A stretch of 63,859 nucleotides of DNA, counting the filler. It is 11 parts of 11 records of this genome, joined end to end, with 100 filler letters (N's around TTAATTAATTAA, not from the genome) between each part and the next. Parts side by side here need not be neighbours in the genome. Positions count along the whole stretch, not along the records: positions 55,942 to 63,859 come from SRR7504441_2096; 10 more parts are not named here. The stretch is one strand, 5' to 3'. The notes under the pieces are model-generated. The model was not told the origin of the DNA. It did no database searches and saw only the letters and a list, made by a program, of their open reading frames with translations. How positions within the stretch are numbered: position 1 is the stretch's first letter; the number at the start of each line of letters is the position of its first letter. Below are positions 1 through 63,859 of the stretch, piece after piece. The position numbers and the translations under genes are program-made.

Positions 1-631
1 AGCTGGGTGTGGGATGCTCGCGGTGCACGCGCGGCCTAGAGGCGATCCAGCCAACAGGCGGCGGCGAGCCGGCCCGGCCGATTTGGATGCCGTGCGTGCA
101 ATCAAACAAGCGCTGGCCATCCCAGTGATCACCAACGGCAATGTGCGGAGGTACGATGATGTGCTGCGCAACCTCAAGTTCACAGGAGCCGACGGCGCGA
201 TGGTAGGCGAGGCCATTCTGACCAATCCGGGTTTGTTTGCGATGATAGACGCCGCCACCAAGCCGGCCGAGCCGCTTGGTCTCAAAGTGAACCCTGAGCT
301 CCCGGCCCGGCAGAAGCAGCGGCTCAAGCAGCGGTGGAAGCTGTGGAGGCTTGCCCGGGAGTATCTCGAGTATGCCCGGGAGGTGCCCCCACCGGATCCG
401 CTGGAGTATGCGAGGGCGCATGTGCGATGGATGCTTGGGAAGAAACGGGCAGGCAGCGGCTCCCGGTATGTTTACACGCAGGCCGGTCCGAGGTTCGCGG
501 ATAGGCAAGACGAGTTGAAAGCGGCGTTAGACGAGGCCAAGACGATCGACGATCTCAGGATGATAGTAGATAGCTCGCTAGGCGACCAGTTCGACCAGTT
601 CCATTCGTCAATCCATTCATTGGATAAATGA
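1..631 (+). CDS. tRNA-dihydrouridine synthase (DUS1-like), 5'-partial
   Basis: Motifs LAVHAR, GPADLDAVRAIK, IPVITNGNV and TGADGAMVGEAILTNPGLF are typical of the C-terminal half of the Dus TIM barrel. Confidence 0.85.
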   Translation, partial: AGCGMLAVHARPRGDPANRRRRAGPADLDAVRAIKQALAIPVITNGNVRRYDDVLRNLKFTGADGAMVGEAILTNPGLFAMIDAATKPAEPLGLKVNPELPARQKQRLKQRWKLWRLAREYLEYAREVPPPDPLEYARAHVRWMLGKKRAGSGSRYVYTQAGPRFADRQDELKAALDEAKTIDDLRMIVDSSLGDQFDQFHSSIHSLDK

Positions 632-795
632 CTATGGCTACAGCCAGTCTTATCATCATATTTACTACATATCATTAGTGTAAATCCTAAATGTACTTAT
701 CGCGTCATGTATTGTTGATTTTATGTTAATTTAATACCGGCTTATCGTATGAATAGCAAGCTTGCGCCGCGAGTTCAAAAGTTATGCACGATCGA

Positions 796-1912
796 TCACG
801 TGCGCGAATTGTATCTAAAGATCCACGAATTGTGGACTTTGACAGCCGTGTGCCCTTGACTATCGCGAATGATGCCACTGCTCATTGATGTGAGAGGCTT
901 GGGTTGCCGGCGCTCTAGTTTGGCCTTGAGCTCGGCCACAGGGTCCTTCAACATTTCACACACCACCTCCTTGTACTTGCGTGGGTTTGCATTCAGTGGC
1001 TTGGCCGAGACTTTGGCCACGAGCTCGTGCTCGCGCGATACCATTTCGTTGCCTGACGTGAAAACATGAGTTCGGCGCCCACGGATTTACGCAGCGCACG
1101 CACTGGCACTCTGAAGCTTGGCAGCTTGTTGCAGCTCAGAGTTTCTATCCTTCGGCCACCTGCCTAGCTGCGAGGACAACCGCATCGGGTGCTCTGGGTT
1201 GGCCTGTCTCGGGCCGTCACAGCCACATTGATATGAGCGCACCTTAAGTGCACCCAGTATGCTGGCGGTGCGTGGCCGCCAGTTGCCACGCTGCATCGTG
1301 TCCCACTGTTGGGACCGGTCACCCCAATGCTCAAGCTACAACAGAGCACCTCGAGACGCTGAACATCCTTGAACATGGGAGTCTCAATCAGCGGCCTTGG
1401 GTTAGCTCTGAACTTTGTTGGACAAGTCCTTGGTCGCTGCCGCTGCCCAAGCCGATCACACGCCTGCTATTCGGTCACGGACCTTCTGCAGCTTGCGCTG
1501 TTCTACTGATATCCCATTAAAGTGCTTTAGCAGGTCCTTAGTCCCAACAGTCAAAGGGCCTGCCTGTGCCGCCTGGCGCTGTTCTACTGCTTGCTCGACA
1601 GCCGCCGATCTAGCGCGGTTGGCAACATTCAATGTGCTGTTGGTAAACCCTTTCAGGTCCTTCCGCGCATCTACGAGCCGTTTCTGCCGCGGCTCAGCCC
1701 TGGCAGTGTTGGGAGGCCACCTCCAGATGGAACCGGGCTTTCTCCACTCGACGCTGGAGCTGGAGCGTGGCGGTCTGGTTGAGTGACATCAGGTGACGCA
1801 GCGCATCCGACTCGAACGAGGCTTCAGTTTTCTGCCCCGCCCCGGTCAGCTGGGCAGGGCCACAGTGCACCGCAATCAGCGCGCTCCTCATGGCGTCGTG
1901 CGCCTCCTGCAC
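796..1912 (-). CDS. hypothetical multi-exon coiled-coil protein (boundaries approximate)
   Basis: Short helical exons (e.g. LQRRVEKARFHLE, KRLVDARKDLKG, MFKDVQRLE, VAELKAKLERRQ) separated by GT..AG micro-intron-like segments. No recognisable family. Confidence 0.35.
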
Positions 1913-2116
1913 AGAGCGGGGTCGGCCGGCCGCTCACGGGCGCAGGGGATGCCTCCTCGGTCTGCTCCTCCCGGGGCTTGCACCCCTCGCCGAGCGTGGC
2001 CAAGGCCGACTGCATTCAAGTCCCAGGCGCCCTTATGCAGCGAGTTGGTGTCTCCCGGACATGTTTAGTGTCCGTTGGAGCTATTCATAGTATTCGGGAG
2101 CCCAGGCAGCAGGGCG

Positions 2117-4667
2117 ATGATCAGTCGGATCGGGCAGGGCGGCTGCGGCCCCGATCCGGAGCCGAATCGGCTTCGGGTCAACCTGCTGTCCCCGCGCTCG
2201 GTGCACCGGCGCGAGCGGATGCGTGGATGCTCCAACCTGCCCAGCACCAACTGCAACCGGCGGAACATCCTGTCACACAACATCCTGCCGGTGTCGGCCG
2301 GGAGCGCCACCCCGCCGGCTGGGTGCTCAACGGCCGGGGCGTGGGAGCTGATCCGGAAGCCGGCCCCGCCGCAGCTCCCCGGCAAGCTTAAGGTGCCCAA
2401 GAACAGCTCGATGGACGAGATGCTGCTCGAAGACTGCCTGGAGCAGGCCGCCAAGTTCGAGGCCTCCGGGGAGACCAAGTTAGCGGCCAAGTACCGGACA
2501 ATGGCCGTGAACTATAAGAAGAAGCTCCCGTGGCCGATCAAGCAGCGAATCCGCAAGGAGCGCAAGCAGCAGATTGCGCGGGAGAAGCGCGCTGCAGCCC
2601 TGAAGTTGGAGCAGGCCTGGGCCGTGGAATGCATAGAGCGCTGGAAGCCTGCCCCACCGCCACATACCGGAGACACGCCCCCAGAGACCCCGGTATCGCA
2701 GACCCCGTCGGATGGAGCTGGGGCAATTGATGTGCCAAACGCAGAGGACTGGAGGCACATCACGAGGGAGGAGGCGGAAAACCAGGCCAACCTAGGATTG
2801 TTCCTGGAGGCGATGAAGGCGCGGGACATTACGCTAGAGAGAATGTTCCATGAGGTGGATACTGATGGGTGGGCGGCTGGGCTGGATTGTTGGCGCTCAC
2901 TGGTGGCGTGGTAGGTCTGGGGAGATCTCTGCAGTGGAGCTGCATCGGTTGTTCCTCAGGCTGGGGTTAGATAAATCGATAATAGAAGTCAAGCAGATGT
3001 TTGACTGGCTCGACGAGGACCGATCGGGCGGTGTTGAGCTCAAGGAGCTTGAGGATAAGGTACACTTGCCGCTCCTCGCAGTGCTGACTAGGATACAGAT
3101 AAATCCCCCTGGTGGGCGGAAGAGGCCAAGGTACAAGATGCCGACTGCGGCTGCGATGTCTACGAAAGTTGGGAGCGCCATGGATGCATGGAAGATCTCA
3201 AAACAGGCCCAAAAGAATCCCAAACCAGCCCAACTACACGGCACTCCAGGCACCATGCCAATATGGCTCGGGTCGCCAGCAGGAAAGAGGTTTGATCCGC
3301 GGGAGGGTATGGTAGATGTTGAAGCGTACGCCCAGATGGGCAGGCAGCTCGGAGGCGACCTCCAAGTCAAAATAGAAAAGATTGTTGAGTTCGATCTTCT
3401 GGCGATAGAGAGGGATGGTCAAAAGCGGCAGCTGGACATGATGCAGGCACTCGGCCAGAGTCTCGAGCTGCGAATTAAGGTCTTCGGCCCCAAACATGCA
3501 GACGTGATGAATGCTGCGCGGAGACTCGCGCTAGCATGTAATGCAATGGCAATGGAGTACTTGGAAGTGCATCACAACATGGTGAAGTGTCTGGAGCTTC
3601 TTAAGAAGAGCGATCAATTGACGCGGAAGTTCACCAAGATGCCGAAGAAGGCGGGCGTTCAAGCTGCCACGTGCAACAATTACGCATGCTACTGGCGCCG
3701 AATGGCTACCCTTTCAACCCTCAATGAAAAGCAGTCTGCACATACCCTCAGCTTGGTGCGGCGGTGCATAGAGCAGGCATTCTCCCTGGAACAGAACTCT
3801 GGGGAGGGAGTCAATCCTCCAGGGACACTAATAAACTTTGCCGCGATCCTCTCTATTCTTGGGCGGCCGATTGAGGCACATGTGAAAGCGACTGAGGCAG
3901 TAGCCCGACTAGAAATGGCACCAGAGCGTGGCAAGCGGATAGGCCTTGTACTTCAAGGAGGGAAGATGGCCACTTCACAGCTTGCCCTAGCCTATCACAA
4001 CCTCGGCGTATCGTGTGCAGCGCTTGGAAAGCATAAGGTGGCACTGGATGCTCATAAGAATGCTGTTAAGACTGCAAGGGAGCAAGTCGGTTTGGAGCAT
4101 GTCGCCACTGCCAAGGTTGAGAATGGGCTGATCGATGCACTGACTGTTCAACGACAAATTCCATGGGCCAGTAGAGGTGATGCAGATCCAGAGCTGTGGG
4201 AGCTTGTCACTACAGCAGATCGGTCGCTTGGTTCAGGCAAACTGCGGCCAATTGGCAACACCGCCCAAGGACCTGTAGCTTTCGGCAAGGGATCACTTGA
4301 GAACGAGAAGAATCGCTTCTCGATATACCCAGGAATGCAAGACTTTGCTGTGCCTGGTAGGTACCTCGAGAATATGCTGAGGCCGCATTCGAGCTTGGCG
4401 ATTGGACCACCATCGCTCTCTTTGCACAGCGATATTCAAGGGGAGGCGACGTATGCCAAGATCGATGTGTGGGAGGAACGCCAAAAGGAATCATGGCGGT
4501 TTGATCCTACGTTCTTTGATGCAAGGGGAAGGGAGGACCCCGCGGTATTGTTAAGCACTGCAAAGACGGACCACGAGGTCTTTAGCATCAGCAAGTTGCG
4601 CTGCGAGCCGGCCCGTGACACGCCATTCCCTACAAATAACGATGTCAGTTGGACCAAAAGCCCTTAA
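2117..4667 (+). CDS. EF-hand pair plus TPR-repeat protein
   Basis: Splicing 2869-2914 gives the EF loop DTDGSGEISAVE; a second loop is DEDRSGGVELKE. There is an in-frame intron at about 3060-3098. Kinesin-light-chain-like TPRs follow (FGPKHADV, TCNNYACYWRR, LAYHNLGV). Confidence 0.7.
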
Positions 4668-4894
4668 ATGAATTGTTCAAAGATAATCGAAGATAATCAA
4701 AGATAATCAATAGATCTATATACAACAGATAATCAGAGATTACCTGAGTTTTTTTAAAACAGGTTATGAACTCATTTAAACGGGCTTATGCGTTTATACG
4801 TACAGATCATTGTTGAGTGCTAAATGCGCCTATAATCAGTCATGATTGATCAGACTTACATGTATCTCACTCTGTCATGATCGATAATTATGCA

Positions 4895-7460
4895 TTATAA
4901 TGTTACTGCAGTGGTCAGCCCCGTAGGTTGCATGGCGCTCTTCTGGACAGGACTCTCGTAGTCGACTTGGATTTCCTCGTGCTTGGCGCTGCTTTCAGTA
5001 ATCCGTGTCGGACTCCCTCGTTCAAAGCGTAAGATACGATGGCATTGCTCTAGTGTCTCGAGCCGATGCGCTATAATGAGCATGGTGGCACCACGGAAGG
5101 CAGGTGCGTTTCGGAGCGTGTCCTGTATCTTGGCATCTGTCTTGGAATCCATGGATGCCTGCAGCCCCCTCAGACCTGCAACTAGCAGCAGGCCCCACCG
5201 TTGCTTCGTCTAGTACAATCAGCTTTGACTTCCTCAGCAGCGTGCGTGCTACTGTGATCAGCTGTCGCTGCCCTACCGACATTGTACTCCCTGCCTCGTC
5301 GCAGTAGGTGTCCAGACCATTCGTCCAGAGTTTGACTACCTCATCCATTCCACACTGCTTCAGAGAGTCCCAAAGCTGATTTTCACTATGCTGGTCCAGT
5401 GGGTCCAGATTTCGTCTGACGCTGCCCTGCCAAATAAGAGGCTCCTGCGGTATGATTGACAGCCTCTCTCGCAATACTTGGATTGGCACTGTCGCGCAGT
5501 CGACGCCATCGATATAGACCGCGCCTGCCTCTGGCTCGCAAATTCGGAAGAGGCAGTTTGCTATGGTGCTCTTGCCACATCCAGTACGGCCAACTAAGCC
5601 AACCCTCTCTCCGGCACGGGCTGTGAAGCTTAGTCGATCAAGCACAAGAGGCAAATGTGGTCGGTAGCGCACACAGAGCTTGTCGACTACCAACTCGCCC
5701 ATGGAAGGCCATTCTGGTGAGACTGGGGGTGCACTTTCATGAGAAACGATCTCCTGTGGAATGTCTTCGAGAGCCCGCAGCCGCTCGACTGCAGTCATGT
5801 AGTTTTCAGCCTCTATGCTCTGTCTTGTCACCCACTGCATTTTCCCCAGGAAGCTTAATGCATAGGCGTAGCTCAGACCAGCCATCAGAGGCGTGCCAAT
5901 GCCAACAATGGTGGAAAAGATTACCATGATTAGCAGCACGGCTCCAATGCAGTCAAGATAGAAAGTGAGCCAGGGCAGTATTAGGTACAGGTGAAGCGCC
6001 ATCGTCGCGTTCTCTCTTACGACGTGAGAGTAGAGTGTTTCAAAATGTCCGTGAAGATCATGCGCTGTGATCAGAGCAGTACCACGGACTGCTTCGACCA
6101 GCAGCGATAACACAGGAGAACGCGACGTTGCTTCCATTCTCTTAAGCTCCCGTCCAGTGTTCATGTAAGCCCGGCGAATCCTCCAGAAGACAAACAGCGA
6201 TGGAATCGCCGCAGCTAACACCAGAGGTGCACACGCTATCATCACCGTCAAGCTGTGGGCCCGTCAGTACTGGCCAACCAGAGGCTAGACCTGATAATCA
6301 TAAAGAAGCCTTCGGCAACAAACTCTGAGAGAAAGAAGGGCAAAAGAGTATCTGCGCGACCAGATAATCAAGGCTACGCAGCATTCTCACCAACGATATC
6401 CAGATCCTTCGAGAAGAGATTCATCAGCCGGCCAACTGGCACCACGTCGAAGAAGAGCGGCACAGAAGCACCCAGCACACGGCATAAGGCCTCGTCATGT
6501 AGGACCACTGCCGCTCCGCTCGCCATCTGCGCAAAGACAAGCGACCGCAGCAAGGCACAGACGCATACACCGATGGTCAGCCCGATTAGCGTGGTGAGTC
6601 CTGTGGTGTTGTTACACCATCCCAAACTCCACACCCCGACCCACACTGCGCACCACACTCAGCCACCAGGGCAACGTCTCAGGTCACCGTCAACTGCCAC
6701 GCGAAACACTTCTGTGAGCAGAAGCAAAAATCCGAACGTCCAGAACCCACATTGCTGGCTGCCGTGACTGGCACGGGCCGTGTGCATGGCTTCAAGATAC
6801 CCCCTATACGTCTCGAATGACAACAGCCCGTGTTGCTTGACTTCGGGGGTGTAGAGACGGCCCAGCTCCGCGTCGGCATCAGCAAATGCTTTAGTGGTCG
6901 CATCTAGGCATACCACTGCAGCTGGAGCTGCAACTGTCACCGGTTGGATGCTATTATAACTGTGTGAGCTGGCTTTGTATTCACTAACGCGGTCAAACTG
7001 GGTAACTTGGCCTGCACTCAGCGCTGCCACGGAATCGGCTCGGTCAATTAGTGAATAGTGCGACGACAGCACCACCAATTTGGCCTTCTGCTTCAACGTG
7101 TCGCCACAGATCAGATCATCCATTAGCTGCTTGGCCACTGCTGCATCCACAGCCGCAAGAACGTCGTCCAAGACCAAGACGTCAGCGAACTGGGCCCGAT
7201 ACACTGCGCGAGCCAGCGCCACGCGAGCCCTCTGCCCTCCAGATAGATTGATACCCTGTGCTCCGATTTCACTCAGGTCTCCAGCTGGAAGCTGAGGCAG
7301 GTCAGCTCTCAGTTGCGCCAACTGCACCGCTTTGTCATAGGCGGTCTCGTCGTACTCGTGCCCCATCAGAATGTTGTCGCGGATACTTGCTGAAAGCAAC
7401 CACGGCTCTTGTCCTGCAAACGCTACGGTGCCAACCTCTCTGCTCTCGAGTGAGCTGACT
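4895..7460 (-). CDS. ABCC/MRP-family ABC transporter, 5'-partial, several micro-introns
   Basis: NBD1 signature EIGAQGINLSGGQRARVALARA; TMD2 motifs FFDVVPVGRLMNLFSKD and RELKRMEATSRSP; NBD2 motifs VGRTGCGKS, MSVGQRQL, spliced VLDEATASMD and IIAHRL. Confidence 0.95.
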
Positions 7461-7560
7461 NNNNNNNNNNNNNNNNNNNNNNNNNNNNNNNNNNNNNNNN
7501 NNNNTTAATTAATTAANNNNNNNNNNNNNNNNNNNNNNNNNNNNNNNNNNNNNNNNNNNN
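7461..7560. other. artificial contig spacer (N-run, TTAATTAATTAA, N-run), recurring at 14571, 21473, 27310, 36818, 40136, 44365, 47956, 52313 and 55842
   Basis: Identical 100-nt block with stops in all six frames at ten positions; genes are truncated on both sides. Confidence 0.98.
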
Positions 7561-7566
7561 AGTTGC

Positions 7567-10500
7567 ATGTTCCTGAGTCATTTGTCCGACGACAACGAAC
7601 TGTTCAAGCAAAAAAGGTATGCCCACACTTCAAGAGCAGGGGTCATGCTCCTCAGCAACATGCCGTCGCGCGCCAGCGTTAGAAAAATGCTGTCAATTTT
7701 CTATTCATGTATGCTGAGCTTCCTGTTATGTTACTCGTCGTCAATCACACATCTGCTATGTTTTACAGCTCATGCAGCGTCTGGGTCTTTGACCTCGATG
7801 GTATATCCCCTCGTGACCTTTACGTATGGCCTGATAACACGGCCATTTCCATCGAAATACTACTGGGTGCTTCTTTCTCTTTATGCTCTCTGTCTGATTT
7901 CTGTCAAATTTATCTTCTGTCTCCGTGCATTTTGTGACAGCGATATTGGTTACTACATTACCACGAGCTGCCCCTCTTACAATACTTCAGACCTGACGTA
8001 CTTAGAGGCTCCATATGTTCTGGGTATCTATCCAGGTCCACCCGGCTACTACTTCCCGTGGTTTGTCATTTTTGATGTTTTGATCCTGGGTTCGGCGCTG
8101 ACAACGAGGCACCATCTGCGGATGGTTGGCCAATGGAGGCGGAATCCCCGAGCAGAACTGAACAAGTGGAATCTTACAATCATGAAATACATCAAACAAC
8201 GTTACGAGAATCAGATAAAGGAAAACGAAATAGGGATGGTTTATGACGTTTTAAATTTCGAGGCTTTCGTGAATGTGGTCGTTAAAATCCAAAGATGGTA
8301 CGGCGAGTGCGTCAAGAAGAATGAAATGCCCGACGATGACGAAATAGGCTGCTTTGGTCTGTTAGAAGGGCCAAAGGATGCTGTTGACCGAGCATACACT
8401 CACCGCTATTACGCACGCGACTTCTATGTTTGTCAGACCACTCTGCAAATGCTGGGACTTTTGTGGGTCGTCATATTCTATCCCACCTTACAGCCGGCCT
8501 TCATTGAATACGCGCAAGCCGACTCAGACAGGGAAGGTGTTGAAACTATCTTTGCTCTCACAATAATCTACATCGACTATCTTATTTTTATCCTGGTTCT
8601 GATTTGCCATGCTGTCCTGGATCGTGTTGTTTATCTATTGGAAGAGACTTTCTGGAAATTCATGTTACAGCTTGCCACAGTACTCATCTTGCATATCTGC
8701 CTGCTCACGACTCTGAAGATGCAGGCCACATACCCCACGTCCCGCGCCTTCATCCTGGGTATCTGGTATGTCATAGAGTGTGGGTATTTATACTTTTCAG
8801 CCCGCCAGCATCACACATACTATCCCGACGACACTCAAAAAGACTTCTTCTTGTCGCACGACGAGGTACAAAAGCCCCTCGCAAAGCCGCCTGAAGATCA
8901 GCGAAAGAAAATTGAGGCGATGAAGACCAAGCTAGAGGTGGTGGAGCGCAAGATGGTGGACGGTGCAGGTTTAGTGTCGCAGCAGGTTCAGTGTCACGAG
9001 GAGAAGATAGACCTCAGCGCAAAGCTATCTGAGCTAATCAAAAAGCAGAAAGAGGCACCGAGCCAGGAGGAGCAGGCTCGTGAACTGGTGACCTCTATCG
9101 ATTTGAAACCTGGGCGACTGATTTACTTCGCCTACATGGGATTTCGAGCGATTCCTTTCTTGTGGGAGATGCAGTGCATCTTGGACTGGTGGTTTATGCC
9201 GACCACTCTAGATTTGGTCGAATACATCAAGCTTGCAGATCTTCATGGCATCGTTTTTTCTGTTGCATATTTACGCCATGTAGAAGACGATATTGAGCAC
9301 CGCTACATAGGAGAAAAACAGCCTAAATGGTACAAAGCTGTGGCCGGCGGACTTGTGTTTTTTCTCCTGTTGCTCATTTTAATGTGAGTGACGCCTATGA
9401 AACCATGCCCTGAGATGCCCATGGTTGCCAGGGGCCCGCTCTTCATCTTCAGTGGCGCGTCACCATTTCTGAATGCCAACAGCGTTTCTGAGGCTGGGTT
9501 GAATATTTACATGCAAACTGCTGGTACCTCATACCTGCTTTACAGCCAGAGGTCGTACGATTTACTGACTCTCACTAATTCGATGCAACAATATTACAAC
9601 AGGTAGCAGTCGCCACAAAGATATAAAAGTTCAATTTTGTGTGTCTGGCAGGAACACACTCGAATGCGGAGTGCCAAATCAGGCCTGCCAATATGCTGAT
9701 TTCTTCACGACCTCCAATCAGTATCTGAATGTAACTGAACCAGACAGTGTGCCCCAGGGTGTCCTTAGAATGAGGTCAGGTGCCATCAGAGGTCGCGTGG
9801 ACACCTGTGTCAAATGCCCGGTTCGAATTCTTCGTTTCAAGAGGTTCTCCCTCGGGTTTTCAGGTCATCAAATCTCATAGATCTGTGCACTGACCAATGC
9901 ATGCTGTGCTCAGGACGTGGTTACAAACTATGGCCATATTCTTGACACTGGTGCTCAAGCAAGTTACCAGGCCGCAGCTGACCAAGCAAGAACAGCGATT
10001 ACAGCTGGGACAGCAAGTACAACCGCCTTTTCGTTGGGCCTCATTTATCCTGACTCGATAAAGTGCGAACGAAAAAAATGCAGTGTCAAGGAGAACGCTA
10101 TGCACAGCTTGCAAGGGCAGATCATAACAACAACCAGCGGCGATGCATACGTCAAAATGACGGTTGGTACTGAGAATGCTGTCCGGTCCTGCTACACCTC
10201 TGCCGCGGTGGGTTCTGGACTATTTGCTGATGCAGACATTTCGATTATCGGCCTTTACATCTCCGTCGTGCTTCTTGTGGGCAACATATTACGCTCAGCG
10301 CTCAAGGTATTCGTCGCAGCTTAATCGCACCATAAACAGCCTCACCATTGGTATGGTGTAGGGCATCTCTGCAAGAATCATCTTCAATGACATGGAGGAT
10401 GTGCACGTGCCTGTCTTCTTGTGCTCCACAATCAACAAAGCCCGCAGAATACGGAACCACTATGTCGAGCACGAGCTTTATCTGCAGCTAATCCAATTAT

Positions 10501-10790
10501 TCAGGTGTCCTTTCCAAGCAGTCACGCCCTTGTGTGAGTGAGCCTGGCTGTGCTGCAGACGTCCGGATCGATTGTGGGAGGTGACCACCAAATGGGGCTT
10601 ATTCGAGGAGGAGAAGCGGATGAATGGCCCTTGGAAGAATGAATGGCTCGATAAAATCGACGAAGAAAAGCCTGAGTCTGAGGAAAGAGATAAACGGAAG
10701 GGACTGAAGGGAGATCGAAGGCCACCTTATGATTACAGCCTTTTGAAACGAAGGAGCGATCGACCTGAAAGGGATCCTCAGGTCGATTAG
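7567..10790 (+). CDS. Piezo-type mechanosensitive ion channel, C-terminal part (5'-partial)
   Basis: Many TM helices; anchor motif FRAIPFLWEMQCILDWWFMPTTLDL; inner helix IIGLYISVVLLVGNILR; C-terminal IIFNDM...EHELYLQLIQLFR. Introns lie after 9383. Confidence 0.9.
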
Positions 10791-11021
10791 TTCTATTTCC
10801 AGTCAGAAACAATAAGATATTAACTGATTACAATACCATTTTATTTGCACAAATAAAATCCGAGTCCTGAAGCGTCAAGGCACTTCGAAACGTTATAGTC
10901 TTATGAATGTAGTCTAGATCTATGTCTCAGAAACTACGCCGGCGCTAGCCTCTGCACCGCTTCCACGCGCTTCTGCTGTACAGCTGTACGCAGAGCTGTC
11001 ACTCGCTACTACAGACGGCGC

Positions 11022-12127
11022 ATGCTGGTGCCGGAGAAGCTGCGCCGGCTGCCGCGACTGTGCGTGACCGCTGTGCACGCGGGGGCTGAGCTCCAGCTGC
11101 CTCCAGCCCAGAGTCACTACCTCACCTCTGTGCTCCGCCGGTGCTGCCCCCAGCAGCCTTAAAAGCCAATAGCCTCGCAGCCTGTGACGGGGTGGGCCAG
11201 CCGCCCAGGCGACAAGATACGGCTGTTCAGCCCAGGACAGGCCGAGTGGCTGGGTCTGGTGCAGACAGCAAGCTCACGTCAGTGCAGTGTGCTGGTCGAG
11301 ACTCAGGTTCCCGGCGCTGCATCTGATTCTCGTCTGAATGCCTGACCTTTATCCAGGTCCGACCAGCGCCTACCCCCGGCCCACAGACGAGCCTGTTATG
11401 CGCGCTGCTGCGTCGGCGAGCTGCGCCTGTGACCAGGTTGAGCTCCTTGCGGCAGGTCGAGGATGGCAATTGTGGTGGAGAAAGCTGCTGAACTAGGGGT
11501 ACCGCCCCAGGCCTGACGACCCTGGAGCGGGGCGGAAGGCTACGGTTATCCAGCCTATTCGGACCGCCAGGACTGTTGCGCGTGAGATGAGCTTGTCGCG
11601 GATGGAGGTGCTGCCCGGCTGTGGTCCGGCTGAGAGTGGAGTAGGCTATTGCCACAGAGGCGTCTGAGCAGAGCGAGAGACTATTTGTGCCGGTGGTGAG
11701 GCCGACTATGGAGTTAGCAGAGGCCGTGGCGGGACTGCCGGCTGGGCCACTGCTAGTCTGCGATGAGCGAGGCGGAGGGCAGCCGGTGTCGGTGCGGCTG
11801 TATACCTGTCTTGGCCGATTCTAGCGTCAGGCTGTGCTCCAACAGGGAGAGCGCAGGGACGTCTCAGTACTGGTGGGACCGGAGGGCGGGCTGACTGAGG
11901 AGGAGGTAGTGCTTATCACCTGTTAGTCGGTCACGTGTGCGTGTGCAGCTCGAGTTCGATTGCCGGGATGCTGTCAACATCAGTTTGGGCGCCGCGGTGC
12001 GTATTGAAGCAAAGGGCTTGTACACGTGTAGACTTAAATGGGCTCTGGACAGGTGTTGAGGGCCGAGACTGCAGCAATAACGGCGTTAGGCATGGTTTGC
12101 TCCGCTCGTTTAGATCCCCAATCGTGA
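11022..12127 (+). CDS. rsmE: RsmE-like 16S rRNA m3U1498 SPOUT methyltransferase, intron-rich (absent from the ORF track)
   Basis: Exon-by-exon translation gives LPRL..HYLTSVLR, VVEKAAELG, EASEQSERLFVP, VLVGPEGGLTEEE and VLRAETAAITAL. Stop TGA at 12125-12127. Confidence 0.85.
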
Positions 12128-12607
12128 CCCATTTTTGTTTTTGGTTGACTCGGGGGTAACTTCATTCATACGGGTACGGTATTTAATATCATTAAAGAAG
12201 GCCTAGGTTCCTCGATAAAATTCATGTATGACATAAGTCATTGTACTGTACATCTACAATCGCCTACTATCGCCGCATAGGTACCGCATAGGCGGTGACT
12301 GATGAGTGGAACATGAAAGTCGGGCCACATTACCGGAAGTTAATTAGTTGATTTGAAAGTAATTATTAGTTGGAAGTAATTAGTTGATTTGAAAGTTGAA
12401 TGCATGCGTGAATGTTTTATTTGTCGAGACAAATGACACAGTCGGGACCAATCGGGACGCCTAATGTACTTGCGAGATAGTAATACTGATTAAATGTAAC
12501 TCGATCGTTAATACCATGCTTGGGTGCTAGGGTGGCGCGTTGTGTATATACAATATTGTAACAAGATTGGCCAAGAGATAGGTGATCGATATTGACCACA
12601 TGCCCCG

Positions 12608-14570
12608 TCAAGCTCCCTGTTGCGCCTTGGCTTGTTTCAACTGCCTTGCGAGTTCCTTAGCCCGAGTGTTCATAATGTCCTGGAGCAAAATGAGTGAGAC
12701 ACTCACCATAGGCGACACTCAAGACTGAGCATGATAGAGGACAGAATTACCTGGGCAATCTTGATATCGGAGACATCTTTCTTGATATCCATGAAGTGAC
12801 TCTCGAGAGCAAGCATAGTGTCCAGTGTGGGATTCAGGGAGGACTTGTTCAGTGTCTTTACTCGTTGCCTCACGCGCTTGTGCCTGCGCCACAAGAAATT
12901 AGATAGAGCATTCGGAAAGCCACCGGGTGCATATGGCTGAAAAATCCAGATAGTCTTGTGTGGTAACACGATTTTTGCGTTCCATGCGGAGCAGCCGCCA
13001 CCAGTTCTGTCAAGAGCCATATTTGCTCATGTGTATGCATAAAATTCACCTGTATCAAAGTTGCGGCGTGTTTCTCCAGCATGTCTTTGCGTTTGCTGGT
13101 AGCAATGAATTTGAGCCCATACGTATCTTGTGGTTTCAACATAATCTGCGAGCAAAACGTCACAGAATGCTACTCAGACGAAACAGACCCCGTTGTGAAC
13201 CACGGCCAGAATCATTGCAAAGAAAAAGGTTCCGAGGATCAACGTGCAGATCTGGCCAGAGAGCTTAGCCACTTGGTCAGTGCCCATCACACACCTCCAT
13301 TACGTTGCTCCAGGCACTATCTGCTGGATACATGCTTACGCCCGTGGTGAGTAGCATGGCAGCTCCCCAGACAGCCTATGATCAAGGAAAGGTCAGGCCA
13401 ACCTCGTCTCAGTGCAGCCGAGTCACCTTAATATAGGTGAAGTCAGATTCTGTATCTGGGTCTTCCCGTGCACAGATATAGAGGCAGAAGCCCATGGAAA
13501 GACTGAGGCATGTGAACAACGCAGCCAGACAGGCCCCGGGGTGGCGATCGAATGTCATTCTCATGATCACTTCAGCATCAAAGGTGGGCCCACCCCGGTC
13601 TTGATAAGCTCGATCTGTGATGGCATGCCGCTCTTGGTACAGAGCGCTCGCATCACGGACCAGCTTGACAACCAAGTAGAGCCGCATGAACATGAACAGC
13701 CCAACCTGCCCAGCCGCTTCGTGCCCGGGGGCTCGGATGCCGGCTCACTTTATCATTCGACAAGAACGGAATGGGGTGGATCAGAATCACTGCAGCCTCT
13801 ATGAAGAAAGGAACCAATAGATTCAAGGGCCAGCCGTATTCAACAATTTCCTCGCCATATGGCTGATAGTACTTTCGCGAGATGTAGACCTGAGCCCAGC
13901 TGAGCCCAGACCAGCGGCGGGGCACCTCAAGCTGGTAGTAATCAAACAGGGCACAGACAGCCATGACAGTGGTCAGACCGATTCCAAACTTGAACGCGAT
14001 CGCCGAGTTGGAGCTTCCCTGCGGCAAGATTCAGCGTGCCAGTCAGCGGGGCTCTGGCTGACCTCGATCTCAAGAGTGTCGGAGTCCCAGTTGACGAGCA
14101 GGTGGATTATCATCAGCAGAACGCCCGTCATGCAGAGGGCAAACAAAATCAGGTTCTTAACTGCGGCAAACCAAGATTCAGTTGGACTGGCTTGGTGGGC
14201 ATTCTCACCACGCAGCCGATTGTCGAGCTTTTCAAACCAAAGGATCTTCATCTCGCTCCCACTGAATGTGCTCTGCTTCTTATGCCGACCTGTGGACACA
14301 TAAGGCTGCCAGGCCCTGAGAGGCGGCCGCGAATACCTTCTGGCTTGGCGGCTTTGATGGCCCGGTTCTCATCGATGTATTCAGTTTTGTCCACCTGCAG
14401 CAAGCGCGCTCACACCAGCTGCAGCAGGCACCCACCGGCTCTTCCTCATACACTTGGCCGCCATAATCATCATAGTACTCCCCCCCTTCCGCCGCGTATC
14501 TTTCATTGGCCTCGATCGCTTCCTCGGCCGTGAACACCTGGCAGCCGCTCGCGCCGCAGGAGGGGGGGGG
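12608..14570 (-). CDS. small-conductance Ca2+-activated (SK/KCNN-like) cation channel, 5'-partial
   Basis: S3 FFIEAAVILIHPIP, S4 FMFMRLYLVVK, S5 end YICARE, S6 ICTLILGTFFFAMILAVVHN, calmodulin-binding-like EKHAATLIQ and a C-terminal coiled coil. Confidence 0.75.
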
Positions 14571-15154
14571 NNNNNNNNNNNNNNNNNNNNNNNNNNNNNN
14601 NNNNNNNNNNNNNNTTAATTAATTAANNNNNNNNNNNNNNNNNNNNNNNNNNNNNNNNNNNNNNNNNNNNCTCGGACGTGGGGGCCTCGGACGTGGGGGC
14701 TTATTCAGTGCCCGGAAGAGTGGATGCAGCCCACGCGCATCCCCACCCGCCGTGCCTCCCTCGAGCAGGTCCTCGCGCGCCGCCTCCAACCTCTCGATCG
14801 CCACCGCGCCGGCCGCCGCATCCCTCGCGCCATCCGCCGGGGCCTGCGGCATCCCGAGCTCCCGTTGGTGCATCGGACCAGTCCGCCAAGGGGAGCGCAG
14901 CTCGTCCGGGCCGCGGGTGGGCGCTGATGTCCGAGGTTCGCCCGGGCCGGAGCCGACCGGCGGCTGGTCTTGTGTTAGTGCGGGTGTCCGAGAGCTGGTC
15001 ACGCCTCGATCGGCCGACCAACCCGCCTCGCCTACGGCTCGGCTTGGCTCGGCAGACCCGTTCTTGCGCTCGCTTGGAGGCATGTGTTGGCGTCTCTCCC
15101 AGGAAACCGAGCGTTTGTCCGTTTGAATCCGTTGAATCTCGGATTGTGCCAAGA

Positions 15155-15808
15155 ATGCCTCAGTTCATCGACGGCGGGCCGGTGTTTGAGATCGAGCTCC
15201 CGCCAGAGCGGCCCGAGCCGGCCTGCGCAGCCGCTCCAGCTCGCGCTCCAGCCACCAAGTCGCTCACAGCGCGGCAGCGGGGGGCAGTGGCCGCGGTGCG
15301 CGAGTGCCTGGTCACCCCTGTGACTGGGATGCCCGGTGCCGAGCGCCCAGGCCCGGCTAACCAAAGGGACAGCCGAGCAGCTGGGCGTGGGGCTCGCGGC
15401 ACTCGGACTGGAAGAGCCCGGGCCGGCTCTGCTGGACCAAGAGCCTGTCACCCAACAGCGGTTTGAAGCCGTAGTGGAGGCGGCGGCTCGGCCGGAGGTG
15501 GCAGACCGGCCCGGGTGGGAGGAGCCGGTCGGGCAGGACTGGAGGGCGGATGTGCTGGCCGGGCTCAGTCTGTGTGACCCGACGAGTGACGACCCGGTGC
15601 TGAGTGTGGAGAGGGTGGCTCGGCGATGTGGGTTGGGACTGACAGGGCATGGCAGGTGCGGGCTGCGCTGGCGGAATTTAGCATCGGGGAGTGGACCGAA
15701 GAGGACGCACGCTGGCTGTGCTATCAGATTAGCATGGAACCCGAGTTTAGAGCTCCAGCAAGTGCGGATTTAGTGGAAGAACTACAGCAAATGCGGCCAT
15801 TGTACTAA
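15155..15808 (+). CDS. hypothetical protein (two micro-introns)
   Basis: Three overlapping ORF pieces can be joined through GT-AG introns near 15311-15350 and 15615-15656; AT-rich sequence follows the stop. Confidence 0.45.
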
Positions 15809-16067
15809 TACTAGGAAATATACCTCTAATTTAGGAGTACGAGTATGAGTCTTCTCACAAAACCGTGCATGGCTTCCTTAGTCGCCCATCGTCGTCGTCG
15901 CTGTAGAGTGCCATGCATTATATAGACCATCTAGTCCATACTTCAAGATTCTTGGTGCATGCTACGTACGTACGTACGAGTAAGTAAAATGAGTAAAAAC
16001 AAAAAAATAAACGTTATAGATGTTCAAAGCAAGTGCTTGTTATAGTAATTAGTTTGTGGATTTTGTT

Positions 16068-17340
16068 TCACTTGTATTTGGTCTCCCACACAAACGGTTT
16101 AAAAGAGTGGAGGTCATCTGGATTACACTCCGCCACACTCAAGGACCCATCCTGTCGGGGCTTGTCAGTGTGCAATGACACTACGCAGGCATACCTTATC
16201 GGCACGGAGATAAAGCCCCTCCTCATTCATGAGTAGGAATTTCCCTGTAAAACGATAAATCAGACGGACCTAAGACAAAGCGTCACACGCACCGACTCCC
16301 TTGTGAACTGCTTTCCATTCATCAGCACATGGTCGAGGAAGGACACAGAGGCCAAGTCCGAATTCCCCTGCACGCGCATGCCTGATCAAATCAATACAAT
16401 TGCAGCGTGCACCCCGTAATATGCGCTTCTTGAATTTGAGAGAGAACGCCTCCTAACCACAGTACGTCAGCCCCATGGCCTGACTCCCAGCATTGTTACC
16501 CCCGGTCCTGAGCCAAACTTTGCATCTGGCGCGGTTATCTCCCACCACTTGGGCATTCCAAAAGCACAGTCAACACTATGTCGTTGCGCGTCCAAGTACC
16601 TTGAAGCAATCAAAGCGCTCAAAGAGCTGGCCAGGCACCGTTTATAGGGCCCGCGCATGGCCAGTTTCTTGCCAGGGGCTGGAAACTCTGGCGCATGGAC
16701 CAGCTCATCGAACTCCGGGCTCCTCTGGAGACGCTTTTGAGATCTTTCCTGCCATGTATCAGGTCAATGAGGTCAGGCTCTAGCTTGGCACTAGGATCAG
16801 ATCCTCTTCACGGCCCTTCATGTTCTTTCGGATGGCAATGTTTGTAGCCTGCACCGCAGTTAGCACAGAACTCGCTCAATGTTAAAAGCCTGGAGTACTG
16901 CCGGATGGTGTGGCGGTAAGTGCGCATATCTGATCCCCTTAGGATCAGCGCTGCTATCAGGAATGGATCAAACACCCTTCGAGGTAGTCCTCTCGTGTGC
17001 TTCCTGCAAGGTTCCCATCGTTACCTTCGTTGGCTGCAGTCAGCTGGTCGCCATGTATGCCACCCTCAGTGTTGGCTGCCCGCAGTCCGTCAGTCTATGA
17101 TAAGCAGCAGCGGTGGGGCGCCTGGTTTTGCGTAAACCTTCTCCCTGCCTTTGGAGAATGCATCGCCTGTCAGCACTCTCTCGCACCGGCAGCGCACGAG
17201 CCACCTTTGGCGTCGAAATACGCCATCGTGCGGGCCTCCTGCACTATGGCGCACCATGGGCAGAACATGTGCGCTATCAGATCGCCTGCCGGCCGGGCTC
17301 GGCTTCCCGGGCTGCTTGCCGACGTACCTGGTACAGCTGA
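16068..17340 (-). CDS. micro-intron-dense hypothetical protein with a PLAC8-like Cys motif at the N-terminus
   Basis: Manual splicing of about 10 introns gives GDLIAHMFCPWCAIVQEART...KFLLMNEEGLYLRADKDGSLSVAECNPDDLHSFKPFVWETKYK*. Confidence 0.5.
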
Positions 17341-17534
17341 GGCGCTGAGGTACCAACTGAAGGTACCAAGTTACGTAGGGCCACACGTAATAATGTTAGG
17401 ACCCTCACAATATCTAAGAGCTCAGCATAGGGTGCTGAAAACGATCAGAACCGTACAGAACATTAAATTTTTAAATAGAACTGATCTTTGGTGCGGCAAC
17501 AGCGAGAGGTCGACAATTTTAAGCTCGGCAGCGG

Positions 17535-18612
17535 TTAGTCGTCAGATCTCTTGGCAATCGCGGCTCTGAGCTCGTCGACCGTGTGTGTGCGTGCATACAA
17601 CAGCTCGGTGTGCCCAAAGTTGTGGTTATCAAAAACGAGCACCCTATCGATACCGATCTCCGGCTCGCACAGCGAGGCCAGCGTCTGGTATGTGTTCTGC
17701 CAGGCCTGGTGGCTGGTCCTGCCCGGCCCGTCAGCGGGCCCCAGCGCGTGGCCACTTGTTCCATCGGCCGATCATGTGCGCTCGGTTTTTCGCACGGTCG
17801 CTCGACTCCTTGTGCCCAACCACCAGCCCTACCAGGTCGACCTGGTACCCGTGCGAGTGGCACTTCTGGACGAACCGGACCATCGACTGGGTGTCTTTGG
17901 CCACCACCGGCCAGATTATGTTCTGTCTGTTGGAGAGGGCCTCAGCGAGCAGAGCCTTCTTAGCCGGCTTGGTGACCGGCTTGCAGTATTTGTCAAACAT
18001 GTCGCGGTAGCCCTTGCTCGGGTCCTTCATCACCGCCTCCTGCCAGCCCTGGTGCGCGTCCCGGATCAAATCGCCCTCCACCGCAACGTACTCGCTCAGC
18101 TCGATCCCGAAAAGCGTCTCCACCTGCACCGGCCCATCAGCCCGGCCGCCCGCCCAGGCCACCTGGGGCTGGATGGTCGACTTGCCGGCCGCCGGCACCC
18201 CCACCACGATCAGCACCCGCGGTTGGGCCTGTCCTCGCGGGGCATTCATGTTGCAGGCGATGCGCGCCTGCTGCTCCTCCGCCTGCCGGGCGCTCAGCCG
18301 GCTGCTGCTCCGGGGCCGGACCGGGGTGAGCGGGCGAGAGACGAGCGGGATGAGCTCCGGGGGTGTGTGCTCGTGCCAGACCCGCCCGGGCTCGGCCTCC
18401 TGGTTCTTGAAGTCCCACATGACGCCCTCGACCTGCATCGCGGCGCGCAGCCCGTCCAGATCGCGCAGCTCGGACTTGATCCCGTGGTACTGATAGACCT
18501 GCTCGTCCGTGATCCGGCTCTGCTCCAGCCCACACACGCCAACCCCCAGCCCCACACACGCCGCCGCCGCCCCGGGCAGCACACGTCTCAGCACCCGACC
18601 AGCTGCGGCCAT
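17535..18612 (-). CDS. zeta-toxin-like P-loop kinase with N-terminal targeting/TM segment
   Basis: Walker A VLIVVGVPAAGKST, VEGDLIR, GYQVDLVGLVV, RAKNRAHMIGR and VLVFDN. N-terminus MAAAGRVLRRVLPGAAAACVGLGVGVC. Introns near 18125-18163 and 17720-17756. Confidence 0.75.
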
Positions 18613-18714
18613 TTTCCAGCCCCCGGCAAAGGACTTGATTTTTCCAGCCAACAACACGGTCTGAGTCGAACGTCGCTCCATATTTAGAGTGTGCCAGTCG
18701 GTGCGACGACGACG

Positions 18715-20631
18715 ATGACGGGCTCTTCTATCGACGAGGAGGACTTTGCCGACTTCCTGGCCAAGGTGGAGAGCGTAGGTGCGTGGGTGTGGCCCAGGCC
18801 CGGCAGTCACCCGTGGCGGTGCAGACCAGGCCATCAAGGGGCTCAAGGACGGCTCGGTGAGCCTGGCGGATGTGGACGCCGAGCACTCCGAGTTGCTCGA
18901 GCTGGGCGCCTCCTCGGAGAAGCGGGAGCAGCAGCAGAAGGAGAAGCAGCTGCGCCGGCAGATCGACAAGCAGCCGTTGGCCACTCGGGAGGCCGCGATC
19001 GAGCGGGTCCAGCACGCCGAGCGGGTGGGCAACAAGGAGCTGATCCGACTGGCCGAGGACCAGCTGCGCGAGACCGAGCGGCGGCTGGCCAAGCAGCAGG
19101 AGCAGCAGCAGTGGCGCGAGGCCCGCACGGAGGTCGGCCGGCCGGGGCAGGGCCAGTCGAGCGCTGGGCAGGAGCTGCGCGAGGAATTCAAATTGTCGAA
19201 GCAGCGACAGGAGCGGTGGGACCTGTGGAAGGCGGCGCACCCCAAGTTTGCCAAGAAGTACGAGACCAACTACGAGGCCTGGGACAAGTGGGAGCCGACG
19301 CACGCGATCGAGGACCACCAGGACGAGCTTATGCCAGACTCGAGCTCCAGGCCGGAACTCAAGGTGACCCTCCTGCTGCCCAGGCTCAGGCCGGGCAGGC
19401 GATGGAGGAAGACATCGACAAGCGGGCCCGGGCGCGGCGGGCCCGGATCAAGGAGGGCAACGACCTCAAGGATGACGGGAACCGAGCGTTCAAGGAGCAG
19501 CGGTGGCTGCCAGGGGCCCCGGCCGGCTGAGAGGCTGGGCAGCTATCAGAACGCCATAGAGCTGTACGGGGCGGCGCTGAGCGTGACCCCGTGGCTGGTG
19601 TCGGCCTTCACCAACCGGGCGCTGGCCCAGCTTAAGCTGCAAAACTGGCGCGCGGCGGTCGACGACTGCAAGGAGGCGCTCGCAGTGGCCGACTACAACG
19701 ATGAGCCGCCCGCGAGCGAGCTGCGGCTCAAGGCAATGAAGCGGCAGGCAGCCGGGTACGAGGGGTTGGGCAAGTGGGCCAAGGCGGTCAGCACGCTGGA
19801 GGCGGCGCTTGAGCTGTGCGGCGGCGAGCACAAGGATCTGCAGAAGGAGCTCGCAGACACGAGCGCGCGCTGGGCGCAGTTCAAGGAGGAGCAGCGGCTG
19901 AGCGAGCAGCTGGCCGCCGAGCCGGAGAGCGGGCTCGGGCCGGTGGAGGCGGCGCTGGCGGAGCTGGCGGCCGGGAATGAGCCAGAGAAGCCACTTGAGC
20001 TGCTCGAGCTTCGGCTGGTAGGAGACCCGGAGGCCAGGGCGCTCTTCCACAAGGCTGGGGCCGGGCCGACGGTGCTCGGGCTGCTCGGCGGGGGGCGGGA
20101 CCGGCTGGGGCTCCGTGTGCTGCTCGGGGCCTGCCTCAACAGATTCAACATCGACCAGCTGCTTTCGGCCAAGCTAGCCGCCCGCAAGCTGATCGCTGCA
20201 GCCAACAGTGAGGCCCGGTTGGACGCGTTCCGACTGCTCGCCCTGATCGCCGAGGACGACGAGCCGGCCAGCCGGCGGGCGCTGTGCAGCGAGTGTGGGC
20301 TGGTAGGGCTGCTGGAGGCACAGCTCGAGGCACGCGAGCCCGAACTAAGACAGACTTCATCCAGGCGGCGGCCGGGCTGCTGTGCCTCGAGAACGAGCAG
20401 TTTGCGGGCAACTTGGCCATGCTCGTCTCCAGGCTGGCCGGCGCGATGCCCGAGCTGGGCCGGCTGGCCGGGTACGTGGAGCCTCTTGTGAGTATCATGC
20501 ACAAGACCAGCGGGGCCACCCAGAAGAACGCGGCCATCGCGTGTGCGCGGCTGGCGCGGCACCCAGCGCACTTGGATCGGATCCGCGAGCTGCACGGGAT
20601 AGAGATCATGTTTCACTACGTCAAGCCGTGA
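18715..20631 (+). CDS. TTC12: TTC12-like TPR/armadillo protein (axonemal dynein assembly factor family)
   Basis: N-terminal DFADFLAKVESVD; TPRs KDDGNRAFKEQRYQNAIELY and AFTNRALAQLKL; C-terminal QKNAAIACARLA...RIRELHGIEIM. Four micro-introns. Confidence 0.7.
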
Positions 20632-20885
20632 GGAGCCAACTAAGAGCCTGACCTAACTTACTATTTAGAATCTTGTGCGTGTAAAGCTCAATTGTACGCA
20701 ATATTTAGTGGCGTCAATATCTCGATTCACAATGCAAACATGTACGTACGCAATTAATGCATCACGTACGCAATATGTGTTAAGTTGGAAGCACCGCACT
20801 ATAATACGTACTCGTACTCGTACTCGTACGAGTACTACACAGTAAAGCAGCAAATCATGATGTTGAAATCAGCGCCTCCAGCCTG

Positions 20886-21446
20886 TCAGCTCGGCTTCTT
20901 CTTCTTCTGGGCCGCGATCCGTCGGCTAGTCCGCCGGGGCTGCTGCCCGGCGGCCGGGGCCTTCCTCTTGACAGCTTTGCTGCCGGGCTGCTGCTCCTGC
21001 TCCCACTCGCGCGTTGCCTCCGCCCGGAGCTGCGCCAGCATCGCCTGCACGATAATGCCGATCAGCATACGTGCGGAAATGTTTCGTGGCCACCTCGTGC
21101 TCGGCGTTCAGCTCGGCATTCCGCGGGTCGCCTGGAGCGCATCGGCGTCGGCCGGGCCGGTCGGCGGGCATCTGCACACCCAGTCGGCCAGGCCAGCCAG
21201 CCGGCGCACCTGGTGGCAGAACTTTCCTGCGAGCCGGCGCTTGACGTTGGCCTTGTACACTCTGTCCCAAGTGGCCTGCCGCTCCTCCGAGCTCTTGCCG
21301 CTGCCGTAGAACGAATGCAGGCTCTTCCCACCCCCCTTGCCTTTGCCCGGCATGTTACGGCTGGCAGATCGCGCCAACGGAAGCGTTTTGGTCAAGGCCG
21401 TCGGGCGTCGGCATTTGTTTCGTGACCACCTCGCTCGAGCCTCCAT
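20886..21446 (-). CDS. small basic hypothetical protein
   Basis: Joinable GC-rich exons ending RRTSRRIAAQKKKKPS*. No family recognised. Confidence 0.35.
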
Positions 21447-21572
21447 GCCTTGCCCGCACGGCCGGCAGCGCANNNNNNNNNNNNNNNNNNNNNNNNNNNN
21501 NNNNNNNNNNNNNNNNTTAATTAATTAANNNNNNNNNNNNNNNNNNNNNNNNNNNNNNNNNNNNNNNNNNNN

Positions 21573-21989
21573 CAAGGAGTAGCATATCGAGTGTGCTGGA
21601 GCGCTGGAGTGGGCTCTGTAGCGCAACAGGTTGCTGGTTTATCACTCTCTGTCTTAGACCCTGAGCAAATCAGCTGGAGCCCCAAAGCAGGACACGCTGG
21701 GAGTAGGACTACACTGTCGTTTAGCGGAGGGGTTGCCGAGGGTGATCTTATTGTGATGAAGCCCCAGGGGTGTGTTGGGGCTGCCACCATATCAACATCC
21801 AACACCTCGCTAGGCAAAACTGCCGTAGATTCAGCGCAACAAGTGAGAACGAGCGAGGATATGATACATTCGGCTGCATTGAGTGTTTGCCTTGCAACGA
21901 AACAATCAGGAGGACTCGTTGATACCGATTTCATTGAGATTCAAGGAGGTCCGTTTGTTCAATCTACGATCACTTGGTCGTTTGCCTAA
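21573..21989 (+). CDS. 3' end of a probable large beta-rich repetitive surface protein (partial)
   Basis: Open frame from the contig edge with YRVCWSAG and LSVCLAT-like repeat ends. Confidence 0.35.
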   Translation, partial: QGVAYRVCWSAGVGSVAQQVAGLSLSVLDPEQISWSPKAGHAGSRTTLSFSGGVAEGDLIVMKPQGCVGAATISTSNTSLGKTAVDSAQQVRTSEDMIHSAALSVCLATKQSGGLVDTDFIEIQGGPFVQSTITWSFA

Positions 21990-22249
21990 CGCCAGTAAAC
22001 GCCCGTCCACACATACTACACACATACACCATCCATCCATGCCATACTTAGAATTAAATAGACTAGTAGGTACAATGTCAGGAGAGTTTACTGCGTAAAA
22101 CTTTGTGACATTACTGTGTACTCGTAGAAGTCACGACCTATAGTGTGTGTACATATTAATCATATACATCACACACCACTCCAAAGTCGTTGCCCTTCCA
22201 CTTGGAACTGCACACACATGATACAATACACCACCGTTCCCGCTCTTCC

Positions 22250-24364
22250 TCACGCCACAACAAGTGCAGTCGGCTCCACCACAGCTGTGGCAGAAGCCAA
22301 CTCGGGCCCTTGCTCCAGCGGGCATGCAGCCAGCGCCGGCGCGTCCTTGACTCCCGCAGCTCCCCCGGCACCGGCCAGCTGCATTATGACTTGCTTTGCG
22401 TATTTAAAGCGCTTGACCAGCCCCGGCGAGCCTGTCTTTTCTATCGAGTGCAAGCCGTGTGTCTCGCAATTCAGCCCCTCCGCCGGGAAGTACGCCACGC
22501 GGCTGCCACTCCCGGCGAGCACAACCATCGACTGGTCAAAGAAGTTAACCTGCCCCCTCTGCTCGCGCCCGGCCGCTCACGGCCCAGCTACCTGATACAT
22601 CCGGTTGCTCAGCCGGAACACCACCGCATGCCGGGTCCGGACCCACTTTTTGACGTAGACCATTTGCTTTGTGGCGCTAGTTGCCCCTTGCACCGGCTCG
22701 AGCGCGCCCTCTGCGCTCTTGCCCTGCAGGTAGGTTGCAAAATGCTTGATCAGTGTCACTTTCTTGTGCAGCTCCTCCGGGTAATCGGCCACCGCGAACC
22801 GGAGCGCCTGGCCATCGTCCGGTCTTTCGCGCTTGCGGCCAATGTACTCGGCCCGGACACCGTCCGTCGACATGACGATCTTTGTCGTGTCGTTGAAGCA
22901 AGCCCCGCACGAGCTGTCAGCTAGCATGTAGCCCATCCCGTACTTATGCGAGTAGTCCACCCAATTGACCACCCACGACCCTCCCATCAGCTCGAGCAGC
23001 GCCGCCGAGTTCCGGGGCAGGCTGGAGCCGCTATAGCTCGCATCCCCAATCCGCATCGACTCAAACTGCTTGGGCAGCTCGTTTGAGACTACGTTCTCCC
23101 GGCGCGGCTCCCCGCGCACCCCGCGCTTGACGTCCTCCCGCGACTCCGGGTCCGGGTTAGTCAGCGGCCGCTTGCCCGGCTGGAAGACGCTCGGTCGCGG
23201 GCTCGGGCCGTTGAAGAACTGGTGCTCGAGCATCTGGTCCAGGCTGAGCCGCGACTGCGGGTCCTTCCTGAGAGTCTGTCCCCGGGCTCAGCCTGGCAAA
23301 GCAGACGAGCGGGGCACCTGTTGGATGATGCTCTGGGCGGCCAGGCTGATTGGGACCCTGTCGAGTGGGAAGCTAAAGTCGCAGGACTGGATCCGCTTAT
23401 ATGTCGACTTGACGTCTGCAGTCTCAAAGGGCGGGCGGCCAACTATCAGCGTGTAGATGACAACGCCGATCGACCACACGTCGGCCTGCCAATCGGTTCA
23501 GCCCGGGCCGAGCCGATGGGCTCACCTCGAAGCTATGCCCTTGCTGCCCCTGTCGTGACGTGAGCACCTCAGGCGCAATATAGTTTGGAGTGCCGCAGAT
23601 GGTCCTGCCCTCCAGGCTCAGCAATCCGTCTAGCCGGCCGGCGCACGTCTTGCGGTCGTCCACGTTCTCGAGCTGCGCGGCAAGCCCGAAGTCGCCGATC
23701 TTAAGCTGTCCCTGGTTGAGGAACAGGTTGCCAAGCTTCAGGTCGCTGCGAGCGTCGCGTGAGCAGCCAGCCAGTCCAGGCACGCACCGATGGATCACTT
23801 TCTGGTCACGCATGTACTTGCACCCAGCGATCACCTGGCGGATGTGCTGGACCACCTCCGGCTCGCACAGCCGCCGCCGAGCCTTGAGCAACTCCATTAA
23901 CGTCTGCCGTGCCGGTCAGGTCGGGTCGGGCGGGCCCGAGGCACCTGGTCCTCGCAGAGCTCGAGCAGCAGGTAGACCGCGGTGCTGTCCTCGAAGTACC
24001 GCTCGAACTTGACTATATTCGGGTGGCTGAGCCCTCTGTGGATCCGGATCTCGGTCATGAGCTGCCGCCCGTGTCGGCCCGGCCGCCAGCCCACAGCGCA
24101 CCTTCTGCTTAGCACGGGCCTTGGTGAGCGAGCTCTTCTGGACGATCTTCCCCGCGTACCGCCGGCCGCTCGCCAGATCGGTCAGCTCGTACACCCGGGC
24201 AAACCCGCCCTGCGCCCTGCGGTCGGCCGGGCTGGCCAAGGGAGGGGGGCGGGCACCTTGCCGAGTAGCCGGCCCTTGCGGTACCGCCGGTCGGGACCGG
24301 CCTCGCCGCCCAGCCGCTCGACGATGATCTCCTCCTGCTGCTCCTCCTGCGTGCATCCTGGCAT
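22250..24364 (-). CDS. PLK1: Polo-like kinase (eight introns of 40-47 nt)
   Basis: Spliced [54 protein letters not shown] and HSFEADVWS; polo boxes [16 protein letters not shown] and [24 protein letters not shown]. Confidence 0.95.
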
Positions 24365-24910
24365 GGTGCTCTCCTGGCCGTGTTGCCCGGGTGGTGACGG
24401 AGCTTCACAAAAACTCTTTGCCGCAGAATCATATTTTCAAAATCTCTAGAAAAACCGTCAAAGCGAAAAACGCCAGTTCCGTTTGCTGCAGCCTGAGCCT
24501 GCAGGTGCTTGGGATTGCGGGATTGATCAATGTGGGATGAGCTCGTCGCGGAAGCTCTCGCGTCGAAGGGGCCAGAGGGCGAGCTGGCCAAGGTCTAGGC
24601 TAGCTTTGAAGCCTTACCGTACAAGCGGCGAGCTCGCGAGCTCACGACAGGATTTGACGACGTTGACGAGCTGCGGCATCGTCCGACCGTCGAACTTCGT
24701 GTGCCTTGGAAGTTACCCTGGCCGCTGAGCACGGCTGGGTGATCCGGATGGACGATGCGAATTCCAAGGGGCGGCGCGCATTGTGATGAAGAACAAAATT
24801 TACTCGTAAGTACTGTGCTGTCTCGTGTTGATCGGCTCCTGATCGTCACTTCGCGATGATCGCGCAGGTGTGGTTCCTTTTTCTTTCGGTGAGATCCGCT
24901 TACCGGCAGC

Positions 24911-26315
24911 ATGCCCCCGAAGCGCCGCAAGGCCGTCGACAAGAAGCGTCCCTCTGCCGACGCGGGCAAGAAGCCGGGCAAGAAGGCGCCAGGCAAAAAG
25001 GGGGGCTCCGGCTCGCTGGCCTGGCTCTCGCTCGGAACCGCGGTGCCCCCCGGCGGCCGGCCGGCCTGACTGCAGCGGGCGCCAGGCTGGCCGTTACTTG
25101 GACAAGCCGCGTGTGGACCGGGTGCAGGCCATCCTGGAGGGGCTCTCGGTGCAGCTGGCCGGGGCGTACGAGTGGCATCTGGCCGAGCTGCACTCGATGG
25201 AGCGACAGCACCACCAGCTGCACCGGCACCTGGCCGGGCTGGGTCAGGCCGGCTCGCGCCAGCAAGCGGTGACCAGCCTGCGCGAGCTCGAGGACATGCT
25301 GCTCGAGCTGGCCGCCGGGCTACAGATCAAGGCGGCGGTCCAGCCCGGCCCGGGCTGCCGGCTCACCCGTGTCGACAGGCCAACCAAATCGCTCAGCAGC
25401 AGGCGGCCGAGCTGTCGGCCCAGCCGGCCCCCGAGCCGCCGGTGGGCGCGGCCGCCGGCAACCTAGCGGTGGGCCGGGGCGAGCCGGGCTGGTCGATTCA
25501 GGGCAGGCGGAGGCGAAGCGGATGGCGCGGGACATTCTGCGGACAGCTGACCGATTCCAGCGGAACAACGAGCTCACGATGGCTGAGCTGGAGACGTTCT
25601 TGCGAGGGAGTGAGCACGATGAGTTCTGGCGGTGGATGGTCGACGGCCGGACCCGGCGGGTGAGTGCGGGGCGGGGGTGCGGCTGAGCGGGTGCAGTTTG
25701 CGGGGATGGATTCAGACAAGTCTGGGAGCATTGACAAGCACGAGCTGCTCAGAGCGACAGAGCAGTTCCTGAAGGACAGAGGCGCTCGGCAAGCTCCGCC
25801 CGGTGAGGCGATGGTCGCGATCGACCCTCGCCAGCCGGATCAGAGGTCCCCGACTCGACTGCCAGCTGCGCAGCACCTGTCGGCCACGGTGGCAGTAGAT
25901 GTGAACGGCGACGGGCGGGCCGACTTGCTGGTGAGCGGCCTGGACAAGAACCAGGACGGGATCCCGGATGCGCTGTTAGCAGACTTTGGGCCAGACCAGG
26001 CGGCTAGCCCCAGGCGGTCGCTGATCGGGATGAATGGCCTTTCCAACTGGAATGAAACGGGCTCTCAAGACGGGGCGTACTATCAGCCTGGTGGGCCGGA
26101 GCAGATAACAAGCAGCGGCAGCATAGCCGCGCAGCTGGAGGGCTTCAAGGTACCAATCCGGCGACTCCCCACGACAGAGGTCCGATAGCTGGCCGAGCTG
26201 GTGGGATTAGTATGGGGGGCAGAGCTTTCTGAATGCGAGGTTTGACGAGCTTGATCTCAATCACGACGGAGTGATCGATCGTGATGAATATGTTTATGCA
26301 AGAAGCGGCTTATAG
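24911..26315 (+). CDS. multi-EF-hand Ca2+-binding protein
   Basis: EF loops DSDKSGSIDKHE and DLNHDGVIDRDE, plus DVNGDGRAD and DKNQDGIPD Dx[DN]xDG motifs. Several micro-introns. Confidence 0.65.
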
Positions 26316-26559
26316 CGGTTGTGGTATAGTCGTGGTAACGCAATGTGTGACTAACCGCAACGCGGCAATAAATGTTACGATGCTCACTCGCTCAAACCTT
26401 TACGAGGTCGATGTGTTAATTTGGTTTACATGTAATTTAATAGATGAAAGCTATCATGCAGCATTGTCTGTTTTATCATTGGTAAACGTACGAGTCGTTA
26501 CCTATCATTGGCTAAGTTCTGTTAATTTAAGATCAATGCTACACTGCATGTACAATTGA

Positions 26560-27309
26560 TTACAATTGATTGTCAGATGGCGTTGATGTAGTGATTCTTT
26601 GCAGCTTGGACTTCACGTCATCCAACTTTGATTTCAACTCGTGAGACATGTCTGCCTTTGTCGTGCCTTGCGACACGCTCACGGTATCCTCTTTGGCCAG
26701 ATCAGATGATGATGATTTAGATGCGGCTAGTTTCCGTGCCGCCTGGCGGGCCCTCATCTCCTCCAAAACACCCGTTGAGCGTTTCAGCACCGCAGACTCC
26801 TCTGTGGCACTGCTTTGTTTTATCGGCTCCATCGTTGGCTGCGCACCTGCAGTTGTGTTCCCGGCCTGATCCTGTGTCGCGTTCTTTGCCTGTTGATGCT
26901 GCACCGCCTCTACAGGCGCCTCAACGACCGGCAGAACTGAGATAGGTGAATCGTCGGTGCTGGACACTTCAGCAGGAGAGACGCGACCGTGCGAATGATC
27001 CAGGCTTGCTGTATTGTCAGCATCCCCTTCGGTTGCCAAGCTGCCTACACTCAGCTCTCTATCAATTTCAGGCGGTGGGCTCTCCGGAGTCTCACTTCCT
27101 TTAGCCTTCTTCGCTTTAGCTTTCTTGGCCTTCTTGGCTGCGCGTCGCTGCTCAAGAGCTGCGATCATTTCTGCTCTTGAAGTCGAAGAAGGTGTTTTGG
27201 TTTCTGCTCGTGGAGGTGTTGGAGTCGGAGAGTTCTCGTCACTTCCAGTCGGAGTGGCTTCCTTTGCCATAGGAACGTTTTGTGGTGTAGCTGGTGGAGA
27301 TTGGGATTT
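26560..27309 (-). CDS. low-complexity Ser/Thr/Pro/Lys-rich hypothetical protein, 5'-partial
   Basis: Open frame of at least 236 aa reaching the contig edge. Confidence 0.5.
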   Translation of the reverse strand, partial: KSQSPPATPQNVPMAKEATPTGSDENSPTPTPPRAETKTPSSTSRAEMIAALEQRRAAKKAKKAKAKKAKGSETPESPPPEIDRELSVGSLATEGDADNTASLDHSHGRVSPAEVSSTDDSPISVLPVVEAPVEAVQHQQAKNATQDQAGNTTAGAQPTMEPIKQSSATEESAVLKRSTGVLEEMRARQAARKLAASKSSSSDLAKEDTVSVSQGTTKADMSHELKSKLDDVKSKLQRITTSTPSDNQL

Positions 27310-27409
27310 NNNNNNNNNNNNNNNNNNNNNNNNNNNNNNNNNNNNNNNNNNNNTTAATTAATTAANNNNNNNNNNNNNNNNNNNNNNNNNNNNNNNNNNN
27401 NNNNNNNNN

Positions 27410-28042
27410 GCTCATCCGATTTCTGGGCTGGCTGGGCCGGGGCTGCGGGCTCTGGGGCGGGATCCTCTGCAGCGGGCGGCTGGTCACCCCGCAGTGACTT
27501 CCGCTTGGCATCCCGCCGCTCCCTGGCGCCTTTACCGCTTTCTTTCTTCTTGGGCGGTGCGGCCTCCGTAGGAGCCGACTCCTCCGTAGGAGCCGACGCT
27601 TGGGCCGGCTGCTCGTCGACTGGCTTCTCGGCCTCTGCTGGCGGCTTGCAACCCTGCAGCGACTTCCGCTTCGCGTCCCGCCTCTGCCTGGCGTTCATCG
27701 GGGCCTCCTCGGACGGGGCTGCCGCTGCCTCCGGGGGCTTGGCCGCGCCCGAGGCGGCAGGAGCGGCAAGCGCCTGCTCGAGCAGGTCGTTGGTGACGTG
27801 CTTGTGGACCAGCGGCAGGTCGTCCGGCTCGGTGAGCACCTCCCGGACGAACCGGGCCAGCGTTGCTGGGTCCCGCCCGTCCGGCTTGGTCGGCTTGGGC
27901 TCAACCCCTGACACGCTGGCTGAGCGGCGGCGGCTGCGGCCCGCGGACCTGGTGTGTCCTGAAGCCACTGCCGGAAGCGCATCTGGGCCCGGTTGGAGCC
28001 GGTCTTCTGCGACGCCTTCACCAGCGCGCTCAGGGCCTCCAT
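27410..28042 (-). CDS. hypothetical protein with repeated AR(Q/E)RRDAKRKSL motif, 3'-partial
   Basis: Start MEALSALVKAS; one micro-intron near 27915-27950; two copies of the basic repeat in a Pro/Ala/Glu-rich tail. Confidence 0.5.
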
Positions 28043-28090
28043 GCCGCGAGTGCGGTGGCGCGCTCGCGGCGGCAAAAAAACAGCGCGGAG

Positions 28091-29198
28091 ATGCGGCGGG
28101 CTGCCTCGGTAGCGAGCCGGGGCCTGCGGAAGATCGCAGTGTACCCCGGGGACGGGATCGGCGTGGAAGTGACCGAAGCGACGTTCCGGATGCTCGGGGC
28201 GCTGCCGGGGCTGGAGCTGGACTGTACCTGGTTCCCCTGGGGCTGCGACTACCACGCCGAGCACGGCAAGTGCGCACCGGACGACATGATCGAGCTGCTG
28301 CGGCCGTACGACGCGGTGTTCCTGGGGGCGGTGGGCATGCCCTCGCAGCTGCCGGACGGTGAGACTCTGGAGCCGTTGGTGAGGATGCGGCAGCAGTTCG
28401 ACCAATTCGCGTGCGTCCGGCCGGCGCGTACATTCGACGGGGTGCCCTCGCCGCTGGTCAAGAATCCTCAAATAGATATGGTGGTGGTGCGCGAGAACTC
28501 AGAGGTCCCCGCCTTGTTTACATATTAGCTCATGCTTTATACAGGGCGAATACGCACACAACGGCGGGCTATTTGCGGCAGGCACCGCGAATGAGATTGC
28601 GCTGCAGACGGCGGTGCACACGCGGCGGGGAGTGGAGCGGGTGCTTCGACACGGGTTTGAGCTGGCAAAGACTCCGGAGCGGCGGGGCCGGCTGACCATG
28701 ATCACTAAATCTAATGCTCAGCGGTATGGGATGGCGCTGTGGGATAGAGTGCTGGAGGAGCTCGCACCAGAGTACCCTGAGATCCAGGTGGACAAGCAAC
28801 ACGTGGATGTGGCCTGCATGAACTTCGTGATCCGGCCCGAGAGCTTTGATGTGGTCGTGGCATCCAACCTCTTTGGAGATATACTAACAGATCTATCAGG
28901 GGCTGTCACGGGCAGCATCGGGCTTAATCCGTCCGCAAATCTGAATCCTAGTCGAGAGCACCCTTCGCTGTTTGAGCCAGTGCACGGCTCAGCACCAGAC
29001 ATTGTGGGCAAGGGCGTAGCAAACCCCATAGCTGCATTCCTGGCATCCGCTATGATGCTTGAATGGCTCCATCATCCAATACAGGCCGAGGCTGTGCGCC
29101 GGGCTTGCGAGATCGTAACCAGCAAGGGGGCGACACCCGACGCTGGGGGGTGTCTAAGCACAGAAGAGGTCACTGCAGCTGTGATTTCTGAACTCTAG
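28091..29198 (+). CDS. tartrate dehydrogenase / 3-isopropylmalate dehydrogenase family enzyme
   Basis: KIAVYPGDGIGVEV, spliced VVRENSEGEY (intron 28505-28544), TKSNAQ, FDVVVASNLFGDILTDL and FEPVHGSAPDIVGKGVANP. Short Arg-rich N-terminus. Confidence 0.92.
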
Positions 29199-29804
29199 GT
29201 TATCTATTATAGATCAATGGTTGTGGCAATGGCATGTTCATAGCTATCTTGTTGTAGAATAGAATCTACGTTTGTTCTTATTTGGATGAGACTGTCCGGC
29301 TGGGCCGATCTGTGCGCTTCTTTCGGTTTTGGAAAGGAGATAGGAAATCTGCGGCTGGTCATTGCTAAGCATGTAGATGGAATGATGGCGACTGCACTCG
29401 AGACACCAAATGTCGAAGCCTTTACTCCTAAGAGCAAACACAGGTGCTCAGATTGTCATGATCACGGCGACGTTCTTCCTGACGATTTGGTCGAAGACAA
29501 TGCTACTAGTACCAATGCAGCTGCAGAGTCTACTGCGGAATGACACCCTGTAAGATCTACATACTGTCGGAAATGCAGCCTTACACCTGCTGTGAGCTCG
29601 CCCTTAAACATGTACATATACGGCACTGGCTTCAAACTGGCATCTTGACAATGATAACAAGGCAAGCAAAGCAATGATTGATCCCCATTTTAAAACGATC
29701 CTAGAGCTTGAAATAAGCTTGAAACAAGATTGCTAATGCTTTATATAACAATGAAAAGCATGTACATATACAGTTAATCGTGCATCTCCTTCCAATCGCT
29801 ATTA

Positions 29805-30272
29805 TTAATACGCAGTCGCGGAAATATCCACTTCTCCGGACGCTACTTCTCGCTGAGTCACGGATTCACGCACCGAAAATCTTATCGTCTCTGATTCAAA
29901 CTTTCCTGGTTCTGTGAGCCGATGTATGAATGAGAACGGAATGTGAAATGCCTGATTCCAGTCAAAATTCAGCCTAGGCCGCCACTCTTCCAGCGGCGTG
30001 CCGGCCGCCCTGAGCAGCATGGCCATCCCTGGGGTGACACAGGACTCAGGGTCAGTACGGCCGGTGCTCACGTCCATATCAATCTGCTCCAGATCCGCTG
30101 CGATGAACACGTCCGATTCGGTGGCCGCCAGGTACTCTTTGAAGCTGGAGCCGGAGGCCCGGTGCTTGGCCACAGCCCCGCATGTGTTGGCCCAGCGCTC
30201 GCCGCGCGCCTTGATTTCTGTGGGGTCGCTCTTGTCCAGGATGGTGTCCACGATCCCCGAGAAGAAGTCCAT
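29805..30272 (-). CDS. hypothetical ORF: TBC-like N-terminal piece joined to a C2-like C-terminal piece
   Basis: EQIDMDVSTGRTDP resembles the TBC IxxDxxRT motif; FDWNQAFHIPF..TIRFSVRE..EVASGEVDI resembles C2 strands. Confidence 0.35.
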   Translation of the reverse strand: MDFFSGIVDTILDKSDPTEIKARGERWANTCGAVAKHRASGSSFKEYLAATESDVFIAADLEQIDMDVSTGRTDPESCVTPGMAMLLRAAGTPLEEWRPRLNFDWNQAFHIPFSFIHRLTEPGKFESETIRFSVRESVTQREVASGEVDISATAY

Positions 30273-30960
30273 CAGCCCGGCCTCCCCTGCGCGCCGCTCC
30301 CGTCCAGGCCTTCACCCCACAGAGCCCTTGCAGGCTTGCTCAGGCTTCCTCGCAGCTCACAACGGCAATTCCGTTGACCTGGAGGTCTCGCCGCGACCCG
30401 CAGCCCCGCGGTGCAGCAGTGCCATGTGCTGGGTGCTGATCCTCTGCTACCACGGTGCGCGGGCCGCTGCCGCCGCCTGTGAACCGACTGTGTGCCCAGG
30501 CTGCGCGTGGCTGGTCGAGAAGGCCGAGAAGGGCTGCTGCGCGCCCACGGAGCAGACCCGCGCCGAGCGGCACCACAGACCGGAGCCCCTCTGGACCAGC
30601 GACGGGACGGCGGATGCCCCCCCTGGTATGGGACCGGTCGGCGGTGCGGGGCCACCGTCCTACGCGGAGTCGCAAGCTCGCGACGCTGGTGGTGCGCCTC
30701 CGCCCGAGTGGTCGGAGGAGCCGTTGGACCTCGGCGCCGGGGGAGGCAGCGGGGTGGTGCAGGAGGAGCCAGTGACGTAGGCCGCAGCAGCCCGGTCAAT
30801 GAACCGGTCATGATTATATCCAATATAGTTGTTCAGTTGAAATGAGCTAGTTAATAATGTTGATACTCAGTACTCCTACGATTGACGGACTGACGAGCAC
30901 TTTGAGCACTAGGAAGTACAATGCCAGACGGTAGCGCATTCCACTTTATTCATTGCCTTG

Positions 30961-31518
30961 CTAACCCACGGCAGCAATCTTAAACTCGTCCAGCTGCTGA
31001 TCTTGGTACCCGGCCGCGAAGAGCATCCAGTCGACTCGTTGCTGCGGGTCCGGCTCCCAATCGAACTTGCCCTCTGTGAGGAACGTCACCCCCACCGCCA
31101 AAACGTCCTCCGCAGCAGTCCCCAGCGCCTCACGATACTGTCCCAACCGGGACTCGTCGCCAGCAAGCTCGCCCATCACCCCTGGCGGCCGGAAGTCGGT
31201 CACAAAAGCTTCGACGCTACCGAACTGAGGCGCCGCCTGCTCGCCGTGCACCTTCCGAAGCTCGGCGAACCGGCTGGCGTCAGTGGCTCGCTCCTCGAGG
31301 ATCAGCTCGAACAGCTGGTCGGTGCACAGCGGCTGCAGGTGGGCTATGTCCCGGCTGGCGCAGGTGTCCTGCATGAACTGGCTATAGGCGTGCGTGGCCC
31401 CGCGGATGAACTCCTCCGGCGCGGGCAGGGCGGCGTACTTGCGGGCCGGGTCCTGCAGCAGCACCTGCCAGCTGTAGCAGTACACCGAGTGCCGGACCGT
31501 GCACCGCAGCCGCTGCAT
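30961..31518 (-). CDS. hypothetical protein, possibly Tim44-like/NTF2-like domain
   Basis: EEFIRGATHAY...DIAHLQPLCTDQLFE pattern; intronless 185-aa ORF. Confidence 0.45.
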   Translation of the reverse strand: MQRLRCTVRHSVYCYSWQVLLQDPARKYAALPAPEEFIRGATHAYSQFMQDTCASRDIAHLQPLCTDQLFELILEERATDASRFAELRKVHGEQAAPQFGSVEAFVTDFRPPGVMGELAGDESRLGQYREALGTAAEDVLAVGVTFLTEGKFDWEPDPQQRVDWMLFAAGYQDQQLDEFKIAAVG

Positions 31519-31568
31519 CCTCCGCAGGCCAACCGCCCCGGCGGCGTTTTAACGGTTTTTCGCTTCAA

Positions 31569-33084
31569 ATGAAACATGATGTGAGGAGCGGACAGCCGGC
31601 GCGGGCGGTGCTGGCGGACGTGTCGAACCAGCCGTCGCGGCCTGAGCTGGAGGCCCAGGCGGCGGTGCTGCGGCAGGAGCTGCTGCTCCAGGTGGCCGGC
31701 CGCAAGTCGCTGCAGGCCCAGCTGGCCCGGTCAGAGCAAGCGCTCCAGGCCCAGCTGCTGGCCAACCCGCTCGGGCGCCGGCTGGAGGACCGTGCTGAGC
31801 TGCTCGGACAAGAGGCCCGGCTGGCCCAGCTGCTAGACCGGGCCGAGCGCGCCCAGGCCATGGCCAGAGCGGCGGCCGTCCAGCTGGCTCGGCGGGCGGT
31901 CGGGCGGTCGGGCGGGTGCGCCCGGGCCGTGGGGGCGTGGCGGGACCAGAGGCACAAGGCGCAGACCTGCCGGCTAACCGCACGGCTCTGCGCCGCATTC
32001 GGCTCACGGATGGCGAGGCTGGTGTGGGCTGACCGCGCGGCGGCTCTTAGGGCTGGCTGGGCCGGGATGCGGCGACGGTTCACCGAGGCGATGCTGGAAC
32101 AGGCGCGCGCGGGGTCCGCGGCGCTGCAGGAGGCTGTCGGTGCCCAGCTGGCCGCGAGGGACGGGAAGGTGGCGGAGCTGGAGCTGGAGAGGAATGCTTT
32201 GCGAGCAGAGAGTGAGGCTGGACCGGGCGGGACTGATGGAGCGATGGCGGGCCAGGGCGGCAGCAGTGCGGCGGCAGTTCCGGGTCGGATCGGGGGCTGT
32301 GGTATGGCTGAGACGGCGGCTGATCACCCGATGCTGGAGCCAATGGCGACGGTTTAGAGCCCTGTCAGTACTCGAGACTGCCCAGGCGGAAGCGGCAGCC
32401 AGGAGCCAGCGGCAGGGCCGTCAGAATGTCGTTACCGGCGTGCTGAGACGGTGGCGCTGCTGGTGTGCAGCACGCGGGGCAGCAGCGGCACAGTGGAGGC
32501 AGATTGCTGTCCGGTGGCTCAAGCAGTATCTCCGTACATGGAAAGCTGTCAGCCACAGTCGACGGCAGAGTGCACATGCTGCGCTCGGCATGCTCAGCCG
32601 AGTTGTGTCACAGATAGATGCCCGGCAAAAGCTGATTGCCGTACGAGCTTGGGCTGCTGGGCTGCACACGCACCTTCTCTTGAGTGTGGAGGATAAGGCC
32701 TCGAGGGCACGACTAGCTGTTGCAGAGCGGATGTGCACAGCACAGAGATTTGCTATCGTGCAGCAACGGACAATTTTAGCGGAGTTGTTTGGTCTGCGAC
32801 ATCGACAGGTCGTTTTGGTGGCTCTGTTTGCGTGGCGAGTGCGGACCTTAATGGCTGCTGTAGAATGCGAGCAGCAATTCAATTCAGTTCAATTCGAACT
32901 CTTACAAGCTCGAATCAGGCAAATTCTTGTGTGCAATTGCAGGCGCCGAGTGGAGGAAGCCCGACACCAAGCCAGCGGGGCTGTGTGGAGGCTTAAGGCC
33001 TCGTGTGATCGGGGCAAGATTGACGTGCTGACCGAATGTATTTCGGCCAACCGTTCTACTCTGGGTTGGCTGACAGATGATTGA
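31569..33084 (+). CDS. coiled-coil / Sfi1-like Trp-Arg repeat protein
   Basis: Two overlapping ORFs joinable near 32215; repeated xxWxxWR helices (CWSQWRRF, YLRTWK, LFAWR). Confidence 0.5.
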
Positions 33085-33236
33085 CAATGCATGATTGTGC
33101 GCGACCAAAACGACCGTGTTAAAATTGATCAGAACACTGGAATGAAATAATAATGTCCCTCAATGTGCATGTGGCACTTTAATAACTATAGTAAAAGTTT
33201 CAAACTAGTATCAACTCGTGTCCCTCCAGGGAGATC

Positions 33237-34274
33237 CTATGGCAAATCCCATCGGTCGAGTTGATCGGTCTCATTTTTGGTGAGGTTGACACTGAAGAAA
33301 CCTAGGTTCTCCCGCTGGTACGCTTCCTTGGTCGACTCTGGGTTGACCAGGATCTGGTGCCCGTACCACTGCCAGGACAGCACCACCTCCGCGGTGCTCG
33401 CATTGTGCGCTGCAGCGATCGCCTTGAGCTTTGGCTCCTGCAGCAGCTGGCCAGCAGCGTGTCCTCCCCCGAACGGGCTGTAAGAGTTGACCGCTATCCC
33501 GTGGGCCCGGCAGTAGTTGATCAGCTGGCTGCAATTCTCGGTCGAGTGCGGGGTGCAGCCGTTGGTGTGCAGGCCGTGGTGAGGCGAGAACTCAAACTGG
33601 TTGGCGGCCGGCATTTGCAGTCCGGCAGCCCTGATCTCCTCGAGGTGGCTCGTGTTGAAATTGGACACGCCGACCGCCCGGGCCAATCCCATCTCGAGCA
33701 GCTTGAGCATGGCCCGCCACGTGGACACCCGGCACCCGGCCTCGTTATAGCTGGGCAGCCCGGTGTCGCAGGCCGGGTCGGAGGTCGGGATGGACGGCTT
33801 GGGGCCCGGGTAGCTGCACGGGCCATAGTTGACTGGCCAATGGACCAGCAGCAGATCTACGTACGACGTCGAGTAGTTTGAGCAAATCTGCTGGGCTTGC
33901 TCAATCGTCTCATTGTACCCAAGCGGATAGGGCAGCCCGCCCGGTCCGGTCTTGGACACGAGGAAGACCTCAGAACGCTGGAGCCCGCTGTCGCGCATGG
34001 CCATGCCGATCCCCTGGGCCAGGCCATAACTGTCGGCGTCGTCAATCCGCCGGCCGCCCAGCGAGAAGAAGAGTTTGCTCGTGTTGTATGCCCCCAGGTT
34101 GGCACTTGGGTCAGACCACGTGCACCCGCCGAGCGCGCAGCCGGTGCCGAGCCCGCTGGCCGGCATGACTACGCCGGGACGGGCCGAGTTTCCCAGCGGC
34201 AGTCCGGGCATGTCCGCCTGAACCGCGGCCGACACGAGAGCGAGCACCACCCACAAGTCTTGGGCGACGCCCAT
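33237..34274 (-). CDS. aldo/keto reductase with predicted signal peptide
   Basis: MPASGLGT, IDDADSY, RSEVFLVSKT, YVDLLLVHWP, ARAVGVSNF, PAANQFEFSP and SYSPFGG. N-terminus MGVAQDLWVVLALVSAAVQA. Confidence 0.9.
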   Translation of the reverse strand: MGVAQDLWVVLALVSAAVQADMPGLPLGNSARPGVVMPASGLGTGCALGGCTWSDPSANLGAYNTSKLFFSLGGRRIDDADSYGLAQGIGMAMRDSGLQRSEVFLVSKTGPGGLPYPLGYNETIEQAQQICSNYSTSYVDLLLVHWPVNYGPCSYPGPKPSIPTSDPACDTGLPSYNEAGCRVSTWRAMLKLLEMGLARAVGVSNFNTSHLEEIRAAGLQMPAANQFEFSPHHGLHTNGCTPHSTENCSQLINYCRAHGIAVNSYSPFGGGHAAGQLLQEPKLKAIAAAHNASTAEVVLSWQWYGHQILVNPESTKEAYQRENLGFFSVNLTKNETDQLDRWDLP

Positions 34275-34329
34275 CCTAACCAACGTCCGGACTTGAGTTC
34301 CGTTGCAGAGCCTGAGAGGAGGACTGCCA

Positions 34330-35883
34330 ATGGTGGAGCCCAAATCCACCCCGTTCCTGCTCGAGGGCAAGGCCGCAAAGTATGAAGGCCTCGAGGTCAG
34401 CGAGAGCCGGTCGGAGGAGCGGCCATCGCGCTCGTGCAACGATGTGCTCTTCGCCTTGACCTTTCTCGGAGGGGTCTCCGCAATGGTTGCCGCCATTTGG
34501 CAGAACCAGCAGGCGCTCGCCGCGGCGCTCGACCAGTCGTCGATGCTCCACGACGCCCAGAGCCTGACGCACACCAAGATGATCCAGGCCATGGGCATCG
34601 GGTTTGGCTCGGCCCTGGTCTTCGCCCTTCTCTGGATTGTCTTCATGATGTCCTGCGTGCGCTGTGCAGTCTACACCACCTACGCGCTCACTCTGTCGAT
34701 CGAGGCCGCCGCGGCCGGTGGTCTCTTCTACCTCGCCCACAACACCCAGTCGCACTGGCCTCAGCGCACGCTCTTCTTCCTGGGCATGAGCGTGTGCCTG
34801 CTGATCCTCTACACGCTCCGCTTGGGCTGGAAGCTCAAAACCCGCGTGGACCTCTGCGCCGCCATGGTGCAGATTTCAAGCGCGGCGCTCAAGCCGACGC
34901 TATTTGTTGTGGCCCTGATGCTGGTGTCGCTCAAGTTTGGCTACGCGGTGCTCGTTTCTGGCGCGATGTGGGTGATCGCTCACGTCGAGTCTGAGTACTC
35001 ACACCTGCTCACTCTGGCCGCCGTGCTGATGGGGTTCTGGGGGCTTGCCGTCATCTCCAACTTGCTGTTGGTCACCCTCTACGGCTCACTCGGCCGATGG
35101 TACTACAACCAGCCTGGCCTGGACGTGTGCGCTTCACTTGGACGCGGGTGCTCCACCTCATTTGGCAGCGTCTGCTGTGGCTCCCTGCTGGTGGCGATGC
35201 TGCAGACCGCGCACGCAGTGCTTACCTCCATGCAGAAGCAGGGCTGGATCCCGCGCTGGTTCATGTGTCTGGTCGACTACTGTTTCAACTGGGTCGAGGC
35301 TGCTGTCGAGCAGTGCAACAAGTTCGGTTACGTGCTCGTGGCTGTCCACGGCTCCAGCTTCATCTCCTCCTCGCGGCGGGCGCTCACCTTCCTCAAGTAC
35401 AAGGGGCTGACAGCCGTCATGCACGAGACAATCCTCTCGAGGCTGCAGAACCTCGGCAGCTTTGCAGGCGGCCTGGTAAGCCCAGTCTAATGTGAAGGTG
35501 CTGAGCTTGGGCCGGGCAGCTCGCCGGATTCGTGACGATCATCAGCTGCGAGAAGCTGCTCCACGTCACGCTGGATGACCACCAGCGCAATCTGATGCTC
35601 GTGCTGAGTGTCACACTCGGTGCAACACCTAGTGGGGCAAGCACTGACAGTTTGGGCAGGCTGGTACGTCATCTACGCCCTGATCGCCCCAATCCATGCA
35701 GTGGCGACCGCCCTGCTGGTTTGCTTTGCTGAGGCGCCCCAAGTGCTTGCCCATGAGCACCCAGTCGAATATGGGGACCTGCTAGACCGGTGGACCAAAG
35801 TCTACGGAGAGGAATTTGTGGACAAGGCTGCTACCATCCGTCACCATGAGGACGAGGCCTGCATCAATGCCGAGCTCGAATAG
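34330..35883 (+). CDS. choline transporter-like (CTL/SLC44/Pns1) protein
   Basis: RSCNDVLFALTF, about 10 TM helices, STSFGSVCCGSLLVA, NKFGYVLVAVHGSSFISSSR and ALLVCFAEAP. Two introns near the 3' end. Confidence 0.88.
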
Positions 35884-36156
35884 GCATGCACTGTGCATCG
35901 ATTCTTGTACCATATCATATATATAGTTTGAGTAGCGCAATCAAGCGCCGCGCTCAATTCCGTGTTTAGTCAACTATTTTATTGGATTAAATTCCCAATC
36001 GTACGTACTACCTGTTTACAATGTTGCAAGATCCTAAAAGCTCTTTTATTTCGTACACGTAGCTCATAAATTCTAGATTCAAAAGGCTTGCCGTTTGGAT
36101 CGGAAGACGATGTCACACTGCATTAATTTCCAAATTTTTTAATTATAAGCAAGGAT

Positions 36157-36817
36157 CTAACTCTTTTTTAATAAGTTCAGACGTTTACCAATATACCGAA
36201 TTCCGTCGGTAGGCACGCCGCGCATGATCACTTGCTTCACAGTTTGTCGTGCGAATTTTGACACACGCATCCGTTTCTCGATATCTTTGACAGTGGCAAA
36301 GTTGTGAGTGGCCACCTCGCGGATAGGCCGGCGCAAAGGGGATCTTGAGTTAGGTGAAAATGTGGGCTCGACCCATGTCTTGAGCTTTTCCTCAAGCTGC
36401 GGCCTTGCAGTCTGTGTCGTCACCTTCCATCTATCGAAGTACCTGCATTTCATGTCTCGCCAAAGCCTCACCATGCTGAGAGCCTGGCGCTGCCGCAGCT
36501 CATACATTGTGTCCCCCAAAACCTGCTGCCGCCGCATGAGACGAACGTATGTCTGCCAGGACTGCCAGGCTGGTAAACACGAGGATGTTAGAAACGCATG
36601 GATGGCATATTCGTGGAGATTCGAAGCATCCCGCTTGTCAGTGGCAACATGGCGCCACTGGCGCCACCCCTTGAACCACTTTCGCTTGATCATCTGCCAG
36701 ATCGCTTTCCTGGCGATGTTGCAGGCGACCTCCTCCTCTTGGTGCACTGCTCGCCACTGCCTCCATCCCTTCAGCCGCTTTATGTCGCCCATCTGCCAGA
36801 TGGCTTCGCAGGCTGTC
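36157..36817 (-). CDS. Sfi1-like repeat protein, 3' end (5'-partial)
   Basis: Repeats LKGWRQWR, FKGWRQWR and PAWQSWQTY. Confidence 0.5.
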
Positions 36818-36992
36818 NNNNNNNNNNNNNNNNNNNNNNNNNNNNNNNNNNNNNNNNNNNNTTAATTAATTAANNNNNNNNNNNNNNNNNNNNNNNNNNN
36901 NNNNNNNNNNNNNNNNNACCAGCCGGCAACAGACGGAGGCGGACATGGCAGCACGGGTACCGGTGATGTTTCCGTTATTTTTATTCGCGGCA

Positions 36993-39992
36993 ATGCGGCA
37001 GTTTCTGCTGCTCTCGGTGGCGGCTTGCCTGGGCCTTTGCCTGGGCCAGGCCCCGCTGTGCCCATCCTCGAGCTGCTGGTCTAGCCCGCCCTACCCCGAC
37101 GGATCTGTCCTGCGGGCGCTCGCGGTTGCCCCCGGCACCGTCAGGCTCACCACCATCCCTCGCGGGGCGCCGGCCGGGCCCTTCTCTCCAGTGGACCTCA
37201 CCCTGCCGCAGCCGCAGCCGGCACCCAGGCTCAACCTGGACGGGACCACCGACGCAGCCTTCCAGCTGAGCACGCCCGAACTGGTACTGACGGTTTCCAA
37301 GAGCTCCCCGGTGGCCAACGTGACCCGCAAGGCAGACGGCGCGCTCCTCTCCGCAGAGCAGGCGGCGCCCTCGCTGACCAGCGGGGCGGCGTGCGGCGAT
37401 GCCTCGTCCGGCGGGCCCATGGCCGGTGGCCGGTGGCCCGGGTGCGACGCCTGTTGCCTGCGCGCCACCCGGTCGCTGCAGCCTGGGGAGCAACTGTTCG
37501 GCGGTGGGGTCCAAATGTACAGTGGGCCGGGCCAGCGCGGCAAGGCACTCTTCCTGCAGACCAACGCCATCGTCGGTCAGTACCCGGGCTGGTCGCACGT
37601 GGTGGCGCCGTTCTTTTTGAGCTCCCGAGGGTACGGAATCCTGCTCAACACGCACGGTTACTCGTACTGGGACATCGGCAAGACAGTGCCCGGTGTCCCA
37701 AGCACCCCGCCGGCCACCGCTTGCGGCACGGCCTACGCCGACCCAGCGAGTGGCCGCGCCACGGGCTCGGTGTCGCTCTCTTGCCCTGGGAGCCCTGCCT
37801 GGAAGATAGCAAGCGTGCAGTTCGCGTCCTACGGGCTTCCAACCGGAGCGTGCGGGTCGTTCAGGCCCGAGACAAAGCACTGCGGGCAGGTGAACTTGAC
37901 TGCCAAAGTGGCCGCTCTCTGCATCGGCAAGGCCTCCTGTACAGTGGGCCCCGTCTCGAATGCTTTTGCCGGTAGCGATCCATGTCCGGGCAACAATCAA
38001 AAGCGGCTCAGCGTGTCTGTTGTGTGCGCGGGACCGGGTCCAACCCCGCCTCCGCCACCTGCCGGGCCAGGCAGTGTGCTGATCGCCAGCCCGGACCCGG
38101 TGGTGGATCTGTTCTTCTTTGCTGGACCGAGCTTCCACTCCATCCTTGAGCAGTACTCTGGACTGACTGGTAGAATGTCGCTGCCACCCAAATGGGCCTT
38201 AGGACTCTGGTACCACCCCAAGGAAGACAACAACCAGACCGGGGTCCTCCAACTCGTCTCGCACTTCGAACGAGCCAATGTCAAGCTCAGCGCTCTGACT
38301 CTGGAGCCGCCTTGGCAGACGCACTCCTATTCGTGCACTTATGTGTGGAATCCTGGCAATTTCTGGGACCCCGACGGGTTCATCGCCAATCTTACCGGTC
38401 GGGGCGTCAAGCTGACCCTCTGGGAGCACGGGTATGTCTATAACAGCACCGGCTCGCCGCTGTATGAGCCACTGCTCGAAGAGAACTGCGCCGCTGACTG
38501 GATGACTTGGCAAGGGCTTACACCTGACTTCACGCTGAACCGCACTCGGGCGGCATTTGCTGCCTACCACACCAAGACCTTTGTCCAGGCCGGCGTTGCA
38601 GGATTTAAGCTCGATGAGTGCGACGGCAACCCCGGTGCCTACGATCCGGGCTCTCGGAGCACAAAGCGCTGGTTCTTCCCGGATAACTCTTCGTTCCCGT
38701 CCGGGCTGAATGGAGCTCAGGTGCATAACCTGTTTGGTATGTATTACGCCAAGACGTTCCACGACATGTTTGAAGCAGCCGGGATGCGGACCTTCCTCAA
38801 GGCTCGGGCCAACTATGTGGGCGGACAGGCCCGGCCGACCACCTTTTACAGTGACTCCTACGACCTACCCAACTACCTGCTCGGAGTTGTCAACAGCGGC
38901 TTTGGCGGCTGGGTCTTTGCGCCGGAGGTTCGGCTCAGCAAGAGCGATTCGGACTTTGCGCGCCGGGCGCAGCTGATGCTCTTCTCGGCCCTCGCTTCGA
39001 TGGATGCCTGGAACACTGGATTTACGCCATGGGAGCCTGACGTTTCCGCGGCCAATGCGGCCATGTTCCAACGCCTCGCCGCCGAGCGGAGCCGCCTCGA
39101 AACCTTCCTGTACTCAGCATATTACCGCCAGAGTCGGACCGGCGTATCGGTGGCTCGAGCGCTGGTGGTGGACTTCGAGGCCGATCCAGGATGCTTTGGT
39201 GTAGCTGACCAGTTCTTGCTTGGGGATGGGTTGATGGTGGCCCCGGCCCCGGTGAATGCGTCGCAGCGCGATGTCTACTTCCCTGCTGGTGCCAATTGGA
39301 CAGACTACTGGCGGACCAACAAGACCGTACTGGCGGGTGGTGGCACCGAGGCGATCTCGACACCAGATGATACAATTGCGATCTTCCAACGAGTGGGCTC
39401 TGTGATCCCCCTGCTGACAAAGACGACAGGGAGAGATGGCGGTGGGGGACATCTTTTGACGCTACGATTCGACGCATCGGCCAGCTCTGCGTCAGCAGCC
39501 AGCGCTCGGACGGTTGTGTATGACGACGATGGCATCACTGCCTCTGGTGCGATAGGCTTTGGCTATTTCGCGATGGATGTCGAGACTGCATACACAGGAG
39601 ATGGCACAGGTGGAGCAGTGATGTGGCGCACAAGCCGGCGTGAGAGTGGCAGCAAGGTGTGGCAACCGTCGTGGCGGCAGCTGCAATTCGAAGCAATCGG
39701 TGCGAGCGTGAAAAAGTGGTCTGCTGTCGCCTGCAAGGGCGATTGGCCCGCGCTGTCACTGTTGGGGCAAGAGGGCGATAGAGATGACCGCTGGCGGGAG
39801 ATTCCCCACTTGATTCTGGACCGCAACGCCTCAACTGACCTGCGAGTGTTGTTGAGTCAGCAGAATGCTCCTGTGTGGACAGTAATGACGACCGCTGGAG
39901 ATGGGCTGGTCAAGGCAGTGGTCGCGATCCCATTCTCGACCCACGGAAATGCGCTCGAGTGCAAGCCGATTATAAACCGTGAAGTGTTGTAA
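36993..39992 (+). CDS. secreted glycoside hydrolase family 31 with an inserted SUEL/galactose-binding lectin domain
   Basis: Signal peptide MRQFLLLSVAACLGLCLG; APFFLSSRGYGILLN; YSGLTGRMSLPPKWALGLW; nucleophile region GFKLDECD; DQFLLGDGLMVAP. Lectin LSC..IASVQFASYGLPTGACG..C.GKASC..F.SDPCPG..KRLSVSVVC. Intronless. Confidence 0.9.
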   Translation: MRQFLLLSVAACLGLCLGQAPLCPSSSCWSSPPYPDGSVLRALAVAPGTVRLTTIPRGAPAGPFSPVDLTLPQPQPAPRLNLDGTTDAAFQLSTPELVLTVSKSSPVANVTRKADGALLSAEQAAPSLTSGAACGDASSGGPMAGGRWPGCDACCLRATRSLQPGEQLFGGGVQMYSGPGQRGKALFLQTNAIVGQYPGWSHVVAPFFLSSRGYGILLNTHGYSYWDIGKTVPGVPSTPPATACGTAYADPASGRATGSVSLSCPGSPAWKIASVQFASYGLPTGACGSFRPETKHCGQVNLTAKVAALCIGKASCTVGPVSNAFAGSDPCPGNNQKRLSVSVVCAGPGPTPPPPPAGPGSVLIASPDPVVDLFFFAGPSFHSILEQYSGLTGRMSLPPKWALGLWYHPKEDNNQTGVLQLVSHFERANVKLSALTLEPPWQTHSYSCTYVWNPGNFWDPDGFIANLTGRGVKLTLWEHGYVYNSTGSPLYEPLLEENCAADWMTWQGLTPDFTLNRTRAAFAAYHTKTFVQAGVAGFKLDECDGNPGAYDPGSRSTKRWFFPDNSSFPSGLNGAQVHNLFGMYYAKTFHDMFEAAGMRTFLKARANYVGGQARPTTFYSDSYDLPNYLLGVVNSGFGGWVFAPEVRLSKSDSDFARRAQLMLFSALASMDAWNTGFTPWEPDVSAANAAMFQRLAAERSRLETFLYSAYYRQSRTGVSVARALVVDFEADPGCFGVADQFLLGDGLMVAPAPVNASQRDVYFPAGANWTDYWRTNKTVLAGGGTEAISTPDDTIAIFQRVGSVIPLLTKTTGRDGGGGHLLTLRFDASASSASAASARTVVYDDDGITASGAIGFGYFAMDVETAYTGDGTGGAVMWRTSRRESGSKVWQPSWRQLQFEAIGASVKKWSAVACKGDWPALSLLGQEGDRDDRWREIPHLILDRNASTDLRVLLSQQNAPVWTVMTTAGDGLVKAVVAIPFSTHGNALECKPIINREVL

Positions 39993-40460
39993 GTAAGCGT
40001 TGGTAGCTTCTAGGTAGCTTCCCATAATCCCATTAGATAAAGAATTACTTAGTATTAGAGCTTTACTTGTCTCCAATGCCAACGGTTAAGTAATATGGTA
40101 TCTCTTAGGCCTTGTGTTGTACAAGGCTATGTTAGNNNNNNNNNNNNNNNNNNNNNNNNNNNNNNNNNNNNNNNNNNNNTTAATTAATTAANNNNNNNNN
40201 NNNNNNNNNNNNNNNNNNNNNNNNNNNNNNNNNNNCTGTTTATCCAGGTCGGGGCAGGCGCCCAACGCCCAATTGCAGGACCAACGCCCTCTCCGCACGG
40301 TGACTTGGGCAGGCTCAGGCAGTCTAATTTAAAAAGAAAAATCTTGTAATATACTTGTACATTAAATATTTTTTATTGTATTGCAATTGCATGGGGAGTT
40401 CAGATTGCGTGTAGTTCACGACAGCATGACATTGAATTCATATTGAATTCAAGTGCAAGA

Positions 40461-42593
40461 TTAACCAACATCGATTGGGCGATCCCTGGATCCACCATCA
40501 ACAAGCACCAAATCCTCGTTGCTAGTCACGTCCCCCGCGGCCTTGGCCTCCCAGTACTCATTCAACAAGATCGGGCACTCCAGATTTTCCTCGGGCTCCC
40601 AGGTGTCATCATCAGGTCCGTATGCCTTCCATCGGATCTTGTATTCCACAGTGCTATCAGTTTGTCTGTGATCCAGAATTGAACTCACTTCGTCCATCAG
40701 CTCGACTTCATCCAACACCGAGGGATCATTGTTCTCTTGAACTGCAGGTTTCGACTCCTTCGCGGTACCAGCTCCCGCCATGCAAGTCTGTAACACTTCG
40801 CGTCCACCCTCAGCCACGGTTGAGGTCTTCTCGGGGGCTCTCGGTGCGCTGTGCTCACCACGGCCGAGCCGCTGCCGCTTGGCTGGTCGTTGTCCCACTG
40901 TCTTTGCCTCGTTTGTCTCGCGGGGGGCGACTGATGACTCGAACGCCTCAAGCAACCGGCGTTGCCGGTCTGGAGAGGGCGGCCACTTCTTATGCCCGGC
41001 CTTGTTCTGAAGGAACACCACAACGGTATCGTGCGAGGCGGTGACCAACCTCTCTCGAAGGTGCTGATTCCCAGCACGATACGAGTGCTGACCTTTTCGG
41101 ACAGTCAGGTGAGTCCTGTAAAACGGCCGGAGAAGAGCGTGCATGCCTGTGACATCGTTCCAATGCGGCGCAGGGTAGAAAAGTACAAACGAAAGAGGCT
41201 GAAAGCTTGCGCCGAGCATTCTGGCAAGATGGTCCTCCACCACGGCCGATTTGATGTTGAAGGGAGGGTTGACTTCAAACGAGCCCGACTTCGGATTCAG
41301 CTGGAAAAAGTTGCCCAATGAACCGAAACAACGGTCGGACTCAAATATGCTGCAGAAACTGGGTGTGAGTGCATTGAGTGGATTCGCAAAGCACTCAGTG
41401 GAGCAGTCAAAGTCGCGTTTGAGACATTCAAATACAGCCACAGGCAGGGCACCGTGCTGGCCAGGGTCCGAGACCAGGAGCATGGCGTACCGGACGAGCA
41501 TAACCAGCATCCGGCCATGCATTCGGTGAGGATCGCCCCCGTGCTTTCTGTATCGAGCCACCAAGCGTTCGTAGCACCTTCTGGTGAGCCTCAGCCTGTC
41601 CTGTATCGCACAGGTGAGTGTTTTGTGTAAACGCCACCGAAGCTGCATACAATCTGCCTGACAGCTGGCCGTGGCATTGATGCTCTCATCAGTCCAATAT
41701 TCGTCAGCCCGGGACCGTATCGCGGTCATTTCTGACACTAGTCGATCTACCTCGTGCAAGACCTCCGCTGCTAGCACCTCCGGCTGAGGCTGACGCCGTT
41801 CTGACCGGAGCGCAGTCCGGATCTGGGCAATCAGGTACTGCAGGTCGCCCCGCGGCAACAGCGGCTCAACCAGTGTCTCGGCCCGGCCCGGCAGCGTCGA
41901 GGCCTCGAAAACCCAGGCCGTGACTGCCCTGCGCGCGGCATCAGTGTCGATTCTACCGGATGTCCGCCTGACCAGCAGGCCGACCACTGAATCAGTCCAG
42001 CTGTTGTGCAGATGGAGCGCCTCGTCCGGCGATTCCTCGCGCAGCCGCACCTGAAGGGCCGCCGGGGCTGCGGCCACCCACGGGTTTCGGACCCAGAGCT
42101 CTACGTGATGTACCACGATCGAGCCATCCGGCCCGGGGAAGCCCTCCTTCCACAGCCGGTACGCCCCGAGCGCGTAGAACCACTTCCTAGCCGAGCAGCT
42201 CTTCATGGACGAGCCCGAGAGCAGCGTGTTGCCGCTGTTATCGAACTGCAGCCCGTTCCAGCCGGTGGTGGTATGGTCGCACTGTATCGGCTGGTACCCG
42301 TCCACACCGCGCGACCGCTTCTGGTACGGATTACTCCGCTGCCACCAGCGCTGCTCGCCAAGGTGTGGCTGGCCCGGCCAGAGTAGCCTGAGCTCGAATC
42401 TGCCGTCCGGGCCCCGGAAGTTCTCCAGCTCATCCAGCCTGGCGAAGTTGCCCCCGTCGGCCTCCAGCCCGAGCGACCAGCAGTCCCTGGGCCAGAGCCC
42501 CCCCCGCGGGTGCACCCGCACCGAGCATTGCCGGAGCACCAACACCTCCGCCGGCCCCTGGACAGCGCTTGGCCTCCAGGGCTTGGCCTCCAT
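40461..42593 (-). CDS. PCIF1/CAPAM-like adenine-N6 methyltransferase fused to a C-terminal chromodomain
   Basis: ECFANPLN..FCSIF..D..FGSLGNFF..SGSFEVNPPF..PLSFVLF..H.Y..G.QH; chromodomain EVSSILDHR..VEYKIRWKAYGPDDDTWEPEENL. Likely start MEAKPWRP. Confidence 0.85.
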   Translation of the reverse strand: MEAKPWRPSAVQGPAEVLVLRQCSVRVHPRGGLWPRDCWSLGLEADGGNFARLDELENFRGPDGRFELRLLWPGQPHLGEQRWWQRSNPYQKRSRGVDGYQPIQCDHTTTGWNGLQFDNSGNTLLSGSSMKSCSARKWFYALGAYRLWKEGFPGPDGSIVVHHVELWVRNPWVAAAPAALQVRLREESPDEALHLHNSWTDSVVGLLVRRTSGRIDTDAARRAVTAWVFEASTLPGRAETLVEPLLPRGDLQYLIAQIRTALRSERRQPQPEVLAAEVLHEVDRLVSEMTAIRSRADEYWTDESINATASCQADCMQLRWRLHKTLTCAIQDRLRLTRRCYERLVARYRKHGGDPHRMHGRMLVMLVRYAMLLVSDPGQHGALPVAVFECLKRDFDCSTECFANPLNALTPSFCSIFESDRCFGSLGNFFQLNPKSGSFEVNPPFNIKSAVVEDHLARMLGASFQPLSFVLFYPAPHWNDVTGMHALLRPFYRTHLTVRKGQHSYRAGNQHLRERLVTASHDTVVVFLQNKAGHKKWPPSPDRQRRLLEAFESSVAPRETNEAKTVGQRPAKRQRLGRGEHSAPRAPEKTSTVAEGGREVLQTCMAGAGTAKESKPAVQENNDPSVLDEVELMDEVSSILDHRQTDSTVEYKIRWKAYGPDDDTWEPEENLECPILLNEYWEAKAAGDVTSNEDLVLVDGGSRDRPIDVG

Positions 42594-42681
42594 CGCGGGC
42601 GCGGGGCCTGGGCTGTGTGCCCGTCCTATCACTGCGTGCCCCGTCCTGGATGCCGTTGCCAGCACTGACTGCAGTGATGAG

Positions 42682-43533
42682 ATGAAGGGTTGGGTCGCGG
42701 TGGATGACTTGGGTGGGCCGGCTCCTCGAGCTGTAATGGACGATTCGGCGCGGCCAGGGGTTGCGGTCAGTGCGGGCCGGCCCATCAGCAGCAATCGATA
42801 CGTGTGCCAGGGCTGCGGCGCGAGTGCTACTGCGGCACAGGTGCTGGCTCGGTGCCAGGGCTGCGGTGGAAGCAAATACCGAGTCGCAAATGCCGAGCCA
42901 GCGACGGGCAGCGAGTACTGCGACGGGAGCCGCCAAAAGAAGGACCGGTCTTCTCGCAAAGTGCTCAGGCGAAGGGAGCGCAGAGCGAGCACGCTGCGGG
43001 TCGAGGAGCCTCCGAGGGTGCCGGCAGGGCGGCAGGCCGACCCACCCCCAGTCCAGGCGACGCCGGAGAACACAGCCTGGTTTAGGCCCGGTGACGCCAA
43101 CTGCAAGCATCCTGGCAGTAGGTGCGCCAAACTGAGAACAGACAACTCCTCTGCACCAGCCATTGAAGAGCGCCGTGACAGCGAACAGGCGCGTGAGGCA
43201 GCCAGTGACGTTCTTTATCACCTCGCCCAGCATACGCTAACCTGCCTTCGAAACAGAAGAGATAACGGGGAGATCGACCGAAAGGAGTATAAAAAGCAAA
43301 AGGCCGAGCTGCAGCAGCGCTATCACGACACAATAGCCACAGAGCTACTCGAGAGATCTAGGCACAAAGCCAGTCGATGCACAGAAACAGAGACGCCTCC
43401 GGAGACGCCTACAGACAGACAAGCCCCTAGTATTGAACGAAAGTCAAGAGGTCGAAGAAGATTTGAATCCCGATTTAAAATAGAGAACCATGCCATTGCG
43501 GAAGGTGTACGGCACGAGCATTCGCTTTTCTAA
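42682..43533 (+). CDS. hypothetical protein with CxxC..CxxC zinc-ribbon-like motif
   Basis: YVCQGCG...ARCQGCGGSKY followed by a helical charged C-terminus. Confidence 0.45.
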   Translation: MKGWVAVDDLGGPAPRAVMDDSARPGVAVSAGRPISSNRYVCQGCGASATAAQVLARCQGCGGSKYRVANAEPATGSEYCDGSRQKKDRSSRKVLRRRERRASTLRVEEPPRVPAGRQADPPPVQATPENTAWFRPGDANCKHPGSRCAKLRTDNSSAPAIEERRDSEQAREAASDVLYHLAQHTLTCLRNRRDNGEIDRKEYKKQKAELQQRYHDTIATELLERSRHKASRCTETETPPETPTDRQAPSIERKSRGRRRFESRFKIENHAIAEGVRHEHSLF

Positions 43534-43822
43534 ATGACCATGACACACCTAACCTCTTTTGCATTGGTTTGATAGCGTATGCTTGTATACCGGCAGACCG
43601 GCAGTCCGACCGATGAGTCCAACGACTCCCATACGGCGTACTAGTGATAATTAATATTTGGGTGATTGCTGTCCCAAGTTAGTCCCAACGTTATGCAACT
43701 CACGGAATTGAATAGCACGGAATTGTGAGGCATTCACTTTGACAGGGTTGATGCACAGAAAATAAATACAAGTACGTAATCATGTTTAGTGCTGATCATG
43801 CATGAACTGCCCAGATTGCAAC

Positions 43823-44320
43823 TCAAACAACAATTGCTTCCCACATTCCTTGTAGTTCTTTGATAGTAACTTGGTACGTTGTACTCACTTTCGAGACATA
43901 ATACCGACGTCGCCACTTCTTTGCTCTTTTATACTGGCGTCGCGCTCCAAATACAGTTTTGTAAGAGAAGCACGTGCTCGACCTCTCGTTGGGTCCTAGG
44001 TCCCATGGACTGATCGGGCAGGTGGTCTCGAAGCACCCGCAGACGTAAGAAGTAATTTGTCGTCCTGTGGGTTCCGACTCGACTTTTGTGCAGCCCGCAC
44101 GCCTACCGGTCGTCCACGTGTTCTTAATGTACCTGCCAATAGTCTGGCCGTCATTGCCCACGACTGATATCTGCAGATCGCGTGCTCTCCAGTAATCAAT
44201 TGCCTGCCGAACGGCCTCCGTGTCGTTCCCATACTTTTGTGGTCCGTGCTCCTCGAGCCACGCGGAGCACGCCCATCCCCAAGTGATTGGTGCGCCTTCG
44301 GGTGCATCAGGCAGACGTTT
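43823..44320 (-). CDS. hypothetical protein, 3' part
   Basis: Open frame ...WGWACSAWLEEHG..AIDYWRARD..GMWEAIVV* near the contig edge. Confidence 0.3.
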   Translation of the reverse strand, partial: KRLPDAPEGAPITWGWACSAWLEEHGPQKYGNDTEAVRQAIDYWRARDLQISVVGNDGQTIGRYIKNTWTTGRRAGCTKVESEPTGRQITSYVCGCFETTCPISPWDLGPNERSSTCFSYKTVFGARRQYKRAKKWRRRYYVSKVSTTYQVTIKELQGMWEAIVV

Positions 44321-44464
44321 TGTTGCAGTCAGTCATCCAAACCTGACCGCCAAAAAGAAAGCTANNNNNNNNNNNNNNNNNNNNNNNNNNNNNNNNNNNN
44401 NNNNNNNNTTAATTAATTAANNNNNNNNNNNNNNNNNNNNNNNNNNNNNNNNNNNNNNNNNNNN

Positions 44465-47400
44465 AGGGCTGAGTCCACTCTGGCGCTGTAGTCATCATCA
44501 GTGTGGAATATGCTCTCGCAAGGCCGGTGCTGCTGGCGGCTTGCTGTTTCGATGTTCAATGTGCCCACGCGCCTTTTGCGAGGATCACTTACCTAAAGAA
44601 GCGATCGTGGTCAAGCAATGCCCAAGGTTCCAAAAGCTCGGCTTCAATCACCCAACAAGTGGATGCTACATCTTCTGCTCTGAGCGATGTGTAGAGTTGG
44701 CCAAGGAGCACGGTCTAGCAGCACAGATAGCCAGCCATGGATCTGCAGGTACTATCCTTGGCTCTGTTGGGGTGGACCTGACTGCTGGAGGCACTGCTCA
44801 TTTTGATCGAAGGTCCGACTGGGAAAAGCTGACACCTACTGTGCAAGCTGCACTCGTGAAGTCGCTGCAGTTCGCTCCTTCGAGTCTTGGATCGCAAGCT
44901 CCAGGTTTTGTTCGACGATGCCTTGAGAATGTCGACAGCCATCACTCGACTCTAGACATGCTGCACGATGTGCTGTACGACACAAATCTCTACTCGCAGA
45001 GAGAAAGAAGCAAAGCCATCGATGTATTCATGAAATGTGCTGAGTGGAACGGCGTAGCAGAGTACCATCCTTATGAGCCACCCATCCCTGAGCTACAAAT
45101 TAACGACTTTGATGATCTCGCGAAAAGGGCAAACACCGATGCTTCACGGGAGTTCTACGCATATGCTGGTAAAAAGCAAAAGCAGGCTCTCGAAAAGATC
45201 GAAGCCAAGAAGCTCCGAAATCAAGCAAGGCAAGCTGCTGCAGCTACTGAATTTCTGAGAATAATTCGAGCATTAGAGGCACTGAGCAGCAAGTACCAGG
45301 GAGGGCTCAAGCATGCTAAGCAGATTGCCGCTCTACTTGGGGTTGGGAGATTACCGTCGAAGCTCCCTCAATGCCCCTCGGAGATCAAGCTGTTATCCGC
45401 CTCTTCAGAACACTTATTTGCAGCAACTTCACTTTACTTGGTCTGGCCCCGCGAGTGCTCACTCTATCTGGGCACGAGTCCTGCGAATCCGAATCAAGCT
45501 GGAGGCCATTACGAGGTGCTTTCTGACGTCACCAGACCAGCAGGGATTCGAATCGCAGGGGGCAAGTTCCTTCACTCCCATTCACAGAAGCCTTGTTGTC
45601 GCCATTGTGGGCAGCGGTTTGAATTCCTGATCATCGAAGGCGTCTGCTACAGCTGTACTCTCGCAAACAAGTTCGGCCAACGGCCTAAAGAGAATGTACA
45701 GCAATCGGAGTCCACGAGTGAGTGGCCAGCAAAGGGCTGTGGGCCGCCGACACTTGTCTGGGTTGCCGAGGGAGGTCCATTCCAGCAAGTGTTCGACTCA
45801 TGTATATTAGTGCTACAAAGCAGGCTGCAAATGGCAGGCCATGAACTGCTCACTAACCATGCAAGGGAAGAGATCTGTCAGGCAATTTCAAAGCGCCTGT
45901 CAGAACTCACTCCAGACAAACGCGGCGCTGTGCTTCGATACTTCGCCAAATTGCATGAGCAGGGAAATCGATTCTCCCATTTACAACTAGCCAATACCTT
46001 TGTGGATACAGCTATGACTCTATTGGGCATCAGACCGGTTATGCACGCCTTCATGAACGCCGTAGCAACGTTCCACTTGTCTGAGGATAAGAGGCTTTAT
46101 ACAGACTGGTTGAATAATCAACAGAAGAGAGAAGGTTCCTCATTCCAGGATTTCATGCAGCAGCAAGACCATCTGGCGCACGAATGGCTTCAAATGCAAC
46201 AGCTCAGAGAAAATGCAGCATCCAGCGATACAGCAATTCATTCCAAGGATCTGCCTTTAAACAGCATTAAGATGATCACTTTGCTAAAACAGGAGCTAAA
46301 CCAGATTTTGGCTTCCACAAACCAGAGTCAGGTAGCTGCAGTGAAGAAACACCGCGAATATTGGCATCTGATGGTGAACAGAGTAACACTGCTTACGGAT
46401 GCATTCAAGAGCAAGAAACGAGTATGGGAGACATGGATGCGCGCACAAACGGCGCGAGAGGCTACGCAGGCACGTGCAATGCAAGAAAACGAGAAGGGGG
46501 ACTGTACCCTCTGGTTGAAGCAGCAGATACAGAGAGAAGGACAGGTGATGTCCCAAATGCAGCAGATCGGAATGCAGCACAGTGATGTGGTCAAGATGAC
46601 AAACGAATGTGACAAATGGCTTGAAGGCCAAGAGCGACAAGAGCGCGCGGATGCAGAATCAAGGTGGGAAAGCAGGAGGCAAGAACGTCATGCGCGAATG
46701 AGTTCGCTTGCATCCCAATCATGGATTGAAGCGGATGATCGACAGGATGCTTGGGTCCGAACGTTGCAGGACTACATGACAAAGGAGGAGGAATGTGTTC
46801 AAAAGATGTGGTCCGGCGCAGTGAGCTCGGTACAAGCACTTTTCAAGGAAAAACTTGATGCTTTGTCAATGAATCATTCCTCTTCTCAAACGCACTCTGC
46901 AAGCCCTGTTAGAGCTATTTTGCCCAAAGGCTGGTTGAAGGATGTACAGCTTGCCGAGGAAACCAGCCACAAGGCAATTTTGGCAGAGATAAAGGCACAG
47001 GTCAAAACTTGGATCGAAAGTGCAAAAAAGAAAGTCTCAGACCATGTCCAACTTCGGCAAGAGAGTGATACGACCATGCGCCACGAGTGCATCGGTAAGT
47101 TTGAGCGTGAATTGAGCGAGATGCGAGAGTCTATGCCTTCTGACCCGCAAGCCCAGAGGGAACTGATAACTCAGATGCTACCCAAATATAGTACCTATGT
47201 TGGTCAGTACCGCAACCATTGCTTGCAACGCAATACTGAAGAAGCTAAGGAGTTTCAAGATTTTGAAGAGAAGCGCGTGAGCAGTTTGCGCGACATCCTC
47301 AAGAGAGCAGAGATCAAACTTGTGCAAGGTCGATTGGCGCGTGAACAAGAACGATGCCAACAACTGAAAGGCACAGACGCGCAGGGTCCCAATGCCTGCG

Positions 47401-47955
47401 CAGCCTCTGTTGCAGATATTTCTGATCAAGATGTGGTCAAGGTCCGAAGAGAGCTTAATGAAGCCATGCAAGGAATTCAGAAAGACATTAATGAGCGTGC
47501 GCAGGTCTTGACTAATGGACGAGCCGGTGTTGAGCTGGACAACACGAAAATGTGCGCATGGATCTCCGAAAAGATAGAGCAGTTCAGTGGCATTACACAA
47601 ATGCAGGCTCAGCAAAATCAGTGGCTCAGTGCGCAATATAGCAACGACGCGTTGTCGAGGCAAGCAAGGAGATCGGCAGCAGAGAAAGAGCGGCTCGGGC
47701 ATGTCCAGCAGGCGCTGTCCACCATTCCAAACCCGCCGACGCTTGAAAATGCAAGTTTTCAGACTCTGTCTACGTTTAATGGTAATGGAGCCGAGGAATG
47801 GGCGCAGAAAACTGCGCAATCGAACCCAAGAACGCCTGTGGAAAAGGAGGCAGCAAAGGCAGCTACAAAAGCGGCACCAGGGCTGGAGCCGACGACAGTG
47901 CCGCCAGAGGTGGAGCATGCTGAGTGTGACGAGCCCGAGCCGGCCGAGCATGACC
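44465..47955 (+). CDS. large protein fragment with an N-terminal PHD/C5HCH-like zinc finger and long coiled coil (partial at both ends)
   Basis: WRCSHHQCGICSRK..LLFRCSMCPRAFCEDHLP..YIFCSERC; uninterrupted frame of about 1160 aa across the contig. Confidence 0.65.
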
Positions 47956-48136
47956 NNNNNNNNNNNNNNNNNNNNNNNNNNNNNNNNNNNNNNNNNNNNT
48001 TAATTAATTAANNNNNNNNNNNNNNNNNNNNNNNNNNNNNNNNNNNNNNNNNNNNGCTACTAGCCATTGATATGAATAACAAGGTGGTTTTGTACGGTAT
48101 TCATGATTGCACACAATCGCCTCGATTGTCAGGCAT

Positions 48137-49366
48137 TCATGCCGTGATGGTCACATCACTGCAACTCTGCCAGATCTGGTTGCTCTCTTCGCAGTCCCAC
48201 CTCCAGCCCAACACGTACTCGCCCGGCTTCAGCCCTTTAGGGATCAAAACCTGGTCCACGATCTCAAAGTCTGGCGCTGCACTCGATCCGTCTGTCATGC
48301 CCGTGCACCGGTACGGTGCCTTGTCAGCGCACTTGGGCTGTTGCGCGGCCCCGTGGTCGTTTCGAGGGACCGGGTTCAGGCTCCACTTGGACCCTGGTGG
48401 CACCGTGCCTTCACTCACGTACGTCGCGTTGTAAAAGAGCTCCTTGCCACCATGTGCCGGCCCGCCCGCCCATCGGAATCCTTGCTGCCCCACAAACTCG
48501 AGTGGAGTCTTGTTGAACTCTTCCTCGGTCAGAGGCCCATCTGCGGGAGCCAGCCTGTAAAGGTAGCCCCCAGCGTGGTTGGCTTCGATAGTCCAGGTAA
48601 CCTCGACCACGGAGCCGGCCCGCCATGCGGTGCCGGATGGTGCCTTTGGGAGCACCTTGGACCCGAGGTCGCCCAGCTTGGCGTGGCTGGTGTTGACGTA
48701 GATGCCGCCGAATGTACCCTCGGGGGGATGGTGCCCTCCGGCCATCCCGCAGCTGTCTGCACCAGCCGAGTGAGCACAGCCAACAGGCGGGGCGCACCGA
48801 ACACTGGGGCGGCTCCTGGGGCGCGCCAGGGCGAGTAGTAGTACCAATCGTCCTCACCGCCGCAGATGGTGTCGATGTTGATCGTTCTGTGCTCACGCTT
48901 GCAGATGGTGGGCTTGGCGGTCGACTTTTGCGGGCCTTTGCAAGCCACGCCGGGCCCGACCTTGTTCTGGCCGGTGCCGGTGGCGTTCTTCTGCGGCTTG
49001 CACGGCTTGGAGGGCTCGTACCCGCAGCGCGGGATCGGGCCCCGCGAGGCGCCGTCGCATGTGTCGCACCCGACGGCACAACCGTTGGAGAACCAAAAGC
49101 AGGCTGCACAAGTGGCTTAGCAGCCAGCCGAGCCGTGCACTACCTTGGCCGTTGGTGCCCGAGACGTTGCCGTCCTGCCCCGGGACCGGGCACCAGCCGG
49201 TTTCGGTCTCGACCGAGGGGCACTTCCCGGAGACGTGGCAGGGGACCGAGCCGTTCCAGGGCTTGAGGTCGCGGTCGATCGCTTGCCGGGGGCGGGGGTG
49301 GACCACGGCCCCGTGACCGTGCACGCAGCTCACCATGATTGCAGCCAGCAGGACGAGGAAGGCCAT
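48137..49366 (-). CDS. secreted His-brace LPMO-like (chitin-binding type-4 / AA15-like) protein, two introns
   Basis: Signal peptide MAFLVLLAAIMVSCVHG leaves N-terminal His (HGAVVHPRPR); second His in WTIEANHAGGYLYRL; C-terminal GEYVLGWRWDCEESNQIWQSCSDV. Confidence 0.8.
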
Positions 49367-49403
49367 GCTTGACAGATGCTTCACTGCAGTCCGTGGATCT
49401 TCT

Positions 49404-49565
49404 GAGCTGTGTGACGGACATGGAGCAGTCACTCATGATCATGTGGTGAGCCCGACCCCGCGCAATGATGTTGAAAGACCTTGCGCCGTTGCGCCTTGGA
49501 ATGGACCTGTCCCATGTCACGTGACCGGCAAATGCCCACCAGTCGAAACCGCTATTGGCTGGTAA
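49404..49565 (+). pseudogene. inverted, degraded copy of the LPMO first exon
   Basis: HGAVTH..PWNGPVPCHVTGKCPPVETAIGW* compared with LPMO HGAVVH..PWNGSVPCHVSGKCPSVETETGWC; a 1-nt deletion in the SCVHG codons and an in-frame stop. Confidence 0.75.
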
Positions 49566-49919
49566 CCCCCTAACCCGAGCGAACAAGGGTCCAACCATTG
49601 CGCCAGGCGTCCGGTTCTAAGGCGCCGGGCCCACAACTAGCCCACTGACAACCAATGTAAGTTCCACGTATGGTTCACAGAATTCGGCATACATTGGCAC
49701 CACCCACTTATCAATATCAATGGGTAGCATACACTCACATGCTTGAGTTCTACCGGTAGTTCTTATTGCCCTCCCTGCAAATGGACGGCCTGCATAATGT
49801 GCTACATGGTGCTAGCTTACATTGCCCCGGGCCTCAGCTGTACACAACAATAAATGAAATAATTTAAATGTTTAGTGTACATGTAATGTTATTACGATGT
49901 TGTGATTAGGGTTGATCAA

Positions 49920-50834
49920 CTACGGACTTGACCCCTCCAATTTCGGTAGATGCCCGGATTGGCTGCTAGGCTCCTCCTCGTAGCGAGGCGGCTCGGTGGC
50001 TTCGACCTCCGGAGGGTACTCATATTGCGACTGCATGGTTGTGCGATTGTAAAAGTACACCGTGCCGTTTGCATCATGACCAGCCTCCCAATCCCGTGGC
50101 AGCTGCGGCAGGTAGGCCTGCATTCCCACGTGTGTGATGGCCGGGCTCCCCGTCGGACTCCCCATAGTGGGTACATGGTGCCCCGGGTAAGCCTCCTGTA
50201 TGAACTCGTCTTGTCGATTGGCATAGCAGCACCATTTCTGGCGGTACGCAAGACCAAATAATGAGGCCACAATGCATCCCAGGCCACAAACCCCGGCAAC
50301 GATTATCGACCACTGGACGGTCATCCCCCACCAGTGCTTGACTGCGCCAACATCCCCGCAGTTGTTCCCCACGTTGTCGCCGCTAGTGCAGCACACATAC
50401 TCGTAGTAATGTCTATAGGTGCCCCCGGTCTCGCGCGCCTCGCCGGTGGAGCATGTACACTCCTCCAGGTCCGCCCCGGCCCAGCAATCGGTGCCCCCCA
50501 TCCCGTCTGGGCTCGTGCACCAGCCGGGCCAACACCCCTCGTACCCCGGCTTGGCGCAGGAGTCGCCGGTGTCGTCACGTTCCTTGAGCCCGGTGCAGCA
50601 GGTGTACTCATAGCATTCGCCGTCGAAGTTGACGATCCTTGCTGTGCTGTTTGTGCCCTCGGCGCACGAGCACGGCTCGCCCCCACAAGACTTGCAGCTG
50701 GTTGTATTGCTACACCATGCCTCCGAGCAGCAGACCTCGTCCCTACCCTCTGTATACGCAGTAGACCCCACCGGGCACTCGGCCGCCGCCCGCAGGCCGA
50801 GCAAGAGCACGAATACCAGTTTCCCCCGCGCCAT
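49920..50834 (-). CDS. type I membrane protein: Cys-rich ectodomain, TM helix, cytoplasmic WW domain
   Basis: Signal MARGKLVFVLLLGLRAAA; two C.C..G.AR...YEY.CC repeats; TM WSIIVAGVCGLGCIVASLFGLAY; WW LPRDWEAGHDANGTVYFYNRTTMQSQYEYP. Confidence 0.75.
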   Translation of the reverse strand: MARGKLVFVLLLGLRAAAECPVGSTAYTEGRDEVCCSEAWCSNTTSCKSCGGEPCSCAEGTNSTARIVNFDGECYEYTCCTGLKERDDTGDSCAKPGYEGCWPGWCTSPDGMGGTDCWAGADLEECTCSTGEARETGGTYRHYYEYVCCTSGDNVGNNCGDVGAVKHWWGMTVQWSIIVAGVCGLGCIVASLFGLAYRQKWCCYANRQDEFIQEAYPGHHVPTMGSPTGSPAITHVGMQAYLPQLPRDWEAGHDANGTVYFYNRTTMQSQYEYPPEVEATEPPRYEEEPSSQSGHLPKLEGSSP

Positions 50835-51010
50835 AAAACCCTGTGCGCCCCTTGGCCGTCGCTCCAGGAGGTGTATCCAAGCCGCCGCCCCCTGAGAAGA
50901 TCTGCTGCAGCTGCGGGTCAATCTTGCAAGTGACGGAAGGAGAGTCAGTTGTTGGTGGCAGTTGGACATCGCTCATGATGGAACGAGCGGCATTCGACTG
51001 AGCAAGCGGC

Positions 51011-52312
51011 ATGAGCAAGGACGACGCGCTCCGGACGGCCGTGTTGAGCCTATCGCTAACCTCATGCGGGCTGCGGGTGGAGCGCGAGCGCCGGCGGTTG
51101 GAGCGCGAGGCCCAGCGGCTGGCGCTCGCCCGAAGCCAACTGGCCGCGAGCATGGAGGACGCCCGTCGGCTTCTGGGCGAGGGGGTTGAGCAGATGAGGG
51201 CGTGCCAAGCTCAGCTGGACGCCATGCGCGGCAGCCAATCCGCTGAAGGGGTGGGTGAAGTGATTTCGGCGGCTGCAGCGGCCCAGGACCGACTGACAAT
51301 CGCGATCGGCGATTTCCAGAAGGAAGTTCGCCAAATCCCGGCGGAGGAGCCGCCTGGGGTGGACGACTCGGCGGACAAGGGCCCGATGCTGGAGGTGGTC
51401 GCGGCTGCCGAGGCGGCCCATGAACGGCTGGCCAACGCCATCGAGGAGCACACCGGCTCGCCCGTTCAGATGCACAGCGCCAATGAAGTAGGCAGCATCA
51501 GCAGCGCGGCTCCTGGTCTGCGCTCGGCCGGTAGTTCTGGACGAGGGGGTGGCGGGCAGCCGGCGGTGGTCTCTTCTGAACCGAGGTCGGCGTCAACTGC
51601 ACAAGTGGACTGGTCGAATCAATCAGAGTGGCAACCGTCTTACAGCTCATCAACGCCCTCCGCGCACATGGGCTGGGAAGAAGTGCCCTGGGACGGCAAA
51701 CGCAGCCCGCCGCCCGCTCGGGGCGTCGGCGGGGTTTCAGCAGGTGGGATACACGCCCGGAGATCCAGCACTGGAGTGCCTTCAGACTGGTGTGTGTTTC
51801 GGTTCGGGGCAGAGTATGCGCCCACCAAGTGGATGAGTGGCGAGGAGGCGGCGGCGGCGCTGGCCGGGCTGTCACCTGCCGAGATGGCGGCTGCACTGGC
51901 TGCAATGTCGCCTGAGGAGAGGGCAGCGGCCCTCGCAGCGCTATCCCCAGAGGACCGGGCAGCGGCTCTGCTGGCAATGTCGCCCGAGCAAAGAGCAGCC
52001 GCGCTGGCTGCAATGTCCGTTGATGACAGGGCGGCGGCGCTTGCAGCGATGTCGCCTGAGGACGCAGCTGCAGCACTGCTAGCAATGTCGCTAGAGGATA
52101 GAGCAGCAACACTCTCTGCCATGTCCCCGTGGGATGCAGTGGCAGCGCTGGCAGCCATGCCTTTGAAAGATGCCGCAGCGGCACTGGCAGCCATGTCACC
52201 CGAGGCCAGAGCCGCGGTATTGGCAGCAATGTCCCCTGAAGAGAGAGCGGCCATTCTGGCAGCCATGTCGCCCGAAGCCAGAGCAGCAGCATTGGCAGCA
52301 ATGTCACCCGAA
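51011..52312 (+). CDS. coiled-coil protein with 12-aa MSPEERAAALAA repeats (MgtE-N/FlbB-like helical repeat), 3'-partial
   Basis: Continuous ORF to the contig edge; the repeat starts at 51833. Confidence 0.65.
51833..52312 (+). repeat. coding tandem repeat, 36-nt unit, at least 13 copies
   Basis: Degenerate ATGTCGCCTGAGGA..GCAGCGGCNCTGGCAGCA units running into the contig end. Confidence 0.9.
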
Positions 52313-52767
52313 NNNNNNNNNNNNNNNNNNNNNNNNNNNNNNNNNNNNNNNNNNNNTTAATTAATTAANNNNNNNNNNNNNNNNNNNNNNNNNNNNNNNN
52401 NNNNNNNNNNNNACCCCGGGGACGGCAGCTGGTGGGTCCAGCGAGACTCTGACGGCCTAGCCTTCAGCCCAGCGGCACCCTGGCAGCTGGAGGCAGACTG
52501 GCGAGAGCTGCTGGACGCCGGCAGCGACAGTGACGGGTTCGAATCAGTGCGTTGCTGCATAAAGCCGGCAAGTGTGCGGCTTGAGTATGCTTTCACGGCC
52601 ATCGAGATTGCATTAGCTGAGCATGAAATAGGGGCGGCAGCGCAAGCACAGAGCCTCGACTCGGCATCTAGAATAGGTACTGCTGGGCGATACCTGGATT
52701 TACCCATACACCGGTTTTTATAAGATTAATGCCACGCCATGGCATGAATTACAGATCTAGATAAATA

Positions 52768-54438
52768 TTACAGGTCGAGCCGCCGAGTGCCGATCGCGCC
52801 TGGCATGAACTCGGTGCCCGGCATCGCGAAATAGATCCGGGCAGTCAGGTAGAGCGCAAACACAAAGCCGCAGTACAGACCGAGCATCCCGGGCGAGCTC
52901 CAGAACGAGCTCTCGTCCGGCCCAAATTCGTCGGCTTTGAACACCGAAACCCGCAACTCACCGGCCTGCTGCACCTCAAAGGTGACCGGCACCTGCCGCA
53001 GCTCGCCGGCCGGCTGCTCCAGCCGCGGGAGCCCGAAGTCAAACTCGGCCACGTGCATGTTGTCGCGGGCGGTCGGGCGGTCGCCCTCAAACACCTGGAG
53101 CAGGAGCCGCTCCTGGGCAGCGTGCACAGTGAACGTCTTGGTCGCCTTGCACGGGACTCTGCTGTTCTTGTCGAGCACCGGCTCGAAGCTGCCGTCGGCC
53201 TGTTCGAGCCCGACGCTCCACGGGAGTACGTCCAGCATCATCACGCCCTTGAGCACTCCCTCCGACACGCCTGTCAGGATAGCGCCCTGCACCGCGCACC
53301 CCTCCGCGACAGCCTCATCCGCGTTCACAGACGTGCACAGCTCGAGGCTGGACCCCGACGCGGCGAACATCGCCTGGAGCGCCGCCCGCACCGCCGGCAC
53401 CCGCGTGCCTCCGCCAACCAGCACGCATTCGTCCACTTCACCCAGCCCCAGCTCAGCCTCTGCAAGCGTCTGCTCTACTGCAGCCACACACCGCCCGACC
53501 AGCCCGGCCACCGCCGCCTCAAACTGGCCTCGGGTCACAGTGTGCGCCGCGCCGTCCACCGTCAGCTCAGCCTCGAGCCTGTCTGAGAGCTCTATTTTGG
53601 CCTGACAGCACGCCCTCCGCAGCGCGGCCCACGGCTCGCCGCCCTCCGCCAGCTCGCTGCCGGTGGCCTCCAGCACCGCCTCTAGCAGCGCCGAGTCAAA
53701 GTCCTCCCCGCCGAGCGTGGCGCACCCGCCAGTGGCCAGCACCTCAAACCGGCCCTCATCCACGTGCATCGCTGTCACATCGAGCGTGCCGCCGCCGAGG
53801 TCAACAACCACAACCGACTTCTCGCCCGCCACAAAAAGCCCGTACGCCATCGCCGCCGCGGTCGACTCGCTCAGCACTTGGACGTGCGAGAACCCGGCAT
53901 CCAGCGCCGCCTGCCGAGTGAGCCGCCGCTGGCTTTGGCCGAAGTGGGCCGGCACCCCGACCACCGCTGCCGGCAGCTGCTGCCCGGGCGGGAGCATCCC
54001 ATGCCCCACCGCGTACTCGCTCGCCACCGTCCTAAACTCGGCCAGGATCTGCGTGGCCACCGCCACCGGCCCCACCGGCCCGCCAGGTTCGGCCGCGATC
54101 AGCACCCTGCCCTCCGAGTCCGGCGCCATACCGAACGGAAGATTCGGGGCGAGCGCCCGGACCTCCGGCGAGTCGAACCGGCGCCCGATCACTCGCTTGG
54201 AGCAGGCCACCGCGCTGCCCGGCCGCGCAAGTCCGGCGTCGACTGCGGGCTGGCCGACTAGGCGCGGGCTGAGGCTCACCACCGAGGGGGTGGTCCGCTC
54301 CGGGTTGCGAAGGATCTTGACTCGGTTCTTGGGCGGCAGCCAGAGCCCGGCGCACGAGTTGGTGGTCCCCAGGTCGATCCCGACGCATGGGCCCGGCCAA
54401 GGCGCCTCCGACGAGCCCGCCCACACACCTTCGGGCAT
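52768..54438 (-). CDS. atypical Hsp70 with a C-terminal transmembrane helix
   Basis: VGIDLGTTNSC, RTTPSVV, AVVGVPAHF, VVDLGGGTLDV, LGGEDFD, VLVGGGTRVP and VFEGDR. Ends MLGLYCGFVFALYLTARIYFAM with no lid or EEVD/HDEL. Confidence 0.9.
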   Translation of the reverse strand: MPEGVWAGSSEAPWPGPCVGIDLGTTNSCAGLWLPPKNRVKILRNPERTTPSVVSLSPRLVGQPAVDAGLARPGSAVACSKRVIGRRFDSPEVRALAPNLPFGMAPDSEGRVLIAAEPGGPVGPVAVATQILAEFRTVASEYAVGHGMLPPGQQLPAAVVGVPAHFGQSQRRLTRQAALDAGFSHVQVLSESTAAAMAYGLFVAGEKSVVVVDLGGGTLDVTAMHVDEGRFEVLATGGCATLGGEDFDSALLEAVLEATGSELAEGGEPWAALRRACCQAKIELSDRLEAELTVDGAAHTVTRGQFEAAVAGLVGRCVAAVEQTLAEAELGLGEVDECVLVGGGTRVPAVRAALQAMFAASGSSLELCTSVNADEAVAEGCAVQGAILTGVSEGVLKGVMMLDVLPWSVGLEQADGSFEPVLDKNSRVPCKATKTFTVHAAQERLLLQVFEGDRPTARDNMHVAEFDFGLPRLEQPAGELRQVPVTFEVQQAGELRVSVFKADEFGPDESSFWSSPGMLGLYCGFVFALYLTARIYFAMPGTEFMPGAIGTRRLDL

Positions 54439-54535
54439 TTTTCCGTTACAAAGCAACGGACGATTTGAGCTCGCTTCCTTCTTGAATCTGAAGACTCGGC
54501 ATGGCAAGCTGAGCTGTGGAGTGTAGTGTGTGGGT

Positions 54536-55147
54536 ATGAAGGACGACAAGTGGCAGGCCTTGCTCGAGGCGGGGGAGTGCGTCCCCTGCTTGCAGCTGCC
54601 CGACCTGCCCAAGCCGGACCCGCAGAAGCAGTGCGAACGGATCAGCGGCGGCTTTGTTGTGGCCGCCATCATCGGGGCCTGCCTGGCCGTCACGTTCGCG
54701 GTCACTCTGAAGGAGAGCAACTCCAAGGCGGCCGATGCCGTCTGCTTGGTGTGCGTGTTCATCGCGGTGGCGGCCGCACTTCTCGGCTGGGTGATGCTGC
54801 TGCTCCGGGACCCAGGGGAGGTCAGGCGGTCGGCCGAGAGCTGCAGCCCGCAGCCGCCCGCGGTAGTCGACAGGTGGAACAAGGGCCAGTCGGTCGCGGG
54901 GATGAAGAACATAATAGATGTAGATCGGGACCAGTCGTTCTGCACACGGTGCTTCGTGTGGCGGCCCCGGGGTACGCATCACTGTAGGATCTGCCAGCGG
55001 TGCTACGCCGGGTATGACCACCACTGCGGGGTGCTAGGGGTGTGTATCGCGGCCAAGAACATACACTGGTTTCGCACGGTGGTCTGGTCTGCCGCGGCTG
55101 GATTCGTTGTGACTTTTGTATTCTTGATAGTAGCCTATTCTACTTGA
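54536..55147 (+). CDS. DHHC palmitoyltransferase (compact)
   Basis: RDPG, FCTRCFVWRPRGTHHCRICQRCYAGYDHHCGVLGVCIAAKNIHWF; three TM helices. Confidence 0.92.
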   Translation: MKDDKWQALLEAGECVPCLQLPDLPKPDPQKQCERISGGFVVAAIIGACLAVTFAVTLKESNSKAADAVCLVCVFIAVAAALLGWVMLLLRDPGEVRRSAESCSPQPPAVVDRWNKGQSVAGMKNIIDVDRDQSFCTRCFVWRPRGTHHCRICQRCYAGYDHHCGVLGVCIAAKNIHWFRTVVWSAAAGFVVTFVFLIVAYST

Positions 55148-55363
55148 TAGGTTGTGTGGGCTGCGGTCCAACTTACTTCCAACTTCTTTGGACTAGATCT
55201 TTGGACATGAGTCGTGAACATAACATTACATGTGCGTGACAATATGCACCCTTTCTAATTGCTTATCTTTGAACTTCACTATGCGGATCCGAATCGCGTC
55301 GGCGCAATATCAAAATTATAATTATTGTCATTGAATCGTGATCATGGAATGACTAGTGATCAG

Positions 55364-55841
55364 TCACTGCCAATCACCTTGGGAAAAATGAACGCTGCCT
55401 CGTTGTGGTGGCTGTTGCAATTGTCCATTCATCGCCGCTGTTCGCGTCCCGATCTGCAGCAAGTAGAGCTCGAGTTGCCCAGCTCCAAAGTGGCATGCTC
55501 GCCTATGTCGGAATCCCTCTTCTCTCAGCAGCCCCTGACCCCAAAGCTCAGTCTCCCTTAAGGCCCCGAGCGACCTGCCAACGGTTTGTGAAGAACTGAT
55601 CATCCATCGAGCCGGTCGCCTGCAACAGCTGACCCATTTGAGCCTGTTGCTCCCTGTCGAGCCGCTCCCAGCTGCCGAACATCCTGTCAAGCTCGCTCGG
55701 GTTGGGTAGCCTCCGCTGTGGTTTCACATGCTCCATGTGCATGCTGACAGGCTGAGGGGCGGTGTATGGCCGAGCCGTAGCTGGCCGCGGTTTGCGCTGG
55801 GGACTCGCAGGCTTGTTGGGCTCGACGACACGTAACTGCCC
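55364..55841 (-). CDS. hypothetical protein 3' end (partial)
   Basis: Open frame from the contig edge (RPATARPYTAP...) with one probable micro-intron near 55540-55575. Confidence 0.3.
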
Positions 55842-55941
55842 NNNNNNNNNNNNNNNNNNNNNNNNNNNNNNNNNNNNNNNNNNNNTTAATTAATTAANNN
55901 NNNNNNNNNNNNNNNNNNNNNNNNNNNNNNNNNNNNNNNNN

Positions 55942-58900
55942 ATGGAGAATGGCGTGGACTCTCTAGCAGCCACTGAGCTGCGTAACTTGCTGCAGCATGA
56001 AGTTGGGACGTCTGCTAAAGTAACAAGCACCATCGTATTTGACTATCCAACCGCTGCTGCGATTGCCCAGCTGCTCATGACACAACTTGATATACGCACA
56101 TCCTCAGCATCGTGCCAGCAGCCTGTTGCACTCACACACTCTGAGAATGCGTCGACCGCACGTCCTGCATCTCCTCTGGTCATAACTGGAGTCGAGTGCG
56201 TAACACCTGGTGGAGCTCATGATTCTGTATGGGAAGGTCTTTGCTTGGCGCACAACAGTGTGACCAGTATTCCATTCCAGCGTTTTGATGTACAGGCAGC
56301 CCCGGGGCTCATCTATGTGCACCATGGCCACTTTGTTGCTGGTGCAGAGATATTCGAACCAGTGCTTTTTGGGATGAGCATAGCTGAGGTGCGCGCCACA
56401 GACCCAAGTCATCGCTTATTGTTGAAGGCTGTGCTACCGGTCTTTGAACAGTCTGGCCACAGGAAAACCTCGCTTCTGAACAGCAGCACTGCAATGCTTC
56501 TCGGAATCTGCAACACAGCTGACTGGGGGCGCCTGTGCAGTGAGATTGGAACCGACACTGGAGTGTACGGAGCTCACGGATCGGATGGGGGTGCTGCTGC
56601 TGGTCGGGTGTCTTACCTCTTCGGGTTGAAGGGCCCGTGCTTCAGTGTCAACACTGCGTGCTCGTCGTCGCTGGTTGCCCTTGATGCAGCATACATGAAC
56701 ATGCATCTACGCACCTGTAAGCAGGTGGTGGTAGCTGGTGTGCACTTGCAGCTTCACTCTTCAAGCTTTGCTGCGTTCTGTGCGCTGCATGCACTATCTC
56801 CCGACGGGCAGTGCAGAACCTTTGACGCACGCGCTGACGGATATGGACGGTCCGAAGCTTGTGGCGCAGTGCTGCTGGAGGAGCGTCCAGAGATGTCCAG
56901 ACCTGAGCTCCGAGGGACCGCCACCAATCAAGATGGTCGCAGTGCCAGCTTTATGGCGCCGAACGGGCCGTCACAAGAGCAGGTAGTGCTGGCTGCGATG
57001 GGCCAACAGATTCGTTTAAGTGGTATAGAGGCCCATGGCACTGGGACAGCGCTTGGAGATCCGATTGAGGTCGGGGCTCTTGGCCGAGTGCTGAGCAGGG
57101 TAGTGGAGCCACAGCAACCGGTGGTGCTCGGAGCATACAAGTCTCAGATTGCACACTCGGAGGGCGCTGCAGGGGTTGCTGGCCTGGCCAAGGTGTTGAT
57201 GGCGTTACAGCGTCAGTGCATCCCACCAAATCTACACCTGAGGGAGGCCAACCCTAAGCTCGAGCTTGAAGGGGTTGCCCTGGTGATTGGCTCAGAGTGT
57301 GGTGAGATCTGTGAGGACAGCACAGGCCTGCTCCAAATAGGAGTAAGTTCGTTTGGGTACTCTGGGACCAACAGCCACGCAGTGCTGGCTGTGGTGCATG
57401 GTGGTGGTACTGTTGATGTCGATGAAAGGCTGTCAGTGCGGTATCAGCACACAGCCTTTGACTGGAAGCAGGACAGCAAAACAGGCATGAATGTAGCCTC
57501 CGTGGCAAATCCAACAGGAGTTGGATTCAGACGCTCTGTTGCTGGATTGGATTACATCTATCGCGTCACCTGGTCTACGCTCAATGCTCCCCAGAGTCAC
57601 CTGTTCTCTGAAGGAGCTCTCGTTCTAGCTTGGCCTTCTGCTGGCATAGAGGGTATAACTCATCAGGGATGGCATAGAGGACGGCCCCTTCACTACAAGC
57701 AGGTTGTCTGCAGCGAGAAGGTGCCAATCGCCTGCTTGATGCAACTGGCACAGAGTGTTCCCAATCAGATCAATCTCTTTCTGATAACCAGCAGTGAGCT
57801 TGGACCGCAGTCTGATTCGTGGATGGGCAGGGGTGTTGCTGGGCTTGCACGTTCCATCCGGCTCGAGCGGCCGGGGCTCAGCTGTTCTCAGATCGATTCC
57901 GGCCGAGGAATTTCCAGTGAAAGTTTGGGCGTTTATCCTGTTGAGCAAGAGGTGGTGTTGCGTCAAGCCCAGCAGCTGGCACCAAGGTTGCACGTGGTGG
58001 TGGGTGGTAATGGACTGGATGCTCCAATTGCATTCGATCTGCAGAGCTCGTGTATGATCAGCGGTGGACAGGGTGCTTTAGGGCTCCTGGTTGCGAATTG
58101 GTTAGCCAACCATGGTGTTGGTAAGCTCCTTTTGCTCTCGCGGAGTAGTCAAAGAGGACAGGGTGAGAGTTGGAACTTGCTGCAGGCAACCAGTGCTAGC
58201 ATCAGTGCAGTTGCGGCTGATGTTTCGATCGCTTCGACCTGGTTCTCAACACGAGGCGTGATTCATGCTGCTGGGGTGGATTTGTATGCAGAGTTGCAGG
58301 AGCTTAAGCGGGCCCAACTGCAGCGTGTGGTCGCACCCAAGCTCTATGGAGGTCGAAATCTGCACAGTTACTTAGTCAGCACTCCGATTGATCACTTCAT
58401 GGTATTCTCTTCAGCATCTGCTCTAGTTGGGCTAAAAAGGGGCACTTGCTACGCTGCAGCTAACAGTTGCCTCGACGAGTTGGCGCAAGCCCGGCGGGCA
58501 GCGGGTCTTGCAGCACAGAGTGTCCAGTGGGGTGCCTGGACGGACATTGGGATGGCAGCTGGGATCGATGCAACTGCTTATGTTGCTGGAGGAATCACCA
58601 ACTGCATTGGGCTTAACGCCCTCAAAGGTACCATCTCCAGCTGGATGTTTTGCACGGCTTTTATTGCAAAGATGGCCTGGCGCCAATTCCTACAGCTGTA
58701 CTCCGTTGTTCCTCCAATGCTGGCTGGATTCTATCGGGTTGAGCCAGCGAGGGTTGTGCAGCAGCGCGACAGCACTATCTGTAGATCCCTGGACGCGATG
58801 TCAGCGGATGATCGCACTACCAAGCTGCAGATGCTGGTGCAGGAGTGCGTGTTTGATGTAGCGCAACTTCAAATGCACCTTGACGAGCCACTGATGGAGG

Positions 58901-61900
58901 CGGGGTTGGACTCGCTTGCTGCCATTGAGCTTGGGAATCGCTTGTCCCGACTTACAGACATCTCAGTGCCGCCACATCAACTTTTCGATTATCCTACCTG
59001 TAAACATCTTGCACAGTATCTGGATAGCTGCCATTCCTCCTGTGAGGATATGCCTGTGATGCCACCAACCAAGCTGCTGAAATCCTCGCCAGTTGGTATC
59101 GCAACATCATTGTCTACTCTGCCAGTGCCTCTCGATGAGGTGTGGGGCATGATATACTCTGCATGCGATACAACCATGAAAATCCCCGCCGCGCGATTCG
59201 ATCCTCAGACTGTTTCTCAGTATCACGAAAGTCTCTATGTCCACTTGGGCCACTTTCTTGGCAAATGCCAGCTATTCGATCACGACTTCTTCCACATTGG
59301 AGTGGCTGAGGCAAGTTGCATCGACCCTGCACAAAGGATGTTACTTGAAGGGGTTTATGCAGCTTGTCAAAAAGGTTGTATAACTCGCAATTCTACTTTT
59401 GAGGTTGGCGTATTTGTGGGCACGAGGTACTCTGCAGCCTGGCCGTTGATCCAATCCGCTAAAGATCGGCCGTTTGGAACATACTTCATGCTTGGTGCGG
59501 ACCTTGCCGCGTCCGCTGGCCGTGTTTCGTATCTCCTTGGTCTAAAAGGTCCGAGCATGTGCATCATGACGGGATGCTCCTCTGCTCTAGTTGCTGTTGA
59601 TACAGCCTACTGCAAGTTACGTGATAGCATTGACGATATGTATGCTGTGGTTGCCAGTACAAACCTTTTGCTGCACTTTTCGGAGTGGGTGGGGATGTGT
59701 TCGCTTCATGCACTCTCAACAGATGGCCGATGCAAGTGGTTTGATATTTCTGCAGATGGCTATGCCAGGTCAGAATCATCAAGCTCGGTGCTACTTCACA
59801 CACAACGCTCCGAGTTCACACTTGAGGGCTCGTCGGTCAATCAAGACGGCTCCAGTGCTAGCTTCATGGCCCCAAGTGGTCTGGCACAACAGGCAGTGAT
59901 CTTTTCAGCATGCAGGGAAACGAGCATAGGAACAGCAGTCAGCCATTGTGTCGAAACTCACGGAACAGGAACAGCATTGGGCGATCCCATCGAAATACAC
60001 GCACTCCAGGCTGCTTTTAGTTCGTGTACCGATCTCATTCTCGGATCTCTCAAGTCTCTCATTGGGCATTCAGAGGCGGCTTCTGGCCTGGCAGGCCTAG
60101 TGAAGACTATGCTGGCCTTGTCAGCTGTTCATGACAGCCCGAATCTGCATTTGCGTCAAGTCAATCCTCATTTACTCTCAGAACTCGTGCGACCTCACGG
60201 AGTCACAATAGAAAGAGGCTTGATGGACTACTCGAGGAGAGAACTTTGGGCAGCGTTTCCTGAGGATAGCAAGCGTCATGGCATGAAGGTAGATGTCTTC
60301 TACGTCCATCCAACAACCGCGCTCACAATGACAGAGCACTTGAACTTGCGTCTCACCGATGACATGAGCAGCAATGTACGTAAGAAAGTCGGCTCTCAGA
60401 CTCGTGTTTTCGCCGATGCAGCGGTGTTTGCTCCATTCTATCAGCAAGCGACGATTCGAGCCTTCAGCGATGACTATTGCACCTCTGAAGAATCATCCAG
60501 TGCGCTCGATCTCGCTTATAGCGATGTTCGCAGAGCGTTCTGGACTTACATGTCACATTATAACCGGAACTCCGATGGCAGCCGACGGCCGTTCTTCTTG
60601 GCTGGACACTCCCAGGGTTCTCTGCACTTGGCGCGACTTATCAAAGAAGAATTCAATCCTCTCCTTTCTGCCACTGGCATCATTCAAGACTCCTCGGAGA
60701 GAGCTGAATACAGATCTCTTCTCGTATGTGCTTACCTAGTGGGCGCTGCTGTCGGGCCTGCTTTTTGGGGGGCACCAGATGGCACTCGCGGATTCATTCG
60801 CCATGCACGACATGCCCACGATTGTAGTGGTGTGTATGTTACATGGTGCACAGTTGGACAGGGCGTTCAACATGTGCCTTGGCTTCCGCCTAGTGACCAA
60901 CTAGATGCTGTGGCACACAATCCAATATCCTGGACCTTGAATGATGGAGAAAAAACACGCTCTGAAGCACACATGGGCATGTTTGATTCAGATGGAAGCA
61001 TTATCAACCGTGGACTCACTTCAGTTGTGTCTGACGTCAAAGGACCGTTCGTTCGGGTGTGGGATTCTGTGAATCGAGATTTATATGGCACTTTTACCTT
61101 CAAAGGCACAGGTGGCGACTATCACTTTGGTGATTATGACCTTTTTTCTGTCAACATGAGGCACAATGTTCGGCAACGTGTTGATTCTTATCTGGAACAT
61201 TGTGCGAGTGCTTCCTCAGGAGCCGTACTGATGCACCATAGTGATTTGTTGGGTGACGAACGGTTCATGCTTCCAACATCACAAGTGAGCATTGGTCCTC
61301 GCCAACTAGCTCCCGGTGATCAATCTGCTGGAATTAGTTCCTTCGGTTATACTGGCACCAATGTTCACACAGTAATAACACACCATCTTGGTTGTGTAGA
61401 ATCAAACTTCGAGTCAACGAGCCACCTCCTCTACCGGGGCATCTCGTTCCCATGGTGGGAGGAAAGTTCCATCTCAAGCTCGTTGCCAAACGTGGGTAGT
61501 GTTCATCAAAGCTCGTCCTGGGAGAAGCACTGGCCGACAGCTACGTGCTCCTACATTTCACATCACCGCGTGGGCCTGGCTCCAATAATGCCAGGCACGG
61601 CATTTATCTGCTTGGCATGGAAGACTGCGTGTCGTTCCGATTCTGCCAACCTGTGCATTGTCGGTGCGAGGTTCGATACGGCGCTCTTCTTGGACTGCAA
61701 AAGACCTATGTTGATACTTACACAAGCTGCAAGTGGCCCAAATATTGTAGTCAATATCCAGGCAAAGGATTCTTTAGGTCGTGTAGTGGAGCATGCAATG
61801 GTGACTTTGTCAAATGCGCCCTCTGGGAGAAGCACTTCAGGTTGTGTCACTACTTGCATGAACCATTGCCGCAGCACGGAAGCAAGCTGGGTGACTGGCA

Positions 61901-63859
61901 ACAGGTATGCCATCAGCTCTGACTTTGCTTGCAACACGGCATATCAGCAGGTATCGAGTGTTACCAACGTGATTCACACCCATAAAGCGTACAAGTCAGA
62001 ATCTGATAGCATCAGAGAGATCCAGACCAGGTATACAGACTGTATCTTGCATCCAACCGATGGGAAAGGTTTGGTCAAAACCAGTTATTTACGATGCTCG
62101 CAGCTAGAGCTAACCCAGAGTCGTGGTCTGCTGTACAAGGTGTCATGGACTGCAGCAGGCGCATCTGGAAGCCAAGATCTTCGAATGTCCATGGAAGCAT
62201 GGCTGGTGTTCGATAGCACGTTGTTGGACACTGGAAACTGGACAATGAGGGCCACTGGAGTGATGGCTAGGGGCGAGCTGTGTACGATATTGGCTGCGGC
62301 TGAGGAGAGCAGGAGTCTGTGCATCTGTTGCTGCCGCACGGGTTCCAGCTCGTCGATTGGCGAAATCTTGTATGCAGCACAGGTTGCAGCTGGCGCCGCG
62401 TTGCGTATATGGATTATATCGTGTGGCAACATAACAGGGCTATCTGGCCTTGCCAAATCGGTCAATGCTGAGAGGAATGCACTGATCAGTTGTGTAGCTA
62501 TGCAGAGTCGGTTGAGTTTGTTCCAAGCGGAGCTTATTCTGACCTTTGGTCATAGCCACGACGATAGTATACTTGTTGACACTAACAACCAGCTGCACCA
62601 ACCCTATTTGGCTCGAGAGCTGCGGTGTGAAGCTGGTAGGCCTTTACAGTTAGGCCTGCAAAACCGAGGCTCGTTAACCTCGCTGATCCAGCAACCACAG
62701 ACCTCGCAGCCATGTATCACTGTGGAAGTTAAGGCGGTGGGGCTCAACTTTCGTGATGTTCTCAACATACTCGGAATGTATCCTGGTGATCCTGGGCCAC
62801 CAGGCGGTGACTGTGCCGGCTGCATCTATGCAGATAACTCCAAAGGAGAGCAGAGCGTTTTTGGTTTAGCCCTTGGAAGCCTCAGAGCCTATGCATGTAG
62901 CGATCCTCGCTTGCTTGCTGCGATGCCTGGGAGGTGGACTTACCCTGAAGCTAGCGCAATGCCCACAGTATGGTTGACAGTGTGGATGACGCTGGAGCAG
63001 TCGGATGGCATCTGTAGAGGCTGCTCTGTGCTGATCCAAGCTGCCACAGGCGGTGTAGGCATTGTTGCAGTAAAGTTTACCCAGCAAGGAGGAGCACGGA
63101 TCTGTGCTACAGCTGGGCGGGCAGAAAAGCAGGCATTCTTGCGTGCACTTGGCGTGCATATGGTGAGCACCACTCGAGATGGCCAGATGTTTTCGCGTGA
63201 CATGTGCTCTGTGCTTGGCGATTCGACCCGAAAGTTGGCAGTCGTCATGAATAGCCTTTCGCATGACCAGTACATTCCATTGTCAGCCGCCGGGGTTGGT
63301 GAAGGTGGCAGATTTGTTGAGATTGGGAAGCGTGGGATCTGGAGCCTGGCTCCAATGGCAACGCATTATTCGCACTTGCGATACTCTGTAGTAGAGATGG
63401 ATACTCAGTCCGCACTCGACCCGGCCTGGCAGCACAGCGGACTACAAGTTCAGGGTGTTCGGTATAACGAGATGCACTTGCTGCCCCTTCACCAGTATCA
63501 ACTTCAGAGTCACGCTCAGGAGGCGTTTCAATTGCTGCAACGAGCCAGCCATATCGGAAAAGTGGTGGTCTTGCTGAGACTGCCCGTCGAGATTGGCTGC
63601 ACTGCCAACACAGCAGTCACTGGAGGTACAGGTGGATTGGGGCTTCTGGTCTGGGCCTGGATAGCGGAAGGCGGATCAGACAGGTCAGTGCTGCTATCGC
63701 GTAGTGGGCAGATCGACTCGCCCAGGCACCTGCGCAGCGCAGCAAATCATAGTGTGCAAATCGACCTGTGTGGTCTGCAATCATGGCCCTCAGCATTGAA
63801 ACGAATTGAATGTGGGGTGAGTGGTGTGGTGCACTCTGCTGGCGTACTGGCTGATGCAT
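55942..63859 (+). CDS. modular type I polyketide synthase (AT-less): ACP-KS-KR-ACP-KS[DUF3089-like insert]-DH-ER-KR, partial at both ends
   Basis: Single open frame of at least 2639 aa with no introns. ACP GVDSL (Ser 55960). KS1 NTACSSSL (Cys 56659), HGTGT, AHSEGAAG. KR1 GGQGALG, YAAAN. ACP GLDSL (58912). KS2 MTGCSSAL (Cys 59575), HGTGT (59959), GHSEAASG (60067). DH HRVGLAPIMP (61564). ER VGLNFRDVL, AATGGVG, ASHIGKVV. KR2 TGGTGGLG, HSAGVLAD. Confidence 0.96.
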   Translation, partial: MENGVDSLAATELRNLLQHEVGTSAKVTSTIVFDYPTAAAIAQLLMTQLDIRTSSASCQQPVALTHSENASTARPASPLVITGVECVTPGGAHDSVWEGLCLAHNSVTSIPFQRFDVQAAPGLIYVHHGHFVAGAEIFEPVLFGMSIAEVRATDPSHRLLLKAVLPVFEQSGHRKTSLLNSSTAMLLGICNTADWGRLCSEIGTDTGVYGAHGSDGGAAAGRVSYLFGLKGPCFSVNTACSSSLVALDAAYMNMHLRTCKQVVVAGVHLQLHSSSFAAFCALHALSPDGQCRTFDARADGYGRSEACGAVLLEERPEMSRPELRGTATNQDGRSASFMAPNGPSQEQVVLAAMGQQIRLSGIEAHGTGTALGDPIEVGALGRVLSRVVEPQQPVVLGAYKSQIAHSEGAAGVAGLAKVLMALQRQCIPPNLHLREANPKLELEGVALVIGSECGEICEDSTGLLQIGVSSFGYSGTNSHAVLAVVHGGGTVDVDERLSVRYQHTAFDWKQDSKTGMNVASVANPTGVGFRRSVAGLDYIYRVTWSTLNAPQSHLFSEGALVLAWPSAGIEGITHQGWHRGRPLHYKQVVCSEKVPIACLMQLAQSVPNQINLFLITSSELGPQSDSWMGRGVAGLARSIRLERPGLSCSQIDSGRGISSESLGVYPVEQEVVLRQAQQLAPRLHVVVGGNGLDAPIAFDLQSSCMISGGQGALGLLVANWLANHGVGKLLLLSRSSQRGQGESWNLLQATSASISAVAADVSIASTWFSTRGVIHAAGVDLYAELQELKRAQLQRVVAPKLYGGRNLHSYLVSTPIDHFMVFSSASALVGLKRGTCYAAANSCLDELAQARRAAGLAAQSVQWGAWTDIGMAAGIDATAYVAGGITNCIGLNALKGTISSWMFCTAFIAKMAWRQFLQLYSVVPPMLAGFYRVEPARVVQQRDSTICRSLDAMSADDRTTKLQMLVQECVFDVAQLQMHLDEPLMEAGLDSLAAIELGNRLSRLTDISVPPHQLFDYPTCKHLAQYLDSCHSSCEDMPVMPPTKLLKSSPVGIATSLSTLPVPLDEVWGMIYSACDTTMKIPAARFDPQTVSQYHESLYVHLGHFLGKCQLFDHDFFHIGVAEASCIDPAQRMLLEGVYAACQKGCITRNSTFEVGVFVGTRYSAAWPLIQSAKDRPFGTYFMLGADLAASAGRVSYLLGLKGPSMCIMTGCSSALVAVDTAYCKLRDSIDDMYAVVASTNLLLHFSEWVGMCSLHALSTDGRCKWFDISADGYARSESSSSVLLHTQRSEFTLEGSSVNQDGSSASFMAPSGLAQQAVIFSACRETSIGTAVSHCVETHGTGTALGDPIEIHALQAAFSSCTDLILGSLKSLIGHSEAASGLAGLVKTMLALSAVHDSPNLHLRQVNPHLLSELVRPHGVTIERGLMDYSRRELWAAFPEDSKRHGMKVDVFYVHPTTALTMTEHLNLRLTDDMSSNVRKKVGSQTRVFADAAVFAPFYQQATIRAFSDDYCTSEESSSALDLAYSDVRRAFWTYMSHYNRNSDGSRRPFFLAGHSQGSLHLARLIKEEFNPLLSATGIIQDSSERAEYRSLLVCAYLVGAAVGPAFWGAPDGTRGFIRHARHAHDCSGVYVTWCTVGQGVQHVPWLPPSDQLDAVAHNPISWTLNDGEKTRSEAHMGMFDSDGSIINRGLTSVVSDVKGPFVRVWDSVNRDLYGTFTFKGTGGDYHFGDYDLFSVNMRHNVRQRVDSYLEHCASASSGAVLMHHSDLLGDERFMLPTSQVSIGPRQLAPGDQSAGISSFGYTGTNVHTVITHHLGCVESNFESTSHLLYRGISFPWWEESSISSSLPNVGSVHQSSSWEKHWPTATCSYISHHRVGLAPIMPGTAFICLAWKTACRSDSANLCIVGARFDTALFLDCKRPMLILTQAASGPNIVVNIQAKDSLGRVVEHAMVTLSNAPSGRSTSGCVTTCMNHCRSTEASWVTGNRYAISSDFACNTAYQQVSSVTNVIHTHKAYKSESDSIREIQTRYTDCILHPTDGKGLVKTSYLRCSQLELTQSRGLLYKVSWTAAGASGSQDLRMSMEAWLVFDSTLLDTGNWTMRATGVMARGELCTILAAAEESRSLCICCCRTGSSSSIGEILYAAQVAAGAALRIWIISCGNITGLSGLAKSVNAERNALISCVAMQSRLSLFQAELILTFGHSHDDSILVDTNNQLHQPYLARELRCEAGRPLQLGLQNRGSLTSLIQQPQTSQPCITVEVKAVGLNFRDVLNILGMYPGDPGPPGGDCAGCIYADNSKGEQSVFGLALGSLRAYACSDPRLLAAMPGRWTYPEASAMPTVWLTVWMTLEQSDGICRGCSVLIQAATGGVGIVAVKFTQQGGARICATAGRAEKQAFLRALGVHMVSTTRDGQMFSRDMCSVLGDSTRKLAVVMNSLSHDQYIPLSAAGVGEGGRFVEIGKRGIWSLAPMATHYSHLRYSVVEMDTQSALDPAWQHSGLQVQGVRYNEMHLLPLHQYQLQSHAQEAFQLLQRASHIGKVVVLLRLPVEIGCTANTAVTGGTGGLGLLVWAWIAEGGSDRSVLLSRSGQIDSPRHLRSAANHSVQIDLCGLQSWPSALKRIECGVSGVVHSAGVLADA
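60220..61200 (+). other. DUF3089-like alpha/beta (Ser) hydrolase domain nested inside KS2 of the PKS
   Basis: DYS..LWAAFP, VDVFYVHPTT, FAPFYQQA, LAYSDVRRAF..Y..HYN, RPFFLAGHSQGSLHL, LVCAYLVG, NPISW and YHFGDYDLFSVNMRHNVRQRVDSY, in the order expected for that family. Confidence 0.85.

Follow-up and report, generated by a model that had tools for sequence, protein, structure and literature searches.

A candidate interrupted ketosynthase with a DUF3089-family hydrolase domain nested in frame in an AT-less PKS of an uncultured marine eukaryote

Every PKS and FAS is built around a ketosynthase (KS) as its central enzyme. In NRPSs, adenylation (A) domains with a catalytic domain nested inside them are well documented, but in the literature searched, we found no KS counterpart of such interrupted domains. 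In the interrupted A domains covered by the accessible part of the source, a methyltransferase or another catalytic domain is nested within the A domain, and both parts are thought to be active (PMC8341866). The KS described here resembles these enzymes in that a second catalytic domain occupies a loop of a core assembly-line domain but differs from them in both partners: in the interrupted A domains, the host adopts the ANL fold, and the guest is mostly a methyltransferase.

The guest in the present case shares with the DUF3089 (lipolytic family XV) carboxylesterases the Pfam match, the GHSQG, YHxxD, and HPTT motifs, and the predicted alpha/beta-hydrolase fold. Whereas the original prediction regarded DUF3089 as a family of unclear function, the accessible part of the report on Est10 describes this DUF3089 member as an assayed short-chain (C4-preferring) esterase and names five DUF3089-linked enzymes characterized earlier, namely, EstD2, Est5S, EstGK1, EstZ3, and EstWSD (PMC4431682). 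The members known so far either stand alone, in many cases with a signal peptide, or occur in tandem or otherwise fused, in contrast to the mature domain nested in an enzyme that is analyzed here. A further difference is the replacement of the Arg of the family PRYRQ motif by Gln.

Type II thioesterases hydrolyze short aberrant acyl thioesters from ACPs. Trans-AT PKSs are known to depend on hydrolases for freeing their ACPs of short acyl thioesters, and AH proofreading domains, such as PksD, likewise remove short aberrant acyl thioesters, which is the job we propose for the nested domain (10.1101/2023.08.11.552765). AH domains have the AT fold and act in trans, whereas the domain considered here is a DUF3089 alpha/beta hydrolase that is covalently nested in the KS and for which activity on thioesters is predicted. 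The AT-less PKSs of protists (the PKZILLAs of Prymnesium and those of Bathycoccus and Durusdinium) resemble the present PKS in being encoded in a eukaryotic intron-free stretch and in consisting of trans-AT-like modules, with KS-KR-ACP and KS-DH-ER-KR as the shared module make-up; the N-terminal part of the interrupted KS is 35-42% identical to proteins of these PKSs. The available text of the PKZILLA preprint gives 30 candidate DUFs without strong indications of enzyme domains among them and contains no mention of a hydrolase or esterase.

The interrupted KS is encoded at the end of the window, that is, the whole stretch of DNA that was analyzed (63,859 nucleotides), in its last contig (SRR7504441_2096, positions 55942-63859), which comes from an uncultured marine eukaryote. 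The contig starts at 55942, directly after an N44-TTAATTAATTAA-N44 spacer. Translation yields a single open frame of 2639 codons that runs from the contig start to the window end without interruption, as the original prediction had held for the frame. No Acyl_transf_1 match was detected by Pfam search at E <= 0.01 in these 2639 residues, which belong to a protein cut at both ends. Judged by the domain composition, with modules lacking an integrated AT, this is a PKS of the AT-less, trans-AT-like modular type (Table 1). The domain order implies that the upstream module, KS1-KR-ACP, hands a beta-hydroxyacyl chain to the second KS (KS2).

Table 1. Features of the PKS contig; nucleotide positions count along the window and aa numbers along the open frame.
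Feature	Position (nt)	Strand	Description and basis
PKS contig	55942..63859	+	one reading frame open at both ends; ACP(partial)-KS1-KR-ACP-KS2[DUF3089]-DH-ER-KR
KS1	56170..57396	+	Pfam ketoacyl-synt and Ketoacyl-synt_C, aa 77-433; ordinary KS, internal comparison
KR, module 1	58051..58545	+	Pfam KR, aa 704-868
ACP delivering the chain to KS2	58852..59022	+	Pfam PP-binding, aa 971-1027; DSLAA at aa 990
KS2, N-terminal 346 residues, up to NPHLLSEL	59149..60186	+	alignment to solved KS chains; model pLDDT mostly >85
KS2 catalytic residues	Cys1212 59575-59577; His1340 59959-59961; Lys1371 60052-60054; His1376 60067-60069	+	predicted by alignment
Insert, N-terminal linker, VRPHGVTIER	60187..60216	+	pLDDT <50 at model residues 346-356
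Nested DUF3089 alpha/beta-hydrolase domain, aa 1426-1759	60217..61218	+	Pfam, alignments, predicted fold
DUF3089 catalytic residues	Ser1557 60610-60612; His1728 61123-61125; Asp1731 61132-61134	+	predicted by alignments
Insert, C-terminal linker	61219..61284	+	pLDDT <50 at model residues 692-714
KS2 C-terminal strands, VSIGPRQL...AGISSFGYTGTNVHTVITH, closing the KS fold	61285..61383	+	model strands; aligned to CurL 432-461
DH start (Pfam-matched part only)	61507..61695	+	PKS_DH_N, aa 1856-1918
ER (Pfam-matched part)	63052..63330	+	ADH_zinc_N, aa 2371-2463
Second KR, after ER	TGGTGGLG motif at 63619-63642	+	Pfam KR, 2 stretches in the protein

The N-terminal and C-terminal ketoacyl-synt domains of Pfam each match two stretches of the PKS (E = 3e-98 and 2e-57). 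In KS2, C1212, H1340, K1371, and H1376 align with the catalytic residues of the solved PKS ketosynthases 7zma and 4mz0, so that the Cys-His-His set previously claimed to be intact is indeed kept, together with the Lys. By these residues, KS2 is a ketosynthase with Cys-His-His-Lys, and condensation activity can be predicted. The two KS domains differ in the spacing of their C-terminal motifs: PNLHL is located at aa 429 (nt 57226) in KS1 and at aa 1400 (nt 60139) in KS2, and SSFGY at aa 469 (nt 57346) and aa 1799 (nt 61336), respectively, with 38 aa between PNLH and GVSSFG in KS1 vs 397 aa in KS2. The motifs and the two spacings quoted in the original prediction were all found in place. The distance from HGTGT to GTNxH is 465 aa in KS2 compared to 96-151 aa in all others (304 KS domains). 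The insert consists of 366 residues (nt 60187-61284) and separates the NPHL turn from the last three KS strands; VSIGPRQL, which follows it, is the canonical penultimate KS strand according to both the alignment and the model. Its location inside KS2 had been recognized at the outset, with the junctions put at about 60180 and 61250, but the exact limits had to be corrected to aa 1415 (after NPHLLSEL) and aa 1781.

The identity of the insert is established by a match to Pfam DUF3089 (PF11288) at aa 1450-1664 (E = 4.2e-31, 108.5 bits vs the cut-off of 23.4, profile positions 1-204 of 207) and by its closest stand-alone homologue (E = 3e-57), both far beyond chance. The DUF3089 match is sandwiched between Ketoacyl-synt_C and the last KS strand, giving the anticipated order KS-N, KS-C, DUF3089, KS C-terminal strand. 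In a language-model look-up with the insert alone, all 30 matches fell in DUF3089 clusters (30/30, top score 0.96). One concern was that the insert could score as an ordinary AT or thioesterase (TE); at E <= 1, the region aa 1387-1819 matched only DUF3089 and, weakly, KAsynt_C_assoc, and neither the thioesterase family (PF00975) nor the acyltransferase/AH family (PF00698) was detected. An intein or another self-splicing insert was also rejected, with no Hint-type domain found by Pfam at E <= 1. The insert has no stop of its own and, therefore, is not an independent nested gene.

The GHSQG nucleophile elbow (nt 60604, aa 1555-1559) falls in a column showing little or no variation across 87 rows, and in YHFGDYDLF (nt 61120, aa 1727-1735), the His and Asp correspond to alignment positions H324 and D327, each at least 90% conserved. 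Other motifs of the insert are WAAFP (60247), VDVFYVHP (60289), and NPISW (60919). Of the 54 columns in which 86 homologues show at least 80% conservation, the insert retains 46, including the Ser of GHSQG and the His and Asp of YHxxD. The exception that stands out is Gln1501 (60442-60444, in PFYQQA), which takes the place of the P(R)YRQ-motif Arg, conserved in 98% of the 86 homologues. Judged from the residue alone, this replacement could mean altered or lost activity; it is a deviation within the family and not the loss of a defining catalytic residue.

AF2 modeling of the insert alone produced a well-folded alpha/beta hydrolase (pLDDT 84.7, pTM 0.85). Its structural neighbors include carboxylesterases, the acyl-CoA hydrolase MpaH, and acyl-protein thioesterases (Z-scores of 9.8-11.8 over approximately 170-210 residues, VIA), and form a flat list of generic alpha/beta hydrolases that singles out no specific activity; no PKS TE or AT is present among the 50 neighbors listed. 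Foldseek matches were weak (TM at most 0.41), and sequence search retrieved no solved DUF3089 structure, the best match (E = 0.031) being unrelated. In the AlphaFold model of KS2 together with the insert (pLDDT 84.3, pTM 0.63), the KS part aligned with solved PKS KS domains with Z-scores of 48-49.5 and an rmsd of 2.0-2.3 A over 370-390 residues. These matches span model residues 1 to 762, that is, both sides of the insert, and the C-terminal strands correspond to model residues 713-715, 725-732, and 737-745. The KS of the model has the entire thiolase-type fold, down to the last strands and the SFGxxGTNxH loop, and closes around the insert. The fold alignment included rows from 20 of 24 bacterial KS loci (contig search with the N-terminal part of KS2 gave two loci only), and MAFFT spread the KS hairpin residues of the bacterial rows over the insert columns; the model still showed the closed KS fold. 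At a two-domain pTM of 0.63, the model does not predict where the hydrolase sits with respect to the KS entrance. Modeling of a complex of the nested domain with the upstream ACP (aa 955-1045) scored 0.02 against a mark of 0.34, which speaks neither for nor against binding. Pfam, the kept residues, and the models thus agree with the central claim of the original prediction, a complete DUF3089 hydrolase in frame inside a catalytically intact KS.

In the phylogenetic tree, the insert clusters with three stand-alone proteins, P0003, P0004, and P0006 (SH-aLRT 99), which look eukaryotic by their sequence features: an MGC... N-terminus, a hydrophobic C-terminal tail, and no bacterial signal peptide. 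The terminal branch of the insert (0.64 vs the median of 0.6) shows no sign of decay. The correlation of its RSCU with the rest of the gene (0.32) is the lowest among seven chunks, with the neighboring chunk close at 0.35. No flanking direct repeats, terminal inverted repeats, or target-site duplication were identified at the insert beyond short matches of chance size.

With slightly less than even confidence, we read KS2 as a genuine interrupted KS. Its nested serine hydrolase would have thioester-bound acyl groups as substrates, with editing or off-loading as the most likely function. Within this reading, the in-frame nested domain is very probably real; the hydrolase, by its residues, is probably catalytically active; and editing or off-loading as its specific role is possible but rather doubtful. 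As an AT-less (trans-AT-like) modular PKS evolved in this uncultured marine eukaryote, the KS2 loop that connects the NPxI turn to the penultimate strand would have gained in frame the mature part of a stand-alone DUF3089/family-XV-type serine esterase, whose gene would be related to those of P0003, P0004, and P0006. The KS fold would shut around the guest, which would hang on two flexible linkers of about 10 and about 22 residues, with both putative active sites kept: Cys-His-His-Lys in the KS and Ser1557-His1728-Asp1731 in the hydrolase. The KS would perform the condensation, and the tethered hydrolase would attack the acyl thioesters reaching this module, whether carried by the phosphopantetheine arm or by the KS cysteine, via an acyl-O-Ser intermediate. 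Its most likely role would be hydrolytic editing or off-loading, in cis, of short or stalled acyl groups. Bacterial systems leave the equivalent job to AH domains and type II thioesterases acting in trans.

The same architecture was sought across protein, metagenome, and virus collections. Among 1.84 billion representatives, the insert retrieved 1967 matches at E <= 1e-3; the best 150 include 17 proteins longer than 600 aa, and none of the 17 contains a KS. In a word-indexed library, the insert had no match among proteins of 1451-4619 aa and 15 matches among those of 686-2000 aa, none with a KS. The metagenome scan recovered no relatives with the insert alone as the query and 528 relatives among 598 stretches with the homologue alignment, and none of the best 80 loci had a KS, DH, or ER within 4 kb; no relatives were found in viral contigs. 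KS2 plus the insert matched plain KS clusters only in the ESM Atlas (scores <= 0.83), and PF11288 is listed in none of the 120 best PKS matches. Across the protein libraries of 1.84 and 5.8 billion entries, the 80 metagenome loci, and the 304 KS domains, no other KS-DUF3089 fusion was detected, and the earlier statement that no KS with such a nested domain had been described stood up in the literature and databases searched. The architecture is accordingly known from one example, with no orthologue, on an assembled environmental contig.

The chances appear about even that KS2 is the first example of an interrupted ketosynthase, a bifunctional condensing enzyme whose tethered intermediates are shared by an active serine hydrolase nested within it. 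If so, this step of the assembly line would have a second active site, and editing, off-loading, O-acyl transfer, or even loading would be built into a eukaryotic AT-less line. A real and active nested domain would mean that the KS fold tolerates a 366-residue guest in the loop before the last strands, a natural site for PKS engineering, that a host esterase family has been drawn into the on-line chemistry of protist AT-less PKSs, and that family XV short-chain esterases can be retargeted to carrier-bound thioesters. Through the interrupted KS2, the enzymology of algal polyketide synthesis, which is poorly understood, would also become accessible to concrete tests.

Instead of editing, the nested domain might function as an acyl transferase or as an ester-forming or releasing enzyme. 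Ser1557 would take up the chain or a short acyl group, and the acceptor would be either a hydroxyl, such as the beta-hydroxyl that KS1-KR produces, or, in a programmed early release, water. This alternative appears unlikely. The kept catalytic triad, the beta-hydroxyacyl chain supplied from upstream, the Arg to Gln replacement at aa 1501, which fits a changed substrate or acceptor, and the presence of vibralactone cyclase, an enzyme of the same fold, among the structural neighbors (Z-score = 10.1) are all consistent with it. However, the sequence gives no pointer to an acceptor site, and Est10, in the accessible part of its report, is a demonstrated hydrolase, not a transferase (PMC4431682).

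A different possibility, which we regard as distinctly improbable, is that the nested domain is a structural or docking element that has lost catalysis and might, for instance, replace the missing KS flanking (linker) subdomain or recruit a partner. Only 41 residues separate the end of KS2 from the DH, so that KS2 has no flanking subdomain, and the replaced 98%-conserved Arg also fits a loss of catalysis. The catalytic and conserved residues are usually lost in pseudo-enzymes, whereas the insert keeps the Ser, His, and Asp along with 46 of the 54 conserved positions, and its branch is not lengthened, in agreement with the preferred reading of a nested active hydrolase.

The mature mRNA could also lack the insert through exon skipping or another form of removal, which would leave an ordinary KS as the working enzyme or give two isoforms. 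The contig could represent DNA or cDNA, and all KS motifs remain when aa 1416-1781 are removed from KS2. Parts of the stretch are contained in 18 public runs from 11 studies (best share 0.36). From four of these runs (two DNA-type, two RNA), 14 short contigs were obtained, none of which spans nt 60187 or 61284 and none of which shows a joint. The RNA contigs are confined to 59094-59302 and 61646-62005, and their lack of coverage over the insert does not count as evidence; the insert pieces come from the DNA-type runs. Removal by splicing is nevertheless quite improbable: the insert comprises 366 codons in frame with no stop, its family-conserved coding sequence makes sense only if translated within the PKS frame, and the NP-to-SSFG spacing after removal would be 22 aa vs 33 aa in KS1, shorter than usual.

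The suggestion that the hydrolase replaces the missing AT, loading malonyl or another unit onto the ACP via the GHSQG serine, would account for the lack of an AT domain in the 2639 residues and is compatible with the nucleophile-elbow serine and with the location of the domain about 30 residues before the linker and AT site of cis-AT synthases. It is very improbable given that the insert has an esterase fold and family affiliation rather than a FabD-like one (no Acyl_transf_1 match at E <= 1) and that KS1 of the same protein also lacks an AT and yet contains no such insert. Furthermore, in the source portions available, Est10 hydrolyzes short esters (PMC4431682), and AT-less protist PKSs are interpreted as trans-AT users (PKZILLA preprint).

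An assembly artefact that wrongly joined a PKS to an unrelated esterase gene is the least probable explanation, even for an environmental assembly with a depth of 2-4x in public runs and neither junction bridged by an independent contig, because it needs two in-frame joins that re-enter the same KS exactly where the fold continues, both DNA-type runs contain pieces of the insert and its flanks at at least 95% identity, and GC3 shows no break (0.47 in the insert vs 0.49 in the adjoining part of KS2). Both variant sites observed inside the insert in other samples (2/2) are synonymous.

The contig under study, the last of the window, runs from 55942 past the end of the window. It consists of one uninterrupted reading frame (2639 codons) that is open at either end and encodes PKS domains (see the table). 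No acyltransferase (AT) domain was detected in this frame by Pfam search. The end of the second ketosynthase (KS2) and the first Pfam-matched DH residue are separated by 41 residues (61384-61506), so KS2 has no flanking/linker subdomain.

Features of the window (aa, positions in the 2639-codon PKS frame; nt, window positions)
Feature	Position	Strand	Evidence or remarks
Partial ACP	start of PKS frame		Pfam
KS1	aa 77-433		Pfam
KR (first)	aa 704-868		Pfam
ACP (second)	aa 971-1027		Pfam
KS2	between ACP (aa 971-1027) and DH		Pfam; DUF3089 inside
DUF3089	aa 1450-1664		Pfam, E 4.2e-31, 108.5 bits (cut-off 23.4)
DH	from aa 1856		Pfam
ER	aa 2371-2463		Pfam
KR (second)	after ER		Pfam
GH31 glycoside hydrolase	nt 36945-39989	+	N-terminal SUEL-type galactose/rhamnose-binding lectin domain
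PCIF1-type WW protein (cap-specific adenosine methyltransferase family)	nt 40464-43163	-	900 residues; C-terminal chromo domain
Ten spacers, N44-TTAATTAATTAA-N44	nt 7461-7560, 14571-14670, 21473-21572, 27310-27409, 36818-36917, 40136-40235, 44365-44464, 47956-48055, 52313-52412, 55842-55941		

The PNLH and GVSSFG motifs are 38 aa apart in KS1, the ordinary ketosynthase (KS) of the frame, vs 397 aa in KS2; these are the values of the original prediction, and every motif it quoted was located at the expected coordinate. On the basis of the alignment with CurL and the folded model, the insert was assigned to aa 1416-1781 (nt 60187-61284); 334 of its residues (nt 60217-61218) form the hydrolase domain, preceded by a linker of 10 residues and followed by one of 22. 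In the alignment with solved KS domains, the part of KS2 ending in NPHL (aa 1411-1414) and the segment that begins at aa 1784, IGPRQLAPGDQSAGISSFGYTGTNVHTVI, map to consecutive parts of CurL, with only 12 CurL residues between them. When the insert region was searched separately against Pfam at E ≤ 1, DUF3089 was the sole match apart from a weak one to the beginning of the KS C-terminal extension; AT, TE, and Hint domains were absent, and the insert thus does not score as an ordinary AT or TE.

Both components retain their predicted catalytic residues. In KS2, Cys1212, His1340, Lys1371, and His1376 line up with the catalytic positions of solved KS domains, bearing out the predicted Cys-His-His triad (Cys1212, His1340, and His1376). 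Compared with 86 DUF3089 homologs, the insert keeps 46 of the 54 columns with at least 80% conservation, including Ser1557 (GHSQG), His1728 and Asp1731 (YHxxD), HPTT, and NPxxW. The eight departures are the start Met, P24M, W63L, A83T, C227V, A291V, L300V, and, the most prominent one, R97Q (aa 1501, 60442-60444), which replaces the Arg of PRYRQ present in 98% of the homologs; this Gln may be a mark of changed substrate. In the 87-row tree, the insert forms one clade (SH-aLRT 99) with its three best matches, the stand-alone proteins P0003, P0004, and P0006 (410, 395, and 248 aa; 38-40% identity), all of which have Arg at this position and share with the insert the stretch NRNxDGSRRPF(I/F)LAGHSQG. 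The terminal branch of the insert is of ordinary length (0.64, median 0.6).

Residues 1070-1835 were folded from a 72-row composite alignment in which 50 DUF3089 proteins and 20 bacterial KS domains joined the query and KS1. The model has a mean pLDDT of 84.3, with low confidence limited to model residues 346-356 and 692-714, which are the two linkers, and the tail; its pTM of 0.63 implies that the placement of the hydrolase relative to the KS is not predicted. The KS is closed by strands at model residues 713-715, 725-732, and 737-745, and superimposes on solved PKS KS domains over a range covering model residues 1 to 762 (Z-score = 48-49.5, rmsd 2.0-2.3 Å, 370-390 residues). Folded alone (pLDDT 84.7, pTM 0.85), the insert retrieved a flat list of alpha/beta hydrolases (Z-score = 9.8-11.8), including esterase PE8, a P. 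fluorescens carboxylesterase, the acyl-CoA hydrolase MpaH, acyl-protein thioesterases, and cutinases; sequence search of the PDB found no solved DUF3089 structure. Pfam, the KS alignment, and the models all uphold the structural reading, a DUF3089 hydrolase nested in frame in a KS with its catalytic residues preserved. Together, they show a single chain holding a KS and an esterase-family domain, both catalytically equipped, on flexible linkers.

Loss of the insert from the mRNA by exon skipping appears highly improbable. An assembly artefact is more improbable still: although none of the 14 public-run contigs placed on the stretch bridges either insert junction, an artefact would require two in-frame joins, the second leading back into the same KS exactly where the fold resumes. 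Furthermore, GC3 shows no break (0.47 in the insert, 0.49 in adjoining KS2, and 0.53-0.55 in the rest), no flanking repeats were found, and both DNA-type runs contain sequences that match parts of the insert and parts of its flanks at ≥95% identity. Variant sites were synonymous in 2 of 2 cases within the insert and in 5 of 11 over the whole 3.5 kb. In RSCU, the insert correlates with the remainder of the gene at 0.32, vs 0.35-0.59 for six control chunks; its value is the lowest, yet close to that of the neighboring chunk. The insert lacks its own stop codon, which rules out an independent nested gene.

A search of 1.84 billion cluster representatives with the insert yielded 1967 matches (E ≤ 1e-3). 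Of the top 150, 17 exceed 600 aa, and none of these 17 contains a KS; they carry DUF3089 in tandem or fused to dockerin, caspase, Rce1-like, and other domains. In the 5.8 billion-cluster library, no relatives of the insert were found among proteins of 1451-4619 aa, and the 15 found among those of 686-2000 aa all lack a KS. PF11288 is listed for none of the 120 top-ranking PKS proteins related to KS2 (31-42% identity), which come from Bathycoccus, Durusdinium, EukProt transcripts, and many bacteria. Across 304 delimitable KS domains of these proteins and the present one, HGTGT and GTNxH lie 96-151 aa apart (median 109), with KS2, at 465 aa, the exception. No KS, DH, or ER lies within 4 kb of a DUF3089 relative in the 80 best metagenome loci, viral contigs yielded no relative, and the ESM Atlas no such architecture. 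Among the matches listed, literature naming DUF3089 concerns esterases or hydrolase classification, without PKSs; searches for KSs with inserted, embedded, or nested domains returned nothing relevant, nor was “interrupted ketosynthase” or its variants found. In the text of the PKZILLA preprint, the words “hydrolase” and “esterase” are absent, and 30 candidate DUFs are described without strong evidence for enzyme domains. The claim that no such KS had been described thus stands for the libraries, loci, KS set, and literature searched. The nesting of an esterase-family domain inside a KS is so far represented by one assembled contig only, with no orthologs found in these searches.

The DUF3089 family is fusion-prone. 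Many of its members carry two or three tandem copies (among P0005, P0007-P0012, P0020, P0059, P0070, P0079, P0119, and P0143), and other fusions in the same set involve dockerin, caspase, Rce1-like protease, beta-lactamase-like, and pectin-acetylesterase domains. Two other PKS KS domains, in P0168 (aa 2244-2395) and P0175 (aa 177-317), are moderately enlarged between HGTGT and GTNxH (140 and 151 aa vs the median of 109), a hint that this region can accommodate extra residues.

The KS2 module lacks an AT; KS1-KR-ACP supplies it with a beta-hydroxyacyl chain, and DH-ER-KR come next. The DUF3089 enzyme Est10 was reported to be a short-chain esterase whose activity peaks at C4, other enzymes with this domain having been characterized earlier (PMC4431682), and trans-AT assembly lines are described as relying on hydrolases that remove short aberrant acyl thioesters from ACPs (10.1101/2023.08.11.552765). 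On this basis, we tentatively propose, as the most likely role, an in-cis editing or off-loading hydrolase, in which the nested serine hydrolase would attack thioester-bound acyl groups reaching the KS2 module. O-acyl transfer or programmed release by the nested domain is rather doubtful, a purely structural role is improbable, and service as an AT surrogate is very unlikely. As a design, the nested hydrolase has its nearest precedent in the interrupted adenylation domain of NRPSs.

The window comprises 11 contigs of 3.2-9.4 kb; the spacers split it into separate contigs, so features on different contigs are not neighbors in any genome. A 1138-residue frame (44541-47954, + strand), without a Pfam match at E ≤ 1e-5, spans an entire contig and is open at both ends. 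The contigs other than that of the PKS encode typical eukaryotic products, namely a Piezo channel fragment, HSP70, and an ABC transporter, together with the GH31 and PCIF1-WW proteins of the table. Parts of the studied stretch recur in public marine or aquatic metagenome and metatranscriptome runs (11 studies). Both observations point to an uncultured marine eukaryote as the source.
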